A stretch of DNA of 64,000 nt from Dehalococcoidia bacterium (GTDB lineage Bacteria > Chloroflexota > Dehalococcoidia > Lucifugimonadales > UBA3495): positions 149,569-213,568 of the forward strand of contig CBDCFD010000005.1 in NCBI GenBank assembly GCA_965216155.1. The letters are read 5' to 3'. Positions 1 to 64,000 of the stretch are shown one piece after another (the first letter of the stretch is position 1; every line of letters begins with the position of its first letter). A model generated the notes under the pieces. That model was not told where the DNA came from. It was given only the letters and a program-made list of their open reading frames with translations, and searched no databases. A program made the position numbers and the translations under genes.

Positions 1-183
1 TCTATGCACTATTGGCCCCATGCCAACAATAGGATAGGTGTAGCAAATCCAATATATCTCGGTTTGAGATATATTGGCAAGCCCTGATATTCGGTTGTTA
101 AGGTGTAAGGAGAAAATTGCGAAACTCCCTAAAGCCCAGGCCTCCTCCTCATCCGTGTATTTCCTGTTGGATTCCAATTCCAT
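1..183 (-). CDS. partial hypothetical protein (first 61 codons; runs off the left edge)
   Basis: ATG (complement of 181-183) is preceded by a GAGGTGA Shine-Dalgarno (complement of 188-194). The frame stays open to the window edge. The region is low-GC. Confidence 0.3.
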   Translation of the reverse strand, partial: MELESNRKYTDEEEAWALGSFAIFSLHLNNRISGLANISQTEIYWICYTYPIVGMGPIVHR

Positions 184-335
184 ATTTTCACCTCATTTTT
201 TAGTGTTTGTGTAATTAGGGATATAATTCCCCTTCGAACCGTTCGATGAAACCGGCGAGTTCAGCCGTTACACCCGGGACGTTGACGACGCGGAATTGTG
301 ACTGACCAGCATTTGCTCTTCCCTGGAGGTGCGAG

Positions 336-1637
336 GTGAAGAGGACAGTTCGGATAATGGTCTTGGCCGGAGCCGCAGGTCTGGCGGCACTTGCGCTGGC
401 GACGGCAGGTTGCGGCAGTCCGGAGATTAAGGAGACACCACAGAGTATGCCCAATCCCAAGAATATCCCTGTAGCCACCATCTTCTACCAATGGTTCGGC
501 TATGAGCACAATGCCCGGAACAACTGGCCAGCCACCGGCGGCCTGGGGACCTTCCACTGGAACGACATCGTGGATAATCAGTTGATTACCGGGTTTGTGT
601 CCAACCGGCCTGAAATTGGTTATTACGCCAGTGATAGCGAAGCCACCATCGCTTGGCAGCTTCGGAAGATGGAGGAGGCCGGGATAGACACTATCATCGT
701 CTCGTGGTGGGGTTGGGGGGATGCCAACCTGGACGGCGTACATGATGGTTATATCGAGCAGCGAAGTCACGACGCCCTCATTCGCTTGTTGAACTATATC
801 GAGGCTAACAACCTTGGGTTCAAAGTGGCTCTGATGGTCGAGCCGTGGATGGATATCGTTCACGGTTCCCGGCAACAGCCTGGTACGGCCAGAAACCTTC
901 CGAAGGCGCAGAAACAGATGATCTTGGACTACATCTGGGACAATGTCTATAGCGTCTATCCAGACCTGGTCTTCAACTGGCAGGGCAAGCCACTGTTGGC
1001 GGCAGTAGGCGAGCTTTACTTTGACCCTGACGAGGATGTCCCCGATGATCGGTTCACCTTGCGGAGTTTCCGTTTCAAAGAGGAGGATGTTGACCCTGGC
1101 AACTCCTGGGACTGGATTATCACTGAACCTCTCCCCTATTTCCAGGAAGTGGACAATACTGTGATTTTGTCCCCACGTTATGACGAATGGTTCTTAGCTG
1201 CCGCTCATCCTGACTGGTGGCCCGATGCCTGGAGACGTAGAAGCACTGGACCCATTTGGCATGACCCCTATCTGGCGGATAATTTGTATGACTTCGAGTG
1301 GAGTCAGGTCTATAACAAGAGCGATGACGTAGACTTGATAGTCCTCTGGGCCTGGAACTCCTGGATGGAGCAACTCTACATCGAGCCTGACGATGGGGAA
1401 GGCGCAGCCCCCGCAAGGGATACATTGCTTCATAAGACTGCCTGGTATGGCCGGCGGTTTATGAGCGGTGCACCCTTTGAGATGTTTGAGCCAGACTGGG
1501 AAACTGTGCAGGATTTTCGCTCGATGCTCAATCCAATATCCCCAGCCCAGTTGAATCCGGACTCTGATGCAGAAGCGGACCGATTGCTCCAACGCACCAT
1601 CCAACAGGCTCAAAATCATATGGCGGCACACCGATAA
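336..1637 (+). CDS. secreted lipoprotein, putative glycoside hydrolase (GH99/GH71-like, tentative)
   Basis: 433-aa ORF with a signal peptide ending in a lipobox-like LATAG|C. The motifs FYQWFGYEH and IIVSWWGWGD resemble endo-mannosidase-type glycoside hydrolases. Confidence 0.65.
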   Translation: MKRTVRIMVLAGAAGLAALALATAGCGSPEIKETPQSMPNPKNIPVATIFYQWFGYEHNARNNWPATGGLGTFHWNDIVDNQLITGFVSNRPEIGYYASDSEATIAWQLRKMEEAGIDTIIVSWWGWGDANLDGVHDGYIEQRSHDALIRLLNYIEANNLGFKVALMVEPWMDIVHGSRQQPGTARNLPKAQKQMILDYIWDNVYSVYPDLVFNWQGKPLLAAVGELYFDPDEDVPDDRFTLRSFRFKEEDVDPGNSWDWIITEPLPYFQEVDNTVILSPRYDEWFLAAAHPDWWPDAWRRRSTGPIWHDPYLADNLYDFEWSQVYNKSDDVDLIVLWAWNSWMEQLYIEPDDGEGAAPARDTLLHKTAWYGRRFMSGAPFEMFEPDWETVQDFRSMLNPISPAQLNPDSDAEADRLLQRTIQQAQNHMAAHR

Positions 1638-2403
1638 GACGTGGTACCAGGCCCAGTTCCACGATCGTGTCCCAACCGGGCCGGGGTCATTCCCCCGTCG
1701 AGAAATAGCAGACAACGCCGCGGCTTCACGCGCCTACCGGGAAGCTGTCTGGTTCTGGCCCCGATCGTATAGGATGAAAGCCCTCGTAGACACTCTTTGG
1801 CGCGGCTGCGAGGTAGACTTGCAAACAGCCTTCGACATGCTCGATGAGGCTGGATGGGACGTCAGAGGGCCAGGTAAGAGTCTTCTCGGAGATCATGCCG
1901 GCGCCGGTCCGGGTTACAACGGTACTGGCTGGCCTCCCTTTCGGTGGCCTGCAACATTCTATGGAGGTACGCCCAGTTTGCCAACAACACCGGCGTGATG
2001 TCTGCGGTTGAACCGCTCTGCCATGAGACCGCGCAACGAATACTAGACCTCCGCGTGCCGGCTTCCGGTATCTACAGCGAGATGGACGAGGAGGGGAACA
2101 TTTCAGAGAGGATGCACCCTGAACATCGCGGGCTGGATTTTCCACACCTACGACTGGCACTCAGCGGGCCAACGGTATGTCTCCAGAGCGCCGGCATCCC
2201 ACGCGGCTCGAAACGGAGCGAACGTGAGCTACGAAAGCTCTTTGATGTACTGGAAGGCCCTTGATATGTACATCGCCAACTTTGGCGTGTAGTCTCCCAA
2301 CGGCGGCCCGGCAAAAGGGCAGCCAGCATGACCCTGCCCCTTGCCTACGGCCGCTGCGCGAATTAACATGAGCCCCATACACTTCAGGAGCAGGTGGTAT
2401 GCC

Positions 2404-2700
2404 ATGCCCCCCAGAGTCCATGACCGCGGCAGTTGGCCCACCGACGAGCCCATCGACCGCGCGGAACACCAGCACTCCGATTGGGAGTTGCGGGTCGACG
2501 CACTGCACCAGGTGTTGGGCCGCAAGGGCATGTGGTCCACCGACGAGATGCGCCGGGCAATCGAGGGCCTGCCTCCGGAAGAGTACGAGTCCATAAGTTA
2601 CTACGAGCGATGGACCGCCGCCCTGGAAATCCTGCTGGTCGAGAAGGGAATCCTTACCACCGGCGAGATAGACCGGAAGATGGCACAGCAGGAATTATAG
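2404..2700 (+). CDS. nitrile hydratase-family beta subunit, N-terminal-half protein
   Basis: An in-frame ATG at 2404 inside ORF 2341..2700 gives MPPRVHDRGSW, like the MxGxHDxGG start of NHase beta. YYERWTAALEILLVEKGILT is the helical N-terminal half of beta. The ORF stops at 2698-2700. Confidence 0.75.
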   Translation: MPPRVHDRGSWPTDEPIDRAEHQHSDWELRVDALHQVLGRKGMWSTDEMRRAIEGLPPEEYESISYYERWTAALEILLVEKGILTTGEIDRKMAQQEL

Positions 2701-2717
2701 GGTGTTCTGAGGCAGCC

Positions 2718-3014
2718 ATGATTGAATCATCCATGTTCCAGACCGGCGACATTGTGCGGGTGCGGGTGGACTCCCCGCCAGGCCATTACCGGACTCCGGA
2801 CTACGTGAAGGGAAAGACAGGCCGTGTCGCAGCGATTTGCGGGGTTTTCAAAAACCCGGAGTCGCTGGGACACGGCGGGTCAGGACTGCCGGAAAAACCA
2901 CTTTACCGTGTGGAGTTTGACCAGGGAAATGTCTGGAACAACTACGCCGGTCCCAGCGTCGACAAGGTGCTGGTAGACATCTACGAACATTGGTTGGAAC
3001 CCGCCACCCTTTGA
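2718..3014 (+). CDS. nitrile hydratase-family beta subunit, C-terminal-half (SH3-like) protein
   Basis: ATG at 2718 inside ORF 2433..3014, with GAGG about 8 nt upstream. FQTGDIVRVRVDSPPGHYRTPDYVKGKTGRV...LYRVEF matches the beta C-terminal domain. Confidence 0.8.
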   Translation: MIESSMFQTGDIVRVRVDSPPGHYRTPDYVKGKTGRVAAICGVFKNPESLGHGGSGLPEKPLYRVEFDQGNVWNNYAGPSVDKVLVDIYEHWLEPATL

Positions 3015-3026
3015 GAGAGGACATCC

Positions 3027-3674
3027 ATGAGCGACGAGCACAACGGCCACGAATCTCATGACCCCATCGAGGAGACCGATGGGCTCAGCTACTACGCAAG
3101 GCGCGCCAGGGCAATCGAGGCATTGCTCCAGGAGAAGGGCCTCTGCACCCTCGAAGAAGTGCAACGGGCCGTAGACGCCGTAGAGTCGCGGTCCCCCGCC
3201 GACGGCGCAAAGGTGGTCGCGCGGGCGTGGGTTGACCCCGGGTTTAAGTCACGGCTATTGGCCGATGCCCGCTCCGCCCTGGAGGAAATGGGCTACACGC
3301 TGCCGGAAGCCAACACTCAATTGGCCGTGTTGGAGAACACTGAGGACGTCCATTACCTCGTGGTGTGTACCCTCTGCTCCTGCTATCCCCGAAACCTGCT
3401 GGGCCGGCCACCCGACTGGTACAAGAGCCTGGCTTACCGCTCCCGGGCAGTGGTAGACTCTCGCGGCGTCATGCGGGAGTTCGGACTGGACGTGCCGGAG
3501 AGAGTGGAGGTCAGGGTGATGGACAGCACAGCCGACCTGCGCTACCTGGTCCTCCCCCTCCGCCCGGACGGCACCGATGGACTCAGCGAGGAAGAGTTGG
3601 CCAAACTGGTCAACCGGGACAGCATGATCGGGGTTACCGAGCCGTTCATCCCGCAGGCTGCGGCCCCGCCTTAA
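3027..3674 (+). CDS. nitrile hydratase-family alpha subunit (Co-type motif)
   Basis: 215 aa. Carries the metal claw VCTLCSCYP and PPDWYKSLAYRSR. Confidence 0.9.
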   Translation: MSDEHNGHESHDPIEETDGLSYYARRARAIEALLQEKGLCTLEEVQRAVDAVESRSPADGAKVVARAWVDPGFKSRLLADARSALEEMGYTLPEANTQLAVLENTEDVHYLVVCTLCSCYPRNLLGRPPDWYKSLAYRSRAVVDSRGVMREFGLDVPERVEVRVMDSTADLRYLVLPLRPDGTDGLSEEELAKLVNRDSMIGVTEPFIPQAAAPP

Positions 3675-3720
3675 CGGGCCGTACCGGTCCAGAGCCTTCG
3701 GTCTCCGGTCGAGGCTGAGA

Positions 3721-4578
3721 TCATTCGCCTCCGAGCAGGGTCCCGGTGGACGTGTCGGCAGCCGCCGTCCGCCGGGGATTGATAAGGTCGTTGGCGAGAC
3801 CGGAGAAGAACTCCTTGATCTCTGGAATCTGGTCAGGGTTGCCCAGCCCGGTGTGAAGCGGCGTAATGGAGATGTGGTTGTTCCTCACAGCCCAAATGTC
3901 GGTGCCGGGCTCGGGATCACGGGACATGGGGCGGTCGCGAGAAATCCAATACTTCTTCTGATGCCCGGTCCCTTCCTCGCGGACCGATTCTCCGTAAGAG
4001 CGGCCACCCAGCCTGGTAAATTCCACGCCGGCAATCTTGTCCAGAGCCATGCTTGGCACATTGATGTTCAGGAAAACCCCCCGGTTGGAGTCCCACTCCG
4101 ATAGCCGGTCCGCCAGCACTGTCAGCAGTCGTGCAGCCGGAGTGAAATTGGGGTCGCGGATGGAGCCCACGGATATGGCAACGGTTGGATAGCCACGGAC
4201 GTAACCCTGCACCGCACCGCCGACCGTACCAGATACCATAGTATCCCAACCGAGGTTGGAACCGGGGTTTATCCCGGACACCACCAAGTCCACCCTGCCG
4301 GCCAATTTCTCCAAGGCGAGGATACAGCAGTCCGCGGGAGTGCCTTCGACCGCATATCCAGAGAGTGCTCCGGGGGAAGCTCCGTCGTCCGCCGGGTCCG
4401 GGTAAACTGTGACCTGACGCGCCCTCACCGGCATCCGAAGAGTGAGAGAACCGCCGACTCCGCTTTGCTCCCGGTCCGGGGCCAGCAGCACAACGTCGCC
4501 CACTTTCCGCAAGGCGTTGGCGGCTGCCCACAGGCCGGGAGCATGAATTCCGTCGTCGTTAATCAGTAGTATTTTCAA
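3721..4578 (-). CDS. surE: 5'/3'-nucleotidase SurE
   Basis: MKILLINDDGIHAPGL start and the GINPGSNLG motif. Confidence 0.9.
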   Translation of the reverse strand: MKILLINDDGIHAPGLWAAANALRKVGDVVLLAPDREQSGVGGSLTLRMPVRARQVTVYPDPADDGASPGALSGYAVEGTPADCCILALEKLAGRVDLVVSGINPGSNLGWDTMVSGTVGGAVQGYVRGYPTVAISVGSIRDPNFTPAARLLTVLADRLSEWDSNRGVFLNINVPSMALDKIAGVEFTRLGGRSYGESVREEGTGHQKKYWISRDRPMSRDPEPGTDIWAVRNNHISITPLHTGLGNPDQIPEIKEFFSGLANDLINPRRTAAADTSTGTLLGGE

Positions 4579-4661
4579 ATTAGCTATGCGTTAACCACCC
4601 AGCCACGGGTCAGTCACATAAGTCTCCAATTCCGGCGTTGGGCAGGAAAAAGCCCCTTCCG

Positions 4662-5534
4662 TCAGTGGTGCGCAACTCCGGTGGCGTGGAACAGCGCATG
4701 CCTGATTTCCACCACGGCCATCGCCCGCCTGTACTCGGCGGACGCATAGAAGTCACCCAGAATCTCGTCACCCAGGTCTCCGGCCGCCTGGCTCGTAGCG
4801 GCGGTTATGTTCTCGTTGGTCAGTTCCTTGCCTGTCAGCCCAGCCTCCACGGAGGTTACGCGCACCGGGACAGGCGTGGCCCCGCCGACAGCGATGCTGG
4901 CGCGGGTGCAGGTGTGGTGATCGACGTTGACCACGACCGCTGCCCCAACTACGGCATAGCCGGATGCAGGGTGGGACATCTTGGCGTATTCGCCCCTTTG
5001 GTTGGCCGTCAGCACCGGAACATTGATCGCGATCAGAAGCTCGGTGTCACTCAGGCTGGTGGTCAATGGACCGAGAATCAATTCGGTGGGGGTCACAGTA
5101 CGGGACGCGCCTCCGGACCCCTGAATTTCCAGGGTGGCCCCCAGGGCGGTTAGCACCGTTCCCCAGTCCGAGGCCGGGTCTGCGTGGGACAGATTTCCCC
5201 CAATTGTGCCCCGGTTCCTGACCTGGGTGTCACCGATCCCGCCCGCCGCTTCGGCCAGCAGGGAGTTGGCGGACTGCAACTCAGGGGAGGACTCGATCTC
5301 CCAGTGGGTCGTCAACGCGCCTATTCTGATGGAACCGTTGTTGACTGAGATGCCCTTCATCTCCGAGATGCCGCTGATGTCCACAACCGCTCCCGGTCTG
5401 GCCAGCCGCAACTTGAGCAGCGGAATCAGGCTGTGGCCTCCGGCCATCGCCTTTGCCCCCGGGTTGGAGCCAAGCATGTCGATAGCCTCGGCTACCGTGG
5501 TGGCCTTGTAGTAGTCGAACTCTGGAGCAAACAT
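4662..5534 (-). CDS. xanthine dehydrogenase/CO dehydrogenase family FAD-binding medium subunit (CoxM-like)
   Basis: 290 aa. AGGHSLIPLLKLRLARP FAD-binding motif. Lies downstream of the large subunit. Confidence 0.9.
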   Translation of the reverse strand: MFAPEFDYYKATTVAEAIDMLGSNPGAKAMAGGHSLIPLLKLRLARPGAVVDISGISEMKGISVNNGSIRIGALTTHWEIESSPELQSANSLLAEAAGGIGDTQVRNRGTIGGNLSHADPASDWGTVLTALGATLEIQGSGGASRTVTPTELILGPLTTSLSDTELLIAINVPVLTANQRGEYAKMSHPASGYAVVGAAVVVNVDHHTCTRASIAVGGATPVPVRVTSVEAGLTGKELTNENITAATSQAAGDLGDEILGDFYASAEYRRAMAVVEIRHALFHATGVAHH

Positions 5535-5536
5535 GT

Positions 5537-8095
5537 CTATGCCCCCTTGGACTGCTGAATAGCTTGCCAGACTCGCTCCGAGGTCAACGGCATTTCCAGC
5601 CTTGTAATGCCGAATGGCTTCAGGGCGTCGATGACCGCGTTGTAGATGGTGATGGTTGACGCGATGGTGCCGGTCTCACCGATTCCCTTCACGCCCAACG
5701 GGTTGTGCGGGGACGGGGTGACCGTGGATAGGGTCTCGATATGGGGAAGCAGGTGCGCCTTGGGCAGCGCGTAATCCAGCATCGACCCGGTCAATAGCTG
5801 ACCGTCGTCATCGTAGACCGCGCCTTCCCAGAGGGCCTGACCCGCGCCTTGAACGACACCGCCGTGGACCTGTCCCTCGACGATCATCGGGTTGATCTGC
5901 CGGCCGCAGTCGTCCAGCGCCGCGTAGCGAAGCAACACGATATGTCCGTTGTCGGTGTCCACACTGACCACGGCCACGTGGGCCCCGAATGGGAACGTAA
6001 AGTTGGGCGTGTCATAGAAGGCGCTGGCCTCCAGACCCGGCTCCATTCCTTCGGGCATGTTCCACGCCATGTTGGCCATGAGGGCTATGTCCTGAATAGT
6101 TTGGCTCCGGTCGGGCGACCCACGGACAAAGAACTTACCGTCCTCATATTCGATGTCTTCCTCGGCGGCCTCCAGCAAATGGGCCGCCAGTCCGATGGCC
6201 TTATCTTTGATCTTGCGTGAACTGAGCGCCACAGCGGCGCCGCTAATCACCGTGGTCCGGCTGCCGTAGGTGCCCCAGCCCATCGGCGTGTTGTCCGTGT
6301 CGCCGTGGATGACTTCCACGTCGTCCACCGGGACCCCAAGCTCGTCGGAGACGATCTGGGCGAAGGTGGTTTCCTCGCCCTGCCCGTGGGGAGACGTCCC
6401 CACAAATACGTTGACCTTGCCGGTGGCGTAGAAGCGGATTATGGCGCTCTCCCACAGGCCGCCGCCAAATCCCACCGCACCGGCTACCTGGGAAGGACCG
6501 ATGCCGCAGATCTCGCAGTAAGTGCTCACGCCAATGCCGAGTAAGTGACCGGCGGCTGATGGTTGGACGCCGTGTTCTTCACCGTGGGCATGGCCGTGCT
6601 CGTCACCATGGCCATGACCGTGTTCATCACCGTGGCCATGACCGTGTTCATCACCGTGGCCGTGCTCGTCACCGTGGCCGTGGCCGTGCTCGTCACCGTG
6701 ATCATGTCCGTGACCGTGGCCGGGGTGCTCATGGCCATGCTCACCGGCAACCGGCTCTTGGCCACGGCTAATGGCCTGTTCGCGGCGCAGGTTCTGGTAG
6801 TCCACGTGCTCCAGCACTTTGTCCAGGGCGGCATGGTAGTCGCCGCTGTCGTAGGTCAGCCCCAGCGAGATGTCGAACCCGTCCTCGAACTTGGGGATCA
6901 AGTTGATGCGTCTCACTTCAACCGGGTCCATGTCCAGTTCGTTGGCCAGGAGGTCAACCATTCGCTCGACCAGGAAGGTTGCTTCGGGCCTGCCCGCACC
7001 CCGGTAGGCGTCGACAGGCGTGGTGTTGGTGAAGACCCCGTAGATATCCGCCTTGATGTTGGGGATGTCGTAGGGGCCGGAATACATCAGTCCGTGCAGG
7101 ATGGTCGGGATTCCAGGGCCGGCCGTAGAAAGGTAGGCCCCCATGCCAGCGTGGACAACGGACCGCAGACCCGTGATCTTGCCTTCCCTGGTGGCGGCCA
7201 TCTCCACAGCCTGGACGTGGTCCCTGCCGTGGGTGCTCGCCTGGTAGTTCTCCGACCGTGTCTCGGTCCACTTGACCGGGCGCCCCAACTGCATGGAGCA
7301 GAAGGCGGCGATCATCTCCCACGGATAGACCGGTATCTTAGCCCCGAATCCGCCGCCCACCTCGGGAGCTATGACGCGAATCTTGTGCTCCGGCACTCCG
7401 GTGACCAACGAGGTGACGAACCGGGCGATGTGTGGGTTCTGGGTGGTGTTCCAGATGGTCAGTTCGCCCATTGCCGACGCATAACTGGCGACGGCGGAGC
7501 GGGGCTCCATTGCGTTGGGAATCAAGCGCTGCTGCACGATAGTATCGGTAACCGTGACTTCTGCCGCGGCGAACGCGGTATCGGTGTCGCCCCCGGCGGC
7601 CACCCAATGGAACGCCTGGTTGTTGGGGGCATCCTCGTGAAGCTGGGGCACTCCTTCGTTCATCGCCGCTTCAGCGTGCACGTTGGCCGGAAGGGGCTCG
7701 TAGTCCACGTTGATCAGTTCCAGGGCGTCTTCGGCCTGGTAGCGGCTTCCGGCGACCACAACCGCCACGGCGTCGCCGGCGTAGCGCACGGTATTGGTGG
7801 CCATAGCCGGGTATGCGACGGCCTTAACATCCGAGTCGGGGACTACCCAGGCGCACGGAATGGGGTTCAGCACGCCATCCGTGTCCGCTCCGGTATAGAC
7901 TGCCACGACTCCGGTGGCTGACTTGGCGGCGCTGGTGTCGATGCTGCGAATCCTGGCATGGGCGTGGGGGCTACGCAGAATGGCGGCGTAGACCATGCGA
8001 TTCAGGCTGATGTCGTCGGTATACGTTGCTTGTCCGGTGATTAGCCGCGGGTCTTCCCGGCGGCGAATCCCGGAGCCGAATATTCTGGTAGTCAT
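5537..8095 (-). CDS. molybdopterin-binding large subunit, form-II CoxL-like (AYRGAGR), with a His-rich insertion
   Basis: 852 aa. The active-site loop is VDAYRGAGRPEA (form II, not the AYxCSFR of genuine CO dehydrogenase). Contains an HGHGDE repeat insert. Confidence 0.9.
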   Translation of the reverse strand: MTTRIFGSGIRRREDPRLITGQATYTDDISLNRMVYAAILRSPHAHARIRSIDTSAAKSATGVVAVYTGADTDGVLNPIPCAWVVPDSDVKAVAYPAMATNTVRYAGDAVAVVVAGSRYQAEDALELINVDYEPLPANVHAEAAMNEGVPQLHEDAPNNQAFHWVAAGGDTDTAFAAAEVTVTDTIVQQRLIPNAMEPRSAVASYASAMGELTIWNTTQNPHIARFVTSLVTGVPEHKIRVIAPEVGGGFGAKIPVYPWEMIAAFCSMQLGRPVKWTETRSENYQASTHGRDHVQAVEMAATREGKITGLRSVVHAGMGAYLSTAGPGIPTILHGLMYSGPYDIPNIKADIYGVFTNTTPVDAYRGAGRPEATFLVERMVDLLANELDMDPVEVRRINLIPKFEDGFDISLGLTYDSGDYHAALDKVLEHVDYQNLRREQAISRGQEPVAGEHGHEHPGHGHGHDHGDEHGHGHGDEHGHGDEHGHGHGDEHGHGHGDEHGHAHGEEHGVQPSAAGHLLGIGVSTYCEICGIGPSQVAGAVGFGGGLWESAIIRFYATGKVNVFVGTSPHGQGEETTFAQIVSDELGVPVDDVEVIHGDTDNTPMGWGTYGSRTTVISGAAVALSSRKIKDKAIGLAAHLLEAAEEDIEYEDGKFFVRGSPDRSQTIQDIALMANMAWNMPEGMEPGLEASAFYDTPNFTFPFGAHVAVVSVDTDNGHIVLLRYAALDDCGRQINPMIVEGQVHGGVVQGAGQALWEGAVYDDDGQLLTGSMLDYALPKAHLLPHIETLSTVTPSPHNPLGVKGIGETGTIASTITIYNAVIDALKPFGITRLEMPLTSERVWQAIQQSKGA

Positions 8096-8129
8096 CGCGT
8101 ACCCTCCCTTTTCTCCGCTTCGCTCAGCG

Positions 8130-8615
8130 TCACTCCGGCTGTGGCGCTGTCGCTGCGTCGGCGGCGGCCAGCACCGACTTCACGATGTTCTGGTACCCGG
8201 TGCAACGGCAGAGGTTACCCTCCAGCCCTCCCCGGACCTGTTCAGCCGTGGGATGGGGATTTCGTTCCAACAACTCTACTGCGGTCATAATCATTCCGGC
8301 AGTGCAGTAGCCGCACTGGAGCCCGTGATTGTTCCAGAACGCTTCCTGGATTGGGTGGAGGTTCCCCTGCTCCGCCAGACCTTCGATGGTGCCTATGTCT
8401 GCGCCGTCGGCCTGCACGGCAAGGCAGGTACAGGACTTGATTGTGGACCCGTTCATCATCACTACACAGGCGCCGCATTGGCTGGTGTCGCAGCCGATTT
8501 TGGTGCCGGTGAGCCCCAGGTCTTCACGGAGAAAATGGACCAAAAGGGTCCGCGGCTCAACCTCGGCCTCGTGGCTTTGACCATTAACGGTGACCCGTAT
8601 CGGAATCTTCGCCAT
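8130..8615 (-). CDS. (2Fe-2S)-binding small subunit (CoxS-like)
   Basis: Internal ATG (complement of 8613-8615) gives [12 protein letters not shown]. Cys motifs [11 protein letters not shown] and CGYCTAG...CRCTGY are present. Confidence 0.9.
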
Positions 8616-8821
8616 AACACCCCCAAACAGGTTGGAATTGGGTTGTCGCCGCCGGGGGAAAATATCGGCTTCGGCGTCCCGGAGTATATACGTGGCCGTA
8701 GCTCCAGTCAACGGAATCGCCGGTGTTACCAGGCGCCGTCACCTCTGCCAGTAGGCGCAGGGTTACGGTCAACCCGCCTCACCTTAACCCCCTGTTAAAC
8801 GAGGGCTCCGCCCGGTAAGGG

Positions 8822-9277
8822 ATGGTACAATTAGCGTCGTCGGATATGGACGATCACCGTGAGGCAATCTGGGGAATAAACCCGAAAGACCGGCAATGGT
8901 TCCAACTGCTGACATTGATTGGCGGGGCGGCCGGGTCCATCATACTGACCCAACTGGAGCTTGCCTACCACTCCACCAACGCGGGGCCGAACGTAGTGGC
9001 ACGCAACATCCTTTTGGGCATAGGCGCAAGTTTCGTTGCATCCGGTTTCATCGCCTGGGGACTGCTGCAAACCAAGGAGTTGATTGTGGCAATTGCTGAC
9101 TGGATTAGAAAGCATACCGAGCGGGACCTAGAAAGAAGGCACCAGAAGGCGCGCCAAGAAGGTCTTCGTGAAGGTCTTCGTGAGGGTCTTCGTGAGGGCT
9201 ATGAGCATGGCTATACGGACGCTCAAGAAGGAAAACCCAAACAACCCCCCGAGGACGCCTCCAGCGAGTCTTCCTGA
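8822..9277 (+). CDS. hypothetical membrane protein with an (EGLR)n repeat tail
   Basis: 151 aa with two predicted TM segments. The C-terminal QEGLREGLREGLREGYEHGY is encoded by a 12-nt tandem repeat at 9158-9199. Confidence 0.5.
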   Translation: MVQLASSDMDDHREAIWGINPKDRQWFQLLTLIGGAAGSIILTQLELAYHSTNAGPNVVARNILLGIGASFVASGFIAWGLLQTKELIVAIADWIRKHTERDLERRHQKARQEGLREGLREGLREGYEHGYTDAQEGKPKQPPEDASSESS

Positions 9278-9309
9278 ATTTACTGGACCGCGGGTAGGAG
9301 AGGAACGGT

Positions 9310-10617
9310 ATGGTCCCCTTTAACGTATTTCCCGAGACCGCCCGGACCAACGCCCAGGGTGAACTGGAGATCGGCGGTTGCAACCTGATGGACCTGGCCG
9401 ACGAGTACGGCACGTCCCTTTACGTGCTGGACGAGGACACCCTGCGGAACCGTTGCCGCAGCTTCGTCCAGGAGTTTAGACAGAGATATAGTAATTCCGA
9501 CGTTGTGTACGCCTCCAAGGCCTACATCAACCCCGCCCTGGCCAAGCTCTTTCAAGAAGAGGGCCTTGGGTTAGACGTGGTGTCCGGAGGCGAACTGGCC
9601 ATTGCCCAAAGCGTCGACTTCCCCCTGGAGCACGTTTACTTCCACGGCAACAACAAGACCCCTGATGAGCTTGTACAGGCCGTAGGAAGTAACATCGGGC
9701 GGATCGTGATCGACAGCTTCCACGAGTTGGAATTGCTCAACAGGATAGCCGGTGATGCGGGTAAGGTGCAGGAAGTCCTGATCCGAGTCTCACCGGGTGT
9801 GGACCCCCACACTCATGTTCATACCACCACCGGTATCCTGGACTCGAAGTTCGGCTTCAGCATTCAGACCGGCCACGCGGCGGAGGCCGTCCGCCGGGCG
9901 GTGGCCGCCGAAAACCTGAATCTCCGGGGACTGCACTTCCACTTGGGTTCTCCCATATTCGAGTTGGAGCCCTACGGAGTGGCCACCGAAGTTGTGCTGC
10001 GGCTCGCAGCCGACCTGCGGGAAGAGGGCCTGGAAATGGAGGAATTCAGTCCAGGCGGCGGGTTTGCCATTGCCTACACCAGAGACCAGGAGCCTCCAGC
10101 CGTAGGCGAATACGCCGATACCATCGTCTCTGCTTTGACCTCCAATTGCGACGCCCTGGGGCTGCCTTCGCCCAGGCTGATTATCGAGCCCGGCCGGTCG
10201 ATCATCGGCCCGGCTGGCGTGGCCGTGTACCGCATCGGCGCGATCAAGGACATTCCTGGCGTCCGCAAATACGTGAGCGTGGACGGCGGCATGGGAGACA
10301 ACATCCGGCCAGCCCTTTATCAGGCAATTTATGAAGTCGTGGTAGCCAACAAGGCCAGCCAGGAACCGGCGGAGAAGGTCACGATCGCCGGAAAATACTG
10401 CGAGTCCGGTGACCTTCTGGCCACCGACGTCATGTTGCCCGAGGTTGAGTCGGGCGACGTGTTGGCCATTCCCGCCGCGGGCGCCTACTGCCCGTCCATG
10501 GCCAGCAATTACAACCTGAACCCGCGACCGCCCATCGTCCTGGTCAAGGACGGCCAAAGCAGGCTGATACGCCGCCGGGAAAGCTACCAGGACATGATGA
10601 TTGCGGATGTGATTTAG
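9310..10617 (+). CDS. lysA: diaminopimelate decarboxylase
   Basis: 435 aa. YASKAY PLP-lysine region and the CESGD motif. Confidence 0.9.
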   Translation: MVPFNVFPETARTNAQGELEIGGCNLMDLADEYGTSLYVLDEDTLRNRCRSFVQEFRQRYSNSDVVYASKAYINPALAKLFQEEGLGLDVVSGGELAIAQSVDFPLEHVYFHGNNKTPDELVQAVGSNIGRIVIDSFHELELLNRIAGDAGKVQEVLIRVSPGVDPHTHVHTTTGILDSKFGFSIQTGHAAEAVRRAVAAENLNLRGLHFHLGSPIFELEPYGVATEVVLRLAADLREEGLEMEEFSPGGGFAIAYTRDQEPPAVGEYADTIVSALTSNCDALGLPSPRLIIEPGRSIIGPAGVAVYRIGAIKDIPGVRKYVSVDGGMGDNIRPALYQAIYEVVVANKASQEPAEKVTIAGKYCESGDLLATDVMLPEVESGDVLAIPAAGAYCPSMASNYNLNPRPPIVLVKDGQSRLIRRRESYQDMMIADVI

Positions 10618-10662
10618 GAGAACTCGCCCGGAGATTCGTCCATAGCCTGAAGGAGTCGAGGA

Positions 10663-10848
10663 ATGAGCACAGCAAAGGAAGAAGCAATCAGGATCGTCGC
10701 CGAACTTCCTGACGACATCTCATTCGACGACATTGTCCGGGAGTTGGCATTCGCCCGCATGATTGAGTGTGGGCTGGAGGACTCGGATGCCGGAAGGGTA
10801 ATCAGCGATGAAGAACTGGGCCGCCGAATCGAGTCATGGCGGAAGTAG
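10663..10848 (+). CDS. small acidic antitoxin-like protein (no cognate toxin seen)
   Basis: 61 aa with an AAGGAG RBS. The pattern LPDDISFDDIVRELAFARMIECGLEDSDAGRVISDEEL is typical of small addiction-module-like components. Confidence 0.5.
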   Translation: MSTAKEEAIRIVAELPDDISFDDIVRELAFARMIECGLEDSDAGRVISDEELGRRIESWRK

Positions 10849-10869
10849 ACTGGACTAAGGAGTAAAGGC

Positions 10870-11394
10870 ATGAGTGAACCAAATACAGGCATGAGTGAAG
10901 TAAAGGGATGGTTGAGCATGGCCGTCCAAGCACAGCCGGACGACAGCACCTTTGAAGAAATCATCCATGTGTTGGAAATTGCCCATATGTTCGAGCAAGA
11001 CGAAGACGCCCCATCAGCGTGGGAAGAACATATACAACTGCCCGATCGAATCATCGAGCGATTTCGGACAGCCATGTCCTTTAGCCCATCAGAAGAGGGC
11101 GCAATCCAGAGAGCCTTAGAGGAAGTCGCCGCACAGGAAGCGGAAAAAGCTGCACCGAGGGAGGACAACATCCGGAGAGGACTGGAAGGGATCAGCGACG
11201 AGGAAAGAAAGCGGACTGAAGACCTATTGGAGGAGATGGCACCCGAAATTGAAGAGGAGCTAAATAGCCCTGAAGCACTGAACGATAGTCCATTTACTCC
11301 TGAAGAGTGGGAACGGCATCTGGCCAAAACAGACGAACAGCTTGAAGCAGAAGATATGGCATTTCAGGAGAGGGTAGAAGGGCCTCTAGCGTAA
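10870..11394 (+). CDS. acidic hypothetical protein (N-terminus paralogous to 10663..10848)
   Basis: 174 aa. QPDDSTFEEIIHVLEIAHMFEQ echoes the upstream small protein. The rest is a Glu-rich tail. Confidence 0.5.
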   Translation: MSEPNTGMSEVKGWLSMAVQAQPDDSTFEEIIHVLEIAHMFEQDEDAPSAWEEHIQLPDRIIERFRTAMSFSPSEEGAIQRALEEVAAQEAEKAAPREDNIRRGLEGISDEERKRTEDLLEEMAPEIEEELNSPEALNDSPFTPEEWERHLAKTDEQLEAEDMAFQERVEGPLA

Positions 11395-11467
11395 TAGTTA
11401 CCTGGCCAATGTTACACCAACGTGCTCCATCGATCATAAGCGATCGGGCTAGTCCAGCGGACAAACC

Positions 11468-12487
11468 ATGTGGCAGCTAGTCGGACAGGACCACATCATC
11501 CGCCAGTTGGAGGCGGGCATGGCAGTGGACCAGCTTGCCCATGCCTACCTGCTGGTCGGACCCGGCCATGTGGGGAAGATGACCCTGGCCATCGAACTGG
11601 CCAAGGCCCTCAACTGCCTTGAGCAAGCAGGCCCCCCTTGCGGTAGCTGCGTCCAGTGTACCCGCATCGCCGCCGGCAACCACGCCGACGTGCGGACTGT
11701 CGGCATGGCGCAACGGGCGGAAGGGGAAGCCACGCGCACGGTCATTGGCATTCCGGAAGTGAGGGAGGTCCTTCACCAGGTATCTCTGAAGCCTTATGAA
11801 GGCTCTCGGATAGTCGTGATTTTTGACGGCGTGGAGTCGCTGAGCGACGAGGGCGCCAATGCGTTGCTCAAGACCCTGGAAGAACCACCCGATCAGGTCA
11901 CCTTCCTGCTGCTCTCCTCCAACGAGGATTTCCTACTCTCCACTATCCGGTCCCGTTGCAGCCTGCTCTCACTTCTTCCGGTCCCGCATGCGCAAATGGT
12001 AGAGGCCCTGACAGTTAGAGAGTCCGTGGATCCGGGACGCGCGGCTGAACTGGCCCGGCTATCCCGTGGTTGCTACGGTTGGGCGCACAGGGTCATACAT
12101 GGGACTGACGTCTGGGAGGCGAGAGAGCAGGCCTTAGACCGGATTTATGAGGTCTGCCGGGCGGGGTTGGCGGAGCGCTTCGAATACGCCAATGAACTGG
12201 CGGGGCAGTTTTCCAGGGATCGGGAATCCGCGCGTCAAGTGTTGTTCGAGTGGCAGCGCTGGTGGCGTGACCTGCTACTTATCAAGGAAGGCGCTGACAA
12301 ATACTTGCACAACGCCGACCGCAGCGACGAGCTACGCCTTCATGCCACAAGCGTGACCACGGCACAGACCGCCCGTTTCCTGGAGCGCATTCAGAAGACC
12401 CTGGAGGCCCTGGATCGAAACGCCAACCCGCGGTTGGCCTGCGAAGTCCTGATGCTCAACATGCCTGGAACCACCGCCAAACCCTGA
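11468..12487 (+). CDS. holB: DNA polymerase III subunit delta'
   Basis: LLVGPGHVGKMT P-loop and the Zn module CGSCVQCTRIAAGNHADV. Confidence 0.85.
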   Translation: MWQLVGQDHIIRQLEAGMAVDQLAHAYLLVGPGHVGKMTLAIELAKALNCLEQAGPPCGSCVQCTRIAAGNHADVRTVGMAQRAEGEATRTVIGIPEVREVLHQVSLKPYEGSRIVVIFDGVESLSDEGANALLKTLEEPPDQVTFLLLSSNEDFLLSTIRSRCSLLSLLPVPHAQMVEALTVRESVDPGRAAELARLSRGCYGWAHRVIHGTDVWEAREQALDRIYEVCRAGLAERFEYANELAGQFSRDRESARQVLFEWQRWWRDLLLIKEGADKYLHNADRSDELRLHATSVTTAQTARFLERIQKTLEALDRNANPRLACEVLMLNMPGTTAKP

Positions 12488-12502
12488 AGGGGCGGGGGCT
12501 AC

Positions 12503-13231
12503 CTACGCCTCTTGCTCCCGCATCGTCCATGGTATGTATGTGCGCCACTCTTCCAAAATAGGCCGGTTCTGCAAGATCATGTAGGGGTTGGGGTCCGGCG
12601 CCTTCGGCTGCTTGACCAACAACATGCTGGCCTCGGCGGGAGTGCGGCCCGCCTTCCGCAGATTACAACGGTTGCAAGCGGTTACGATATTCTCCCAGGT
12701 GTGGGCCCCGTGCTGACGGCGCGGCACAACATGGTCGAGGGTCAGGTCCGGTGTCTTCTTCCCGCAGTACTGGCAGGTGAACCGGTCTCGCAGAAAGACT
12801 TCTTTTTTGGAGAGCTTGCGCGGCAAGAACGGCTTTCGCACCAGGTACACCAGACGGATGATGGAGGGGACGTCCACTGTGCGGGATACGGTGCGGAGTT
12901 GACTCCGGTGGTTCTCCAAAAGCTCTGCCTTGCCCTTGCCCAGAAGGACCACGGCGCGCCGGGCGGTGCATACGTTGATTGGTACATAGTTGAGATTAAG
13001 AACCAGAACGGGGGAATGCAGGTAGGAGGCTCTGGACGGACCCAGTCCGGGTCCGTCGGTCGTTTGGCCGGATAAACCATCGCCTAATTGTTCTTGTTGG
13101 GTCTTGTCGTTCAACGCGGCTAGGACCTGGTCTAACAGATTAGAGCATCCGCTGCCCCAGACCGGAACTTTCCGACGATGTTCCCCTAACTTGGTGGGAC
13201 TACCCTGATGATTGGAGGTCCAATGGGGCAA
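12503..13231 (-). CDS. HNH endonuclease (McrA-like)
   Basis: CQYCGKK...LDHVVPRRQHGAHTWENIVTACNRCNLRK. The start is uncertain because the ORF overlaps cvpA by 32 nt. Confidence 0.8.
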   Translation of the reverse strand: MPHWTSNHQGSPTKLGEHRRKVPVWGSGCSNLLDQVLAALNDKTQQEQLGDGLSGQTTDGPGLGPSRASYLHSPVLVLNLNYVPINVCTARRAVVLLGKGKAELLENHRSQLRTVSRTVDVPSIIRLVYLVRKPFLPRKLSKKEVFLRDRFTCQYCGKKTPDLTLDHVVPRRQHGAHTWENIVTACNRCNLRKAGRTPAEASMLLVKQPKAPDPNPYMILQNRPILEEWRTYIPWTMREQEA

Positions 13232-13838
13232 GGCCTTCGGTATTATCTATTATTGTAGCATAGGCGGAGTGATTGATTCGGGACCCACCCGGTGGCTCAG
13301 GTCCCGGCACTCCGCGGGCATCGAGCCGTTCCAGGTGGTCGATTATCTCATCCTCCCAATCACCTGGAATCAGCTTGATTCCCCGGATCACGACGTCGAA
13401 TTGGTTTACGAGAAAGCTACCGAACGCGGAGTTGTCTATGTTCTCGTCGACCTCAGCGGACTCCAGTTGTTGGACTCCTACCAATAGACCGGACAGCAAC
13501 ACAAACCCCGCCAGTACTCCGATGGCCATACCTCCCAGGCGGTCGCCCAGGCCGAAGAATGGCACGAATCCCAGCACCCGCCGCAACATAAAGGAGATCA
13601 CTGCGGAGATAATGAACAGGACGGCGAATACCACGATAAACCCTGCGACGGTCTGGACTTCTTCCCGTCCGCTAAGAGGGGTGAAGAAGTCTCCCAGCAT
13701 GGGTCCCACCCGGCTGGCCAGCGCCAACGAGACCGCTAACGTGACGAGGTGGAATAAGATGGCAATTATACCGACCGAGCCGCCCCATGCCGCCATGAGA
13801 GCCCAGACCAAGAGGATAACTATGTCCAACCAATTCAT
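13200..13838 (-). CDS. CvpA family membrane protein
   Basis: MNWLDIVILLVWALMAAWG start and four TM segments, typical of colicin V production protein family members. Confidence 0.75.
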   Translation of the reverse strand: MNWLDIVILLVWALMAAWGGSVGIIAILFHLVTLAVSLALASRVGPMLGDFFTPLSGREEVQTVAGFIVVFAVLFIISAVISFMLRRVLGFVPFFGLGDRLGGMAIGVLAGFVLLSGLLVGVQQLESAEVDENIDNSAFGSFLVNQFDVVIRGIKLIPGDWEDEIIDHLERLDARGVPGPEPPGGSRINHSAYATIIDNTEGLAPLDLQSSG

Positions 13839-14133
13839 TGGACGCCCCGCTGTTGGTAGCTAACCCAGAGTACAAGGCAATTGTACCACGCAGGTTGAAC
13901 GCACCAAATGGACAACCCCGTCGTTCCCAGGGCCAGTTCATCGGCCGTGCGTTGGAGGTTGCGTTGGGCCCTGGGGCGGGCTAGTTTACGTCTGAGGGAG
14001 CGGGTGATGGATTTTAATTGGCGCTGATGGTCATCGGTCTTGCTCCTGGAAAGTCTTGACGGAGCGCGGTTTACCTTGACAGTCGGGTTATGATGGGGTT
14101 GTCTCCTAGCCGACTTTTACGGGAGGTCTTTAC

Positions 14134-15036
14134 ATGGCGTCTCAGCAGGTAGGACTATCGCTTCACGACGCGGCCCGAGGGCTGGGTGTGATTTTCACCC
14201 AGGAAAACGAGCCGGTCGATAGAGACGTTCAGGTAAACGGAATGAACTTCCACTACCTGGAGTGGGGCGATTCGAGTAACCCTACCGTGGTGATGTTGCA
14301 TGGCAACTCCCAACAGGCCCATAGCTGGGACTTCGCAAGCCTGCCACTCTCCGAGCACTACCATGTGATTGCTCTGGACCAGCGGGGTCATGGCGACACC
14401 GACTGGGCGCCCGACGGGGACTATTCGATTGACGCGCAAGTACGCGACTTTGACGGGTTCGTCGAGGCTATGGGTCTCAACGGCTTTACTTTAATAGGGC
14501 ATTCGATGGGAGGGCGCAACTCTTACGTTTGGGCCTCCGATAATTCCGGCAAGCTCAAGGGTCTTGTGATAGTGGACACTGGCCCGCAGACTCAGCGCCG
14601 CGGTTCGGACCGGATACGCCAGTTCCGGGAGTTGCCCGACGAGTTGGACTCCTTTGAGGAGTTCGCCCAGCGGGTGATGGATTACACAGGCCGCACCCAC
14701 GAGCAGGTGGTGGGAGCGTTGAAGTACAGCATCCGGGAGCGGCCAGACGGCAAGTGGACTTGGAAATACGACAAGGCGATGCGGAGTTCCGGCCACCGGC
14801 CCGCGTCGTGGACGTCCGAGCAGCTTTGGGAAGCCGTGGCAAAGATCAACTGCCCTACCCTGATTGTCCGGGGCGACCGCAGCGACCTGTTCGCAGAAGA
14901 GACGATGCAGCGCATGCAGGAAGTTATCCCGGACTGTACGACGGTGACCATAGCGGGGGCCGGCCACCTGGTGCAGGGAGACAACCCTCCCGATTTCAAC
15001 GCGGCGGTCCAGGAGCATTTGCAGCGGACTCACTGA
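14134..15036 (+). CDS. alpha/beta hydrolase
   Basis: HG oxyanion motif (VVMLHGNS), nucleophile elbow GHSMGG, and DQRGHGDT. Confidence 0.85.
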   Translation: MASQQVGLSLHDAARGLGVIFTQENEPVDRDVQVNGMNFHYLEWGDSSNPTVVMLHGNSQQAHSWDFASLPLSEHYHVIALDQRGHGDTDWAPDGDYSIDAQVRDFDGFVEAMGLNGFTLIGHSMGGRNSYVWASDNSGKLKGLVIVDTGPQTQRRGSDRIRQFRELPDELDSFEEFAQRVMDYTGRTHEQVVGALKYSIRERPDGKWTWKYDKAMRSSGHRPASWTSEQLWEAVAKINCPTLIVRGDRSDLFAEETMQRMQEVIPDCTTVTIAGAGHLVQGDNPPDFNAAVQEHLQRTH

Positions 15037-15094
15037 CCCGAAACCCGATCGCGTCACGAGAACAGCCCTGGAATTCCTCCCGGAAGAGACAGAT

Positions 15095-15682
15095 TTGGCA
15101 AAGGGCAGACGAAACAAGCGCACTTACAGATTGCCGAATAACCACGGGTGGAAAGCTGGTCCGGGCAATGCGATTTTCGTCGCCGACCGGGGCGCGATGC
15201 AGTTCGAATACCCGAAGGACTGGATCCTAAGCCCTAGCGCCGGCGGCTCCATCAGGTTTTTCGACCAGGAAGAGGCCGACGCGGACATCCGGCTTGAGGC
15301 CTCGCTGATTTACGTCCAGCCTATAGACTGGACAGGGTTGCCCTTGCCCAAACTGATAGACGACGTAGCCGTTTCCGACGACCCGAGAGGACTGACAAAG
15401 CAAGGTCCTTACCATGAAATGCGGAGGGCCAATCTGGAGGCGGCGTGGCTGGAGGTGGAGTTCACCGACCCGGACGAGGACCGCAAGGCCCATTCGCGCA
15501 TCTGCCTGTCCAGAGGCCCCGGCGTCTATGCCTTCATCACGATGGACTTCTGGCCAGAAGATGCCAGTCGCGCCTATGCTGTCTGGGACAATGTTCTCAA
15601 CACACTTAAGCTCGACCAACGCAACCAGGACCGGCTGACTCTCAGCGGTCACGAGCAGCCCCCCAGGCCCGGCAAGAACTAG
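15095..15682 (+). CDS. hypothetical protein
   Basis: 195-aa ORF co-directional with the hydrolase. No recognisable motif. Confidence 0.5.
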   Translation: MAKGRRNKRTYRLPNNHGWKAGPGNAIFVADRGAMQFEYPKDWILSPSAGGSIRFFDQEEADADIRLEASLIYVQPIDWTGLPLPKLIDDVAVSDDPRGLTKQGPYHEMRRANLEAAWLEVEFTDPDEDRKAHSRICLSRGPGVYAFITMDFWPEDASRAYAVWDNVLNTLKLDQRNQDRLTLSGHEQPPRPGKN

Positions 15683-15736
15683 GCGCCGTTGACATTTGCC
15701 GCGCCGTTCTCCGCCCCGCGGCGGGCCGCATGGCCT

Positions 15737-16981
15737 CTACCCAATCAACCGGGGGATGCCGTAGCCCAGGGCGAATCCTATCGCGGCGGAAACCGCACCG
15801 ATTCCCAGGATTTCCAGCCCTTGAAGTATTGATGGCTTCCTCACCAACCTGCCCTTGATAGACCCCAAGGCAAACAGGCCGATCAATGCCGCCGCCACCG
15901 AGACGGAGATGGCCGCGTACCCGCCCAAGAATACGTGAGGCAGTATCGGCACCAGGGCGGCCAGGATGAAGGACAGCCCCATCGCCACCGCGTCTTTTAT
16001 CGGGCTGGAGGTCTCCTCCATGCTGATTCCCAATTCCTTCTCAGCCATAGTCCGGAGCCATAGGTCCTTGTCCTGGGAAATCTCGTCGGCTATATCCCGC
16101 GCTTCGTCGTAGCTCTTTCCTTCACGTTGGAATGCGACCACTAATTCGGCGTACTCCTCGCCGGGTTTCTCTTCCAATTCCAGGGCCTCGCGCTCGATCT
16201 CCGCGCGTTTAACGTCCAACTCGGCCCGGGAGCCAAGGTATGCTCCGGTGGCCATAGAGATCATGCCCGCCGCCGCGGCAGCCAGACCTGCCACCAGCAC
16301 TACCGTCTGGCTGTCCAGTGCTACCGCTACCGAGGTCACCAACGCCACGGTGCTGAGGATTCCATCCTGGGCGCCGAAGACGACCTCGCGCAGCCTGCCC
16401 AGCGAGGCAACCCGCCACCGCTCCCGGTCCAACTCCATGGCTGCGCTGACGAAGGTATCGAATCCCGTGTCGAGTACCGGCCTCGCGCTGGAGGGCGGGT
16501 TTTGGGCCGCCTCATTGTGAGTTGCCGGCTCCTCAAGCCGGTTGGGACTACGCATCGGTGGGGCATCGACGGCGCTCTGCCTGGCTTCCAGTTCGGCCAA
16601 AGCATTGCTAAACATCTCCAGGTGATGCCGTTCCCTCCCAAGGGCGAGGGCGAATGAGTCTGCCACGTCCTGGCGGCCCTCTTCCAGCGCCTCGTTGATC
16701 ATGCGCGGGTACATGGTGCTGAACTCTTTGGCTTCGCTGATGACGACAGTTTGCAGGTTCTCGATAGTCTGCCCTATACCGTTGGCGACCCGCAGGTGGT
16801 TCAGGCCGTGGATAGTCTCCGCGCCCGCCACCTCCTGGAAGATCTGGGCTACCTCGGGGTGGCCCTCTTCCAACGCTTTGTGGGCGTAGGCGTTGTAGGT
16901 CAAGTTGGCCATCGCTTCGGCCACAATGGCGCTCCAAAGGTTCTTGTCCGTCCGGGTCAGGGACGGAGCATCCTGAGCCAT
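15737..16981 (-). CDS. ferritin-like (rubrerythrin-type) domain fused to a VIT1/CCC1 iron transporter
   Basis: ATG (complement of 16979-16981) has an AAGGAG RBS. The N-terminus has paired ExxH ferritin-like helices. The C-terminus has VFGAQDGILSTVALV and TM helices of the VIT family. Confidence 0.85.
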   Translation of the reverse strand: MAQDAPSLTRTDKNLWSAIVAEAMANLTYNAYAHKALEEGHPEVAQIFQEVAGAETIHGLNHLRVANGIGQTIENLQTVVISEAKEFSTMYPRMINEALEEGRQDVADSFALALGRERHHLEMFSNALAELEARQSAVDAPPMRSPNRLEEPATHNEAAQNPPSSARPVLDTGFDTFVSAAMELDRERWRVASLGRLREVVFGAQDGILSTVALVTSVAVALDSQTVVLVAGLAAAAAGMISMATGAYLGSRAELDVKRAEIEREALELEEKPGEEYAELVVAFQREGKSYDEARDIADEISQDKDLWLRTMAEKELGISMEETSSPIKDAVAMGLSFILAALVPILPHVFLGGYAAISVSVAAALIGLFALGSIKGRLVRKPSILQGLEILGIGAVSAAIGFALGYGIPRLIG

Positions 16982-17267
16982 ATCCGGCTCCTTTCTGAGA
17001 TGGGGTAAGGCGCCCCTCAGCGAGCATGGCCACTGGCCGCCATAGCATGGTGGTAAACTTTCGTATATGAATACTGTATCAGGTTGGTTGCGGTATGCGT
17101 ATGGGGTTTGCGAATTGCGAAACCCAGGCAAGCGGAACGGTGGAGTATCAGAGATGCTCAATGCCGAGCAATGCTACTACGTCGAATTTACATTCTCGCC
17201 CGCAGACACGGAGGCTCGGAGCACTCGGGGGGCTTGAGTCAGTAATCGCGCCAAACCTTGAGATAGC

Positions 17268-17693
17268 CTATCTATGAGGAGACCGGGCAAATCCGATCGC
17301 AACTCCGGCACCACCGATGCCAGTTGCGATGGATGCCAATATCGGTCCTATTAGGCTTATCGCTCCCAATAATATTAGAGTGATTATGAATGCGAACAAC
17401 GCCACGAGGACGATGAGCCCAACCCCCGAGTATAGAATTCGACTATGCCTGCGTTCAGCGAACTCTTGCTCAGTTTCATGAGCTCTGTGGCCCATGTATT
17501 CTGAGATCAATTCAGGGCTGACTTTCTCAGCTATAGGATCGAATGGCCGAGCTTGGACAGTGAGCGATTGACTGGTGATGCGACCATGCACCCCGGCAAG
17601 ACCTGACTGTAAGGCCTCTGCTACCTCCGGGGGGTAGCTGGGCAATGAGTTCGGGAGGGATGGTGATTTCAGAGGGTCTGTTGTTGGCGTCAT
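17268..17693 (-). CDS. hypothetical membrane protein (DUF2335-like, tentative)
   Basis: 141 aa with a C-terminal double TM. The surrounding patch is lower in GC. Confidence 0.4.
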   Translation of the reverse strand: MTPTTDPLKSPSLPNSLPSYPPEVAEALQSGLAGVHGRITSQSLTVQARPFDPIAEKVSPELISEYMGHRAHETEQEFAERRHSRILYSGVGLIVLVALFAFIITLILLGAISLIGPILASIATGIGGAGVAIGFARSPHR

Positions 17694-17751
17694 CCTCGTT
17701 ATTGGCTAAGGGGTCGTTCGGGTTTTCTGGGGGGGTGGCCATTAGGCTGCC

Positions 17752-18105
17752 TTACGCTGCTAACGAGAAATTCGAAGATCTTCTGCCGTTATGATGTCGG
17801 GAACTGCGTGTGGAACGCCTACCGAGGCTCATCATGTTCGTAACCGTAAAGAAATCTTGGACCATTTCGCTAATTTTGGCGGCAACCAAGGGCGCGATGA
17901 GGCGCTTGGTCAATAGATCCAAATCTTCATCCGTGATCTTCCCTTCGGCCTTTGCCTCTATTACCATCTGAATAGCTTGCGCTACTCGCTCAGCAGATGA
18001 CGTTGGTCTATACCCCAGGTACTCTAGTATGTCACTCCACGCTTCTGTGCTCATATGAGGGACTCGCTTTTGATAGTCTCGATCTGGCAAGTCGTGTAAG
18101 GACAC
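17752..18105 (-). CDS. hypothetical protein
   Basis: 117-aa ORF in the same low-GC patch. No motif recognised. Confidence 0.35.
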   Translation of the reverse strand: MSLHDLPDRDYQKRVPHMSTEAWSDILEYLGYRPTSSAERVAQAIQMVIEAKAEGKITDEDLDLLTKRLIAPLVAAKISEMVQDFFTVTNMMSLGRRSTRSSRHHNGRRSSNFSLAA

Positions 18106-18364
18106 AAACCACGCCCAAGCCTGTCAACATTTATGATGTCTGACGAACCAGAGATCAAGATATCGAATATAGTGTACTATCCGAAGCGGATTGGCAACCG
18201 GCTTGGAGTCCGACGGGGATAGGATCATCGCCTGAACCAATCTATCAGATGGCCCAAGTTGATTCAGCCCATCTTTGGGTCATGGCACGTCCCCTGGGAA
18301 ATTAAAGACGTAATCAGCAACCACGAGGAATTGAGAATGGCTGTGCGGAGGAGGGTCTGAATGG

Positions 18365-18790
18365 TTACATGTTGGGGGCGGCGTGGTGGGCGGACATCTT
18401 CCAGCCCTCGGGGGTGCGGACGAAGATGTTGGTTGACAAGATGCCGAAGTTGCTGGCCCGGCCCTGTAGCACGCTGCTGATGTTGGCCCGGCCCTGTAGC
18501 ACGCTGCTGATGTTCTCCACGCAGGTGACCCAGGCCGAGTCCCCATGCACCACAACGTTAACGTAATGGACGTTGAAGTGCATGAGGGTGGTGTTGTCGA
18601 ATATGCCGGCCCAGCTCGTGCGGATAGAGTCCCAGCCAACCAACGGTTGCCAGCCGGGATGAACGCACATGGCGCGGCCGGAGGCTTCCCACACCTCGTC
18701 CATCTCCCGGATGTCCAAAGTACCGAAAGCCTCGTAGAACCGCTGATTGGCCGCTTTTACGGCTTCGATATCCGCCGAATCAGGCTGCAT
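18365..18790 (-). CDS. SnoaL-like/NTF2-fold protein with an internal 10-aa tandem duplication
   Basis: IEAVKAANQRFYEAF...WVTCVE pattern of the ketosteroid-isomerase-like fold. ISSVLQGRAN is followed by ISSVLQGRAS. Confidence 0.75.
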   Translation of the reverse strand: MQPDSADIEAVKAANQRFYEAFGTLDIREMDEVWEASGRAMCVHPGWQPLVGWDSIRTSWAGIFDNTTLMHFNVHYVNVVVHGDSAWVTCVENISSVLQGRANISSVLQGRASNFGILSTNIFVRTPEGWKMSAHHAAPNM

Positions 18791-18852
18791 CTATCTGGTT
18801 GCTCCGTGAGGGTATTCGCCCGGGTCCGGGTGGAACCGGGCGGGATAGGATT

Positions 18853-19473
18853 CTAGTGCATGGGAGAGAAGGAAGACGGCACCAGCATCTTGTTTTCCTG
18901 GCTGAGCAGGAATTCCCGGGTCGGCGGGGGCCAATGCTCGTTCTTGCTGGCCTCGGCGCGAATCTGGTTGCGCTCTTCCATATCCTTGTAGGGCCAGACG
19001 TGCATCCACTTGTTGAGGGACCCGAGGTCGCTGTGCATGGCGGCGGCGCAAGGTGAGTACTCCTCGCGGTGGGGGATGGCTTCGCCCCAGCGCTTGAGCA
19101 CTTCCGGCATCGAGCCGTTCTTGTACGTGTAGATGCGCATTTCGTAGATGTTCCCCAGCTCCTGTCCGCCGCCCATGGGCCGCATGAAGGGAGCGGGTAT
19201 GTAGATGTCGGAGGACAGGCTGACGTACATCTCGGGTGGGTTCTTGGGCGGCCAGTCCGGGTCCTTCGAGGCTTCGGCCCGGATGCTATTGCGCTCATCC
19301 ACGCTCTCGTAGGGCCAAACGTGGATCACCTGGTTCAGCGGACCGATGTCGGTGTGCCAGAAAGCGCCTAGCTTGGAGTATTTTTCCCTTGCGGGGAGGG
19401 CCTTGGCGAAGTTTTCCTCGAATTGGGCTACGGAGCCGGGTTGGAGAGTGTAGGTACGGACTTCGTATATCAC
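18853..19473 (-). CDS. NIPSNAP family protein (two NIPSNAP domains)
   Basis: YEVRTYTLQPGS and YEMRIYTYKNGS repeats. The likely start is GTG (complement of 19471-19473), 5 nt after GGAAGGAG. The ORF track extends the frame to 19581. Confidence 0.8.
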   Translation of the reverse strand: MIYEVRTYTLQPGSVAQFEENFAKALPAREKYSKLGAFWHTDIGPLNQVIHVWPYESVDERNSIRAEASKDPDWPPKNPPEMYVSLSSDIYIPAPFMRPMGGGQELGNIYEMRIYTYKNGSMPEVLKRWGEAIPHREEYSPCAAAMHSDLGSLNKWMHVWPYKDMEERNQIRAEASKNEHWPPPTREFLLSQENKMLVPSSFSPMH

Positions 19474-19714
19474 GGTCACTCCTTCCTCGTTAGTCTCTAT
19501 GGTTTTCTTGGCGCGGGTTGCTAAACGGCGGCCCAGCCGGGCCAACGGGGTCAGTGTAGCAAAATGCCCTTGGCCGGGCAATTGTCTGAACCGCGATTCA
19601 TTCAGACCCCCCTTTTCCGAAATGGGCTATGCGCGAGACGGCTGGAAACGTGATAATCAAAGGACCTTGCCAGGCGTATACTAACTGTAGGCGGTTGATC
19701 TGGCGGTTACTCTA

Positions 19715-20503
19715 ATGGAAGAGACACTTGCGGACATATCCCCCAGCTCTCCAGGATTGACCATCAGGCCCGGTCAATCGGTTTCCCGTGTGGGTCTCCG
19801 GAAAATACTGGACGTTTTTGCTCCCGGACCCGGCGGGGGCGCGTCATCGCTGTATCTCACGGCCGGAACCGGTCAGGACGGGTTGGCTACAGCCGGTCCC
19901 GCGGCGCCTGGTTGGATGGACGCCCTGCGTGGGTTGGACCGATCTGTCCTGGCGTCCGACACCGGGTTGGTGGGCCTGCGTTCAGGAAAGGAAGGGCTGG
20001 TCATCCTTCCTCCGTTCCCCCTATCGGAGGACCGGGCGATTGCCGGGTGGGACCCGGCTCCCTTGCTGGCCAATGTAGACGCCGACTACACGGTGGGCGT
20101 GGTGCTTTTAAGACTCGGCCGCTCTACCGTGGCTGTCTTTACCGGAGACCGTCTTATTTCCGCCAAGACCGACTCCCGTTACGTCAAGGGCAAGCACCAT
20201 GCCGGTGGCACGTCCCAACGCCGGTTCCAGCGCATACGGGAGGGCCAAGCCCGGAAAATGTACGACAAGACCTGCGATACCGTCCGCGCTCAGCTCGAGC
20301 CCCACGCCCGTGAACTCCAGTACCTTTTCCTTGGCGGCGATAGGATTACCTTGAACGAGTTCCAGAAGGTGTGCCCCCAAGTGGAACGGTTCCAGGGAAT
20401 AACGCTCCAACGCAGGCTTAACATACGTGACCCCAAACGTGATACGCTGGAAGAAGTGCCGGAGATAATCAGGGAATGCAGGTTGTATCCCGTCGGGTTT
20501 TGA
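19715..20503 (+). CDS. Vms1/ANKZF1-type (acVLRF1-like) peptidyl-tRNA hydrolase
   Basis: RYVKGKHHAGGTSQRRFQR matches the VLRF1 catalytic loop (yeast Vms1 RRKQGGSQS, GxxQ). The eRF1-like size fits and the gene is co-directional with mutS2. Confidence 0.7.
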   Translation: MEETLADISPSSPGLTIRPGQSVSRVGLRKILDVFAPGPGGGASSLYLTAGTGQDGLATAGPAAPGWMDALRGLDRSVLASDTGLVGLRSGKEGLVILPPFPLSEDRAIAGWDPAPLLANVDADYTVGVVLLRLGRSTVAVFTGDRLISAKTDSRYVKGKHHAGGTSQRRFQRIREGQARKMYDKTCDTVRAQLEPHARELQYLFLGGDRITLNEFQKVCPQVERFQGITLQRRLNIRDPKRDTLEEVPEIIRECRLYPVGF

Positions 20504-20553
20504 GAGCTTAGAAAGCCTACCGCATCTACCTCAGCAATAGACAAAGTCACACC

Positions 20554-22983
20554 ATGTCAACGGAACAAGACACACAGGGCCTTGTGAGTGACAGGCCCCT
20601 AAGCGCTGCGACTGAGCCCGGTGATTCCCGCGAGTCACCGGGCTTTACCCGTGCGGTCCGGCTTCTGGAATTTGACCAGATCCGCCAACGGTTGGCTTCG
20701 TATGCCCGGACGGTGTTGGGCGAAGACGCAGCCTTGGCGTTGAGTCCCAAGCAGGACCTTCTGGCCATTGCGACCGACCTTCAGGAGACCACCGAGGCCA
20801 AGCAGTTCACCGAAAACGGCGGCGCGCTGGAATTTGGCCCGCGTATAGATTTCCGGGACCCGGTCCACCGGGTGATTTTGGGCGGACTGCTGCGTGGTGA
20901 GGAACTGCGTTCGATCCAGGAACTTCTGCAGGCCGCACGGTTCGACCGGTCCCGCTTGGCAGACCGGGACGATTTTCCCCTGCTGGCAGGTTTCGCGGAA
21001 AACATCCCCGACCTTACCAGCATAGAGAGCGCAATCGCTTCCGCGATTAGCCCCGCCGGCGAGGTGCTGGATGATGCCAGCCCGGCGCTGCGCCAGCTTC
21101 GGCAAGAGTCACGGGCGGTCCACCAGAGACTAAACGAGACCATGGAGCGGAACCTGCGGCGTTTCCAACGGATGGAGGTGGTCCAGGAGCCGATCATCAC
21201 GCAGCGGAACGGCCGGTTGGTGCTCCTGATTAAGTCCGAAATGAAACCCCGTGTACCCGGCATCGTCCACGACGTTTCCGATAGCGGCTCTACGGTCTTC
21301 GTCGAGCCCATGGGCGCAATCGAGATGGGGAACCGCTGGCGGGAGGCGCGGTTGGCCGAGGAGCGGGAAGTTGAGCGGGTCCTGCGCCACCTTTCCAACC
21401 AGGTCAGCCATGTGGGCCAGGACCTCTTGCTCACTCTGGATATCCTGTCCCGGCTGGACCTGGATATGGCCAAGGGCCGCTATTCTTCCGCGTTGCGGGC
21501 CGTTTCCCCGTGGGTGTCAGACCAACCAACCGGAGAGCGCCGACTGAGCCTGACCGGAGCGCGTCACCCGCTGCTCTCTGGCCCTGTGGTGCCGGTGAGC
21601 CTGGACCTGGGCGGAGATACCAGGGTCATGTTGATAACCGGTCCCAACGCGGGTGGCAAGACGGTTGCCTTGAAGACGGTGGGCCTGCTGGCGTTGATGG
21701 CTCAATCCGGACTGCACGTTCCTGCCGATGAAGCCTCGCTCCCCCTCTTTGATGGCGTGTTCGTCGACATTGGCGACCAACAGAGCATAGAGCAGGCGTT
21801 GTCCACCTTCAGCTCCCACATCCAAAACCTGATCACGATCATGAATCAGACCACGGCCCAATCCCTGATTCTGGTGGACGAGCTTGGCACGAGCACTGAC
21901 CCTGAAGAAGGATCGGCACTGGCCCAGGCCATTCTGGGTTACTTCTTGCGGCTAGGGCCGCTGCTCGTGGCGACCACCCACCACCGTGGTGTGGCACGCT
22001 ACGTGCAGGAATCGACTGGAATGACCAACGCCAGCGTGGACCTCCACCCGCAGACGTTGCAGCCGACCTACCGCGTCACCCTGGGAGTGCCGGGACGCAG
22101 TTACGCCCTCACCATCGCGGCACGGCTGGGGATTCCTCAGGAGATCATCGAGCAAGCCCGTTCTGCCATATCCCCGGTCGAGCAGGCGACGGAAGACCTG
22201 TTGCATCAGCTTCAGGAGGAGCGCAGAGTCGTCGAGCAACTTCGCCAGGAAGCCGAAGAAGCGTTGACCCAGTCTCGTCAGCAGCAGGCCAACGTCGAGT
22301 CTCAGTTGGCCGACGTGGAGTCGAGGAAAGCCGAGTTGGTGGAAGATGCGCGGCAGGACCTCCAGAGCCGTATCGGGGAACTGTTGGACAAGCTCCGCCA
22401 CGCTGAACGTGTGTTAGACCAGCCGGACACAAGGCAGGTCATCCAGGAGCAACGAACGCAACTGCGGGAAGCGGCCCGGGAAGTGCGGGCGCCTCGTTGG
22501 CAACCCATTGAGGTGAAGCGGACGCCCTGGCAAGAACGTGTGGACAGCGGAGACCGGGTGTTCCTCCGGGGGATACCGCGTCCCGTGGAGGTTATCACGC
22601 CTCCCGACGAGGAAGGGCAGATAGAGGTGTTGCTGGGGACCATGCGGGCCAAGGTGCCTATGTACCAGCTCGAGCGGCCCGCCGCTGGGCACGAGGCTGC
22701 GGCCCAGGCCCGGGTCTTTTTCCATCGTCAAGCGCCCAAACAGTCCAATACCGAGATCGATCTGCGCGGTTGCAGGGTAGACGAGGCTATTGGACGGGTC
22801 GACGAGCTTCTGAACAACGCTTCGCTGGACGGCGTCGAGAACGTCAGGATTATTCACGGCAAGGGCACCGGCGCTCTCAGGCGCGCGATACGGGAGTACC
22901 TTGACCGGCATCCGCTGGCGTCGTCGGTATCCAGTGGGGATGGCAGCGGCGGCGAGGGCGTAACGGTGGTGGAACTGGGGTAG
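20554..22983 (+). CDS. mutS2: endonuclease MutS2 (MutS ATPase plus C-terminal Smr)
   Basis: 809 aa. Walker A TGPNAGGKTV, DELGTSTDP, and the Smr motif IDLRG...RIIHGKGTGALR. Confidence 0.92.
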   Translation: MSTEQDTQGLVSDRPLSAATEPGDSRESPGFTRAVRLLEFDQIRQRLASYARTVLGEDAALALSPKQDLLAIATDLQETTEAKQFTENGGALEFGPRIDFRDPVHRVILGGLLRGEELRSIQELLQAARFDRSRLADRDDFPLLAGFAENIPDLTSIESAIASAISPAGEVLDDASPALRQLRQESRAVHQRLNETMERNLRRFQRMEVVQEPIITQRNGRLVLLIKSEMKPRVPGIVHDVSDSGSTVFVEPMGAIEMGNRWREARLAEEREVERVLRHLSNQVSHVGQDLLLTLDILSRLDLDMAKGRYSSALRAVSPWVSDQPTGERRLSLTGARHPLLSGPVVPVSLDLGGDTRVMLITGPNAGGKTVALKTVGLLALMAQSGLHVPADEASLPLFDGVFVDIGDQQSIEQALSTFSSHIQNLITIMNQTTAQSLILVDELGTSTDPEEGSALAQAILGYFLRLGPLLVATTHHRGVARYVQESTGMTNASVDLHPQTLQPTYRVTLGVPGRSYALTIAARLGIPQEIIEQARSAISPVEQATEDLLHQLQEERRVVEQLRQEAEEALTQSRQQQANVESQLADVESRKAELVEDARQDLQSRIGELLDKLRHAERVLDQPDTRQVIQEQRTQLREAAREVRAPRWQPIEVKRTPWQERVDSGDRVFLRGIPRPVEVITPPDEEGQIEVLLGTMRAKVPMYQLERPAAGHEAAAQARVFFHRQAPKQSNTEIDLRGCRVDEAIGRVDELLNNASLDGVENVRIIHGKGTGALRRAIREYLDRHPLASSVSSGDGSGGEGVTVVELG

Positions 22984-23019
22984 TGGCTGTTGATTAGAAA
23001 CTAACTCGAAACTGGATTT

Positions 23020-23063
23020 CCCCGATGTCTCCCCCTCTTTGGCAAAAGGGGGAGACATCGGGG
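23020..23063. terminator. long GC-rich hairpin between convergent mutS2 and fic
   Basis: ccccgatgtctccccct...agggggagacatcgggg forms a ~17-bp stem. Confidence 0.6.
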
Positions 23064-23177
23064 CGTTGCATCAAATCTATGAATTTTGCAGGACTTATGA
23101 CATGAGCTCCTGCATTACGATATGAGCGTGAGATTTCTAAATGGGACGATTGCAACGTCTCTGATGTACCCAGGCAA

Positions 23178-24406
23178 TTAACTCCGGCGACCCAGCAGCC
23201 GTGACAACTCCGGCATCGCCGGATGATTTGCAGACACGGCCGACGGCATGTTTTCATACCATTCCAAAAGTTCTGACTGGGGAAACTGCTGCGGCCATTC
23301 CAAATTGACCCGGATATGATTGCCATCAAACACCACCGCGCGCAAGTTAAACAGTCCAATCAAGTCTCGTAACTGCGCCCGGTCCGGGTATTTCAGGCTT
23401 TGGTAGTGTGCCAAGGTACGCGCGAGGAAGTCACTCGGGTCTACGGAAGGGCTGTCCAGCAGAGTCTCCAGAATTTGCAACTGCCGTTCCGCCAGGACTC
23501 GCCGCCTTGGGCTACGGAGTTGCCCGAACAAAGACCGCGCGCATTCCCGGAACAGGACCCGTTTATGGTTGACCAGAATTTCCCCTGCAACAGCGTTGCA
23601 TCGCTCGGTCACCGCCGACAGCGCAAACCGGAGGAAAGGCGTGAGGTCGTGTCCACACTGGCGGGACTCGAACAGGGCGCCCAGGTACTCCTCTTTGTGG
23701 TTGTAGTAGTAATTGGACAGGCTGACCATGACCCGGTCGTTGACGCTGGCCTTCCTTAGCATAAAGGCTTCCACGGCCCGGCGGTACGGCCATTGCCGTG
23801 GCCAAAGGGGTGCATTGCACCGATATGGTAATGGATGGCCATGGCCTGAATAATACCGTCGTGCTCCCGGAACTCCCCTCCGATGGCGTTGCAGAGGGCA
23901 TCAAAAGCATCCCGGCAACCGTCTCCACCCTCCGCGCCCCGGCAACGTGGCGACCCGAAGGTGACATTGTGACCGTGCCCCCGGAGCGCTCCGGGCCCGC
24001 AGTGGTCGTCTTCACAACCGGTAACGATGCGCCGGTGGACTTCCAGCACGAACTTACGATTGACGGGACGGTCCGAAGGCTGGGAACCTATCCATTTGTA
24101 GGTCGCTTCGGCAGCCCGTAACTGCCGCTGTGAGTAGGTCAAATCGGTACGGTTCTCAGCGTCGGGAGCCAAGGCTTCGTTCTCTTCTTGAGGGGTGAAC
24201 TCGGCCCCTTCAATGCGGGAAGTGCCGGCGGTCTCCAGCCGCAGTTGCTCTTGGTGCACCGTTTCAATCCACTGGGGCAGATAGGGAAGTTGGCGCAGCA
24301 CTCCCGCCGCGGTTTTAGCTTCTACCAACTGTTCCAGGATGGCAGCTTTATCGTAGTGGATCCACCGTTGGGGGGGCGCATAACGGCTGATGTTTGCCGT
24401 GGTCAT
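23178..24406 (-). pseudogene. Fic family protein, split by a 1-nt frameshift inside the Fic motif
   Basis: ORF 23756..24406 ends HPFGHGNGRTAGPWKPLC*. Shifting one base at about 23775 restores GNGRTARAVEAFML, which continues as ORF 23178..23774. Confidence 0.7.
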
Positions 24407-24538
24407 TTCCGGCCCATTTCCAATTCATTTCGCGGTTTCGTACTTGGATTATAGTATTTAGCAACAATCGTTTCCTGTCCATTTCGAGAGTATGTCTGGA
24501 AAGCAGAAGGGGAGTGACCAGAGATCCCGTGCCGCGGC

Positions 24539-25342
24539 TTACCGGCCCTGGAACCAGGGGCGGCGCTTTTCTGCGAAGGCGCGGATACCGTCTTGAAAGT
24601 CTCCGGTTAGACCGATTCCCTGCATGGCGGTGGTTTCGGCGTCCAGTTGTTCTTCCAGGCTGGACTCCCACGCGCGGTCGAAGAGGGCCTTGACCCGTCC
24701 GTAGGCCACAGTGGGACCCTGGGCCAACCTCATGGCGGTCTCCAGTACGTGTCTGTCCAGGTCACCGGAAGGGCAGACCTGGCTGACCAGCCCGATTTCC
24801 AGAGCCCCGTCGGCGCTGAGGGGCTGGCTGGCCAAATAAAGCTCCATTGCCTTTCCGGCGCCGATCAACCGGGGCAACATGTAGGTAGAGCCGCCGTCGG
24901 CAGTTGCCCCGATGTTGGCGTAGGCCATCAGGAACCGCGCGGTGCTGGATGCGATGCGCAGGTCGCAGGCCAGCATCAGGCTGAACCCTCCCCCCGCCGC
25001 CACTCCGTCGATGCCGGCGATTACCGGCTTTTGCAGTCGGCGAATCTCCAGTACGACGTCACGGTGCAGCGCCCCGGCCAGGTTGTTGAGGTGTTGGGAG
25101 ATTTCTTCCGGGCCCCCATTTTCCAAGTGGTCCACGAAGTCCTTAACGTCTGCGCCGGAGCAGAAAGATCCCCCGGCCCCGCTGAGGACGACCGCGCGGA
25201 TATTCGGCCCGCGGCAGGACCGTAGGGCCTCGCCCAACTGGTCTACCATTTCGGGAGACAGGGCGTTGCGCGCCTCGGGACGGTTGAGCGTAACCTTGGC
25301 TACGCTGCCCTGGATGGTGAACTCTATTCGGTTGGACGCCAT
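24539..25342 (-). CDS. enoyl-CoA hydratase/isomerase (crotonase) family protein
   Basis: VTLNRPEARNAL and GAGGSFCSGADV motifs. Confidence 0.9.
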   Translation of the reverse strand: MASNRIEFTIQGSVAKVTLNRPEARNALSPEMVDQLGEALRSCRGPNIRAVVLSGAGGSFCSGADVKDFVDHLENGGPEEISQHLNNLAGALHRDVVLEIRRLQKPVIAGIDGVAAGGGFSLMLACDLRIASSTARFLMAYANIGATADGGSTYMLPRLIGAGKAMELYLASQPLSADGALEIGLVSQVCPSGDLDRHVLETAMRLAQGPTVAYGRVKALFDRAWESSLEEQLDAETTAMQGIGLTGDFQDGIRAFAEKRRPWFQGR

Positions 25343-25395
25343 TCTGCACCTCGATTGTTGGGGGATTGTTCGGCGGTTTGACTGTCCTGGCCGGC

Positions 25396-25752
25396 CTACT
25401 CCAGCAATGGCTCCAGCTTTTCCAGCAATTGTCGCACGTCGCGCAGCCCCGCCTCAATCATATTCGCGCTTTGCAGGTCTTCATAGAAGTTGACGTGCAA
25501 GCTGTTGGCGGTGTGGTAGAGGCTGAACAATTGGGAGTCCCCGGTTTCCGCCACCAGCGAGTCAATGACCCCGCTCAAGGATGGGTGTCTATTGTGCCGC
25601 CAACCCCTTTGTTCTGCGATTGCCTTAATCATCTGCGCCGCCGCCCCCCAACCCTTTTCCGAGGCTTGCCGCAGGTCACCATCGGCCAATTCCTCGAAGG
25701 CTTTGACGATGAGCTGTTTGCTTGCTTGGGCGTATACGATGTCCCTGTTCAT
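25396..25752 (-). CDS. PaREP1/HEPN-like helical protein, copy 1
   Basis: 118 aa. ASEKGWGAAAQMIKAIAEQRGWRHNRH...ANSLHVNFYE contains an Rx4-6H-type motif (RGWxHNxH). Paralogous to 27618..28007. Confidence 0.65.
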   Translation of the reverse strand: MNRDIVYAQASKQLIVKAFEELADGDLRQASEKGWGAAAQMIKAIAEQRGWRHNRHPSLSGVIDSLVAETGDSQLFSLYHTANSLHVNFYEDLQSANMIEAGLRDVRQLLEKLEPLLE

Positions 25753-25808
25753 ATTTTATCCTTACCGCTCCGAAGGTACGCGGCTGGGGACATTAAGCCC
25801 CAGTCGTC

Positions 25809-26024
25809 CTATTCCAGCAACGGCTCCAGCTTTTCCAGCAGCAGTTGGACGTCCTGGAAACCCGCTTCGACGACTTCGGGAGGGTCCCAATTCTCATAGA
25901 AATTGCTATGGAGGCTGTTGGCCACATGAAATAGGGTGATTAACTGAGTGCAGCCCTTCGGGCGGTTCAAGGTGACCTTGGCCACGCTGCCCTGGTTAGT
26001 GAACTCGATTCTATCTGATGGCAT
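25809..26024 (-). pseudogene. chimeric remnant: crotonase codons 1-22 fused to the C-terminal ~45 aa of a PaREP1/HEPN-like gene
   Basis: MPSDRIEFTNQGSVAKVTLNRP matches MASNRIEFTIQGSVAKVTLNRP of 24539..25342 at 19/22 residues. It is followed by GCTQLITLFHVANSLHSNFYENW...LEKLEPLLE. Confidence 0.6.
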
Positions 26025-26049
26025 CCTGCACCTCGTCGGTCTGCCGGGG

Positions 26050-27612
26050 CTACTCGCCGATCTCTTCCAGGTGGAAATCGGACACGGCCACCTCCGGGGC
26101 CCAGGTTACCTGGTCGGAAGACCAGCGGACTGTGCCCCGTTGATGGCCTGTAATGCCCAGGATGTTGTTGATGACCCGGAGCACGTTGTCATTCATTCGC
26201 AGGGTGTTGGCCCTGATGGGCGCGGCCAGTCTACCGTCTTTGATTAGGTATGAGTCTCCGACGACGGTGCCGCTGAAGTCGCCCGCCGTGATCCCGTTGA
26301 CGGGGTAGGTGTACCAGATCCGTCCTATGTAAACGCCGTCTCCCACCCGGCGGAGGAGTTCATCCGTGGAGAGGTCTTCCTGTCCCTGGACCACCAGGTT
26401 GGTGGGTACGACCGAAGGGGTAGAGGCGAAATCGCGGCCTCCGCCGTTGCCGGGCCGAAACCCGTTTCTTGGGGCGATGGCTCCCGAGATTGTGCGGGGG
26501 TCAACCCCCAGCTTTCGCCGTGCTTCAGAGTCGTTCAGGATTCGCTGATAATTGTAGTGGTCCGACATTAGGCCCGAAAGGACCCCGTTGGTTATCAGGT
26601 TGGTCCGGCCCGTTGGCAGTCCCTCGTCGGTGATTCTCTTCGAGCCCGCCAGATTCGCCGCCGCGCCGTCGTCGGAGATGGACAGTTGCGTCGAGGCTAC
26701 CTGCTGGTCGAGTTTGCCCATGAAGGGCGAAGCGCCAGCCCAAAACATGTCGAGGGAAAAACCTGGCAGCAAGATCCATTCCAGAATTTCCGCGAGCGGC
26801 TGCGGGCCGAGGACTACGCGGTAATCACCGGTGGGTATACGCACGCCGTCGATGGAGGCAATTGCGTTCCGGGCCGCCTCCGCCGCCGATTCCCCGCTAA
26901 ACTCCGCGAGGCCCCGGCTGACCGACCAGCCGCTGCCCTTGGCGGCTTGCGACTCGACCATCGCCGTTGCGAAGGACATCACCAGCGTCGATTCGTCGGT
27001 CTGTACTCTCGGCATGTGGGTGGACGCGACGGCCATCCTCTCTTGCAGGTAGACGAGGTCGCCGCCGAGGATTAGGCCAAGCTCGGCTATGCGCTCGGGG
27101 GACTCGGCCAGGCTGAGCACATTTTCCGATGCCTCGAAGGTCTCAAGGCCGCGCTCTAGCATGTTCCAGCCCGTTTCAACCAGCCGGGAGTTGCCAAGCC
27201 GCATTACGGCAGGGTCGTGGAACCGGACGTCTGGGCCGGTGGTTACGCGGGTCGAAGGCGGGCTGTCTTCCGGCCGGGGCAGTGAAACGAAGTCCAGGTC
27301 ACGGACGGCTCCGGACCGGGCTTTCGCCAGCGCGGCCTGGACTCCGGTCAAGGTCAAATCCACCGGTTCGTTGCCGAAACCCACCTTGGTCCCTTCGGGG
27401 GTCCTGAATGCAACCCGCAGGCCGATTCCATAGGACTCTACCGACTTTGGCTCTTCCACGCCGTTACTGGGGATGTTGGAAGTGTAGTTGAGGCGGACCG
27501 TAAGGTTTGTGTTGGACGAGGCGAACACCTCTACCTCCGCCACGTCCGGTTGGGCGGAGACGTAGGCCAGGGCCTCGCGGGTGGCGGTGCGTAGTTTGTT
27601 CAGGGGTATCAT
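26050..27612 (-). CDS. pmbA: TldE/PmbA family metalloprotease subunit
   Basis: 520 aa with PmbA/TldD-fold signatures (ESYGIGLRV, GRIWYTY) and no HExxxH. Confidence 0.85.
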   Translation of the reverse strand: MIPLNKLRTATREALAYVSAQPDVAEVEVFASSNTNLTVRLNYTSNIPSNGVEEPKSVESYGIGLRVAFRTPEGTKVGFGNEPVDLTLTGVQAALAKARSGAVRDLDFVSLPRPEDSPPSTRVTTGPDVRFHDPAVMRLGNSRLVETGWNMLERGLETFEASENVLSLAESPERIAELGLILGGDLVYLQERMAVASTHMPRVQTDESTLVMSFATAMVESQAAKGSGWSVSRGLAEFSGESAAEAARNAIASIDGVRIPTGDYRVVLGPQPLAEILEWILLPGFSLDMFWAGASPFMGKLDQQVASTQLSISDDGAAANLAGSKRITDEGLPTGRTNLITNGVLSGLMSDHYNYQRILNDSEARRKLGVDPRTISGAIAPRNGFRPGNGGGRDFASTPSVVPTNLVVQGQEDLSTDELLRRVGDGVYIGRIWYTYPVNGITAGDFSGTVVGDSYLIKDGRLAAPIRANTLRMNDNVLRVINNILGITGHQRGTVRWSSDQVTWAPEVAVSDFHLEEIGE

Positions 27613-27617
27613 GTCGG

Positions 27618-28007
27618 CTACGTCTCTGGTGTGACTGGACCCGGGGCATACTGCCCCAACATTGGTTCCAGCTTGTCCAGAAATAGACCAACGTCGTGCA
27701 GGGCTAGCTCTACCAACTCCGGGGGCAACCAGTTCTCGTAGAAGTTTGTATGCAGGTTTCCAGCGACTTGGAATAGATTGGCTACCTGGGTATCGCCGGT
27801 CTCTTGGACCAGCGTCCTCACGATTCCGTAAAATAGACGGTGACTATTGTGTGACCAGCCCCTGCGTTCTGCCACGGCCTTGAGCATTTGCGCGGCCGCT
27901 CCCCAACCCTTCTCCGAGGCTTGCACCACGTCTCCCTGTGCCAGTTCCTGAAACGCTTTGGTCAAGAACTCTCTGCTGGCAATGGCGTATCCATCGCGTT
28001 GATTCAT
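27618..28007 (-). CDS. PaREP1/HEPN-like helical protein, copy 2
   Basis: 129 aa. ASEKGWGAAAQMLKAVAERRGWSHNSH...AGNLHTNFYENW. A GGGAGGAG RBS sits 12 nt after the tldD stop. Its own stop is 5 nt before the pmbA ATG. Confidence 0.65.
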   Translation of the reverse strand: MNQRDGYAIASREFLTKAFQELAQGDVVQASEKGWGAAAQMLKAVAERRGWSHNSHRLFYGIVRTLVQETGDTQVANLFQVAGNLHTNFYENWLPPELVELALHDVGLFLDKLEPMLGQYAPGPVTPET

Positions 28008-28019
28008 TACTCCTCCCTT

Positions 28020-29588
28020 TTAGCCTGACCCCGTTAGGCGGGCGATCCCTCTCATGGTCGGCCCCCCGTTGCTCATACGCTTGGCCTGCATGGGCTGGCC
28101 CTTGCCGCAGTTGGGGATGGGGTTGACCCGCAGATCATTGCCCACCGCGTCGATGGAAGTGAAGTATTTGCGGGAGTCGGACGTAATCCCACCGTCGCGG
28201 TAGAGCCGCCCCAACTGGCCGTTCTCGACCTCGTAGATCCTGACCGCAGTGATGCGGAAATTTTCACGGGCCTCGGAGATGGATGGGGTGCGGTGACCCG
28301 CGATGTAGTAACCTGAGTCCACATCGGCGATTATGTCCGCCGGATCGCTCTCGCCAGGCGCGAAGATGGTGTTGGTCATGCGGACCAGCGGGACCAGGTG
28401 GGCATCGGTAGCGCGGGCGGAGCCGTTGGGGGCCACTCCCATGATGGATGCGGTCTGGCGGTTGTTCAGGAACTCTTCCAGTACCCCATTGCGGATTATG
28501 TATGCTCGATGGGGAGGCGTTCCCTCGTGGTCGTACCGGAACGAACCATAGCCTTCCATCAAAGGGTCGGAAAAGGCGCTGACCAGGGGCGAGGCGATCT
28601 GCCGGCCGACCTGATTGTCCTCAAGGGTGTTGAGGAACCAGGAGCGGCCGGCGTAGGCGGTCTCGTACTTCAGCGCGCGGTCCAACTCGGAGGGGTGGCC
28701 CACCACCTCATGCACCAGCAGGGTGTTGAAGTGAGGGTCGGTGACCACCACCACATCTTTGTCCGGTGGTCTTAATGGGGGCGCGGCCGCTACTTCAACG
28801 GCGTTTGCTCCCAATTCAGTGCAGAAGTCGACGAAGTTGGGCAGTATGATGGGACCGTTGTTGTAGCCCTCGGTCAGGATCTCCCAACCGCGCTGATGGC
28901 CGGTGAAATCGTACAGTTCGTACCCGCCCGCGTCTCCATCGCAGATGACGATTACGAACCCCTCGGTCTGGGCAAAGGACTGGTCGATGTCCGCCCCATC
29001 CGAGCTTAAATATAGCTCGCGGAGCAGGTATGTCACGGCGGAAGCGGCGGAATAGCCGATGCTGCCGCCCTGGCTGTGGGCCGCTTTGCAACCGTCCACG
29101 GCCATAGCGACCACGTCCTGAAGGGGGACTTCCCTGGGGTCGACTGTGAAGACGGGCGGCACGGTGTCCTGAGCGAGAGCCACAGGGGCTAACTCGGAAG
29201 ACGAAAGACTATCTCCAAGCCTTGCAAACCTGCCCCGTGCCAAATTTTTTAGCCTGGCGCTGGTCCTTGCCCGCTGATGGGCCTGCCGGATACCCTCCCA
29301 CACCACATCCTCGATGGTGGCGGCGTCCGTCGCGCCGAGGATACGGCCGTAGTATCCCGACGCGCTGGCCCTGGTCCCTGCGATTACCCGGACCCCGAAG
29401 TCGAACGAATAGTCTTCGGAGCTAGCCTTCTCGTTGCCGTTTTCCGCCACCGCGCCCTTCTCTTCCTTTACCTGAATGCGAAGGTCGCAGTACTTCAGCC
29501 CCGGCAGCCGCCTGGCCTGCTCAGTTACCAGCACGCCCAGGTTGGTCCGCATACGGTCGAGGATGCTTACAGTGATGGGTGATGGCAT
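28020..29588 (-). CDS. tldD: TldD family metalloprotease
   Basis: 522 aa with HEVVGHPSELDR (HExxxH) and the conserved C-terminal GKGQPMQ region. Confidence 0.9.
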   Translation of the reverse strand: MPSPITVSILDRMRTNLGVLVTEQARRLPGLKYCDLRIQVKEEKGAVAENGNEKASSEDYSFDFGVRVIAGTRASASGYYGRILGATDAATIEDVVWEGIRQAHQRARTSARLKNLARGRFARLGDSLSSSELAPVALAQDTVPPVFTVDPREVPLQDVVAMAVDGCKAAHSQGGSIGYSAASAVTYLLRELYLSSDGADIDQSFAQTEGFVIVICDGDAGGYELYDFTGHQRGWEILTEGYNNGPIILPNFVDFCTELGANAVEVAAAPPLRPPDKDVVVVTDPHFNTLLVHEVVGHPSELDRALKYETAYAGRSWFLNTLEDNQVGRQIASPLVSAFSDPLMEGYGSFRYDHEGTPPHRAYIIRNGVLEEFLNNRQTASIMGVAPNGSARATDAHLVPLVRMTNTIFAPGESDPADIIADVDSGYYIAGHRTPSISEARENFRITAVRIYEVENGQLGRLYRDGGITSDSRKYFTSIDAVGNDLRVNPIPNCGKGQPMQAKRMSNGGPTMRGIARLTGSG

Positions 29589-29695
29589 GGCAGTCCACTT
29601 ATCCTGCTATCAAATTCTCAACTTTATTGGTCCATTTCCTGGCAGGGACAGATTTTAACGCCGCCCCTGCGGTATGTCCGGAGTGCGGTTTACGT

Positions 29696-30013
29696 CTATA
29701 TCGACAAGTCCAAGGCAAACCGCAGCGCCTCCTCAATCGCTTTCATCTTCTCCTGGCTCAACCGGGTGATTCTCTGCTCGATATGGCGCTTATCTATAGT
29801 GAGTACCGCGTCAAGGTTGGCCGCACATGGCGCCGGCAGGCCGTCCTCCGGTCCTAACAGCACTTCGACAAGCAACCCGCGGACTCGAGTAGTACAGGCG
29901 ATGACGGTGACGTTTGTGAGGAACACATAGGCCGCCTCTCTGGTTAACAGGACTACGGGCCGAAGTCCCCAGGGGTCGGGAAGGTCGGCCCACCATACTT
30001 CGCCGCGCCTCAC
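29696..30013 (-). CDS. mazF: type II toxin, MazF/PemK family endoribonuclease
   Basis: MRRGEVWWADLPDP...RPVVLL...VIACTT pattern. Confidence 0.85.
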   Translation of the reverse strand: MRRGEVWWADLPDPWGLRPVVLLTREAAYVFLTNVTVIACTTRVRGLLVEVLLGPEDGLPAPCAANLDAVLTIDKRHIEQRITRLSQEKMKAIEEALRFALDLSI

Positions 30014-30255
30014 TCGTCAGTCTCCGCATCCCAGGGTGGCACGTCCACAGCCATTGACATCGCCGCCTGGAGCCAGCCTTCCAGGTCGTCCTCCTCTCCC
30101 GGACGGTCGAAGAATGCCCACGCTTTTTCTTGAAAACGGATGTAATATTCCACGGCCTGCCGGACAAAATCGTCGAGAGTCATCCCACGGCGCAGGTGGG
30201 ACTTCTCCAACTTCGACAGGACATCCTCCGGCAGCGTTATGGTCACTGTTCCCAT
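30010..30255 (-). CDS. ribbon-helix-helix antitoxin (MazE-like)
   Basis: 81 aa. VTITLPEDVLSKLEK RHH start and an acidic tail. Overlaps mazF by 4 nt. Confidence 0.7.
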   Translation of the reverse strand: MGTVTITLPEDVLSKLEKSHLRRGMTLDDFVRQAVEYYIRFQEKAWAFFDRPGEEDDLEGWLQAAMSMAVDVPPWDAETDE

Positions 30256-30292
30256 TTCTGCTCCTCACTGTATGGCTATGGACTCCCGCTCG

Positions 30293-31981
30293 CTAACCCG
30301 TCACCGCGCCCTCGGACGCCGACGACACCAGCTTGGCGTACTTGGCCAGGACTCCGGTGGTGTAGTTGGGAGGGATGGGCTTGAAGTTGGCTCGCCGGTC
30401 GGTGAATTGTTCCTCGGTGAGCTGAACGTCCAGGCGGCGCTGGGGGATGTCCAGCGTGATGATGTCGCCTTCTTGGAGCAGTCCGATGGGGCCGCCTACC
30501 GCGGCTTCGGGCGTCACGTGGCCGACCATCGGCCCGTGGGTCGCGCCGGAGAAGCGTCCGTCGGTCATCAGCGCCACGTCGTCGCCCAACCCCTGGCCCA
30601 CCAACGCGCCGGTTACCGCCAGCATCTCCTGCATTCCGGGGCCGCCCTTGGGACCCTCGTAGCGAATGACCAGGATGTCGCCGGGCTTAATCTCGCGGCG
30701 CTGAATGGCCTGGAATGCGGCCTGTTCCTGGTCGAACACCCGGGCCGGGCCCTGGTAGACCTTCTCCTGGTGACCGGCGACTTTGATTACCGCTCCATCG
30801 GGGGCCAGGTTGCCGTAGAGGATGGCCAGGCCGCCGGTAGGGCTGCGCGGCTGGTCCGTGGGAACTACTACCGGCTGGTCCTCCACCGTGTTCATGGCGT
30901 CGACGTTTTCCTGCAGGGTCTTGCCGGTGATGGTCATCGCATCGCCGTGAAGCAGGCCCGCCCTGAGCAGCCTTTTCACAATGAGCGACACGCCGCCGTA
31001 ACGGTCCAGGTCTGCCATGACGTACCTGCCCGCGGGCCTCATGTCGGCGATGTAAGGCGTGCTCCGGCTGATGCGGTCGAAGTCGCTCAGGCCCAACTCA
31101 ACCTGGGCCTCGTGAGAGATGGCCATGAGGTGCAGCACCGCGTTGGTAGACCCGCCCATTGCGACCACCGCGGTGATGGCGTTCTCAAACGCCTGGCGGG
31201 TCAGAATGTCCCTGGGGCGGACGTCTTCTTCGAGGAGGCGCATGAGGGTCCGGCCCGCTTGCCGGGTGTGCTCGGCCTTGCGGGGGTCTATCGCCGGGAT
31301 GGAAGCGTCGCCGGGCAGGGACATTCCCATGACCTCGATGGCGGTGGACATGGTGTTGGCGGTGAAGAGACCGGCGCAGGAACCCTCGCCGGGGCAGGCG
31401 ACACATTCCAGGGCGTGAAGCTCGTCAAGGGTCATGTTGCCGCTGGCGTATGCGCCCACAGCCTCAAAGACGTCCTGGATGTTGACGTCGTTGCCGTTGT
31501 AGTTGCCCGGCATGATGGTGCCGCCGTATACGAACAGGGCGGGTATGTTCAGGCGCGCAATGGCCATCATGCAGCCTGGCATATTTTTGTCGCAGCCGGC
31601 GACGGTTATGAGGGCGTCCATGCGTTCACCGAAGGCGACGACCTCGATGGAATCGGCAATGACCTCGCGGCTCACCAGGGAAGCCTTCATCCCTTCCGTT
31701 CCCATGGAGATGCCGTCGCTGATCGTGATGGTGCCGAACTCGAAAGGCGTTCCATCGGCCTGGCGGACGCCTTCTTTGGCTGCCTGGGCCAGCCGGTCCA
31801 GGTGCACGTTGCAGGGAGTCACGTCGCTGGCCAGGTTGGCGATTGCGACGAAGGGTTTGTCTATGTCGTCCTGGGTGAGGCCCATTGCCGTGAGCATGGC
31901 TCGGGCGGGGGCGCGGTCGGGCCCCTCGACGATCTCCCGGCTGCGGTGTTTCAGGTTCAGGTTGCGGCTGGTGGTGGTCAT
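30293..31981 (-). CDS. ilvD: dihydroxy-acid dehydratase
   Basis: 562 aa with CDKNMPG and the Fe-S cluster cysteines. Confidence 0.95.
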
Positions 31982-32090
31982 GAGTGTCCTCCTATGCTAA
32001 AAGACCTGTTTGTACCGATCCGATTACGTGTGGAATTGAATCTTGACTGTGGCCTGCTGGTGTGGGAGCCGTGATCGGGTCTCTTTGGAA

Positions 32091-32899
32091 TCAAGCTCGA
32101 ATGAATGGTTGGTTGACTACTCGGGCCAAGGGCATCAAGGGGGTGCCGCTGAAGTCCCATCGTTGTCCCCAACACATTTCGGGCACGATACCATGATAAT
32201 GGCCCTTGAGAGTACGCTCCCAATCCGCCTCGGATTGGAAAGTCGGCCCTCTGTCCAACATGTCCTTGGCATCCAGGAATCCGAGATAAAGCAGAACCAC
32301 GGGGATGCCGAGTGACACCAGCTTCCAAGACCATGCAAACGGTTGGATAGCTGGTAGCATTCGTCCCGGGATATGGCCCAATGGCCACCAATGACAGACT
32401 GTAACTCAGTACGGGCCTGGCGTATCGCGTGGCCTATCCTCGTATGATTTTTCTGGCTATTTTCGCTGGCCCCGCCGTTAAGGTCCTTGCCCGCGTACTC
32501 GAGTTCGTTTTCGTGAGCTTTGGCTTCTACCAGCAGAAGTCCTGGCTTGCCGTCGATTCTGCACGTGCTAGCGATATCCCAGTTCGGGGTTGTTGTTCTC
32601 CCACCCCTTCCCCATACGGCCAACCACCACTCCCGAAGGTGGCGCCGGTTCTCATCCGACATGAGATCGCGCGCCTTATCGAGTTGGGCTTCATTGGCGG
32701 GCGATTTGTCCCACAGGCCATTCCTGCGCACAGGTTTGCCGTAAGGCATCCATTTGTCGTCAGAAGACACGACTACACCCGGAAGATTGACAAGGCGGGT
32801 CAGGCGCTCGGCGACAACATCCGGCTTGCCATCCATGAGCAGTACACAACGAGGCCGACTACCCCGATTATCCTTACCGAGTTGCTCCCACCATGCCAT
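32091..32899 (-). pseudogene. PD-(D/E)XK nuclease-like hypothetical protein, probably frameshifted
   Basis: WDIASTC...GLLLVEAKAH forms a D...ExK core. At ccgtttgca (about 32337-32345) the frame changes from ...ECYQLSNR to FAWSWKLVSLGIPVVLLYLGFLD (ORF 32091..32381). Confidence 0.45.
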
Positions 32900-33110
32900 G
32901 CTTTCACCTTCTTTCCTTCTTGAACCGGCGTTGAAAGGAACCTGATTATATCGACGGCCACAATTGGTTACAACTTTGAGGGCAGCGTACCGATGCCCTT
33001 GGGAGGGCGTCCGGGAATGGGTCTATAGACGTGATTCAAGGTTGCGGATGGGGGGATTTTCTTGTAGTCTGATTCGGGATTTGAAATCTACGAGAAGAGG
33101 TAACGCAAGT

Positions 33111-33572
33111 ATGTTCAAGTGGTTGAGCGTTCCCAGGGCAAAGGCCCACTGTGACATCCCGTGCGGGATTTATGACCCGCTGGTTGCTAAAATCGCGGCC
33201 CAGACCGTGCAGAAGATGGTCTTGCGGATGCAGGCTTTAGAGGCTCCAACCCGCGACGACGGCGCCGATGCGATGCAGGACTATGCCAACAAGGTGGCCC
33301 GCTACATCGCGGTGAAAGAGGACCATGCCGAGAAGTGCAAAGAAGAGCTGCGTATCCTCTGGGCCGACTACGCCTGGCCCAACACCGACGCCAATGAGAT
33401 CGCCGCCACGTTCAACGCCGCCCTCAAGCTGGCCGGCCAGTGCAAGCAGACCGTGAGCATGGACAACGCCGAGAACCTGGTGGCTGCCTGCGACGACATC
33501 GCCGCGGCTTTCTGGAGCACGAAGAACGTGGAGTACAGCGACCCCAACGCCGCCGCCCGCTACGGTGCGTAA
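33111..33572 (+). CDS. sodN: nickel superoxide dismutase precursor
   Basis: ATG at 33111 gives the leader MFKWLSVPRAKA, followed by the Ni-hook HCDIPCGIYDP. Confidence 0.9.
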   Translation: MFKWLSVPRAKAHCDIPCGIYDPLVAKIAAQTVQKMVLRMQALEAPTRDDGADAMQDYANKVARYIAVKEDHAEKCKEELRILWADYAWPNTDANEIAATFNAALKLAGQCKQTVSMDNAENLVAACDDIAAAFWSTKNVEYSDPNAAARYGA

Positions 33573-33612
33573 ACTCTACTTCGCCGGTCTTACCTTCGGA
33601 AGCGAAACATAA

Positions 33613-33646
33613 CGAAGCGGGAGCCGACTCTTCGGCTCCCGCTTCG
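33613..33646. terminator. bidirectional terminator hairpin between sodN and hsp20
   Basis: cgaagcgggagccga-ctct-tcggctcccgcttcg forms a perfect 15-bp stem. Confidence 0.7.
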
Positions 33647-33688
33647 TGTTGTGGGAGGAGACACCTTTTTTCGGGGATCGGGTTTCGG

Positions 33689-34159
33689 TTAGCCGCTGAG
33701 GGAAGTTGATGGCTCGCCGACGTGGACCTGTAGCTGCCTGGCCCTCTTGGCTTCGGCCTTTGGGATTTTGACGGTCAGGACCCCGTTCTGGTAGTGGGGC
33801 TCGGCCTTGTCGGCGTCCACCGAATCGGGTAGCCGCAACGCACGGTGGAAGGACCCGGACCGGCGCTCACGCATCAGGAAAGTGCCGTCACCCTCCTGGT
33901 GTTCCTCCGCGGTGGTCCCTTTGATGGTCAGAACGTTGTCCTCGATGGACACCTGGATGTTGTCGGGGGCAACCCCCGGCATGGAGGTGCGGATGACGGT
34001 GTGCTTTCCGTTCTGGATTACGTCGAGGGGAACAGCCCATGCCTCCACGTGCGGGGTGTCCGGAGAAGCGCCGGAGCCGTTGCCAAATCTTCGCCACACC
34101 CGGTCCATGGTGTCTTGCATCTGCCGTAGGTCGCTGAATGGGTCAAAACGCTGAATCAT
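33689..34159 (-). CDS. Hsp20/alpha-crystallin small heat-shock protein
   Basis: Alpha-crystallin domain ...FHRALRLPDSVDADKAEPHYQNGVLTVKIPK, with an AAGGAGG RBS. Confidence 0.9.
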   Translation of the reverse strand: MIQRFDPFSDLRQMQDTMDRVWRRFGNGSGASPDTPHVEAWAVPLDVIQNGKHTVIRTSMPGVAPDNIQVSIEDNVLTIKGTTAEEHQEGDGTFLMRERRSGSFHRALRLPDSVDADKAEPHYQNGVLTVKIPKAEAKRARQLQVHVGEPSTSLSG

Positions 34160-34234
34160 CGGTTTTCCTCCTTAGTTATTCGCTCTCGATTTAGATTGAG
34201 TCCGGTTGGGTCCATTCGAGCCACGCAATGGAAG

Positions 34235-34426
34235 CTAGAATGAGTAGTAACTGACTCCCGCAAAGGGCACCTGGTAATGCCACTGTCGGGCTTCGGGCTG
34301 CTTGGGCTCCTGTGACCGCCCGGCCTCTTCCGGAATGCTCTGCATCTGCTGGGCCAGCTTGCTACCCATCTCATTGGCGGCCAACTCGGGTTGTTCGGAC
34401 TTGTCTAGAATCTTTACCGTAGCCAC
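34235..34426 (-). CDS. small hypothetical protein, first gene of the hsp20 unit
   Basis: 63 codons. GTG start 7 nt after a perfect AGGAGG (complement of 34434-34439). Confidence 0.45.
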   Translation of the reverse strand: MATVKILDKSEQPELAANEMGSKLAQQMQSIPEEAGRSQEPKQPEARQWHYQVPFAGVSYYSF

Positions 34427-34466
34427 GACTTAACCTCCTGCTGATTAGTATGACACGAGTATAACG

Positions 34467-34487
34467 CTTGATATAAGCTGTATCAAT
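34467..34487. promoter_or_regulatory. HAIR-like inverted repeat (candidate HspR operator) overlapping the hsp20-unit promoter
   Basis: CTTGATA-N7-TATCAAT compared with the HAIR consensus CTTGAGT-N7-ACTCAAG. On the minus strand, TTGATA-17 nt-TATACT forms -35/-10 boxes. Confidence 0.5.
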
Positions 34488-34515
34488 TATATGCAAGTAG
34501 GAAGTCATTATATGG

Positions 34516-34552
34516 ATATGATATTGACATCATATTGCCCCGGGTATATAAA
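34516..34552 (+). promoter_or_regulatory. candidate hspR promoter with an overlapping inverted repeat
   Basis: TTGACA (34524-34529), a 17-nt spacer, then TATAAA (34547-34552). The inverted repeat ATATGAT-N6-ATCATAT spans 34516-34535. Confidence 0.45.
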
Positions 34553-34591
34553 CGCTTTAGACCGACCGGTGCGAGACTTCGGGGGAAACGA

Positions 34592-35047
34592 ATGAGGCAG
34601 ACCCAGGGCATCTACTTGATCAGCGTGGTGGCGAAGACACTGGAGATGCACCCGCAGACGCTTCGCAAATACGAGCGTGCGGGGTTCATCGAGCCGTTGC
34701 GGATGGGCAGTCTTCGGACCTACTCCGACGAGGACATCGCCCGCCTGCGCCTGATCAAGCACTTCGTAGACGACATGGGGTTGAACCTGGCCGGCGTGAA
34801 CCTGGCCCTCCAGCTTACCAGTGAGTTGCTGGAAGTCCGAATGAGGCTATCATCGGATGAGACGCCGTCGGGGCCGGTGGCCGCGTCCATCCGGCAAATC
34901 GACGGGATGCTGGCAACCCTGGGAGTCCGGGTCGTGGCGCGGCCCGATCCCGAAGGCAACCCGCCGCCGGCGCAACCGGGAGAAGGCTGGTTCAAGGTCA
35001 ACCCCGGCGAGACGGTCGAGTTCGATGCCCCGCCGGGCAGCGGTTAG
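34592..35047 (+). CDS. hspR: MerR-family heat-shock regulator HspR
   Basis: ATG at 34592 gives MRQTQGIYLISVVAKTLEMHPQTLRKYERAGFIEP. Divergent from hsp20. Confidence 0.8.
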   Translation: MRQTQGIYLISVVAKTLEMHPQTLRKYERAGFIEPLRMGSLRTYSDEDIARLRLIKHFVDDMGLNLAGVNLALQLTSELLEVRMRLSSDETPSGPVAASIRQIDGMLATLGVRVVARPDPEGNPPPAQPGEGWFKVNPGETVEFDAPPGSG

Positions 35048-36333
35048 CTTAGCCGGGTCAACGCCTCTTCCGCCGTGGCGATGGTCTGGTCGATGTCCGC
35101 TTCCGTGTGGGCGGTGGAAACGAACCCGGCCTCGAATTGGGACGGGGCGATATAGACCCCGCGCTCCAGCATCTCGTGGAAGTAACGCCCGTAGAGCTCG
35201 GCGTCCGACGCCTCGACCTGCTCCAGGCTGTTCACGGGGCCCGGATTCATAAACCCGGTAAACATCGACCCCACGCGGTTGATAGTTGCGGGAACTTCCG
35301 CCCGCTGGAACACGCCGGCCAACCCTTCAGTAAGCCGCTGCGCCATCGCGTCGATTCGCTCGTATACTCCGGGGGCCTGGAGTTCGGTCAGGGTGGCGAC
35401 GCCCGCGCTGACCGCCAGTGGGTTGCCGGAGAGGGTCCCCGCCTGGTACATGTCCCCCAGGGGAGCGACGCGCTCCATGATCTCCCGTCTCCCCCCGTAA
35501 GCCCCCACGGGGAGGCCGCCGCCGATAATCTTGCCCATCGTGGTTATGTCCGGGGTCACGCCGAAAAGCCCTTGGGCCCCGTGAGGGCCAACCCGGAACC
35601 CGGTAATTACCTCGTCGAATATCAACAGGGCGCCGGCCCTGCTCGTAATGTCCCGGAGCCCTTGCAGAAACCCGTCGGCTGGCGGGACCACTCCCATGTT
35701 TCCGGCAACCGGTTCGACGATGATTCCTGCAATAGCTGACGGAAAGGACTCGAAGTACGCTTCCACAGAACCCAGATCGTTGAAGTCCGCCACCAGAGTC
35801 TCGGAGGCATAGGAATCAGGGATCCCCGCGCTGGTGGGGATTCCGTGAGTCAACGCCCCGGAGCCAGCCCGGACCAGCAAACCGTCGGCGTGGCCGTGGT
35901 AGCAGCCGGCAAACTTTATAATCTTGTCGCGCCCGGTGAAGGCCCGCGCCAAGCGAATGGCGCTCATACAGGCTTCGGTGCCGGAGTTGACCATACGCAC
36001 GAGCTCTACCGATGGGAAGGCGCCGCACACCAAGCGGGCAAGGTTCACCTCGTTCTCAACGGGCGCTCCGAAACTGGTCCCGCCTTCAGCAGCCTTGCGC
36101 AGTGCCTCGACAACCGCGGGGTGGGCGTGACCGAGCACCAGGGGCCCCCACGAGCCCAGGAAGTCGATGTATTCGTTGCCATCGACGTCCCAAACATGCG
36201 AGCCCTGTCCTCTGGCGATGAACAGAGGCGTTCCCCCCACGGCCCGGAATGAACGGACAGGGCTGTTGACCCCGCCGGGAATGTATTTCTGCGCCTCGGC
36301 GAAGAGGGTTTCGGATTTGGCGTTTTGCATCAT
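35044..36333 (-). CDS. hemL: glutamate-1-semialdehyde 2,1-aminomutase
   Basis: 429 aa with IPGGVNSPVRSF and the PLP-lysine region. Confidence 0.95.
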   Translation of the reverse strand: MMQNAKSETLFAEAQKYIPGGVNSPVRSFRAVGGTPLFIARGQGSHVWDVDGNEYIDFLGSWGPLVLGHAHPAVVEALRKAAEGGTSFGAPVENEVNLARLVCGAFPSVELVRMVNSGTEACMSAIRLARAFTGRDKIIKFAGCYHGHADGLLVRAGSGALTHGIPTSAGIPDSYASETLVADFNDLGSVEAYFESFPSAIAGIIVEPVAGNMGVVPPADGFLQGLRDITSRAGALLIFDEVITGFRVGPHGAQGLFGVTPDITTMGKIIGGGLPVGAYGGRREIMERVAPLGDMYQAGTLSGNPLAVSAGVATLTELQAPGVYERIDAMAQRLTEGLAGVFQRAEVPATINRVGSMFTGFMNPGPVNSLEQVEASDAELYGRYFHEMLERGVYIAPSQFEAGFVSTAHTEADIDQTIATAEEALTRLS

Positions 36334-36363
36334 AATTCCCTGTAGGCTAAAGATATGATGACC

Positions 36364-36660
36364 TCATCGGAGAAGGTCTCTGGCGCCACGATACGTTGCC
36401 TCTCCTCGTCGCTCAACCCAGGCGACTTCTACCAATTGTGTTGTGTCCTGTACTCCGTAGACTATTCTATAGGGGCCAACTCTAATGCGGTATATGTCCG
36501 GGCCTAACCGAACGGACCTGGCGGGGCGAGGGTTCGCTGCCAAAGCGTCGATTGCCTCATCCACTCTCTGGCGATAGTTCGGGTGGACTCTTCTCAACTC
36601 CCGCTCGACCCGGCGGCTGCCGGTTATGACTCGATAAAGACTTGGATTCGCTTCGGACAT
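36364..36660 (-). CDS. type II toxin, RelE/ParE family
   Basis: 98 aa. LYRVITGSRRVERELRRV...IDALAANPRP...YRIRVGPYRIVY. Confidence 0.8.
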   Translation of the reverse strand: MSEANPSLYRVITGSRRVERELRRVHPNYRQRVDEAIDALAANPRPARSVRLGPDIYRIRVGPYRIVYGVQDTTQLVEVAWVERRGEATYRGARDLLR

Positions 36661-37219
36661 ACTCGGTAAAGTCCCTTTTTTCTTCTTCCGGGCTTTCGAA
36701 CGCTTCCTTGGCCGCGAGAATGTCCTCCAAGTCCTCGAATCCCTCCGGGGAAGTCATGAAGCTGCGCCACTCCTCGTAATTCGATATAAGCTCCCAACGG
36801 TTGCGGAAACCGCACAGATGGTCTGTCAGGGGATTGCCGTACTTCCGTACACCGGAGTCGAGGTTGAGGTCGCGTATTTTGTGTCTACTCTTGGCCCCGG
36901 TGGAGTAGGCATCGAAAACCATTGAAGGAAAGACCCAGACGTCTGTAATGACGCCGTCCAAGCATGTAACACACATGATGAAGAAATTGGGCCGAGGAGT
37001 GAAGTCAGGCATTTGAAACCAGCGCGGGTCTTTCCCCCCAGCGCCACTCGCTGACTTTATTTGCAGTTCGATCACTTGACCGTCGGGAAGACGCGCCAAG
37101 GCGTCCAAACCCTCATCTACCAAGGGTTTATAGACTGAAACGCCCTGCTTCAGCAGTTCACTGAATACGTGCAACTCTGCCAACTGACCGGCGACTTGCT
37201 TTGTTGATATAGTTCTCAT
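36557..37219 (-). CDS. PD-(D/E)XK (PDDEXK_5-like) domain protein with an antitoxin-like acidic C-terminal tail
   Basis: AELHVFSELLKQGVSVYKPLVDEGLDAL...IELQIKS nuclease-fold core. The tail is EDLEDILAAKEAFESPEEEKRDFTEYV. The last 104 nt overlap the RelE ORF in another frame. Confidence 0.6.
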   Translation of the reverse strand: MRTISTKQVAGQLAELHVFSELLKQGVSVYKPLVDEGLDALARLPDGQVIELQIKSASGAGGKDPRWFQMPDFTPRPNFFIMCVTCLDGVITDVWVFPSMVFDAYSTGAKSRHKIRDLNLDSGVRKYGNPLTDHLCGFRNRWELISNYEEWRSFMTSPEGFEDLEDILAAKEAFESPEEEKRDFTEYVRSESKSLSSHNRQPPGRAGVEKSPPELSPESG

Positions 37220-38203
37220 CTACCCCTCGTCCCTCAGCCACTGGGCCACCTCCTTGGCGTGGTAGCTCAGGATGATGTCGGCCCCGGCGCGGCTGATGGC
37301 CGTGAGCAGTTCCAGCGTCACCATCTTCTCGTCCAGCCAGCCGTGGCCGCCGGCGGCCTTGACCATCGAATACTCGCCGCTGACGTTGTAGGCGGCCAGG
37401 GGATGGTCGAAGCGTTCGCTGGCCCGGCGGATTACGTCCAGGTATGCCAGCGCGGGCTTCACCATGACGATGTCCGCGCCCTCGGCGATGTCGCTTTCGA
37501 TCTCGCGCATGGCCATCCGGGCGTTGGCGGGGTCCATCTGGTAGCTGCGCCGGTCGCCGAACTGGGGAGTAGAGTCAGCCGCGACGCGGAAGGGACCGTA
37601 AAAGGCCGAAGCGTACTTGGCGGCATAACCCATGATGGGCATTCCGTCGTAGCCCTCGTTGTTCAGGGCTTCGCGGATGGCCCGCACCTGGCCGTCCATC
37701 ATCGCCGACGGGGCCACCATGTCCGCGCCCGCTTGTACCTGGGTCACGGCGGTCCGCGCCAGCAGTTCCAACGTGGCGTCGTTATCCACGTGCCCATTGT
37801 CGATTACGCCGCAGTGGCCGTGATCGGTGTACTCGCACATGCAGACGTCGGTGATGACCATCATTCCGGGGGCTTCGCGTTTGATGGCGCGAATTGCTTC
37901 CTGGATGATCCCCTCGGGGTCATAGCCCTCGGAACCCAGCGGGTCCTTCTCGGCGGGCAGGCCGAAAAGCAGCACCGCCGGAACGCCCAGGTCGTAAGCT
38001 TCTCCCACCTCTTCGACGAGCCGGTCCAGCGAGAAATGGTAACAGCCCGGCATGGGCTCTATCGGTTGCCGGACGCCGGTCCCGTGGGTGACGAACAGGG
38101 GGTACACGAATTGAGAAGCCGACAGCCGGGTCTCCCTGGTCAGGTTGCGGAGAGGCTGTTGCTCCCGCAGGCGCCGAAGTCGAAGATCGGGAAAGCTCAG
38201 CAT
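37220..38203 (-). CDS. hemB: porphobilinogen synthase (Zn-type)
   Basis: 327 aa with DVCMCEYTDHGHCG and the active-site lysines. Confidence 0.95.
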   Translation of the reverse strand: MLSFPDLRLRRLREQQPLRNLTRETRLSASQFVYPLFVTHGTGVRQPIEPMPGCYHFSLDRLVEEVGEAYDLGVPAVLLFGLPAEKDPLGSEGYDPEGIIQEAIRAIKREAPGMMVITDVCMCEYTDHGHCGVIDNGHVDNDATLELLARTAVTQVQAGADMVAPSAMMDGQVRAIREALNNEGYDGMPIMGYAAKYASAFYGPFRVAADSTPQFGDRRSYQMDPANARMAMREIESDIAEGADIVMVKPALAYLDVIRRASERFDHPLAAYNVSGEYSMVKAAGGHGWLDEKMVTLELLTAISRAGADIILSYHAKEVAQWLRDEG

Positions 38204-38279
38204 GGCTATGACCTCCTCGGATGGTCAGTATGACACCCGGCAGCGTATTCCCGCCAGGCGCCCGCCAGGAATACCGGGC

Positions 38280-39803
38280 CTACGCGTTGGCGCAGTGTTC
38301 CACCAGCGCGTCCACGAGCCCTTGTACGGTATGGACCCGGGCGACCACGTCCACGCGCAACCCCAATCCAATGGCGGTGGCGGCGGTCGTGGGGCCGATG
38401 CAAGCGATGATACTCTGTTCCAGGGTCTTCCGGTCGCCGTCCAACATGTTCAACAGGTTTTCCACGGTCGAAGAACTGGTAAACGTGACAAAATCAACGT
38501 TTTGTTCCAGGGTGGACCGGGCTTTATCAGCCATTCCCTCTGCGGGGATGGTGCGGTATGCGGCTATCCGTTCCACCTTTGCTCCGCGCTCAGACAGACC
38601 GCGGGCAACGGCGTCCCGTCCAATGTCCGCTGCCGGTAGCAGCACAGGCACGCCGGTCCAATCGAGGTTTGCCAACTCGGTCACCACCACTTCGGAGACC
38701 GACCGGCTTGGTTCAAAGTCGGGAATGATCCCCCTCTGAGTGAGAGCGTTCCTGGTTGCAGGGCCGATAGCCCCGACGTTCAACCCACCGAAGGCCCGGC
38801 TGTCTTTACCCAGGAGTGTAAGGCGTTCGAACACCGCGTCGACCGCGTTAATGCTGGCAAATATGACCCACTGGAATTCGCCGAGCCGGGTGAGGGCCGA
38901 GTCCAACTCCGTGTAGTCTTCCAGGCCGACGGTCTGGATGGCCGGTATCTCAACGGGCTGGGCCCCAAGTTCCTCCAGCAGCAACCGGAATTGGGAAGCC
39001 TGGGTGCGGGAGCGGGTGATCAGCACTTTCTTGCCGAAGAGGGGGCGTTGGTCGAACCACGCCAACTCTTGGCGGAGTCCTGCCACCGGGCCAATGACGG
39101 CGGCCACGGGCGGCCTCAGTCCGGCTTCTTTGCCAAGGGTTACGGCGTTCTCCAGGTTGCCGGTGACAGTAGCCTGTTGGGGCCAGGTGCCCCACTGCAC
39201 CAGTGCAACCGGGGTCTCAGGGGGCATGGACTCGTGAATAAGAGTCTCCAGGATTGATTGGAGAGGCTGCCAGCCCATCAACACCACCAGGGTCCCGCCG
39301 GTACGGGCCAAGGCGTCCCACCTGATGACCGAGGAGTTGGGCTTGGAGGGGTCTTCGCTGCCGCTAACGACGGTGAAGGACGACGCCAACCCCCGGTGGG
39401 TTAGCGGTATTCCCGCGTATGCAGGAGCGGCGACCGCCGATGTGACGCCGGGCACGACCTCAAAGGGAATCCCGTTGTTGGCAAGGGCCAGGGCTTCTTC
39501 CCCGCCGCGGCCGAAAACGAAAGGGTCTCCGCCCTTCAAACGGACGACTACGTTGCCCGCCTTGGCCTCATCGACCAAAAACTGGTTTATCTCGCCCTGG
39601 CTCATGGCCTGCCGGTCCCGTTCCTTGCCAACGAACACACGCCGGACCCGGACCGGCGCCAAGTCCAGCAGCGCCGGGTCGAGCAGCCGGTCATACAAGA
39701 CCACCTGCGCCAACGCCAGGCAACGCGCCCCCTTGACGGTTATCAGGCCCGGGTCGCCCGGTCCAGCGCCCACGAGGTAGACTTTGCCAGCCAATTGACT
39801 CAC
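38280..39803 (-). CDS. uroporphyrinogen-III C-methyltransferase / uroporphyrinogen-III synthase fusion
   Basis: GTG start. VYLVGAGPGDPGLITVKG SUMT N-terminal domain plus a HemD-like C-terminal half. Confidence 0.9.
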   Translation of the reverse strand: MSQLAGKVYLVGAGPGDPGLITVKGARCLALAQVVLYDRLLDPALLDLAPVRVRRVFVGKERDRQAMSQGEINQFLVDEAKAGNVVVRLKGGDPFVFGRGGEEALALANNGIPFEVVPGVTSAVAAPAYAGIPLTHRGLASSFTVVSGSEDPSKPNSSVIRWDALARTGGTLVVLMGWQPLQSILETLIHESMPPETPVALVQWGTWPQQATVTGNLENAVTLGKEAGLRPPVAAVIGPVAGLRQELAWFDQRPLFGKKVLITRSRTQASQFRLLLEELGAQPVEIPAIQTVGLEDYTELDSALTRLGEFQWVIFASINAVDAVFERLTLLGKDSRAFGGLNVGAIGPATRNALTQRGIIPDFEPSRSVSEVVVTELANLDWTGVPVLLPAADIGRDAVARGLSERGAKVERIAAYRTIPAEGMADKARSTLEQNVDFVTFTSSSTVENLLNMLDGDRKTLEQSIIACIGPTTAATAIGLGLRVDVVARVHTVQGLVDALVEHCANA

Positions 39804-39837
39804 GCTCTCCTGAAATTAACCGCAGGGCGGCCGCGGG

Positions 39838-40676
39838 TTATTGACCTTCGGGCTGCTCTTGCCAGGGGTCTTTGCCGGTGAGGAAGGCCACGCGCCGGAA
39901 GATTTGCCGGGTGTCGTTCAGGACTTTTTGATAGAGTTCGTTCCGGTCGCCCAGAGGGGCGTATGGTCCATCGTATTTCAGCCTTCCGCTGTAGTCGTTG
40001 AGGCTATGCAGGGGAGACTCCAGCGGGTGGGTGAACCCCCGGTCGACCCGGCGATACGGATTTCCATGTCAACCAAGTCGTGGTGGTGCGGGTAGCGGTT
40101 TATGCGGGCCGAAATCAGGGCTTTCATCGCGTGTTCCAAAGTTTGGTGGGCCTGCTGGCCTACCATGATGCCCGTGCCGCGATTGTCTATGATCACGCGC
40201 AGCGCGTGGAGGTGCGACCTGGTATGGTAGCATCGCTGGTCGGTAACGCTCCACTCGGCGGAATAGTCCTCGTCGTCGTTGGGATATTCGTCCCCGGCGG
40301 GCCGGCCGTCCATCGTAATGCCTTCCTCTGACGCTATCGCGGCCACGCTGTTAATGCTGCGCCGCATCCGGTCGAACTCTTCGGGAGTAAACCAGATGAA
40401 ATCCACAGGAACGAACATCCCGTAAAGCGCTTTGACCTTTGCGTCGGCGGCGCGCCGGGCTTTATCCCGTATTTCGTCATCTTGCCAGCGGGGGTGGACG
40501 AGGAGAATATCCAGGTCGGAATCCTTATGATAGTCGCCCCGCGCCCGCGAGCCGAACAGGATAACGTCCTCGGCAGCCGTATCCCGCAACACGGCCTGGC
40601 CGACGGCCAGTGCGTTGCCATCGTATTGGCCGGGGCTTGCGTCTGCCAGGTAGACTTTGCCTGCCAACTGGTTCAT
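39838..40676 (-). pseudogene. fused MNT nucleotidyltransferase-HEPN protein; its first 11 codons copy cobA; frameshifted near the 3' end
   Basis: LFGSRARGD...DSDLDILLV is the MNT part and ARINRYPHHHDL is the HEPN Rx4-6H. After a G-run (complement of 40047-40049) the sensible continuation VDRGFTHPLESPLHSLNDYSGRLKYD...FLTGKDPWQEQPEGQ* lies in another frame and ends at 39838. Confidence 0.7.
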
Positions 40677-40716
40677 GCTCTCCTATCAGAATCAGGCATT
40701 GCCGAGCATCTCACGC

Positions 40717-41049
40717 TCAGAACAAGGCGGGTTGAGGGTTCCCTGTTTCGGGGAGAGCGCCCAGTAGCGCCTGCAAGTCTGCGTCCGCCAAACATTCTTC
40801 CTCGAAATGGTCGACTTCCACTTTCTCGAATGCCGCAAAATTGTAAGGCGGGTCTTGAATAGCCAGGGAAGCCTTCTCAGCGCCCATCAGCCCTAGCACT
40901 GCGGACTGGTCAGCGGCGTCAAGACACCCGACCCGATGATTACCTTCCGGGTCCTCCCATATCTCACCCTCCCGAATCCTGCAATACTTGAGCAGGCAGG
41001 CGTGTAGATCCGGGTTTCTGTCGAGCCGGGGAATAGGAAAGTTCTTCAC
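40717..41049 (-). pseudogene. N-terminal fragment of an N4/N6 DNA methyltransferase
   Basis: GEIWEDPEGNHRVGCLDAADQ...ASLAIQDPPYNF (motif IV DPPY). The ORF stops about 40 aa later, with no SAM-binding half. Confidence 0.55.
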
Positions 41050-41109
41050 GCCGTTACAACAGTGGCGCCGGTTGCAGTACGCCGCGGCGAATTTTCGACA
41101 AATCGCTGG

Positions 41110-42042
41110 TCATAACTCCTCCCACTCCACCTCCAGCAGCGGGCCGCCGCCCCGTTCCACGACGGCCAAATAGGCGTCGCTGGCTAGTTGCAGCGGGTCG
41201 TGGGTCAGGCCCTCTACCTTGGCGCGGAACGCCTTTTTCCCGTCGGGGGAACTCAGGAACACGGTCAGGAACAGGGACTCTCCCGATGCCCGCCCATAGG
41301 CTCCCACGGGGAGTTGGCAGCCGCCGCCCAGCTTTTCCAGGAATGCCCGTTCCGCGGTGACGGCGAATCTGGTCTCCGGGTGCTCGGCGGGGCGAAGCAG
41401 GTCCATGAGTTCGTTGTCGTCGGCCCTGACCTCGATGCCGAGAGCGCCTTGTCCGGGAGGAGGCACGAACCGCTGGGGAGAAAGGTACTCGGCAATGTGT
41501 TCGCTGAGACCCAGGCGGGCCAGACCGGAAGCCGCCAGGATGGCTCCGTCGTAGTCTTCGCCGGTCGCCTTGCTCAGCCGGGTGTCCACGTTGCCCCGGA
41601 TGGGAAGCACTGTTGCCTGGGGGCACAGGGTCTTCAAAAGGGCCTGACGCCTGGGGCTGCTGGTGCCGATGCGGGCCCCCTCCGGTAGCTCGGACAGGGA
41701 GCATCTCCAGCGGTTGACCAGCACGTCCCGCGGGTCCTTGCGCCGGGGAGTCGCGCCAATGGCCAGGCCCTCGGGTAGCTGGGTTGGCATGTCCTTGAGG
41801 CTGTGAACCGCCATGTCCAGGGTGCCGTCGAGCAACTGCCGTTCGATCTCTTTTACGAAGATACCCAGGCCCATGTTGGCCAAAGGCGCGGTGGGGTTGG
41901 CGTCGCCGTGGGTGCGCACGATCTCCACCTGGAACTCGACGTCCGGGTACATCCGGCGCAGGACGTCCAGGACTTCCTCGGTCTGGCGAAGGGCCAGGCC
42001 GCTGCCGCGGGTGCCGACCTTAATTACATTCCGCTGCGCCAA
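41110..42042 (-). CDS. hemC: hydroxymethylbilane synthase
   Basis: KVGTRGSGLALRQTE start, 310 aa. Confidence 0.95.
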   Translation of the reverse strand: MAQRNVIKVGTRGSGLALRQTEEVLDVLRRMYPDVEFQVEIVRTHGDANPTAPLANMGLGIFVKEIERQLLDGTLDMAVHSLKDMPTQLPEGLAIGATPRRKDPRDVLVNRWRCSLSELPEGARIGTSSPRRQALLKTLCPQATVLPIRGNVDTRLSKATGEDYDGAILAASGLARLGLSEHIAEYLSPQRFVPPPGQGALGIEVRADDNELMDLLRPAEHPETRFAVTAERAFLEKLGGGCQLPVGAYGRASGESLFLTVFLSSPDGKKAFRAKVEGLTHDPLQLASDAYLAVVERGGGPLLEVEWEEL

Positions 42043-42043
42043 G

Positions 42044-42751
42044 CTACGGCCCTCGATTCTGCTTGAGGGTGGCGCAGGGCTGGGAGCCGCACCGGTCCAC
42101 CTCGGAACACAGTTCCGGCGTGTCCGGGTTGGTCAGGTCTGACAGAAGCACAGACACAGCGTCATCCTCACGGCCTGACTGCGCCAGCTTCAGGGCCTTG
42201 GAGGTCATGCCGCACTGCCACCGCTGGCGGTCAATTCTCACCCCCATGCGTTTCACTTCCCGGCGGACCCGGGACAGCACCCTGGCGAGGTCGGACCATT
42301 CAAGGGCCGGGGATTCCTCCAACGACTCCCGCAGTTTACGGGCGAGGGCCGGGCTGGCCCCTCCGGTGGAAATGGCCAGGGTGACATCTCCCCGCTTCAC
42401 AATCGCCGGGGCGATGAAGGAACATAGCGCCGGGTCGTCCACCACATTAAGGAGTGTTCCCAACTGCTCGGCTTCCTGGGATATGCAGCGGTTCACCTCC
42501 CGCTTGTTGGTGGCCGCGATTCCCATGAACGCGCCGTCCAGGTCGCCGGGCCGGTACTTGCGCGCCTGCCACTCCAGCTTGCCTTGATCGGCAAGGGAAC
42601 GGATAGCCGGGGTAGCATCCGGGCTGATTACCGAAATCGCCGCGCCGGAGGACTGTAACTTTATAATCTTATCTTCGGCGACCGTGCCCCCTCCGAAAAC
42701 GACACAGCGCCTGCCCTTCAGGTCCAAATAGACAGGATAGTAGTCAGACAT
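42044..42751 (-). CDS. precorrin-2 dehydrogenase/sirohydrochlorin ferrochelatase (siroheme synthase N-domain type)
   Basis: YPVYLDLKGRRCVVFGGGTVAEDK Rossmann start. Confidence 0.85.
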   Translation of the reverse strand: MSDYYPVYLDLKGRRCVVFGGGTVAEDKIIKLQSSGAAISVISPDATPAIRSLADQGKLEWQARKYRPGDLDGAFMGIAATNKREVNRCISQEAEQLGTLLNVVDDPALCSFIAPAIVKRGDVTLAISTGGASPALARKLRESLEESPALEWSDLARVLSRVRREVKRMGVRIDRQRWQCGMTSKALKLAQSGREDDAVSVLLSDLTNPDTPELCSEVDRCGSQPCATLKQNRGP

Positions 42752-42763
42752 TTTCCTTGCCAG

Positions 42764-43813
42764 TTAAGAAGTTGAAACCGGGTCGGGCTGCTCGGTCACC
42801 CGGTACCGCTCGTAGTCATCCACGAAATAGCGCACCCTGGTCTTCTTGTACTCCCTGGTGCTGTAGAGCATCAGCCGTTCCGATATACCGGTGGCCTGGC
42901 TGATCTCCTGCTCGATCTCCTCGCAGCCTTCCGGCGTGGTTGCATGCACCATGGTGAAATGAGTGTAGGGCCAATCGGGGAAGGTGGGCCGTTGGTAACA
43001 GTGGGTCACTGCCTTGTGTCCGGCCATCGTCATCCCCACTTCCTCGGAACGCTCTTCGGGCACCTTCCATACGATCATCGCGTTGGCGCGGAACCCGGAC
43101 CGGCGGTGGTGCAGCACGGCGCTGTACCTGCGCATGATCCGCCGCTCCTGGAAATCCTCGGCCATGGCGAACAATTCTTCGGTCGTCTTACCCAGTTTCC
43201 GGGCCATAGCGTCGAAGGGCCTGGGGGTCAGCTCGAGGTCTTCCTGCAACTCGCGGATGCCAGCCATGTCCTCGTCCGTGAGCTCGACAGCCTTATTCCA
43301 GCTCTCGGCGGCGGACTTGTCGTAGCCGTCGGGGCTGTAATTGTAGGACGATCCCTTTTGCTGGACCATGTCGAAATTCACGCCAATCTTGAAGAAACGG
43401 ATCGTCGGCATGATGCGGCAATTCAGGGCCTTGGTCTCCCGGGCCATGAACTGGACGGTGGAATCGAGGTCATGGTCCGGCGGCACCGCCAGCGTAAACC
43501 AAAGGTTGTAGTAGGACCCTTCCCTGGCGTAATTGTGGCTGACGCCTGGGTGGTGGTTGATCCAGAGGGCGCTACGGTGAAGGTCCTCCGGATCAAAGGC
43601 CATGGCCACCAAGGTGGTCTTATATCCCAGGCGGCGGGTGTCGAAAATGGCGCTGACCTGCCGGAGGACGTTCTGGCGTTTCAACTCGGCCATACGCGTC
43701 AGCACTTCATCTTCGCGTATATCCAACTCCTCGCCCAACTCGGCATAAGGACGGTCCACCATCGGGAAGCGGCTCTGGATCAGGTTCAGCAGCTTTCTGT
43801 CGGTAAGGTCCAT
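42764..43813 (-). CDS. siroheme decarboxylase, fused AhbA/AhbB (NirDL-like)
   Basis: ATG (complement of 43811-43813) after AAGGAG. Two Lrp/AsnC-like halves (MDLTDRKLLNLIQSRFP... and LTDEDMAGIRELQEDLELTPRPF...). Confidence 0.8.
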   Translation of the reverse strand: MDLTDRKLLNLIQSRFPMVDRPYAELGEELDIREDEVLTRMAELKRQNVLRQVSAIFDTRRLGYKTTLVAMAFDPEDLHRSALWINHHPGVSHNYAREGSYYNLWFTLAVPPDHDLDSTVQFMARETKALNCRIMPTIRFFKIGVNFDMVQQKGSSYNYSPDGYDKSAAESWNKAVELTDEDMAGIRELQEDLELTPRPFDAMARKLGKTTEELFAMAEDFQERRIMRRYSAVLHHRRSGFRANAMIVWKVPEERSEEVGMTMAGHKAVTHCYQRPTFPDWPYTHFTMVHATTPEGCEEIEQEISQATGISERLMLYSTREYKKTRVRYFVDDYERYRVTEQPDPVSTS

Positions 43814-43866
43814 GACTTCACTCACTCCTTTCGGAGAATGGTCCCGGGCAACCAGCGGCGCCGCAA

Positions 43867-44463
43867 TCAGCCGCGGCTCTGGTAAGACTCGGCGACGCCT
43901 ATCAACACGCGGTCCGCCAGTTCCAGTATACGACTCCGGTGCTGAGGTTCGGCGGAGTCTAGCACCAACGAACGGAAGAAAACAAACGCTTCCAGGGTAT
44001 CGCTGAGGGGAACACCGCGTTCGGCCATTGCTGTGCCGTATTCGCGGCCCAGGGAGTTTGACTCGGAAAGTGTGTCCTGGCGTCTCCGGCGCTGTTGGGG
44101 TTCCTGGGCCAGCAGGGACAGCAGCCTGCGGCCAAAGAGCCGCATCCTGACTCGTCCTTCTTCCTCGACGCTCTGGTACCAGGGCTGCCGGGCGACCTTG
44201 TCCTGGTGCAACCGGCGGCGGATACGCTTGAGGGCGGATCCCTCCAATGTGCCGTCGCCGTTGGCCTGGGGCGCTGGAGGGGGAGGACCGGTCAGGGCCA
44301 TGACGTCCCCGCTCCAGAACCGGCGGTGTCCACCGGGTGTGCGGTAGACTCGCAGGTACCCGTTGTCGGCCCATTGGCGGAGGGTGGCTTCGTTGACCTC
44401 CAGCAAGCGGCAAGCGTCGCCCAGGGAGAGCCAACGTGCCTCTTCGACCGGCAATTTAACCAC
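43867..44463 (-). CDS. MerR/excisionase-type HTH regulator with an uncharacterised C-terminal helical domain
   Basis: LSLGDACRLLEVNEATLRQWADNGYLRVYRTPGGHRRF. First gene of the heme cluster. Confidence 0.7.
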   Translation of the reverse strand: MVKLPVEEARWLSLGDACRLLEVNEATLRQWADNGYLRVYRTPGGHRRFWSGDVMALTGPPPPAPQANGDGTLEGSALKRIRRRLHQDKVARQPWYQSVEEEGRVRMRLFGRRLLSLLAQEPQQRRRRQDTLSESNSLGREYGTAMAERGVPLSDTLEAFVFFRSLVLDSAEPQHRSRILELADRVLIGVAESYQSRG

Positions 44464-44647
44464 GAAAAATATCCAGAAATCTAAAGAATTCTAGCTGTTC
44501 ATGAAAACCATCGTGGAGACTACCATAGCAGGGGATTCCAGTCAACGGCTGGAACACTGCGAGAGACGATTGCGAAACTCGGGATTGGGGTGGTTCGACC
44601 GGGTTTTGGAGGCTAGAGGCTACGAAATACGGAGCGGGTAGAATCAT

Positions 44648-44690
44648 TAGAAAGGGGCCTTGCAGAGAGTGATTGCAGGCCCCTTTAGGC
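44648..44690 (-). terminator. GC-rich hairpin downstream of the remnant ORF
   Basis: aaaggggccttgca...tgcaggccccttt forms a ~13-bp stem with one bulge. Confidence 0.45.
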
Positions 44691-44713
44691 ATTATTCCGA
44701 AGGCTTTTGGTCC

Positions 44714-44890
44714 TTACTTGGCCGGCGTTGCCGGCAACGGGGATGCGGTGGTGAACTGAAGGCCGTCTCCGTCGCAGGGAGTGGTTGGCGTGGGTGGGAC
44801 CAGAGTGGGTCCAGCGCCGTACCGGCTCTCGTAGTAGGCGGATAGCTTGGATACGGTGGCGTCGTTAAGAGAGTCGGGGACCGCGATGGC
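44714..44890 (-). pseudogene. possible 3'-terminal remnant of a truncated gene
   Basis: Strongly GC3-rich codons for ...YGAIAVPDSLNDATVSKLSAYYESRYGAGPTLVPP...PATPAK*. The coding signal disappears upstream of about 44895. Confidence 0.3.
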
Positions 44891-44894
44891 GCCG

Positions 44895-45270
44895 TATTTT
44901 GAGTGGCTCCTATTGCTGGAGCCATTTAACCATAGGGGGGATTGGAGGTGCAATAAAGTTCTACTTATTTTACGCCTCCGACCCTGCTATTCTCTCCATT
45001 GCAAGAGGCGTACACGCTACCCCGATTCCTAATGGCAGTCATTGGCTGTCCTTGGAGCATGGGTCTATGGTAGCTGAGACCGGCATGTTTCATGCCCCCT
45101 TGAGGCCCATGCGATATGGGGTTAGGCGTCTCTTGCAAGTGCCGAATCCTGGCCGCAAGGGGGCTCCCTCCTATGTCCTTCCAAGAGCGTTGGCTGAAAC
45201 TACGGGACCAGATCAGGAAAGATGACCTGATAAGATAGGCCCTGCCGGACTGTGATTCCGGCAGGGCCTA
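44895..45270 (+). ncRNA. candidate structured RNA of unknown class, ending in a terminator-like hairpin
   Basis: Nested helices pair 44904-44910 with 44918-44924, 44944-44950 with 44973-44979, 44999-45010 with 45127-45138, 45057-45063 with 45106-45112, and 45082-45087 with 45091-45096. A perfect 12-bp hairpin spans 45238-45268. The G-U pairs are valid only on the plus strand. Confidence 0.4.
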
Positions 45271-45423
45271 TTACGTTAAGCGCCGCCGCCGAGACGGAGA
45301 CGCCCACGGGCCTGAGTAAGGCTGCCCCTATTGTAGCAGCAGGGGCGGTCCTGTAGGGTTACATCAGTAACGAATTGATTGCCTCCCGTTTCGGTGAGTT
45401 TTCACCGGAAGGGAGGTATTTTT

Positions 45424-45846
45424 ATGAGAGACGCATTATCGGCCCGACGCTGGTTAAGGTGGACGATGGGCTTTATGGGTGGTGTGATAGCAATATGGGG
45501 CTTCGTTGGATTTCCAGCCTTTTGGCAATCAGATTCTTTTGCTCCTGGGGAACGTGAGTATCTTCATAAAACTATTAGAGAAGTGGTTGATGAGGGAATG
45601 CAGTCAACAAACGACAATAAGGTGGCCATTGGGGAGTATGAGCAAATATGCTCGGCCCTTCAGGAGAAGAGTTGGGATTCTGAGTTGGTTCGATCCCCAG
45701 ATAATTCGGAAGAGTCATGGCGGTTAGCTCGGAGCCTTTATTATCTTGAGTTGGTATTTGGAAATGTTCAACGTCTTCAGGAAGAACAGAATCTTGCTTC
45801 ATATTCTTTCGAGAAGTTTTGCGAGGATATATGGTCTTCGAGATGA
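45424..45846 (+). CDS. hypothetical membrane-anchored protein (low-GC islet)
   Basis: ATG at 45424 after GGGAGG. One N-terminal TM segment. Confidence 0.5.
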   Translation: MRDALSARRWLRWTMGFMGGVIAIWGFVGFPAFWQSDSFAPGEREYLHKTIREVVDEGMQSTNDNKVAIGEYEQICSALQEKSWDSELVRSPDNSEESWRLARSLYYLELVFGNVQRLQEEQNLASYSFEKFCEDIWSSR

Positions 45847-45943
45847 CAGGTTCTAAGGTTAAATTGCTCAGTGTGGATTCAAAAGACCATAAAGGGGTCT
45901 GTGTGGCTCAAAACTTCTATGGCTGACAGTAAGGATAGGTCTG

Positions 45944-46165
45944 ATGAGGAATAGAAATATCTGTCCGGTCTGCAAACGTCCGAAGAAGCGGCAGTTTCCG
46001 TACTGTTTGAATTGCCATAAGAAGCTATGTGGGCGTCCGGCCCCAAAGCAGTTTGGCGAGTGCAAGTATGGCCGATGTCATCTTCCGGTTGCCAGGGGCT
46101 TCTTAGGTTTGCCGGAAGAGTTTTGTCCTCAGCACCAGAGCCAGAAGAACCGGGGGATGATTTAG
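45944..46165 (+). CDS. small Cys-rich zinc-ribbon protein
   Basis: CPVCKRP...CLNCHKK, 73 aa. Confidence 0.35.
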   Translation: MRNRNICPVCKRPKKRQFPYCLNCHKKLCGRPAPKQFGECKYGRCHLPVARGFLGLPEEFCPQHQSQKNRGMI

Positions 46166-46175
46166 TTGGATTGAC

Positions 46176-47446
46176 TTACGCCACTGTCACGCTCATCTCC
46201 CGCATACGGTCCGGGTCTTCGGCTTTGAGCCGGGTAAGGACCGTTGCCTGGAAGGTGAGGACCGAGATGATCGCAAGCAGCTTAATTTTCTTCATGCTCA
46301 TAACACAGTGCCTTTCCAGTCCTCTGGAGTGCTTCAGGCTGCGGAATATCCGCTCGATGCTCATACGCTGGCTGTAGAGGCGCTCCCAGGCTTTTGTGAA
46401 CCTGGGTAGTGGCCCGAGGACCCGAAGGTTGTCCTCGGGCCGCTCCCAGACTTCGGTGCACAGTGGGTAATGGCCTTGGTTCCTTGGGTTTTCAGTGGGC
46501 ATCCTTGGGGTGAACACTGAAACAAGTGGGCGCCAGTTTCCTGGTCGGTGCGGACGTAGTCCATTTCTTGTTGGCTCATGCAAGTAGGCTTTCCCGACGC
46601 TGTATACATGTTCTCGTAGTAGCCGTCCGCTGCTACTGGCTTCCGTATGTGGATGATCGGGATAATGTCTAAGCCGAATAGGAATTGATGATTGGTCAGA
46701 GAGTCGTAGCCGCGGTCGGCGAGTAAAGCTCTGGGTTCCATCCAGGGGTAATCGTTCAAGGTTTTGTTGACTACTGTTCGGAGTTGAGGAGAATCGTTGG
46801 TGTTGGCCGGGGTAATAGTGAAGGCCAGGGGAACGCCGTGGGTGGCGTCGGAGACCAGGTGCATTTTGTAGCCGAAACCCCATTCTGTTTTGCCGTTTTT
46901 GCTTCGGGAACTATGTTTGATGCCCCATTTGGCATCGGGATCGCTGACTGGTTTCCGGTTGGGATTGGCGTAGCTCTCAAATAGGGTGAAGTCTATGGCG
47001 ATTGTAGCGCCCAAGGGTGGTAATGGCTGGTCCTGTCTGTTCTCCCGGCGTTTTACTGCCGGGACCAGCCCTTTGATTTCGTTGGTGACTTTGATCAGGT
47101 ATGGCTCCATAAGGTTGGTATGGTTTGCCAGACGGGTGGTAAATCTGCTGAAGGCGCTCTCGCTGGGGATGTTATCACCGAAGCCGCAGACTTCCCGGAG
47201 CTTGCGGCTCCCGCGGAGACGCTCCAGGAGGTGGTTGTTGAAGCGTATCTTCAGGAGGAGCTTGGTGAGGAAGGCCCGCCACATGGCTTTTACTGGGTAT
47301 CCGGGCCGTCCGGTGTAGCGGTAGCTTTGGAGGACGTTGATGAGCGGCTGATTATCAAGGTTGTCGAGAGTATTGGCCAGCTCGTCAATACCGCCTTTGG
47401 GCGGTTGATCAGGTTTGGTAGCCTGTATTGAGCTTCCAGTGTCCAC
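46176..47446 (-). mobile_element. IS4/IS5-like DDE transposase gene, frameshifted
   Basis: ORF 46361..47446 carries IAIDFT, GYKMHLVSDA and LLADRGYDS. The C-terminal YSQRMSIERIFRSLKH lies in another frame (ORF 46176..46883). Terminal inverted repeats were not identified. Confidence 0.75.
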
Positions 47447-47521
47447 GAGGAGTTACTGACTCCTGGTGGACTGGAATCCGGTGGCGGCTTTGTGTTCAGC
47501 GTGGATTCATTGTTTTTGTAC

Positions 47522-48037
47522 TCATTCTTTTTCAGTATGACCAGGTGTGCGTGGGTTGGTTGGGTTGGAATGATTCTCATTTGCTGATGGCGATGGATTC
47601 TCCGGTATAGGTTTGTCAGCAAGGCACCAGGTATTGTTGCCGACGTTGATGAACCTAGTCTTGGCTCCATTAAGGGAGTTACGGAGTTGAGTCTTGGGAT
47701 CGGCAGTCCCGTGAAACTCCACTCTCCAGCGTTGCGCCCAGTAAAGGATGTCACTGATGTGCATCGGTCTGTCGTGAAGCTCCAAGATTTCTTGGAAGAT
47801 TTGTACGTTTGGTTTGTCGTTATACTTGTTGTTGGCAAGACTGCGGTTAGCATTCCTTTGGTTCATAATTCCGCCTATGTTTGCCTCTTGATAATACTTC
47901 TCGGCTGTTTCAAGGAGTGAATGGAAGTGTTGTAGCTTCTCGTTGTCGGCAATATTGGTGTTCATTTCCTCTCGGCTGATGTGGACTTCGGCTTCAATTT
48001 CCTTCATGCCTTTGATTATATTGCTTGTGTTTTCCAC
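47522..48037 (-). CDS. hypothetical protein with a HARE-HTH-like C-terminal domain
   Basis: IFQEILELHDRPMHISDILYWAQ...FINVGNNTWCLAD. The gene is low-GC. Confidence 0.45.
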   Translation of the reverse strand: MENTSNIIKGMKEIEAEVHISREEMNTNIADNEKLQHFHSLLETAEKYYQEANIGGIMNQRNANRSLANNKYNDKPNVQIFQEILELHDRPMHISDILYWAQRWRVEFHGTADPKTQLRNSLNGAKTRFINVGNNTWCLADKPIPENPSPSANENHSNPTNPRTPGHTEKE

Positions 48038-48131
48038 TTTCTTCTCCTGTTATAGGCAAGGTGTAGAGTTGGGTTGGAATTGTGACTGTTTGTGTCTTTA
48101 ACTCGGTTGTAGTTCTGGATACGATTGAATT

Positions 48132-48202
48132 GGTGGAGAGAGGGGGACTCGAACCCCCGTCGCACGGATTTGAAGGCCAGCGACCCCACCTGGGCACCCC
48201 AC
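48132..48202 (-). other. tRNA/tmRNA-like 3' fragment (T-arm, acceptor 3' strand, encoded CCA)
   Basis: The minus strand reads ...GCUGGCCUUCAAAUCCGUGCGACGGGGGUUCGAGUCCCCCUCUCUCCACCA. No complementary 5' acceptor strand (GGRGRGR) was found upstream. Confidence 0.5.
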
Positions 48203-48633
48203 AAAAATACCGGGGGGGGATGAACACCTCCTTTCCGGTCATAGATAAAGCGGCCCCGATGCTGTGAGAAGTTAGGCGGGGTCGCTTATTTTGTGTTGCC
48301 TGTATTTTAAGCGATTGGCCGGTTTGGGTCAATGCGCGGTAGACATTTGTGTGGAAAACGTCTTTTGGGAAGGTCTTTCCGGCTATGTCATGCGCGGAGC
48401 CTGTGAAGGCTGTTGGAGCCGTCAACAGGCCCTATGGGTCTGTGAAGTGGCGGGGCACGGATTTGAGGCTGTCTGGGCAATGTGGGAGTGTCGAGAATCG
48501 TAGCTGTTTTGGCTAATTCTGCTGCTAAAACCGGGCAGTCTGAGTTATGCAATTGTCTCCTCGGTCACAATTAGTCCTGGCTATCAGGATTGGCGTCTAA
48601 GGGGAGTCAGCGCCGGGCATGGATGTGAATGGA

Positions 48634-49224
48634 TTACTCGTTCCCCAGTGCTTTCGGGAGGTCCCGGAAGGCTGTGAGCACGGAACGCGACGCCCGAGCG
48701 CGGAATTGGACCGGAGTGTTTTCGATCTCTGGAGTGATGGCCAGGCGGACGAACACCGGGCCCGTGGTGGCCAGTACCTCGTCGATTCCAGTAGCCAGGT
48801 CTTCGATGTTGTCGAAGTCAAAGGTGGCGGCATACCCGGCGGCCCTGGCCATGTCAGCCCAGTCCGCTTTCCCAGCGCCCGGGACCGGCTGGCCGCCAGT
48901 GACAGCGTAGACTCCATTATCGAACAGGAAGTGGTAGACGTTCTTTGGCGCTTTGCTGGTCAACGTGACCATCGCCCCCAGATTCATTAGCAGGCTGCCG
49001 TCTCCGTCGAGTACCATGATTTTCCGCTGCGGCTGGGCCAGCGCCAAGCCGAGGCCCAAAGAAGAGGCCTTGCCCATAGCCCCGGAGAGGGGAAAGTCCA
49101 GGTCCTCATTGGACGTGACGCTGGGAAGTCCGAAGTTGACGTTGTTCGCGTTCATCGTGGCCACGAACACGGAGTCTTCGCGCTTGCTATCCAGTAATTT
49201 AACGGCGTCGGTGTTGTCGATCAT
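48634..49224 (-). CDS. TPP-dependent decarboxylase beta subunit (sulfopyruvate/phosphonopyruvate decarboxylase-like)
   Basis: GDGSLLMNLG TPP-binding motif, 196 aa. Confidence 0.8.
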   Translation of the reverse strand: MIDNTDAVKLLDSKREDSVFVATMNANNVNFGLPSVTSNEDLDFPLSGAMGKASSLGLGLALAQPQRKIMVLDGDGSLLMNLGAMVTLTSKAPKNVYHFLFDNGVYAVTGGQPVPGAGKADWADMARAAGYAATFDFDNIEDLATGIDEVLATTGPVFVRLAITPEIENTPVQFRARASRSVLTAFRDLPKALGNE

Positions 49225-49247
49225 ACTGTGACTCTCCCGAGAATCGA

Positions 49248-49775
49248 TTAGGCCCCGAACTCGGTGCCGACCAGGACTGCCACGGGCTTGCGGGTCCGTT
49301 CGGCCTCTTCGAGTGCGTTGCTGATGCGGCCGGCGTCTTCGTCGGTCTCGATCAGGTAATAACTGATCCCCCAGGCGTGGAGGATATGCTCAATGAAACG
49401 GGCCGCGGAATCGTTGGTTACTCCATGGCGGCTCCAACCCCTGTAACCGACCAACATCACCAATGGTTGGTTCACATCGAGACCCAGGCCGCGGATCGAG
49501 TCGCCAGACTCGAATATCCCGGTGTTTTGGATCAATACGACCGGTTTTTTGCCCCCGACCCAAAGCCCCGCCGCGATGGCCATGGTCTCTCCTTCACGGC
49601 AGACCGGGACCAGGTCCAGGGTGGGTTCTGAGGTGAGCAACTGGTACATGAAATTGGTCTCACTGTCCGGCAGCCATACCACGTGGGTGAAAGCGTTCTT
49701 CTTTAATTCTTCAATAATCGCGGTGGGATGCAGGACCGCTTCTTGCGTCGTCATGAGGTCTCCTCGCGTGTTCAA
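49248..49775 (-). CDS. TPP-dependent decarboxylase alpha subunit (ComD-like PYR domain)
   Basis: VCREGETMAIAAG pyrimidine-binding Glu region, 175 aa. Confidence 0.8.
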   Translation of the reverse strand: MNTRGDLMTTQEAVLHPTAIIEELKKNAFTHVVWLPDSETNFMYQLLTSEPTLDLVPVCREGETMAIAAGLWVGGKKPVVLIQNTGIFESGDSIRGLGLDVNQPLVMLVGYRGWSRHGVTNDSAARFIEHILHAWGISYYLIETDEDAGRISNALEEAERTRKPVAVLVGTEFGA

Positions 49776-49824
49776 CTGGGATCCGTGAAGTCGCGCCCAT
49801 TATATTCGTGGCCCAGAATAAGCG

Positions 49825-51063
49825 TCAACCGGCGATGGTCAGGTCAAAGGCGCGGCGGCCCAAGACCCTGGAAGCGGCAACGTTCTTTAGCAGGAACGTC
49901 CAAAACAGGTCTTCATCCTCCAAGTACAGGCCCACCAGCCTGGCCGCCGTCTGCTCCATGATGGCGGCCGCCTCGGGAGTCAGGGGGTCCGGTACCGGAG
50001 TGCGGAGCTTGGGGGCAAGCAGGTAATTGTGGAAGGCGATCAGCACTGCTTCGGTTGCGGCCCGGTTTCCCTGGGATATGCGGCGTAGCGCCGCTCCATT
50101 CAGGTAGTTCGGCAGCCGCGAGATGAGCCATTCGAGCAATTGGATATCTTCGGCGACCTGACCCGGAAGACGGAACTCTAATTGGGGCCCTCCCACATAA
50201 AAAGTATGTACCGTAGCAGGATTCTGCCCGGACACGGTGTTTTGTTCGGCTGGACTTTGGTAATCAGAGAGGTAGACGGGCAATACCACCGGTGGATGCG
50301 GCCCGGTGACCATGCCGCCCAGGGCGAAAAGGAAATCAACCCGGGCAAGAGACACCGCCAGTGGGTCCATGTCGGTTGCCGCGACCCGGTCAAGGACCAA
50401 GAGCAGCGTGTCGAACTCGTCCAGTCCACGTTCCAGCATTCCCCCGGCGATTGTGCTAACGGTCCGGTAAAGCCCCTCTCCGCTGCCGCATTGGGCGTGG
50501 TATACGCTCTGTTCCGAGTCAACTTCGGACTGCGGGGTCGTTTGAACGGCGCCAGTGGATGCGCCGCCTGGAATCTGCGGCCCTGCCAAATCCCGGTACA
50601 ATTCAGAAAACTCTTCAGGTCCCGGATTCTGCGCACGGTAGTCAAGCGCGGCTTGCGAGAGTGGGGATAACACGTCCAGGGCTTGTTGGGCCAAATCGGG
50701 CGATGTTGGCCACGTGAAGTGATCGTCCTCGGCAAAGTTGTCTATACCCCGCTCGCGGAAGAAGTCGCCCGCCAACACGTCGCGCAATTGCTGAGAGTTA
50801 AGAACCGGAGTTGGTGCGCCCAGGAACTGGCGGGCCATGATCCTGGTGAGCACAGCCAGGTAGGTGTGCCGGGCGAACGCCTCTTCGCCGCTTCCATCCG
50901 GCAGCCCCGCGATGGACCGCTGGTAGCGCCATTCCCGGAAGCGAAGGCCGACCCTGGGCGAGTCGCCAAAGCGCCGGAGTAGGTCAAGCAGGCCTGGATA
51001 GACCTGGTCGTAGGTGGGGCTTCCCGGCCCGAAGGCGGAAGCGAAGTCGGACCCGCGGGCCAC
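49825..51063 (-). CDS. degenerate, C-terminally truncated N6-adenine DNA methyltransferase-like protein (Eco57I/PglX-like)
   Basis: YHAQCGSGEG replaces the DPxCGSG motif I. ATDMDPLAVSLARVDFLFAL is present. The ORF ends ...AFDLTIAG*, exactly where FDxxxGNPPY would follow. Confidence 0.45.
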   Translation of the reverse strand: MARGSDFASAFGPGSPTYDQVYPGLLDLLRRFGDSPRVGLRFREWRYQRSIAGLPDGSGEEAFARHTYLAVLTRIMARQFLGAPTPVLNSQQLRDVLAGDFFRERGIDNFAEDDHFTWPTSPDLAQQALDVLSPLSQAALDYRAQNPGPEEFSELYRDLAGPQIPGGASTGAVQTTPQSEVDSEQSVYHAQCGSGEGLYRTVSTIAGGMLERGLDEFDTLLLVLDRVAATDMDPLAVSLARVDFLFALGGMVTGPHPPVVLPVYLSDYQSPAEQNTVSGQNPATVHTFYVGGPQLEFRLPGQVAEDIQLLEWLISRLPNYLNGAALRRISQGNRAATEAVLIAFHNYLLAPKLRTPVPDPLTPEAAAIMEQTAARLVGLYLEDEDLFWTFLLKNVAASRVLGRRAFDLTIAG

Positions 51064-51072
51064 CCTTAGCGC

Positions 51073-52458
51073 CTAAAACTCAGCGTTCTTGGGGGTCCGG
51101 GGGAAGGGGATCACGTCCCTGATGTTCGGCATTCCGGTTGCGAATTGGACCGTGCGCTCAAAACCCAGACCAAAGCCGGCGTGAGGCACAGTGCCATAGT
51201 TGCGCAAGTCCAGGTACCACCAATAGTTTTCCGCGTCAAGGCCGCTTTCCTTCATTCTCTCGAGGAGCACGTCCCGCCGTTCTTCACGCTGGCTGCCTCC
51301 AATGATCTCGCCGATCCTGGGCACCAAAACGTCCATGGCCCGAACGGTCTGACCGTCGTCACTGAGCCGCATGTAGAAAGCCTTGATCTCCTTGGGGTAG
51401 TCGGTGACGATTACCGGCTTCCCCACGTGTTTTTCCGTCAAGAACCTCTCATGTTCCGATTGCAGGTCCGCCCCCCAATGGACCGGGAATTCAAAACTCT
51501 CGCCCGAGCGTTGCAGTATTTCTACGGCCTCGGTGTAAGTCAACCGCTCGAAGTTGGAGTCGACGATCCCTTCCAATGTCGAGATGACGGTCTTGTCGTA
51601 CCACTGGTTGAAGAAGGCCAGGTCCTCCGGGCAGTGCTCCAATACGTAGCGAAGTATGTACTTGAGAAAGTCCTCAGATAACTCCGCCAAGCCGTCCAAC
51701 TCACAGAAGGCGACCTCCGGCTCGACCATCCAAAATTCCGCGAGGTGCCGGGAGGTGTTGGAGTTCTCAGCCCTGAAAGTAGGGCCGAAAGTGTACACGT
51801 CGGACAGCGCGAGGGCGAAGATTTCGGCTTCAAGCTGACCGCTGACGGTTAGGAACGTGGGTTTCCCGAAGAAGTCTTCCCCCGAGTCCACCTCTCCGTC
51901 CTTCATCGGAAGTTTGTTCAGGTCAAGGGTGGTAACCCTGAACATGGCTCCCGCGCCCTCGGCATCGCTGGCGGTAATCATGGGTGACTGTAGATAGAGG
52001 AACCCGCGCTCTTGGAAGAAGCGATGTATCGCGAAGGCGAGAGCGTTCCTCACGCGGGCCATGGCTCCAAAGGTGTTGGTGCGTGGCCGGAGATGGGCAA
52101 TCTCCCGCAAGAATTCTACGGTGTGCCGTTTTTTCTGCAAGGGATAGGTGTCGGGGTCCGCCAGTCCCAGGACTTCCAGCGATTTAGCCTGTACCTCGAA
52201 CCGTTGACCCTTGCCGGGAGACTCGACCAGGGCGCCGGACACGGAGACGCTGCAGCCGGTGGTCAAGGATTCCACGACTGAGAAGTTGGGAATCGACTCG
52301 TCGGTAACGACCTGGAGGTCTTGGAGTGTCGAGCCGTCGTTGATCTGCAAGAAGGAAACGTTTCTGGACGAGCGGCGGGTCTTGACCCATCCCTGTACCA
52401 AAATGTCCCCACCAGCGGACTCGCGCTGAAGGATATCGCTTATCTTGGTGCGCAGCAT
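51073..52458 (-). CDS. asnS: asparagine--tRNA ligase
   Basis: 461 aa with [19 protein letters not shown] and class II motifs. Confidence 0.9.
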
Positions 52459-52553
52459 CGGCGTGACCCCTTTCTGTCCATTCTAGCATCGGCGCATGTA
52501 GCGGCCAAGCCGCAGTACTGGGACCCAGGTCAGACAGCGAGCCGGGAAACCGG

Positions 52554-52925
52554 TCAGATGCTAACGTCCGCCATCATCAGCGCGTCCGTAGGGACTAATC
52601 GCTGACCCACAGGGTCCACTGCCAACAAGGCTCGTTCCAGCGTGTAGACTCCGAGCAATGCCGTGGTGTCGTCCTCGCCAAACACTACGATCGTGGAAAA
52701 CTCTCTTCCTTCGATTCGGACCTGAGTTTCGCCAATTGACCGTTGGATCGTATTATCGTCCGCTAGCCGGAATCTAACCGTCTCTGTAGCCGTAACGCCG
52801 AGCCGGTCGAGCATTGTCGATGGTACGACGGTGAACGTAGCCCCGGTATCCACGAGCGCATCCACTTGCTCGAACTCGTTGGTGTCCGGTCCTCCCACTC
52901 CCAGGGAATATCTAAAGATGCTCAT
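52554..52925 (-). CDS. retropepsin-like (clan AA) aspartic protease
   Basis: ALVDTGATFTVVP catalytic DTGA, 123 aa. Confidence 0.65.
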   Translation of the reverse strand: MSIFRYSLGVGGPDTNEFEQVDALVDTGATFTVVPSTMLDRLGVTATETVRFRLADDNTIQRSIGETQVRIEGREFSTIVVFGEDDTTALLGVYTLERALLAVDPVGQRLVPTDALMMADVSI

Positions 52926-52933
52926 GTTTTTCT

Positions 52934-54424
52934 CTACTCCATTAACGGCCTGGCCTCATGCCAGGTGGTCGCCTGCTCATAGGCGTAGGCGATGCGCAGC
53001 AGGCGTTGTTCCGACAGATGCGGGCCGATTAGCTGCATCCCAACCGGAAGGCCCTGGGAGAAACCGCAAGGGACGGATATGGCCGGGAGGCCCGCTATAT
53101 TGACGGGCAAGGTACATACGTCGATCAGGTACATCTCCACCGGGTTGTCAGTCTTGGATCCCAGGGGAAACGCCACCACGGGCGACGTGGGAGTGACCAG
53201 CGCGTCCACCTGCTGGAAGACCCGCTCGAATTCTTGCCGGATAAGCGTCCTCACCTGCTGGGCTTTCAAGTAATAGGCGTCGTAATAGCCCGCCGACAGT
53301 GCGTACGCTCCCAGCATAATCCGGCGTTTAACCTCCAGGCCAAACCCGATTCGGCGGGTCTGTTCCATCGCCTCCCACATGTCTTCCGTGTCTTGGAAGG
53401 AATACCCGTATTTCACGCCGTCGTACCGCGCCAGGTTGGCGGAACACTCCGACGGCGCGATGATGTAATAACAGGCAAGGGCGTACCGTGTGGTGGGAAG
53501 GGAAACGGGCTCGACCACCGCGCCCAGGGATTCCAAAGTCTCGATCGCCGCCTGAATTGATTCCCTGACGCCTGCCTCCATACCCTCCACGAAGTATTCT
53601 TCGGGCACTCCCAGGCGTAGCGCACCTTGGGTGCCTCTGGAAGCAAATGGTGTCGAAGAGTCGCCGCCTAGGCCCGCCGCCATGTCTGGAATTGGCACGT
53701 TCAGGCAGGTGGAATCCCTTGGGTCCGGGCCGGCAATTGCATTCAGGACTAGGGCGCAATCGGTGACGTCATGGGTGATGGGGCCGATTTGGTCCAGGGA
53801 CGATGCGTAGGCGATTAAACCGTATCGGCTAACCAACCCGTAGGTCGGCTTGAGGCCCACCGTACCGCACATGGCTGAGGGTTGGCGGATGCTGCCTCCG
53901 GTGTCGGACCCTAAGGCGTACACTGCCTCCCCTGATGCGACCGCCGCTGCCCCGCCGCCGCTGCTGCCTCCGGGGACCCGCTCAGTGTTCCAAGGGTTGC
54001 GGGTTGGGAAAAAGGCCGAATTCTCGCACGAAGACCCCATGCCGAACTCGTCCATGTTCCCTTTGCCAAGCAGTACCGCGCCCTGCCCGAACAACCTGGC
54101 GGCAACCGTGGCATCGTACACCGGGACGTAGTCCTCCAGCATTCGGGAGGAGCAGGACGTAGTGACGCCCTTCGTGCAGATAAGGTCCTTTATCTGCATG
54201 GGTATGCCGGTGAGGGGACCGGCGCCGCCCGCAGCTATGCGCCGGTCGGCTTCTCCGGCTTGCTGGCGGGCCAGTTCGGGGGTGACGGTGACGAAAGCCT
54301 TGAGCCGGTCATCCTGCCTTTGTATTTGCTCCAGGCAAGCCTCGGTCAGTTCCACCGAGCTTAGCTCCCGCCGGGACAAGCTTGCGGCGGCTTCTTGGAT
54401 AGTCAGGGGCAGTCCAGCGAGCAC
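52934..54424 (-). CDS. gatA: Glu-tRNA(Gln)/Asp-tRNA(Asn) amidotransferase subunit A
   Basis: Amidase signature GGSSGGGAAAVA, 496 aa. Confidence 0.95.
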   Translation of the reverse strand: MLAGLPLTIQEAAASLSRRELSSVELTEACLEQIQRQDDRLKAFVTVTPELARQQAGEADRRIAAGGAGPLTGIPMQIKDLICTKGVTTSCSSRMLEDYVPVYDATVAARLFGQGAVLLGKGNMDEFGMGSSCENSAFFPTRNPWNTERVPGGSSGGGAAAVASGEAVYALGSDTGGSIRQPSAMCGTVGLKPTYGLVSRYGLIAYASSLDQIGPITHDVTDCALVLNAIAGPDPRDSTCLNVPIPDMAAGLGGDSSTPFASRGTQGALRLGVPEEYFVEGMEAGVRESIQAAIETLESLGAVVEPVSLPTTRYALACYYIIAPSECSANLARYDGVKYGYSFQDTEDMWEAMEQTRRIGFGLEVKRRIMLGAYALSAGYYDAYYLKAQQVRTLIRQEFERVFQQVDALVTPTSPVVAFPLGSKTDNPVEMYLIDVCTLPVNIAGLPAISVPCGFSQGLPVGMQLIGPHLSEQRLLRIAYAYEQATTWHEARPLME

Positions 54425-54425
54425 G

Positions 54426-54716
54426 CTACTCCTCCAACACCGCTTTCACCCGAAAATATTCCCCTTCTCGGCGGGGCGCATTGCTAAGCGTATCCTCAGG
54501 CGCCTGGGAGTCCTGGGGCTCGTCCTCCCGCAGAACGCCATGCACGTTCACGGCGTGGCCCGTGGGCTGGACGCCCGTTGTGTCCAGCTCGTCTAGGACC
54601 TCGAACTGCTCGAGGATATGGGAGAGTTGCTGCCGGAACATTTCGATTTCTTCTTCCGAGAGTCCAATCCGGGCCAGCGACGCGATGTGCTCTACCTGTT
54701 CGCGGTCGAGGGGCAT
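54426..54716 (-). CDS. gatC: amidotransferase subunit C
   Basis: Internal ATG (complement of 54714-54716) gives MPLDREQVEHIASLARIGLSEEE. Confidence 0.9.
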   Translation of the reverse strand: MPLDREQVEHIASLARIGLSEEEIEMFRQQLSHILEQFEVLDELDTTGVQPTGHAVNVHGVLREDEPQDSQAPEDTLSNAPRREGEYFRVKAVLEE

Positions 54717-54788
54717 ATCAAATCCTCTGTGGCCAGTGGCCGGTTGCCGGTGGTCAGTTTCCGCCGGCCACACGTGCCTGTCCACGTG

Positions 54789-54837
54789 CCACTGGCGACT
54801 GACCACTGGCCACTGGCCACTAGCCACTAGCCACTGA
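54789..54837. repeat. heptanucleotide tandem repeat (CCACTRG) x7
   Basis: ccactgg cgactga ccactgg ccactgg ccactag ccactag ccactga, located between the SDR stop and the gatC upstream region. Confidence 0.85.
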
Positions 54838-54841
54838 CAGC

Positions 54842-55690
54842 CTAGTGCATCTGTGTGCCGCCGGAAACGCTTATTGCGAGACCGGTCAGGAAGTCGGACT
54901 CCGCCGACGCAAGAAACGCGGCTGTGCGGGCGATGTCGTCACCCACGGCGACCCTGCCCAGCGGAGCAGCCTGGGACCGCTCCCTGATCATCAAGGCGCG
55001 GTGCTCTTCCGCGGACTGGCCTTCGGGCGCAAGGGCGGCGGCGATGAAGTCGTAACGCTCGGTATCGACCATTCCGGGGCAGATGGCGTTGACGTTGACT
55101 TTATGGGGCCCCATCTCTTCGGCGAGGGATTGGGTAAAGCCGATGAGCGCAAACTTTGAAGAGCAGTAGGCTGCGAAATGCGAGCGCCCCCTCAATCCGG
55201 CTCCTGAGGAGATGATTATGATCTTACCGCCTCCCCCCCGCTTGATCATGTGCTGGGACACGGCCTTGGAGACCAGGTAGGTCCCCCGCAAGTTGACCCG
55301 GATCACTTCGTCGAAGGCGTCCTCCTCCAAGTCTACCACCAGCACCCTGTCCCGTCCGGGCTGAGAGCCGGCGTTGTTGACCAGGATGTCGATGTGTCCG
55401 AACCGCTCCAGCGTTGTGTTGACCATTTCGGCCACCTGGGCGCTGTCGGACACGTCGGAATATAGACCCAATGCCTGCCGCCCAATGTCTTCAATCTCTT
55501 CGATGACGCTGGGGAGTCCCCGCCAACCAGCCTGGCGGTCTTCCTCTCGCATTCGTTCGACGCTGCGTTGGATGTCGGTAACCACCACATCGGCCCCTTC
55601 CTGGGCCAACCGGAGAGCGATCGCCCTGCCGATGCCGTGGCGTCCGCCTCCGCCGGTCACTAATGCAACTTTGCCCTCTAGGTCGTACAT
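54842..55690 (-). CDS. SDR family oxidoreductase
   Basis: ATG (complement of 55688-55690). TGGGGRHGIG, NNAG and YCSSK motifs. Confidence 0.9.
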   Translation of the reverse strand: MYDLEGKVALVTGGGGRHGIGRAIALRLAQEGADVVVTDIQRSVERMREEDRQAGWRGLPSVIEEIEDIGRQALGLYSDVSDSAQVAEMVNTTLERFGHIDILVNNAGSQPGRDRVLVVDLEEDAFDEVIRVNLRGTYLVSKAVSQHMIKRGGGGKIIIISSGAGLRGRSHFAAYCSSKFALIGFTQSLAEEMGPHKVNVNAICPGMVDTERYDFIAAALAPEGQSAEEHRALMIRERSQAAPLGRVAVGDDIARTAAFLASAESDFLTGLAISVSGGTQMH

Positions 55691-55824
55691 CTCACTATTC
55701 CACCTTTGGCTTAGAGTCTTGCTCGGATACATGGCCCGTCACTGCAAACATGCGGGCCAATTTAATATTCCCGACGTGATTTTACCACCGGCGGGAGCGG
55801 CGCAGCGGGAACACCGGGCCGAGG

Positions 55825-55908
55825 CCAGGGAACCGGGTCTGGTCCTCGGGAGACGGAGGTGGCGCCCAGGGGGGCTTCCCGTTATTCTGGCTAGAGCCGG
55901 TTCCCTGG
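55825..55908. repeat. perfect 12-bp inverted repeat enclosing 60 nt (intergenic stem-loop)
   Basis: ccagggaaccgg (55825-55836) pairs with ccggttccctgg (55897-55908). Confidence 0.6.
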
Positions 55909-56062
55909 ATGTCCTTCCATCACCGCCCTTCCCCATGCCGGATATGTCCGGGTCTCAGCCCTTGCCTGAAGGACGAGTGATGGCGAAGAGTGTTGAGAAC
56001 GAGCGGGACTCCGAATCTGGCCGGATGATTGCCGGGGTGGTCTCGCAGACTCTGGGCGGCGT

Positions 56063-56974
56063 TTACTTGTACCAGGTATCTCCGGCAGGAGGCCAGGGGT
56101 TCTCCGCGTCCAACACCTGGGACAATTGGGTGAACACACCCCGCATCGCCCGAGGATGCAGCCAGATGCTGTTGAATCCCAGATTGGTATAGTTCTCAGT
56201 GACGCGGGAAGAGGTATAGCGGACGCCCTGGTTCTTCAAGCGGTCATCCATCGCCAGGGAGTCGTCGATTTGGTAGATGGTCAGGTATATCCCTTCGCCG
56301 TACCTATCGAGGAAGCGGGCAGAAGTGGTATCGGCGCTGGTTGGCTGGGCCAACTCTATGAAGCTGTCCATACCGGCCATTGGAATCACCGCAATTTCAA
56401 GATCGGTGAAACTGATCTGGAACCGCTGCGTAGCCCGGAGGCCGAACATCTCCTCCCACCGCTGGACTGCCTGGTCGAGGTCCCGCACCAGAATGGCCGA
56501 CTGCCGGAGTTGACGGGTCTGGGGATGCCAGTCCTTCTTGTACCAATCTGGTCCGGCGGCGGGCCAGGGGTTCTCGGGATGGTTGACCTCTATAATTTCG
56601 AGGAACGCGCCGTTGGCCGAGGAGGGGTGGACGAATGCCGACTTATGGCTGTCGCTTCGCGTTTCTCCTGTGATTCGCACATCCAGCGACTTGAGGTGTG
56701 AGATGAGGCCGTCGAAATCTTTTGTCTCGAAAATTAGCAGGTAAGGCGCTTCGCCGCGCCGGGCCAGGAAGCGTCCCCCGGCCGAGTCGGGAGATGTTGG
56801 CTGAAGAAGCTCGACGAAAGTACCCCCACCGGCGGGAAGGACCATGTTGGTGAGGGAAAACTGGGTCAACTCCCCCGAAGTAGAGGGCTCCATGCCCAGG
56901 ACGTTACTGTACAGGCCGGCCGCACTGGCCAGATCGTCTACCAGAAACGCTGCCTGACGCAGCTTATGAAGCAC
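56063..56974 (-). CDS. two-domain VOC (glyoxalase/dioxygenase/epimerase) family protein
   Basis: 303 aa made of duplicated beta-alpha-beta-beta-beta modules (FLEIIE, FIELAQP). Confidence 0.75.
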   Translation of the reverse strand: MLHKLRQAAFLVDDLASAAGLYSNVLGMEPSTSGELTQFSLTNMVLPAGGGTFVELLQPTSPDSAGGRFLARRGEAPYLLIFETKDFDGLISHLKSLDVRITGETRSDSHKSAFVHPSSANGAFLEIIEVNHPENPWPAAGPDWYKKDWHPQTRQLRQSAILVRDLDQAVQRWEEMFGLRATQRFQISFTDLEIAVIPMAGMDSFIELAQPTSADTTSARFLDRYGEGIYLTIYQIDDSLAMDDRLKNQGVRYTSSRVTENYTNLGFNSIWLHPRAMRGVFTQLSQVLDAENPWPPAGDTWYK

Positions 56975-56983
56975 TGGCCGCGC

Positions 56984-57406
56984 CTATTCCTTCGAGGGCA
57001 GGGCGACTATGGCTTTGCCGCCTACGTATCGCTCACCCTCGGTGCCGGTCATCAGTATGTCGCACTCGACCAAGTTTTCGCCATCTTCCTGCCGGGTGTC
57101 GGTGACCGTGGCCGATACTGTAAGGGTCCGATGGTGGGGAACAGGCTGGCGGAAGACCAGGTCCAGGTCTCTGACCGCATCGGGGCCCGCCCAGTCAGTC
57201 AGCAGCCGGGCCATGATGCCCATCGACATAATCCCGGGCACGATTGGCCCCGGAAGACGCGCCTGCTCGGCGGTCTCCCGGTCGGTGAAACGGTTCGGCA
57301 TTTGGCTCTGCCAGACTGTGCAAAATGAGACCACTCCGTCGTCGGTGGCCTCAGTTTCCAGGGGACCGATTTCGTCCCCCAAGTCTACGTCTTCGAAATA
57401 GACCAA
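56984..57406 (-). CDS. MaoC-like hotdog dehydratase
   Basis: 140 aa with the PGIMSMGIMARLLTDW hotdog helix. Confidence 0.85.
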   Translation of the reverse strand: MVYFEDVDLGDEIGPLETEATDDGVVSFCTVWQSQMPNRFTDRETAEQARLPGPIVPGIMSMGIMARLLTDWAGPDAVRDLDLVFRQPVPHHRTLTVSATVTDTRQEDGENLVECDILMTGTEGERYVGGKAIVALPSKE

Positions 57407-57469
57407 TTCTCCTACTCCTGAGGGTATGATCCTGGCTGGCCGGAGCCGGGAGGTGTGCGGGTTTCCCCG

Positions 57470-57919
57470 TCACTCGCGGCGGGCGAAGGACTCCTGGACG
57501 TCGGCAACCACATTGCCGTCCTGGTTCCTGAAGGTGGTCTCCCAGACTACAAACACCATCGTGCCGGACCTTCCCGTCTTGGCGTAAACGTCCTTCAGAT
57601 GGGAAGAGGCGGTAAGGGAGTCTCCCGCAACAATAGGCGCGCGGTACTGCACCCGCTGGCCGGCGTGCATCGAGCTGCGGCCAAACTGGAGGTTGATGTC
57701 CGGCAGCTTGACCTTGTTTACCAGGACCGTGCAGAAAGTGGGCGGTGCGACCACGTCGCGATAGCCCTCGACCTGCGCCGCCGCCTCATCGACGTGGATC
57801 TGGCCGTTTTCGCCCAGCCCCGTGCTGAAGCCCTTGATCTGCTCCCTGGAAATCTCGAAGGGACCGGCCTCGTGCTCAACACCGTATAGGGACCGGTTAT
57901 ATTCCAACTCCATTACCAT
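57470..57919 (-). CDS. MaoC N-terminal-type hotdog protein (partner subunit)
   Basis: ATG (complement of 57917-57919) after GAGGGA, with a YRDVVAPPTF motif. Confidence 0.75.
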   Translation of the reverse strand: MVMELEYNRSLYGVEHEAGPFEISREQIKGFSTGLGENGQIHVDEAAAQVEGYRDVVAPPTFCTVLVNKVKLPDINLQFGRSSMHAGQRVQYRAPIVAGDSLTASSHLKDVYAKTGRSGTMVFVVWETTFRNQDGNVVADVQESFARRE

Positions 57920-57994
57920 GTGTCTAATCCCTCGCTTGCTTCTTGCCGTGGGTCCGGTTTCTGGTGGCAGTCCCGGCACCGGGCCAGGAGATAT

Positions 57995-58717
57995 TTATGC
58001 GGGACCGCTGTCCTTGGTTTCTTCCAGCCAAACAGGGTGGAACTGCTCAGAGAGCAGGGCATCCACCAGGTCGTGCTCGTTCCTTATAGCCTGCGGGAAT
58101 TGGGTGAGACAGGTGGCGATATGGCTGGTCAGGTGGGCGTCACTGCCGCCAATGCCCAGGTAACCGTGGGAGTCGCATAGCTCCCAAGCCCGCTCGTTCT
58201 CTCCCGGCCTGCTGCCCCCATTGAGCCGTTCGACGATATGAACATCGTCGAACACTTCACCCTGCTGGACGTACTCCGTTAGCCCGATGCCGAACCTACC
58301 CGGGTGAGCAGGGAGGGCAATCGCCCCGTGATGGCGGGCCGCCTTCATCAACTCGCGGGAGTCCATCCTCACGTCGCCGAAGTTTATTTCGTTGGTAAGC
58401 GGCTCGGTCACACCGTAAACCAGGAAGTGACCGTACCGGGTATCCAATTCGGACCCCTTTAGGACCATGACGCCGTACTGCTGGGCCAGGGCGGAGTAGT
58501 CGAGGTCGTAATCGAATTTGCGGTGCTCGGTCAGCACTATGCCGTCTACGGTGTGTCCCCTCTTGCGCAGGACCGCGATCCACTTCAGGTATTGCTCCAC
58601 GGTGGCCCTGGAGTCGTCCGAGGACACGGAATGGCTATGCAGATCGAGGTACATGGAAGAGACATCGCCTCCAGGACTGGGATGGGGCTGCCACGAATCA
58701 TAATACGTGCTGGTCAT
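57995..58717 (-). CDS. PHP-domain metal-dependent phosphoesterase
   Basis: MYLDLHSHSVSSDD...LPAHPGR...GGSDAH. The start may instead be at 58654. Confidence 0.8.
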   Translation of the reverse strand: MTSTYYDSWQPHPSPGGDVSSMYLDLHSHSVSSDDSRATVEQYLKWIAVLRKRGHTVDGIVLTEHRKFDYDLDYSALAQQYGVMVLKGSELDTRYGHFLVYGVTEPLTNEINFGDVRMDSRELMKAARHHGAIALPAHPGRFGIGLTEYVQQGEVFDDVHIVERLNGGSRPGENERAWELCDSHGYLGIGGSDAHLTSHIATCLTQFPQAIRNEHDLVDALLSEQFHPVWLEETKDSGPA

Positions 58718-58860
58718 CGATTCATCAACTCAGGACTTGAAAAGCTCAAAAATTGAAAAGGTGGTATGCTCGATAGGCGGAGACTAATCCTCCATCCGCC
58801 TTCGCGACTAATCGTGCGCGTCCGCATAACCCGCCGCAACATACCCGGAGGCAGTGCAAA

Positions 58861-59487
58861 TTGGACAGTGTGTTTATCTATTGGGACAATTCCAATATTT
58901 TCCACGAAGCTCAGCGTCTTGCTGAAGAGCGAAGCGAAGGAATGAACGCGCGGTACCGGGTTCGCATTAACTTCGACAATCTACTCCGTCTGGCACACGC
59001 CGACCGCCCTCTACAGCGGGCGATTGCCGCCGGCTCCGTGCCGCCGGGATTGCGCCAACTATGGAATCGAATGGAGAGCAATGGCGTGGAAGTCCAATTG
59101 TTCGATCGAGGTAGTCCCGAAAGGGGTGAACAAGAAATGCCCGACCGTCTGTTACAGTTGCACATGCTGGAAGACGCTCTGGACTTCAATGGTAACCCTG
59201 GAATCGTGGTCTTGCTGACTGGCGACGGCGCTGGATACTTGGAAGGCGCGGGTTTTCATAGCACGTTGGAGAGGATGCACCGGCGGAGCTGGCGGGTGGA
59301 GATTCTGTCATGGGCGCACTTTTGCAACCAGAGAATGCGCAGATGGGCGGAAGAAAATGGCGTCTTTGTTGCGTTGGACGAATTCTACGAAGCCATTACA
59401 TTTATGGAACCTTCCAGGCCGGGATTTGAATTCGCGGCTGGCCGTGACTCCGCGATACTGGACTTGTCAGCGAGGCCCGCAGCATGA
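58861..59487 (+). CDS. NYN (LabA/DUF88-like) domain protein
   Basis: TTG start 9 nt after GGAGG. VFIYWDNSNIF...VVLLTGDGAG pattern of NYN ribonuclease-fold proteins. Confidence 0.7.
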   Translation: MDSVFIYWDNSNIFHEAQRLAEERSEGMNARYRVRINFDNLLRLAHADRPLQRAIAAGSVPPGLRQLWNRMESNGVEVQLFDRGSPERGEQEMPDRLLQLHMLEDALDFNGNPGIVVLLTGDGAGYLEGAGFHSTLERMHRRSWRVEILSWAHFCNQRMRRWAEENGVFVALDEFYEAITFMEPSRPGFEFAAGRDSAILDLSARPAA

Positions 59488-59511
59488 GACCGGACTGCGG
59501 GCCAGTTCCAT

Positions 59512-60093
59512 TTATATATTCGTGCTGCCCGCCAGCCATTGGTTGAACCGGTAACCGAGCGTGACTGGGTCGTCCAAAAGCAGGGGCACACGCGCGTTTC
59601 CGGGAGCTATTTTCATGTGAATGAAGCACGGCCCTTGAACTTCCGACGCCTCGGTCATGGCCTGTTTCAGCTCCGCTAGACCGGAAGCGCGCCAAGTCCG
59701 AAGCCCGCAACTTTCCGCGATGCCGGCGAGGTCGAGTTTCGTAGAGAAGGTGTATTGGCCGCCGGTGGAGGCGTAGCTCTCATTGTCCAGGACGATGAGG
59801 AGGAAGTATAGCGGCTGCAGGAATCCCACGGTGGCTAGCGCGTTGAGGTTCGTAAGCATTCCGCCGTCGCCCTCGACCCCGACGACCTTGCGTCCGGCTT
59901 CTCCCTCCATCCCAAGGGCGAGGCCCAAGACTACCGGCGTGACGATCCCCATGGTATCCACGATGTAGTAGTGGTTTTCACGACGGTCTACCGCCGCCAT
60001 CTCCCGGCAGGTCGCCCCGCAGGTCAACACCACCGGGTCATCGGGGAAGTGCTGGGAGATGAGGGAGAGGGAATCAATCCTGGAGGCGGGCAC
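59512..60093 (-). CDS. TPP-dependent decarboxylase beta subunit (second pair)
   Basis: GDGGMLTNLN motif, GTG start. Confidence 0.8.
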   Translation of the reverse strand: MPASRIDSLSLISQHFPDDPVVLTCGATCREMAAVDRRENHYYIVDTMGIVTPVVLGLALGMEGEAGRKVVGVEGDGGMLTNLNALATVGFLQPLYFLLIVLDNESYASTGGQYTFSTKLDLAGIAESCGLRTWRASGLAELKQAMTEASEVQGPCFIHMKIAPGNARVPLLLDDPVTLGYRFNQWLAGSTNI

Positions 60094-60116
60094 GGGCGCG
60101 TCACGCTCCTAATTTA

Positions 60117-60179
60117 CATGGATGCACAGGATATACAGGATAAAATAAGCAGAAATCCTGTATATCCTGTGCATCCATG
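60117..60179. repeat. perfect 25-bp inverted repeat (palindromic element copy 1)
   Basis: catggatgcacaggatatacaggat, a 13-nt loop, then atcctgtatatcctgtgcatccatg. It lies between the alpha and beta subunit genes. Confidence 0.9.
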
Positions 60180-60185
60180 TTTGAA

Positions 60186-60695
60186 TTATTCCTTCAAGTT
60201 CAGAAACATTACGATGGGGCGGTTGGTCATGTAGGCGTATTCGAACGCCTGCTCGATGGCCCGGGGCCATGATTCTAAAGGCACCCGGTAGTCCAGGACG
60301 AAGGCCTTGATTTTCATGGTCTCGACCATGTCGATTGCCGATTCGGAGAAGTTAAAATTGGCCGCGTTAAACTCGCCGAAACCGCCCCTGCGAATGGCCA
60401 TAAGCAGCAGAGGAGAGTGGTAGGCCATGGCGTAGGTGGTCAACGCTCCGATGGAGTTCCCTAGCCCCGTATCCTGATAGAAGAGCACAGCCTTCTTGCC
60501 GGTCATAGCCAGGCCGGAGGCGATGCCGATACCCTCTTCCTCCCGGGCCACAGGGAAGGAATGCACGCCGGGGTCATCTTCAAAGTGGGAGATGACCGGA
60601 GCGCCGAAGCTGTCGGGGACATGGATGAAGTAATCGAGGCCGATGGCCTCCAGTCCTTCAATCACCGCATCGCAAGCGTCTTCCGCGTAACCCAA
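60186..60695 (-). CDS. TPP-dependent decarboxylase alpha subunit (second pair)
   Basis: VAREEEGIGIASG PYR domain, probable TTG start. Confidence 0.8.
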   Translation of the reverse strand: MGYAEDACDAVIEGLEAIGLDYFIHVPDSFGAPVISHFEDDPGVHSFPVAREEEGIGIASGLAMTGKKAVLFYQDTGLGNSIGALTTYAMAYHSPLLLMAIRRGGFGEFNAANFNFSESAIDMVETMKIKAFVLDYRVPLESWPRAIEQAFEYAYMTNRPIVMFLNLKE

Positions 60696-60741
60696 TGCTC
60701 AGCTTCCCTATAGAAATCCGAGTCTGTGAGAGTGATTCAAA

Positions 60742-60788
60742 CATGGATACACAGGATTAGGTTTTTGTTTCCATCCTGTGCATCCATG
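60742..60788. repeat. palindromic element copy 2 (16-bp arms, one mismatch)
   Basis: catggatAcacaggat, a 15-nt loop, then atcctgtgcatccatg. It shares the core with copy 1. Confidence 0.85.
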
Positions 60789-60842
60789 TGAATTAGTGGT
60801 ATTCCTCAACCTCAAGGGCAAGGTTGATCGTATGAATTGATT

Positions 60843-61300
60843 GGGGAGAGCCGGGCAGACCTGTAAGCCGGGTTCTGTATCCGCCTGAAGCGGACGGTGA
60901 CCATCTATCTAGCCCTCCCGCTGACCTGTTAGGCCAGGGGATCCCACGACGGTGGAACGATGTTGCCATCGGGGTCAAGCAGCCAACCCGGGGACGGGAC
61001 GGGCGCCCATAGTCCCTCTATTCGGCCTTGCTCCAGGTGGGGTTTAGCCGTCGCTGCGTCACCGCAGACGACCGGACGCTCTTACCGTCCGATTTCACCC
61101 TTATCCGCCCCGGCGCCAAGAGTGCGCGGGGAGGACGGTATGTTTCTGTGCCACTTTCCGTCCCAAACGGCGGCCTCACGGCGGCCGAATGGGCCTGGGA
61201 GTTACCCAGCACCCTTGCCCGGCGGAGCCCGGACTTTCCTCCCCGGCGACCCGTGTTAGGGGACGCCGCGGCGGCCACCCGGAATGCCAGGCCCTCTCCG
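60843..61300 (-). ncRNA. rnpB: RNase P RNA (bacterial type A)
   Basis: Minus-strand GGGGAGGAAAGUCCGGGCUC (complement of 61225-61244), GGGUGAAAUCGGACGGUAAGAGCGUCCGGUC (complement of 61070-61100), and ACAGAACCCGGCUUACAGGUCUGCCC (complement of 60853-60878). P1 pairs GGAGAG with CUCUCC. The ends are approximate. Confidence 0.85.
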
Positions 61301-61383
61301 AGAGGCAATGTAGCATAAGGGTATATGGGGGTCAAGAAAGGGAGAGTATGCGGCAGGGCAGCGGCGGGTCGGGGCCGAGGGAG

Positions 61384-62085
61384 TTAGCTGAGGAACAGCA
61401 GCCTGCCGCAGGTGCTGCATTGGACTATCTGCCGGCCGCTGCGGACTCGCTGCTGTTGTTGGGTAGGCAGGGACATGCGGCACTCCTGGCACAGCCCTCT
61501 TTCCACCTTTGCTACGGCGCGCCCGTTCTTGGCAAGTCTCAGGGCCTCGTAGCGTTGCAGTGCGGCTGGCTCCACGTCGGCGGCCAACGCGGTGCGCTTA
61601 GCGGACGCCAACTCACGTTGCGAGGCGATCTCGAGCAACTGGTTACGCAACTCCGCCTGACGGTTTTCCCAACTCGACTGAGTTTCGGCAATCTTTTGCC
61701 TCAGCTCCGAGCACTTGTTGTCGGATTCTTCCAACCGGACGCTGAGTTCCAGAAGATCGCTATCCTGTTTCTCTAGTTGGCCCCGAACACTATCGGCTTC
61801 CTGCTCCAGACTGCTCAGGTCTCGCGGGTTGGCCACGCCCCCGCCAAAGAGCTGTTCGTCCAAGTGGGCTGAGCGTTGGCGCAGAGTCTCGACGTCCAAT
61901 TGCTGGGTCCGGAGTAGACCTTTGAACTCTTCCAGGCGCTGTTCCTCATCCGAGAGGGCAGACCGAATGGACTCGAGTGCCGGTACACGGTCCAGTTCCT
62001 GCTCCGCCTCGGTACTCTGGCTGACCAGACGGTCCAGGTCCAGGTCCACCTCTTGTATGGAGAAGAGCTGTCTTACTGTGGTCAT
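61384..62085 (-). CDS. C4 zinc-ribbon coiled-coil protein (DUF164/COG1579-like)
   Basis: ATG (complement of 62083-62085). Long coiled coil, then CQECRMSL...CSTCGRLL. Confidence 0.8.
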   Translation of the reverse strand: MTTVRQLFSIQEVDLDLDRLVSQSTEAEQELDRVPALESIRSALSDEEQRLEEFKGLLRTQQLDVETLRQRSAHLDEQLFGGGVANPRDLSSLEQEADSVRGQLEKQDSDLLELSVRLEESDNKCSELRQKIAETQSSWENRQAELRNQLLEIASQRELASAKRTALAADVEPAALQRYEALRLAKNGRAVAKVERGLCQECRMSLPTQQQQRVRSGRQIVQCSTCGRLLFLS

Positions 62086-62374
62086 TGCGCCTACGCTTCG
62101 CGCCTTTAGTAGGCCACGCTTGAATCGTGCTTTTGATTCTAGGAACACCCGGAGCCCTTGTCAACTTAACTGGCGGCCGCTTACGACCGGATTACCGCGG
62201 ACCGGGCGTGCTTTACGGCAACGTGGACGGCACGCAACAAGGGTCCGTGGGACAAGACCGGCCCTTTCGGACTGGAGCCGGCATCCTGTATATTGGACCC
62301 CCGGCTACCACGCCACCCGATGCCGGGGCACATGCGCATTCTGGGACATTGTGCGAAGGTTAGAGGCGGAGTTT

Positions 62375-63622
62375 ATGCGCATTCTGCATTTTTCCGACCT
62401 GCACATCGGTGTTGAGAACTACGGCCGCACCGATCCGGCAACCGGCCTTTCCACCCGGCTCAATGACTTTCTCCAGTCTTTGGATGAGGTCGTCGAATAT
62501 GCCTTGACTCAAAGCGTTGACCTCGTTCTGCTCGCCGGGGACGCATACAAGGGGCGTGATCCTTCACAGACCCACCAGCGGGAGTTCGCCAGGCGGTTGG
62601 CCAAGCTCTCTTCCGCCGGTATCCCGACGTTCCTGGTAGTAGGTAACCACGACCTGCCCAACGCGGTGAGCCGGGCCACGGCGGTGGAGATATTTCCAAC
62701 CTTGGGAGTTCCCAATATCTACGTTGGCAGCAGCCTGGAGACCCACACGATTCCCACAAGATCAGGTCCACTGCAACTTCTGCCGGTCCCCTGGCCGCGG
62801 CGTAGCGGAATCCTAAGCCGGGAAGAGACGCGGGGTCTCTCGGTGGACGAGGTGAGGGAGGAAGTGCAGCGCCGGATGACCGCCTACATTCTGGACCGGT
62901 GTCAACACCTGGACCCGGGGATTCCGGCCGTGCTGTCGGGCCACGTGACGGTCAATGGGGCAACCGTGGGCACGGAGCGGTCGATGATGTTGGGCAACGA
63001 TCACGTGCTGATGGCGGGCAACTTGGCCAGGCCGGAGCTGGACTACGTGGCCCTGGGCCATATCCACAAACACCAGGTGCTCCGCTGGGACCGGCCAATG
63101 ATGGCTTACTCGGGCAGTCTGCAGCGGGTGGACTTCTCAGAAGAGGCGGACGACAAAGGCTTCTGCGTCATAGACCTGGACCCGGCGGCGCCCCAGGGAC
63201 AACGGTTGGTGGACTTCCAATTCCACAAGCTTGATGCGCGTCCCTTCGTCACCGTTGACGCCAAAGTCGAGACGGGAGATGACGATCCCACCGCCACCGT
63301 GCTGCGTTGTATCGAGTCCAAGGACGTGTCCGGAGCGATAGTCCGTGTCCGGATTGCCTTGCCTGGGGATGCCGCGCCGCGGCTGCGGGACGCGGAGATC
63401 AGGGAAGCGCTGCACTCGGCCCACTACGTAGCGTCAATCAGCAGGGAGTCCACCGATGGTCCGCGCCGTACCCGTCTCTCCCCCGAATCGGCCCGGGACC
63501 TGGAACCGATGCAGGCGCTCGGCATGTACCTGGAGAGCCGGGACATCGACCCCCAGCGGCGTGCCAAGATACTAGGTCGAGCAGCGGCCTTGATGGAGCA
63601 GGAGATGGCGGGGCCGGAGTAG
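62375..63622 (+). CDS. sbcD: SbcD/Mre11-family metallophosphoesterase nuclease
   Basis: ATG at 62375 gives MRILHFSDLHIG, followed by LAGDAYK, GNHD and GHIH motifs. Confidence 0.85.
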   Translation: MRILHFSDLHIGVENYGRTDPATGLSTRLNDFLQSLDEVVEYALTQSVDLVLLAGDAYKGRDPSQTHQREFARRLAKLSSAGIPTFLVVGNHDLPNAVSRATAVEIFPTLGVPNIYVGSSLETHTIPTRSGPLQLLPVPWPRRSGILSREETRGLSVDEVREEVQRRMTAYILDRCQHLDPGIPAVLSGHVTVNGATVGTERSMMLGNDHVLMAGNLARPELDYVALGHIHKHQVLRWDRPMMAYSGSLQRVDFSEEADDKGFCVIDLDPAAPQGQRLVDFQFHKLDARPFVTVDAKVETGDDDPTATVLRCIESKDVSGAIVRVRIALPGDAAPRLRDAEIREALHSAHYVASISRESTDGPRRTRLSPESARDLEPMQALGMYLESRDIDPQRRAKILGRAAALMEQEMAGPE

Positions 63623-63640
63623 GTGTATCGGGCGGGTCCG

Positions 63641-63823
63641 TTAAGCCGGGGGAATTATTATCGGCAGCGGCTCGACGCTGTCCAACCCGGGTGGATTGAT
63701 GGAGTCCAAGGATTCCAGCAGTGCATTCAAGGTAAAGGTGACCTCGGTCAGGTCAGGGTCTTCGATCTCCAGGCCCACGGCGTGGCCCATGGCCTTCACT
63801 TCATCCTTGGTCAGGTCTGGCAT
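63641..63823 (-). CDS. small GatC/AtzG-like amidase accessory protein (tentative)
   Basis: 60 aa, MPDLTKDEVKAMGHAVGLEIEDPDLTEV...; ACGGAG RBS. Confidence 0.35.
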   Translation of the reverse strand: MPDLTKDEVKAMGHAVGLEIEDPDLTEVTFTLNALLESLDSINPPGLDSVEPLPIIIPPA

Positions 63824-64000
63824 GACGAACTCCGTGCGAATATGGCGTTGTTGAGCGGCTGACCTGCCTGGAGTATACTACCAAAAACCCACGGGCGGCG
63901 GTCGCCCCGGCACACCATGACCCAAATCTTCACCAAGTGAGCAAATGACATGGAACTTGGCCCCGAAACGAAGTTCACCAAATTCCCGGCGACCGTACAC

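Follow-up and report, generated by a model that had tools for sequence, protein, structure and literature searches.

Why a fused MNT-HEPN gene within a heme/siroheme operon begins with a sequence that resembles the start of the gene behind it is the question raised by this locus. The window, i.e., the whole stretch of 64,000 nucleotides that was analyzed, contains a tightly packed operon in the order hemC, MNT-HEPN, cobA-hemD and hemB, and all features of the locus lie on the minus strand. The upstream neighbor hemC (41110..42042) encodes porphobilinogen deaminase (Pfam Porphobil_deam, E=1.7e-75), and the cobA-hemD fusion (38280..39803) combines uroporphyrinogen-III C-methyltransferase with uroporphyrinogen-III synthase (Pfam TP_methylase, E=2.7e-54; HEM4, E=2.1e-62). 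Exact look-up of the window CobA-HemD and of P0006 returned no record. In an initial annotation, the start of the MNT-HEPN gene was described as a captured copy of the cobA 5′ end and linked to the insertion of a HEPN-family gene.

Local alignment of the minus strand identified a 56-nt direct repeat, 40629-40684 vs. 39756-39811, in which 43 of 56 positions are identical without gaps; the 37 leading columns contain 5 differences (32/37 identical) and the remaining 19 nt contain 8. The 32/37 count, described before as spanning the Shine-Dalgarno sequence (SD), start codon and first codons, was exactly reproduced by the alignment. Translation likewise returned the reported protein starts, MNQLAGKVYLA... 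for MNT-HEPN and (V/M)SQLAGKVYLV... for CobA-HemD (given as MSQLAGKVYLV). When 38000-42200 was searched for repeats, the same pair was the longest direct repeat (56 nt, 77%, spacing 873), and self-BLAST of the entire 64-kb window resulted in E=8e-6, on which basis chance similarity was rejected. Nothing but the MNT-HEPN gene and its spacer lies between the two copies. The downstream copy (39756..39811) is the working cobA translation-initiation region, with the SD at 39811-39804 and the start GTG at 39803-39801, followed by codons 2-16 SQLAGKVYLVGAGPG. The upstream copy (40629..40684) forms the leader of the MNT-HEPN gene and is cobA-derived throughout, with the SD AGGAGAGC at 40684-40677 and the start ATG at 40676-40674, followed by codons 2-16 NQLAGKVYLADASPG. 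The copies are 23% diverged and therefore do not represent an assembly duplication; since the architecture also recurs in the independent assemblies L021, L023 and L024, the artefact feared in the initial annotation was rejected. A structured RNA or riboswitch within the repeat was dropped as well, as no Rfam match at the gathering threshold was obtained for 37000-45000.

The N-terminus native to the family was rejected as the source of the leader, as the usual family start is MTTAAVK. MTTA[AT]VK-YD is the commonest leader among the 120 homologues listed and was found in most clades of a neighbor-joining (NJ) tree of the MNT-HEPN homologues, calculated without support values; in distant members the starts are related to it. 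In L025, L020 and L031, the ATG of this native start overlaps the hemC stop. As most homologues start with MTTAAVK-YD and the self-BLAST match is significant, the leader is indeed a derived copy of the cobA translation-initiation region. The captured 5′ end is thus genuine, but its extent had to be corrected from codon ∼13 to codon 16: judged from orthologues and native N-termini, the cobA-derived part of the window leader ends at codon 16 (...SPG) and family sequence continues from K/Q17-Y18, which corresponds to native K7-Y8. At this joint only a partial match, CCGGGC vs. GCCGTC, could be observed, after long divergence. We infer that the leader ATG is the start actually used; for P0006, a TTG at codon 4 was picked as start by one gene caller. 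The leader peptide itself is under little constraint.

The gene behind the leader (39838..40676) would comprise about 279 codons if repaired, as determined with Pfam, reading frames and tblastn. Its stop (TAA, 39840-39838) is separated from the cobA start by a 34-nt spacer (39804..39837), which is orthologous to the spacer of L021 and L024 (CCGCGGTTAAT[TA]TCAGGAG...). Pfam identified a nucleotidyltransferase domain (NTP_transf_2 PF01909, E=1.5e-11; PF18765, E=2.8e-6) and, on the frame-repaired protein, a HEPN domain (PF05168, E=1.9e-7). The NTase motif GSRARGDYHKDSDLD fits G-S-x(9-13)-D-x-D, and the HEPN motif RINRYPHHH fits R-x4-6-H. One base is missing between 40062 and 40053, where tblastn with the orthologues P0002 and P0004 switches frame; the last ∼70 codons are out of frame, the HEPN domain is cut after the RINRYPHHH motif and the unbroken open reading frame (ORF) covers 39978-40676 (232 aa). 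The frameshift-truncated product was also found on other contigs. PADLOC returned nothing for MNT-HEPN beyond weak PDC-S09 matches on the NTase core. Domain order, size (265-286 aa here) and the NTase and R-x4-6-H motifs are shared with type VII HepT/MntA and with FhepTA, a fused MNT-HEPN toxin-antitoxin of 276 aa encoded on prophages and islands (Yao et al., 2026, PMC13000451). In contrast, sequence similarity to FhepTA/MntA is low: the NCBIfam MntA_antitoxin model scored 26.5 bits, below its cut-off of 60, and matches in the PDB were limited to the MNT core.

All 11 homologues with readable context (P0043, P0002, P0001, P0004, P0011, P0007, P0087, P0017, P0050 and P0064/P0030) are located between hemC and cobA-hemD in related Dehalococcoidia. 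Unlike FhepTA, this MNT-HEPN family is fixed in a biosynthetic operon and is inherited with it, all 11 contexts being alike. The MNT-HEPN body has a dN/dS of 0.15-0.25 at a dS of 0.55-1.2, which indicates purifying selection. At the same loci, identity to the window is 77-79% for MNT-HEPN, 71-74% for CobA and 72-73% for HemC, and MNT-HEPN evolves at roughly the pace of its neighbors. That the repeat records the arrival of a mobile HEPN-family gene in this genome, an idea from the initial annotation, is not supported, given this constant position, the purifying selection and the sharing of the leader with orthologues.

The repeat might still be read as the target-site duplication or attachment-site repeat of a mobile element that carried MNT-HEPN, be it a transposon, an integron cassette or an island driven by an integrase. 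In favor of this, a lone accessory gene lies between direct repeats and its family is mostly viewed as mobile, fused MNT-HEPN genes of Shewanella are located on prophages and islands (PMC13000451), and the cargo of the hemC-cobA junction differs between genomes (restriction-modification, vapBC, an HSDR_N protein). However, the repeat is the start region of the downstream gene itself, and its length ranges from 21 to 72 nt by lineage. Moreover, 56 nt far exceeds the known target duplications of transposons. Among the ORFs of 39800-41100, no recombinase, transposase, integrase or att-like element could be found within or beside the 873-nt interval, and the inverted repeats in 38000-42200 are just short, imperfect ones. 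Synteny is kept in every context examined, and the native start of the gene is coupled to hemC. This reading is already contradicted and must be considered extremely improbable. Where prophages and islands insert at one end of a gene and bring along a replacement for it, a diverged duplicate of the terminus flanks the insert. The locus resembles these in the diverged terminus duplicate beside the insert and in the host gene that is still functional, but it has neither an integrase nor a conserved core site, the insert is a single 0.8-kb gene and the length of the duplicate differs from lineage to lineage.

The window, L021, L023 and L024 have the same leader length and junction (...PG-K/Q|YD; type A) and form one clade in the unsupported NJ tree. 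The cobA-type leader of the window is shared by orthologues in genomes whose CobA is only 71-72% identical, and therefore the event predates those splits; the dS between the window and its leader orthologues is at least 0.55. The window leader matches its own cobA at 44 of 59 positions and the cobA of L021, L026 and L023 at 43, 43 and 42 of 59, respectively. As the leader is as near to foreign cobA as to its own, a recent duplication or gene conversion in the window genome was rejected. The repeat is probably an old, inherited scar of a local duplication and not the mark of a recent insertion of a mobile gene.

The relatives carry at least four distinct cobA-5′ junctions. In L031, the order is hemC, MNT#1, a 36-aa ORF, MNT#2 and cobA, and in the 36-aa ORF a cobA-like start (MSKPTLKGF) runs on into the final 27 residues of HemC, copied exactly. 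The L031 repeat spans 946 nt at 72%, and its breakpoint TACCTG occurs in both cobA and hemC; the locus is laid out like [hemC tail-MNT/HEPN-cobA 5′] duplicated in tandem. L020 contains a native copy and, behind it, a copy whose leader comprises 24 codons of the L020 cobA (72 nt, 82%); the breakpoint CCGTCAAG is common to cobA codons 22-24 and MNT codons 5-7, and the two gene copies are 70% identical over 783 nt. In L027, 16 cobA codons lead into the last hemC codons and then into a complete native start (62 nt, 89%), with the microhomology CGGAGA at the joint. The gene of L026 is headed by the SD and 7 codons of its own cobA, with a copy of the MNT-cobA spacer upstream. This genome also has a relic ORF directly after hemC (9 nt), in which a cobA 5′ end is joined to a hemC tail at TACCTG; the relic cobA N-terminus is MAGKVYL and that of the resident cobA is MNPSTGKVYL. 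The leaders match the cobA N-terminal variants of their own lineages, i.e., TPPT in L020, NP in L026 and [SN]QLA in the window.

Microhomologies of 6-8 nt were found at three of these junctions (L020, L027 and L031). Types A and C may have been derived from a longer junction by in-frame deletion, and therefore the exact number of independent events, at least four, is not certain. The recurrence claimed in the initial annotation stands insofar as capture is recurrent at hemC-cobA. The structures in the relatives are as expected of duplication joints formed by microhomology-mediated illegitimate recombination, and nothing in them is specific to HEPN genes.

A patch copied without gene duplication was considered as well: two template switches during replication or a short gene conversion would have replaced the first 7 codons with the cobA initiation region, and later conversion would have kept leader and cobA alike. 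This would account for the sharp boundaries of the patch in a gene present once and for the better preservation of the first 37 nt of the repeat compared to the next 19, and in two type A leaders a lineage-specific codon recurs that is also found in the cobA of the same genome (e.g., ACT in L023). However, no excess of similarity within the genome is seen (44/59 for the own cobA, 42-43/59 for others), two switches are needed instead of one, and the two-copy intermediates, duplicated hemC tails and spacers of the relatives are not predicted. Such copying is very unlikely.

The account favored here, which we hold to be probable as a whole, is that a microhomology-mediated duplication joint set a second gene copy behind the cobA start and that the parental copy was later lost. 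The starting state would have been an MNT-HEPN gene with the start MTTAAVK-YD, its ATG overlapping the hemC stop. Illegitimate, microhomology-guided recombination would have fused cobA, at codon 16, with MNT, at codon 7; the simplest partners would be two sister chromosomes, which would result in a tandem duplication. The product would be a second gene copy with the SD, start codon and first 16 codons of cobA, and the downstream cobA would be left intact. The leader would supply MNT-HEPN with a translation start of its own, uncoupled from hemC. After later loss of the hemC-adjoining parental copy, the chimeric gene would have been passed on vertically, which would account for its presence in the window genome and several relatives.

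The position expected for the parental copy is filled in the window by the remnant of a DNA methyltransferase gene (40717..41049; tblastn, ORFs and alignment), which in the favored account would be the wreck of a restriction-modification methyltransferase now standing there. It has lost the catalytic core by deletion, the N-terminal ∼81 aa (with a DPPY motif) running in frame straight into the C-terminal ∼29 aa. With tblastn, full-length genes were found in L007, L008 and L013, including a separate C-terminal match, and the L013 counterpart is PF01555 N6_N4_Mtase; Pfam gave no match for the remnant itself. A second MNT-HEPN copy was not found between hemC and the leader in the window. No trace of a parental copy was seen upstream of any type A leader, the similarity in the window ending ∼8 nt before the ATG, and tandem duplication therefore needs a second step, the complete non-homologous loss of copy 1. 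We infer that the type A junction of the window arose by tandem duplication and loss of the first copy. Four points jointly can be stated with high confidence: the leader is derived from cobA, it is old and shared, the gene is a resident under purifying selection, and relatives show alternative junctions including the tandem layout.

Additive integration of DNA from a related donor would need only a single step, without later deletion, and would explain why the similarity ends near the SD, upstream of the leader. Here a recipient with hemC adjoining cobA would gain [MNT-HEPN, spacer, cobA 5′...] from a relative by one homologous crossover in cobA and one illegitimate crossover in its own cobA 5′ end, so that the recipient's own cobA start would be stranded as the leader. 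It could proceed by homology-facilitated illegitimate recombination, reportedly described by de Vries and Wackernagel in 2002 in naturally transformable bacteria, or by a Campbell-type single crossover of a looped-out, circular repeat unit. In the former, a homologous anchor (cobA) and a microhomology joint could leave such a stranded 5′ end. Published cases reportedly tend to delete DNA of the recipient instead of duplicating it, and a donor origin is putative here. The comparison of hemC-cobA junctions suggested in the initial annotation did reveal empty sites: in the closest relatives, L001-L003, the MNT-HEPN gene is absent from the junction, which agrees with donor integration. The co-resident copies in L020 and L031, placed in separate clades by the unsupported NJ tree and with identities of 63% (aa) or 70-72% (nt), also agree with it, although this divergence fits an ancient duplication and a homeologous allele from a related donor equally well. 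The L026 relic, with its cobA N-terminus unlike the resident one 9 nt after hemC, gives the impression of a hemC-cobA site that was empty at first and then took up foreign DNA, and counts against the favored account.

Against donor integration, the divergence of the gene tracks that of its neighbors, and the type A clade fits vertical descent. In L031 the hemC tail is duplicated too, as is expected of tandem duplication in situ, and the interval lacks a recombinase, transposase or att-like element. The donor must already have had the gene upstream of cobA, and donor integration therefore leaves its origin unexplained. On balance this route is unlikely. The circular intermediate of the initial annotation is a possible one for the MNT-HEPN or the crotonase case; transformation brings in linear single strands, which disfavors the integration of circles.

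The crotonase case had been presented as having the same architecture. Self-BLAST aligned 25955-26035 with 25273-25353 (81 nt, 78%, E=6e-13), and a second block, 25805-25946, with 25392-25533 (142 nt, 65%). The upstream copy belongs to a chimeric 71-aa ORF (25809..26035, minus strand, ATG at 26024), in which the SD and 23 codons of the crotonase gene (26035-25955) are in frame with the last ∼47 codons of a PaREP1 gene. Downstream lie an intact PaREP1 gene (25396-25752) and the crotonase (enoyl-CoA hydratase) gene (24539..25353, minus strand), whose own initiation region is 25273-25353. The layout is similar and the repeats are real, but the crotonase/PaREP1 chimera is recent and lineage-specific. 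Its protein (P0121) is known only as itself, without a homologue of the same architecture, and neither crotonase 5′ duplicates nor PaREP1 genes were found in 80 related metagenome loci. The proposed comparison of the pmbA-crotonase junction was informative: pmbA adjoins crotonase in nearly all of ∼50 related loci that also contain pmbA, and PaREP1 is present in none, so a true insertion occurred there, which speaks for donor integration. The PaREP1 gene upstream of pmbA (27618-28007) has no captured pmbA start. The argument from two instances within 15 kb is weakened, as their ages differ greatly and the crotonase/PaREP1 chimera is known only from this population.

One broader idea is that small toxin-antitoxin and defense genes (MNT-HEPN, PaREP1, vapBC, restriction-modification) may spread without recombinases into essential operons, between related genomes of this Dehalococcoidia lineage. 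A looped-out repeat unit or linear fragment, anchored by homology solely in the 5′ end of the essential gene downstream, would integrate additively, and the stranded gene start of the recipient would become the translation start of the incoming gene. Both the recurrent hemC-cobA junctions and the recent crotonase/PaREP1 chimera would be traces of a single, general mobility mechanism of accessory genes, a prospect that we consider quite unlikely, as is the separate one that the operon-fixed MNT-HEPN protein is a domesticated regulator tied to tetrapyrrole synthesis.

The favored account has a parallel in E. coli, where spontaneous tandem duplications set a silent gene behind the promoter of a downstream gene, and 3-12-bp microhomologies were found at the breakpoints of 5/8 deletion and duplication events (Li and Bock, 2019, PMC6614815). 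In both cases the upstream gene gains a second copy that lies behind the 5′ region of the downstream gene, which itself remains intact, and breakpoints have short microhomologies (6-8 nt here, in L020, L027 and L031). Unlike the E. coli duplications (PMC6614815), the MNT-HEPN case is natural and ancient (dS of at least 0.55 since the event), includes an in-frame coding leader and not just a promoter, has lost the parental copy and, across related genomes, has given rise to four or more different junctions at one locus. The locus can also be compared with gene chimeras that combine the 5′ end of one neighbor with the body of the other while the parental genes are kept at the flanks. Such chimeric genes at the boundaries of tandem duplications have been described mainly in Drosophila and other eukaryotes. 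Here, in contrast, the setting is a bacterial operon with overlapping or abutting genes, in which almost any duplication of a middle gene must break inside its neighbors.

In bacteria, capture of this kind is known mainly from laboratory selections. The locus provides a natural case of a laboratory process, in which a bacterial gene gained the ribosome-binding site, start codon and first codons of its neighbor via a duplication joint. Across related genomes, one operon position records four or more of these events, with states among them that seem to be intermediates. For annotation it advises caution: a diverged copy of a housekeeping 5′ end before an accessory gene is, alone, no proof of a recent insertion or a special mechanism. 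Current understanding is not overturned by these findings. They indicate that an essential heme/siroheme operon can include, stably and under selection, a fused MNT-HEPN gene, a type of gene that is normally considered mobile.

On the minus strand of the window, hemC (41110-42042) is followed by a 110-aa ORF (40717-41049), the MNT-HEPN gene (ATG at 40676, stop at 39840-39838), cobA-hemD (GTG at 39803 to 38280) and hemB. The longest direct repeat found in this neighbourhood by repeat search pairs 40684→40629 with 39811→39756. The two copies align without gaps (43/56 identical), and both carry AGGAGAGC as SD, then a start codon (ATG in MNT-HEPN, GTG in cobA) and 16 codons. The initial annotation had placed a copy of the cobA start at the head of the MNT-HEPN gene, and this repeat was indeed recovered, with 32/37 identity in the leading 37 positions and E=8e-6 in a self-comparison of the entire window. 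The cobA-derived leader itself is present, but its proposed end at codon ~13 had to be moved, as the alignment carries the cobA part to codon 16. No match to Rfam families was found for the repeat region. An origin of the repeat as an att site or as the target duplication of a transposon was rejected, because there is no recombinase, the length is variable and the repeat is the neighbouring gene's own start.

The relatives retrieved via CobA-HemD are Dehalococcoidia MAGs; in the closest of these (loci L001-L003, CobA 86-87% identical) cobA directly follows hemC, so that the empty junctions that the initial annotation proposed to look for do exist. A protein search with MNT-HEPN gave 267 homologues. 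All those with a readable contig (L020, L021/L022, L023, L024, L025, L026, L027, L028/L029, L030 and L031) occupy one and the same operon position, with hemC on one side and cobA-hemD on the other. The closest MNT-HEPN proteins are 77-79% identical to that of the window; the values at these loci are 71-74% for CobA and 72-73% for HemC. The gene body shows a dN/dS of 0.15-0.25 at a dS of 0.55-1.2. MNT-HEPN thus shows the pattern of a resident gene that was inherited along with the operon and maintained by selection, not of a newcomer, and on this reading a later loss is the simplest explanation for its absence from L001-L003. The proposed insertion of MNT-HEPN is therefore replaced by an old rearrangement of a resident gene, given the same operon position in every context read.

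The gene codes for NTP_transf_2 (PF01909, E=1.5e-11) and HEPN (PF05168, E=1.9e-7) domains, the same architecture as in FhepTA, a fused MNT-HEPN toxin-antitoxin protein of 276 aa (PMC13000451). The window protein does not match the curated MntA model and, in contrast to FhepTA-type fusions, its gene lies off any mobile element. Compared to its orthologues, it has one base fewer in the GGAAATCC region (40053-40062, minus strand), so that the final ~70 codons of the HEPN domain are read in another frame. Since other contigs carry exactly this truncated product (protein records P0006 and P0158), the frameshift is probably a real inactivation; a dN/dS that is still ~0.16 against the orthologues means that it must be recent.

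Homologues most commonly start with MTTA[AT]VK-YD..ALAVGQ, and this native ATG overlaps the hemC stop in L025, L020 and L031. The window leader, MNQLAGKVYLADASPGQ followed by YD, matches in length and junction those of L023 (MTQSTGKAHQATVAPGK, then YD) and L024 (MIQLAGRVHQATSASAK, then HD), and the L021 leader is a 5'-shortened version of it. These four loci (type A) group together as a single clade when the homologues are placed in a neighbour-joining tree without support values, and the window branches first among them. Because of the shared leader length, junction and clade, it is concluded that the capture of the cobA start is older than their split. In agreement with this, the window leader is no closer to its own cobA (44/59) than to the cobA of L021 (43/59), L026 (43/59) and L023 (42/59). 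In type A genomes the leader dN is 0.28-0.54 versus 0.09-0.12 for the body; this ~4x higher non-synonymous rate shows that the leader peptide is hardly constrained. Other MNT-HEPN clades carry long leaders unrelated to cobA (MDNRIAIANSDSNGISTNAG, MNASKTPPQKGTASPAAAG and MNELNAAARQS...; L028 4001-4060, L030 4001-4060), and the N-terminus of the family is generally replaceable.

A companion case had been proposed at crotonase, where three PaREP1-family sequences are interspersed among the tldD-pmbA-crotonase genes on the minus strand (intact at 25396-25752 and 27618-28007, chimeric fragment at 25809-26024). The chimera consists of a copy of the crotonase 5' end (81 nt, 78%) and, in frame behind it, the final ~47 codons of a PaREP1 gene. 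Next come an intact PaREP1 gene and crotonase itself; the remaining PaREP1 gene separates tldD from pmbA. Among 80 related metagenome loci, ~50 also contain pmbA, which adjoins crotonase in nearly all of them, mostly ~18-25 nt apart, giving the empty site that was sought. PaREP1 was found in none of these ~50 loci, and a check of 18 loci revealed no duplicate of the crotonase 5' end. For the chimeric 71-aa ORF the only known record is the ORF itself, on 7 contigs. The crotonase event is therefore recent and lineage-specific, a true insertion relative to the empty site. The architecture common to both cases stands, but one is recent and the other ancient, and they are not products of one burst.

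The hemC-cobA junction is an accessory-gene hotspot. The 110-aa ORF is an N6/N4 DNA methyltransferase with an in-frame internal deletion, which joins the N-terminal ~81 residues (with DPPY) to the C-terminal ~29. In L007, L008 and L013 an intact methyltransferase, directly preceded by hemC in L007 and L013, is followed at the same site upstream of cobA by a 243-248-aa partner without a Pfam match, probably a restriction enzyme. The junction also holds a 75-aa ORF and an HSDR_N protein in L020 (3164-4524), a homologous 77-aa ORF and a PIN-domain (VapC-like) gene whose final codons resemble the MNT-HEPN 3' end in L027 (3296-3969), and a 209-aa hydrophobic, possibly membrane, protein in L030 (4883-5512). 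In the hemB-hemL gap of the window (36364-37219, minus strand) two small overlapping ORFs are found, the 98-aa one RelE/ParE-like by eye, and at this junction in L021 there is a 192-aa ORF, along with a weak match to ParE_toxin; these would be a further accessory insertion within the operon. Elsewhere the window contains palindromic stretches of 37-100 nt (73-86%, self-BLAST; 60116-60180, 54729-54827, 23020-23063, 33607-33652 and 45235-45271), tandem direct repeats with units of ~66-69 nt and ~80% identity (6569-6725) and a 224-nt direct repeat pair (18926-19470; 61%, spacing 321 nt).

Capture of the cobA 5' end is genuine and recurrent, with at least four distinct junctions in related loci. 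In L020 the first 24 codons derive from the local cobA (MTPPTGKVHLIDAGPGNPALLTAK followed by YD, versus MTPPTGKVYLIGAGPGDPGLLTVKG; repeat 72 nt, 82%), and in L026 the SD and 7 codons do so (MNPLPGK, then YD; repeat not scored). In L027, 16 cobA codons lead into the last hemC codons and the full native start (MTPPAGKVYLIGAGPGE-FV-MTTAATG; 62 nt, 89%), and in L031 a separate 36-aa ORF consists of a cobA-like start and HemC's last 27 residues (946 nt, 72%). Since leader residues 2-5 mirror the lineage-specific ones of the local cobA (TPPT, NP.., [SN]QLA), the leaders do not all descend from one inherited event. It is possible, though, that types A and C arose from a longer junction by in-frame deletion.

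The unit of hemC tail, MNT-HEPN and cobA 5' end is present twice in L031 (4011-4953 and 4919-5852), the layout expected from a tandem duplication. Its joint lies at TACCTG, which is found in the hemC tail as well as at codons 9-10 of cobA; that of L020 lies within CCGTCAAG, which cobA has at codons 22-24 and native MNT at codons 5-7, and that of L027 within CGGAGA. Breakpoint microhomologies of 3-12 bp occurred in 5/8 deletion/duplication events in E. coli, where tandem duplications set a silent gene behind the promoter of a downstream gene (PMC6614815), the same capture of a downstream gene's signals as proposed here. As stops and starts overlap or abut, a duplication of the whole MNT-HEPN gene must break in hemC or the MNT 5' end on one side and in the cobA 5' end on the other, and an in-frame joint would have the second copy translated from cobA's signals. 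In the window, codon 16 of cobA would have been joined in this way to codon 7 of MNT, and the hemC-proximal copy would then have been lost, with the methyltransferase remnant now in its place. In L026 a copy of the MNT-cobA spacer precedes the leader, as expected if a unit was duplicated. Ahead of this spacer copy, at 3821-3990, lies a relic ORF that runs from MAGKVYL into the hemC tail and suggests that the locus holds a second, older junction. That this relic lies 9 nt past the hemC stop and has a differing cobA N-terminus would also fit recombination with DNA of a related donor instead of a sister chromosome, as would the low mutual identity and separate clades of co-resident copies and the lack of a parental remnant in type A genomes; such a donor is nevertheless considered unlikely. 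Generic microhomology-mediated duplication best explains the ancient rearrangement of the resident MNT-HEPN gene, which makes it a neat natural example and no new kind of system.
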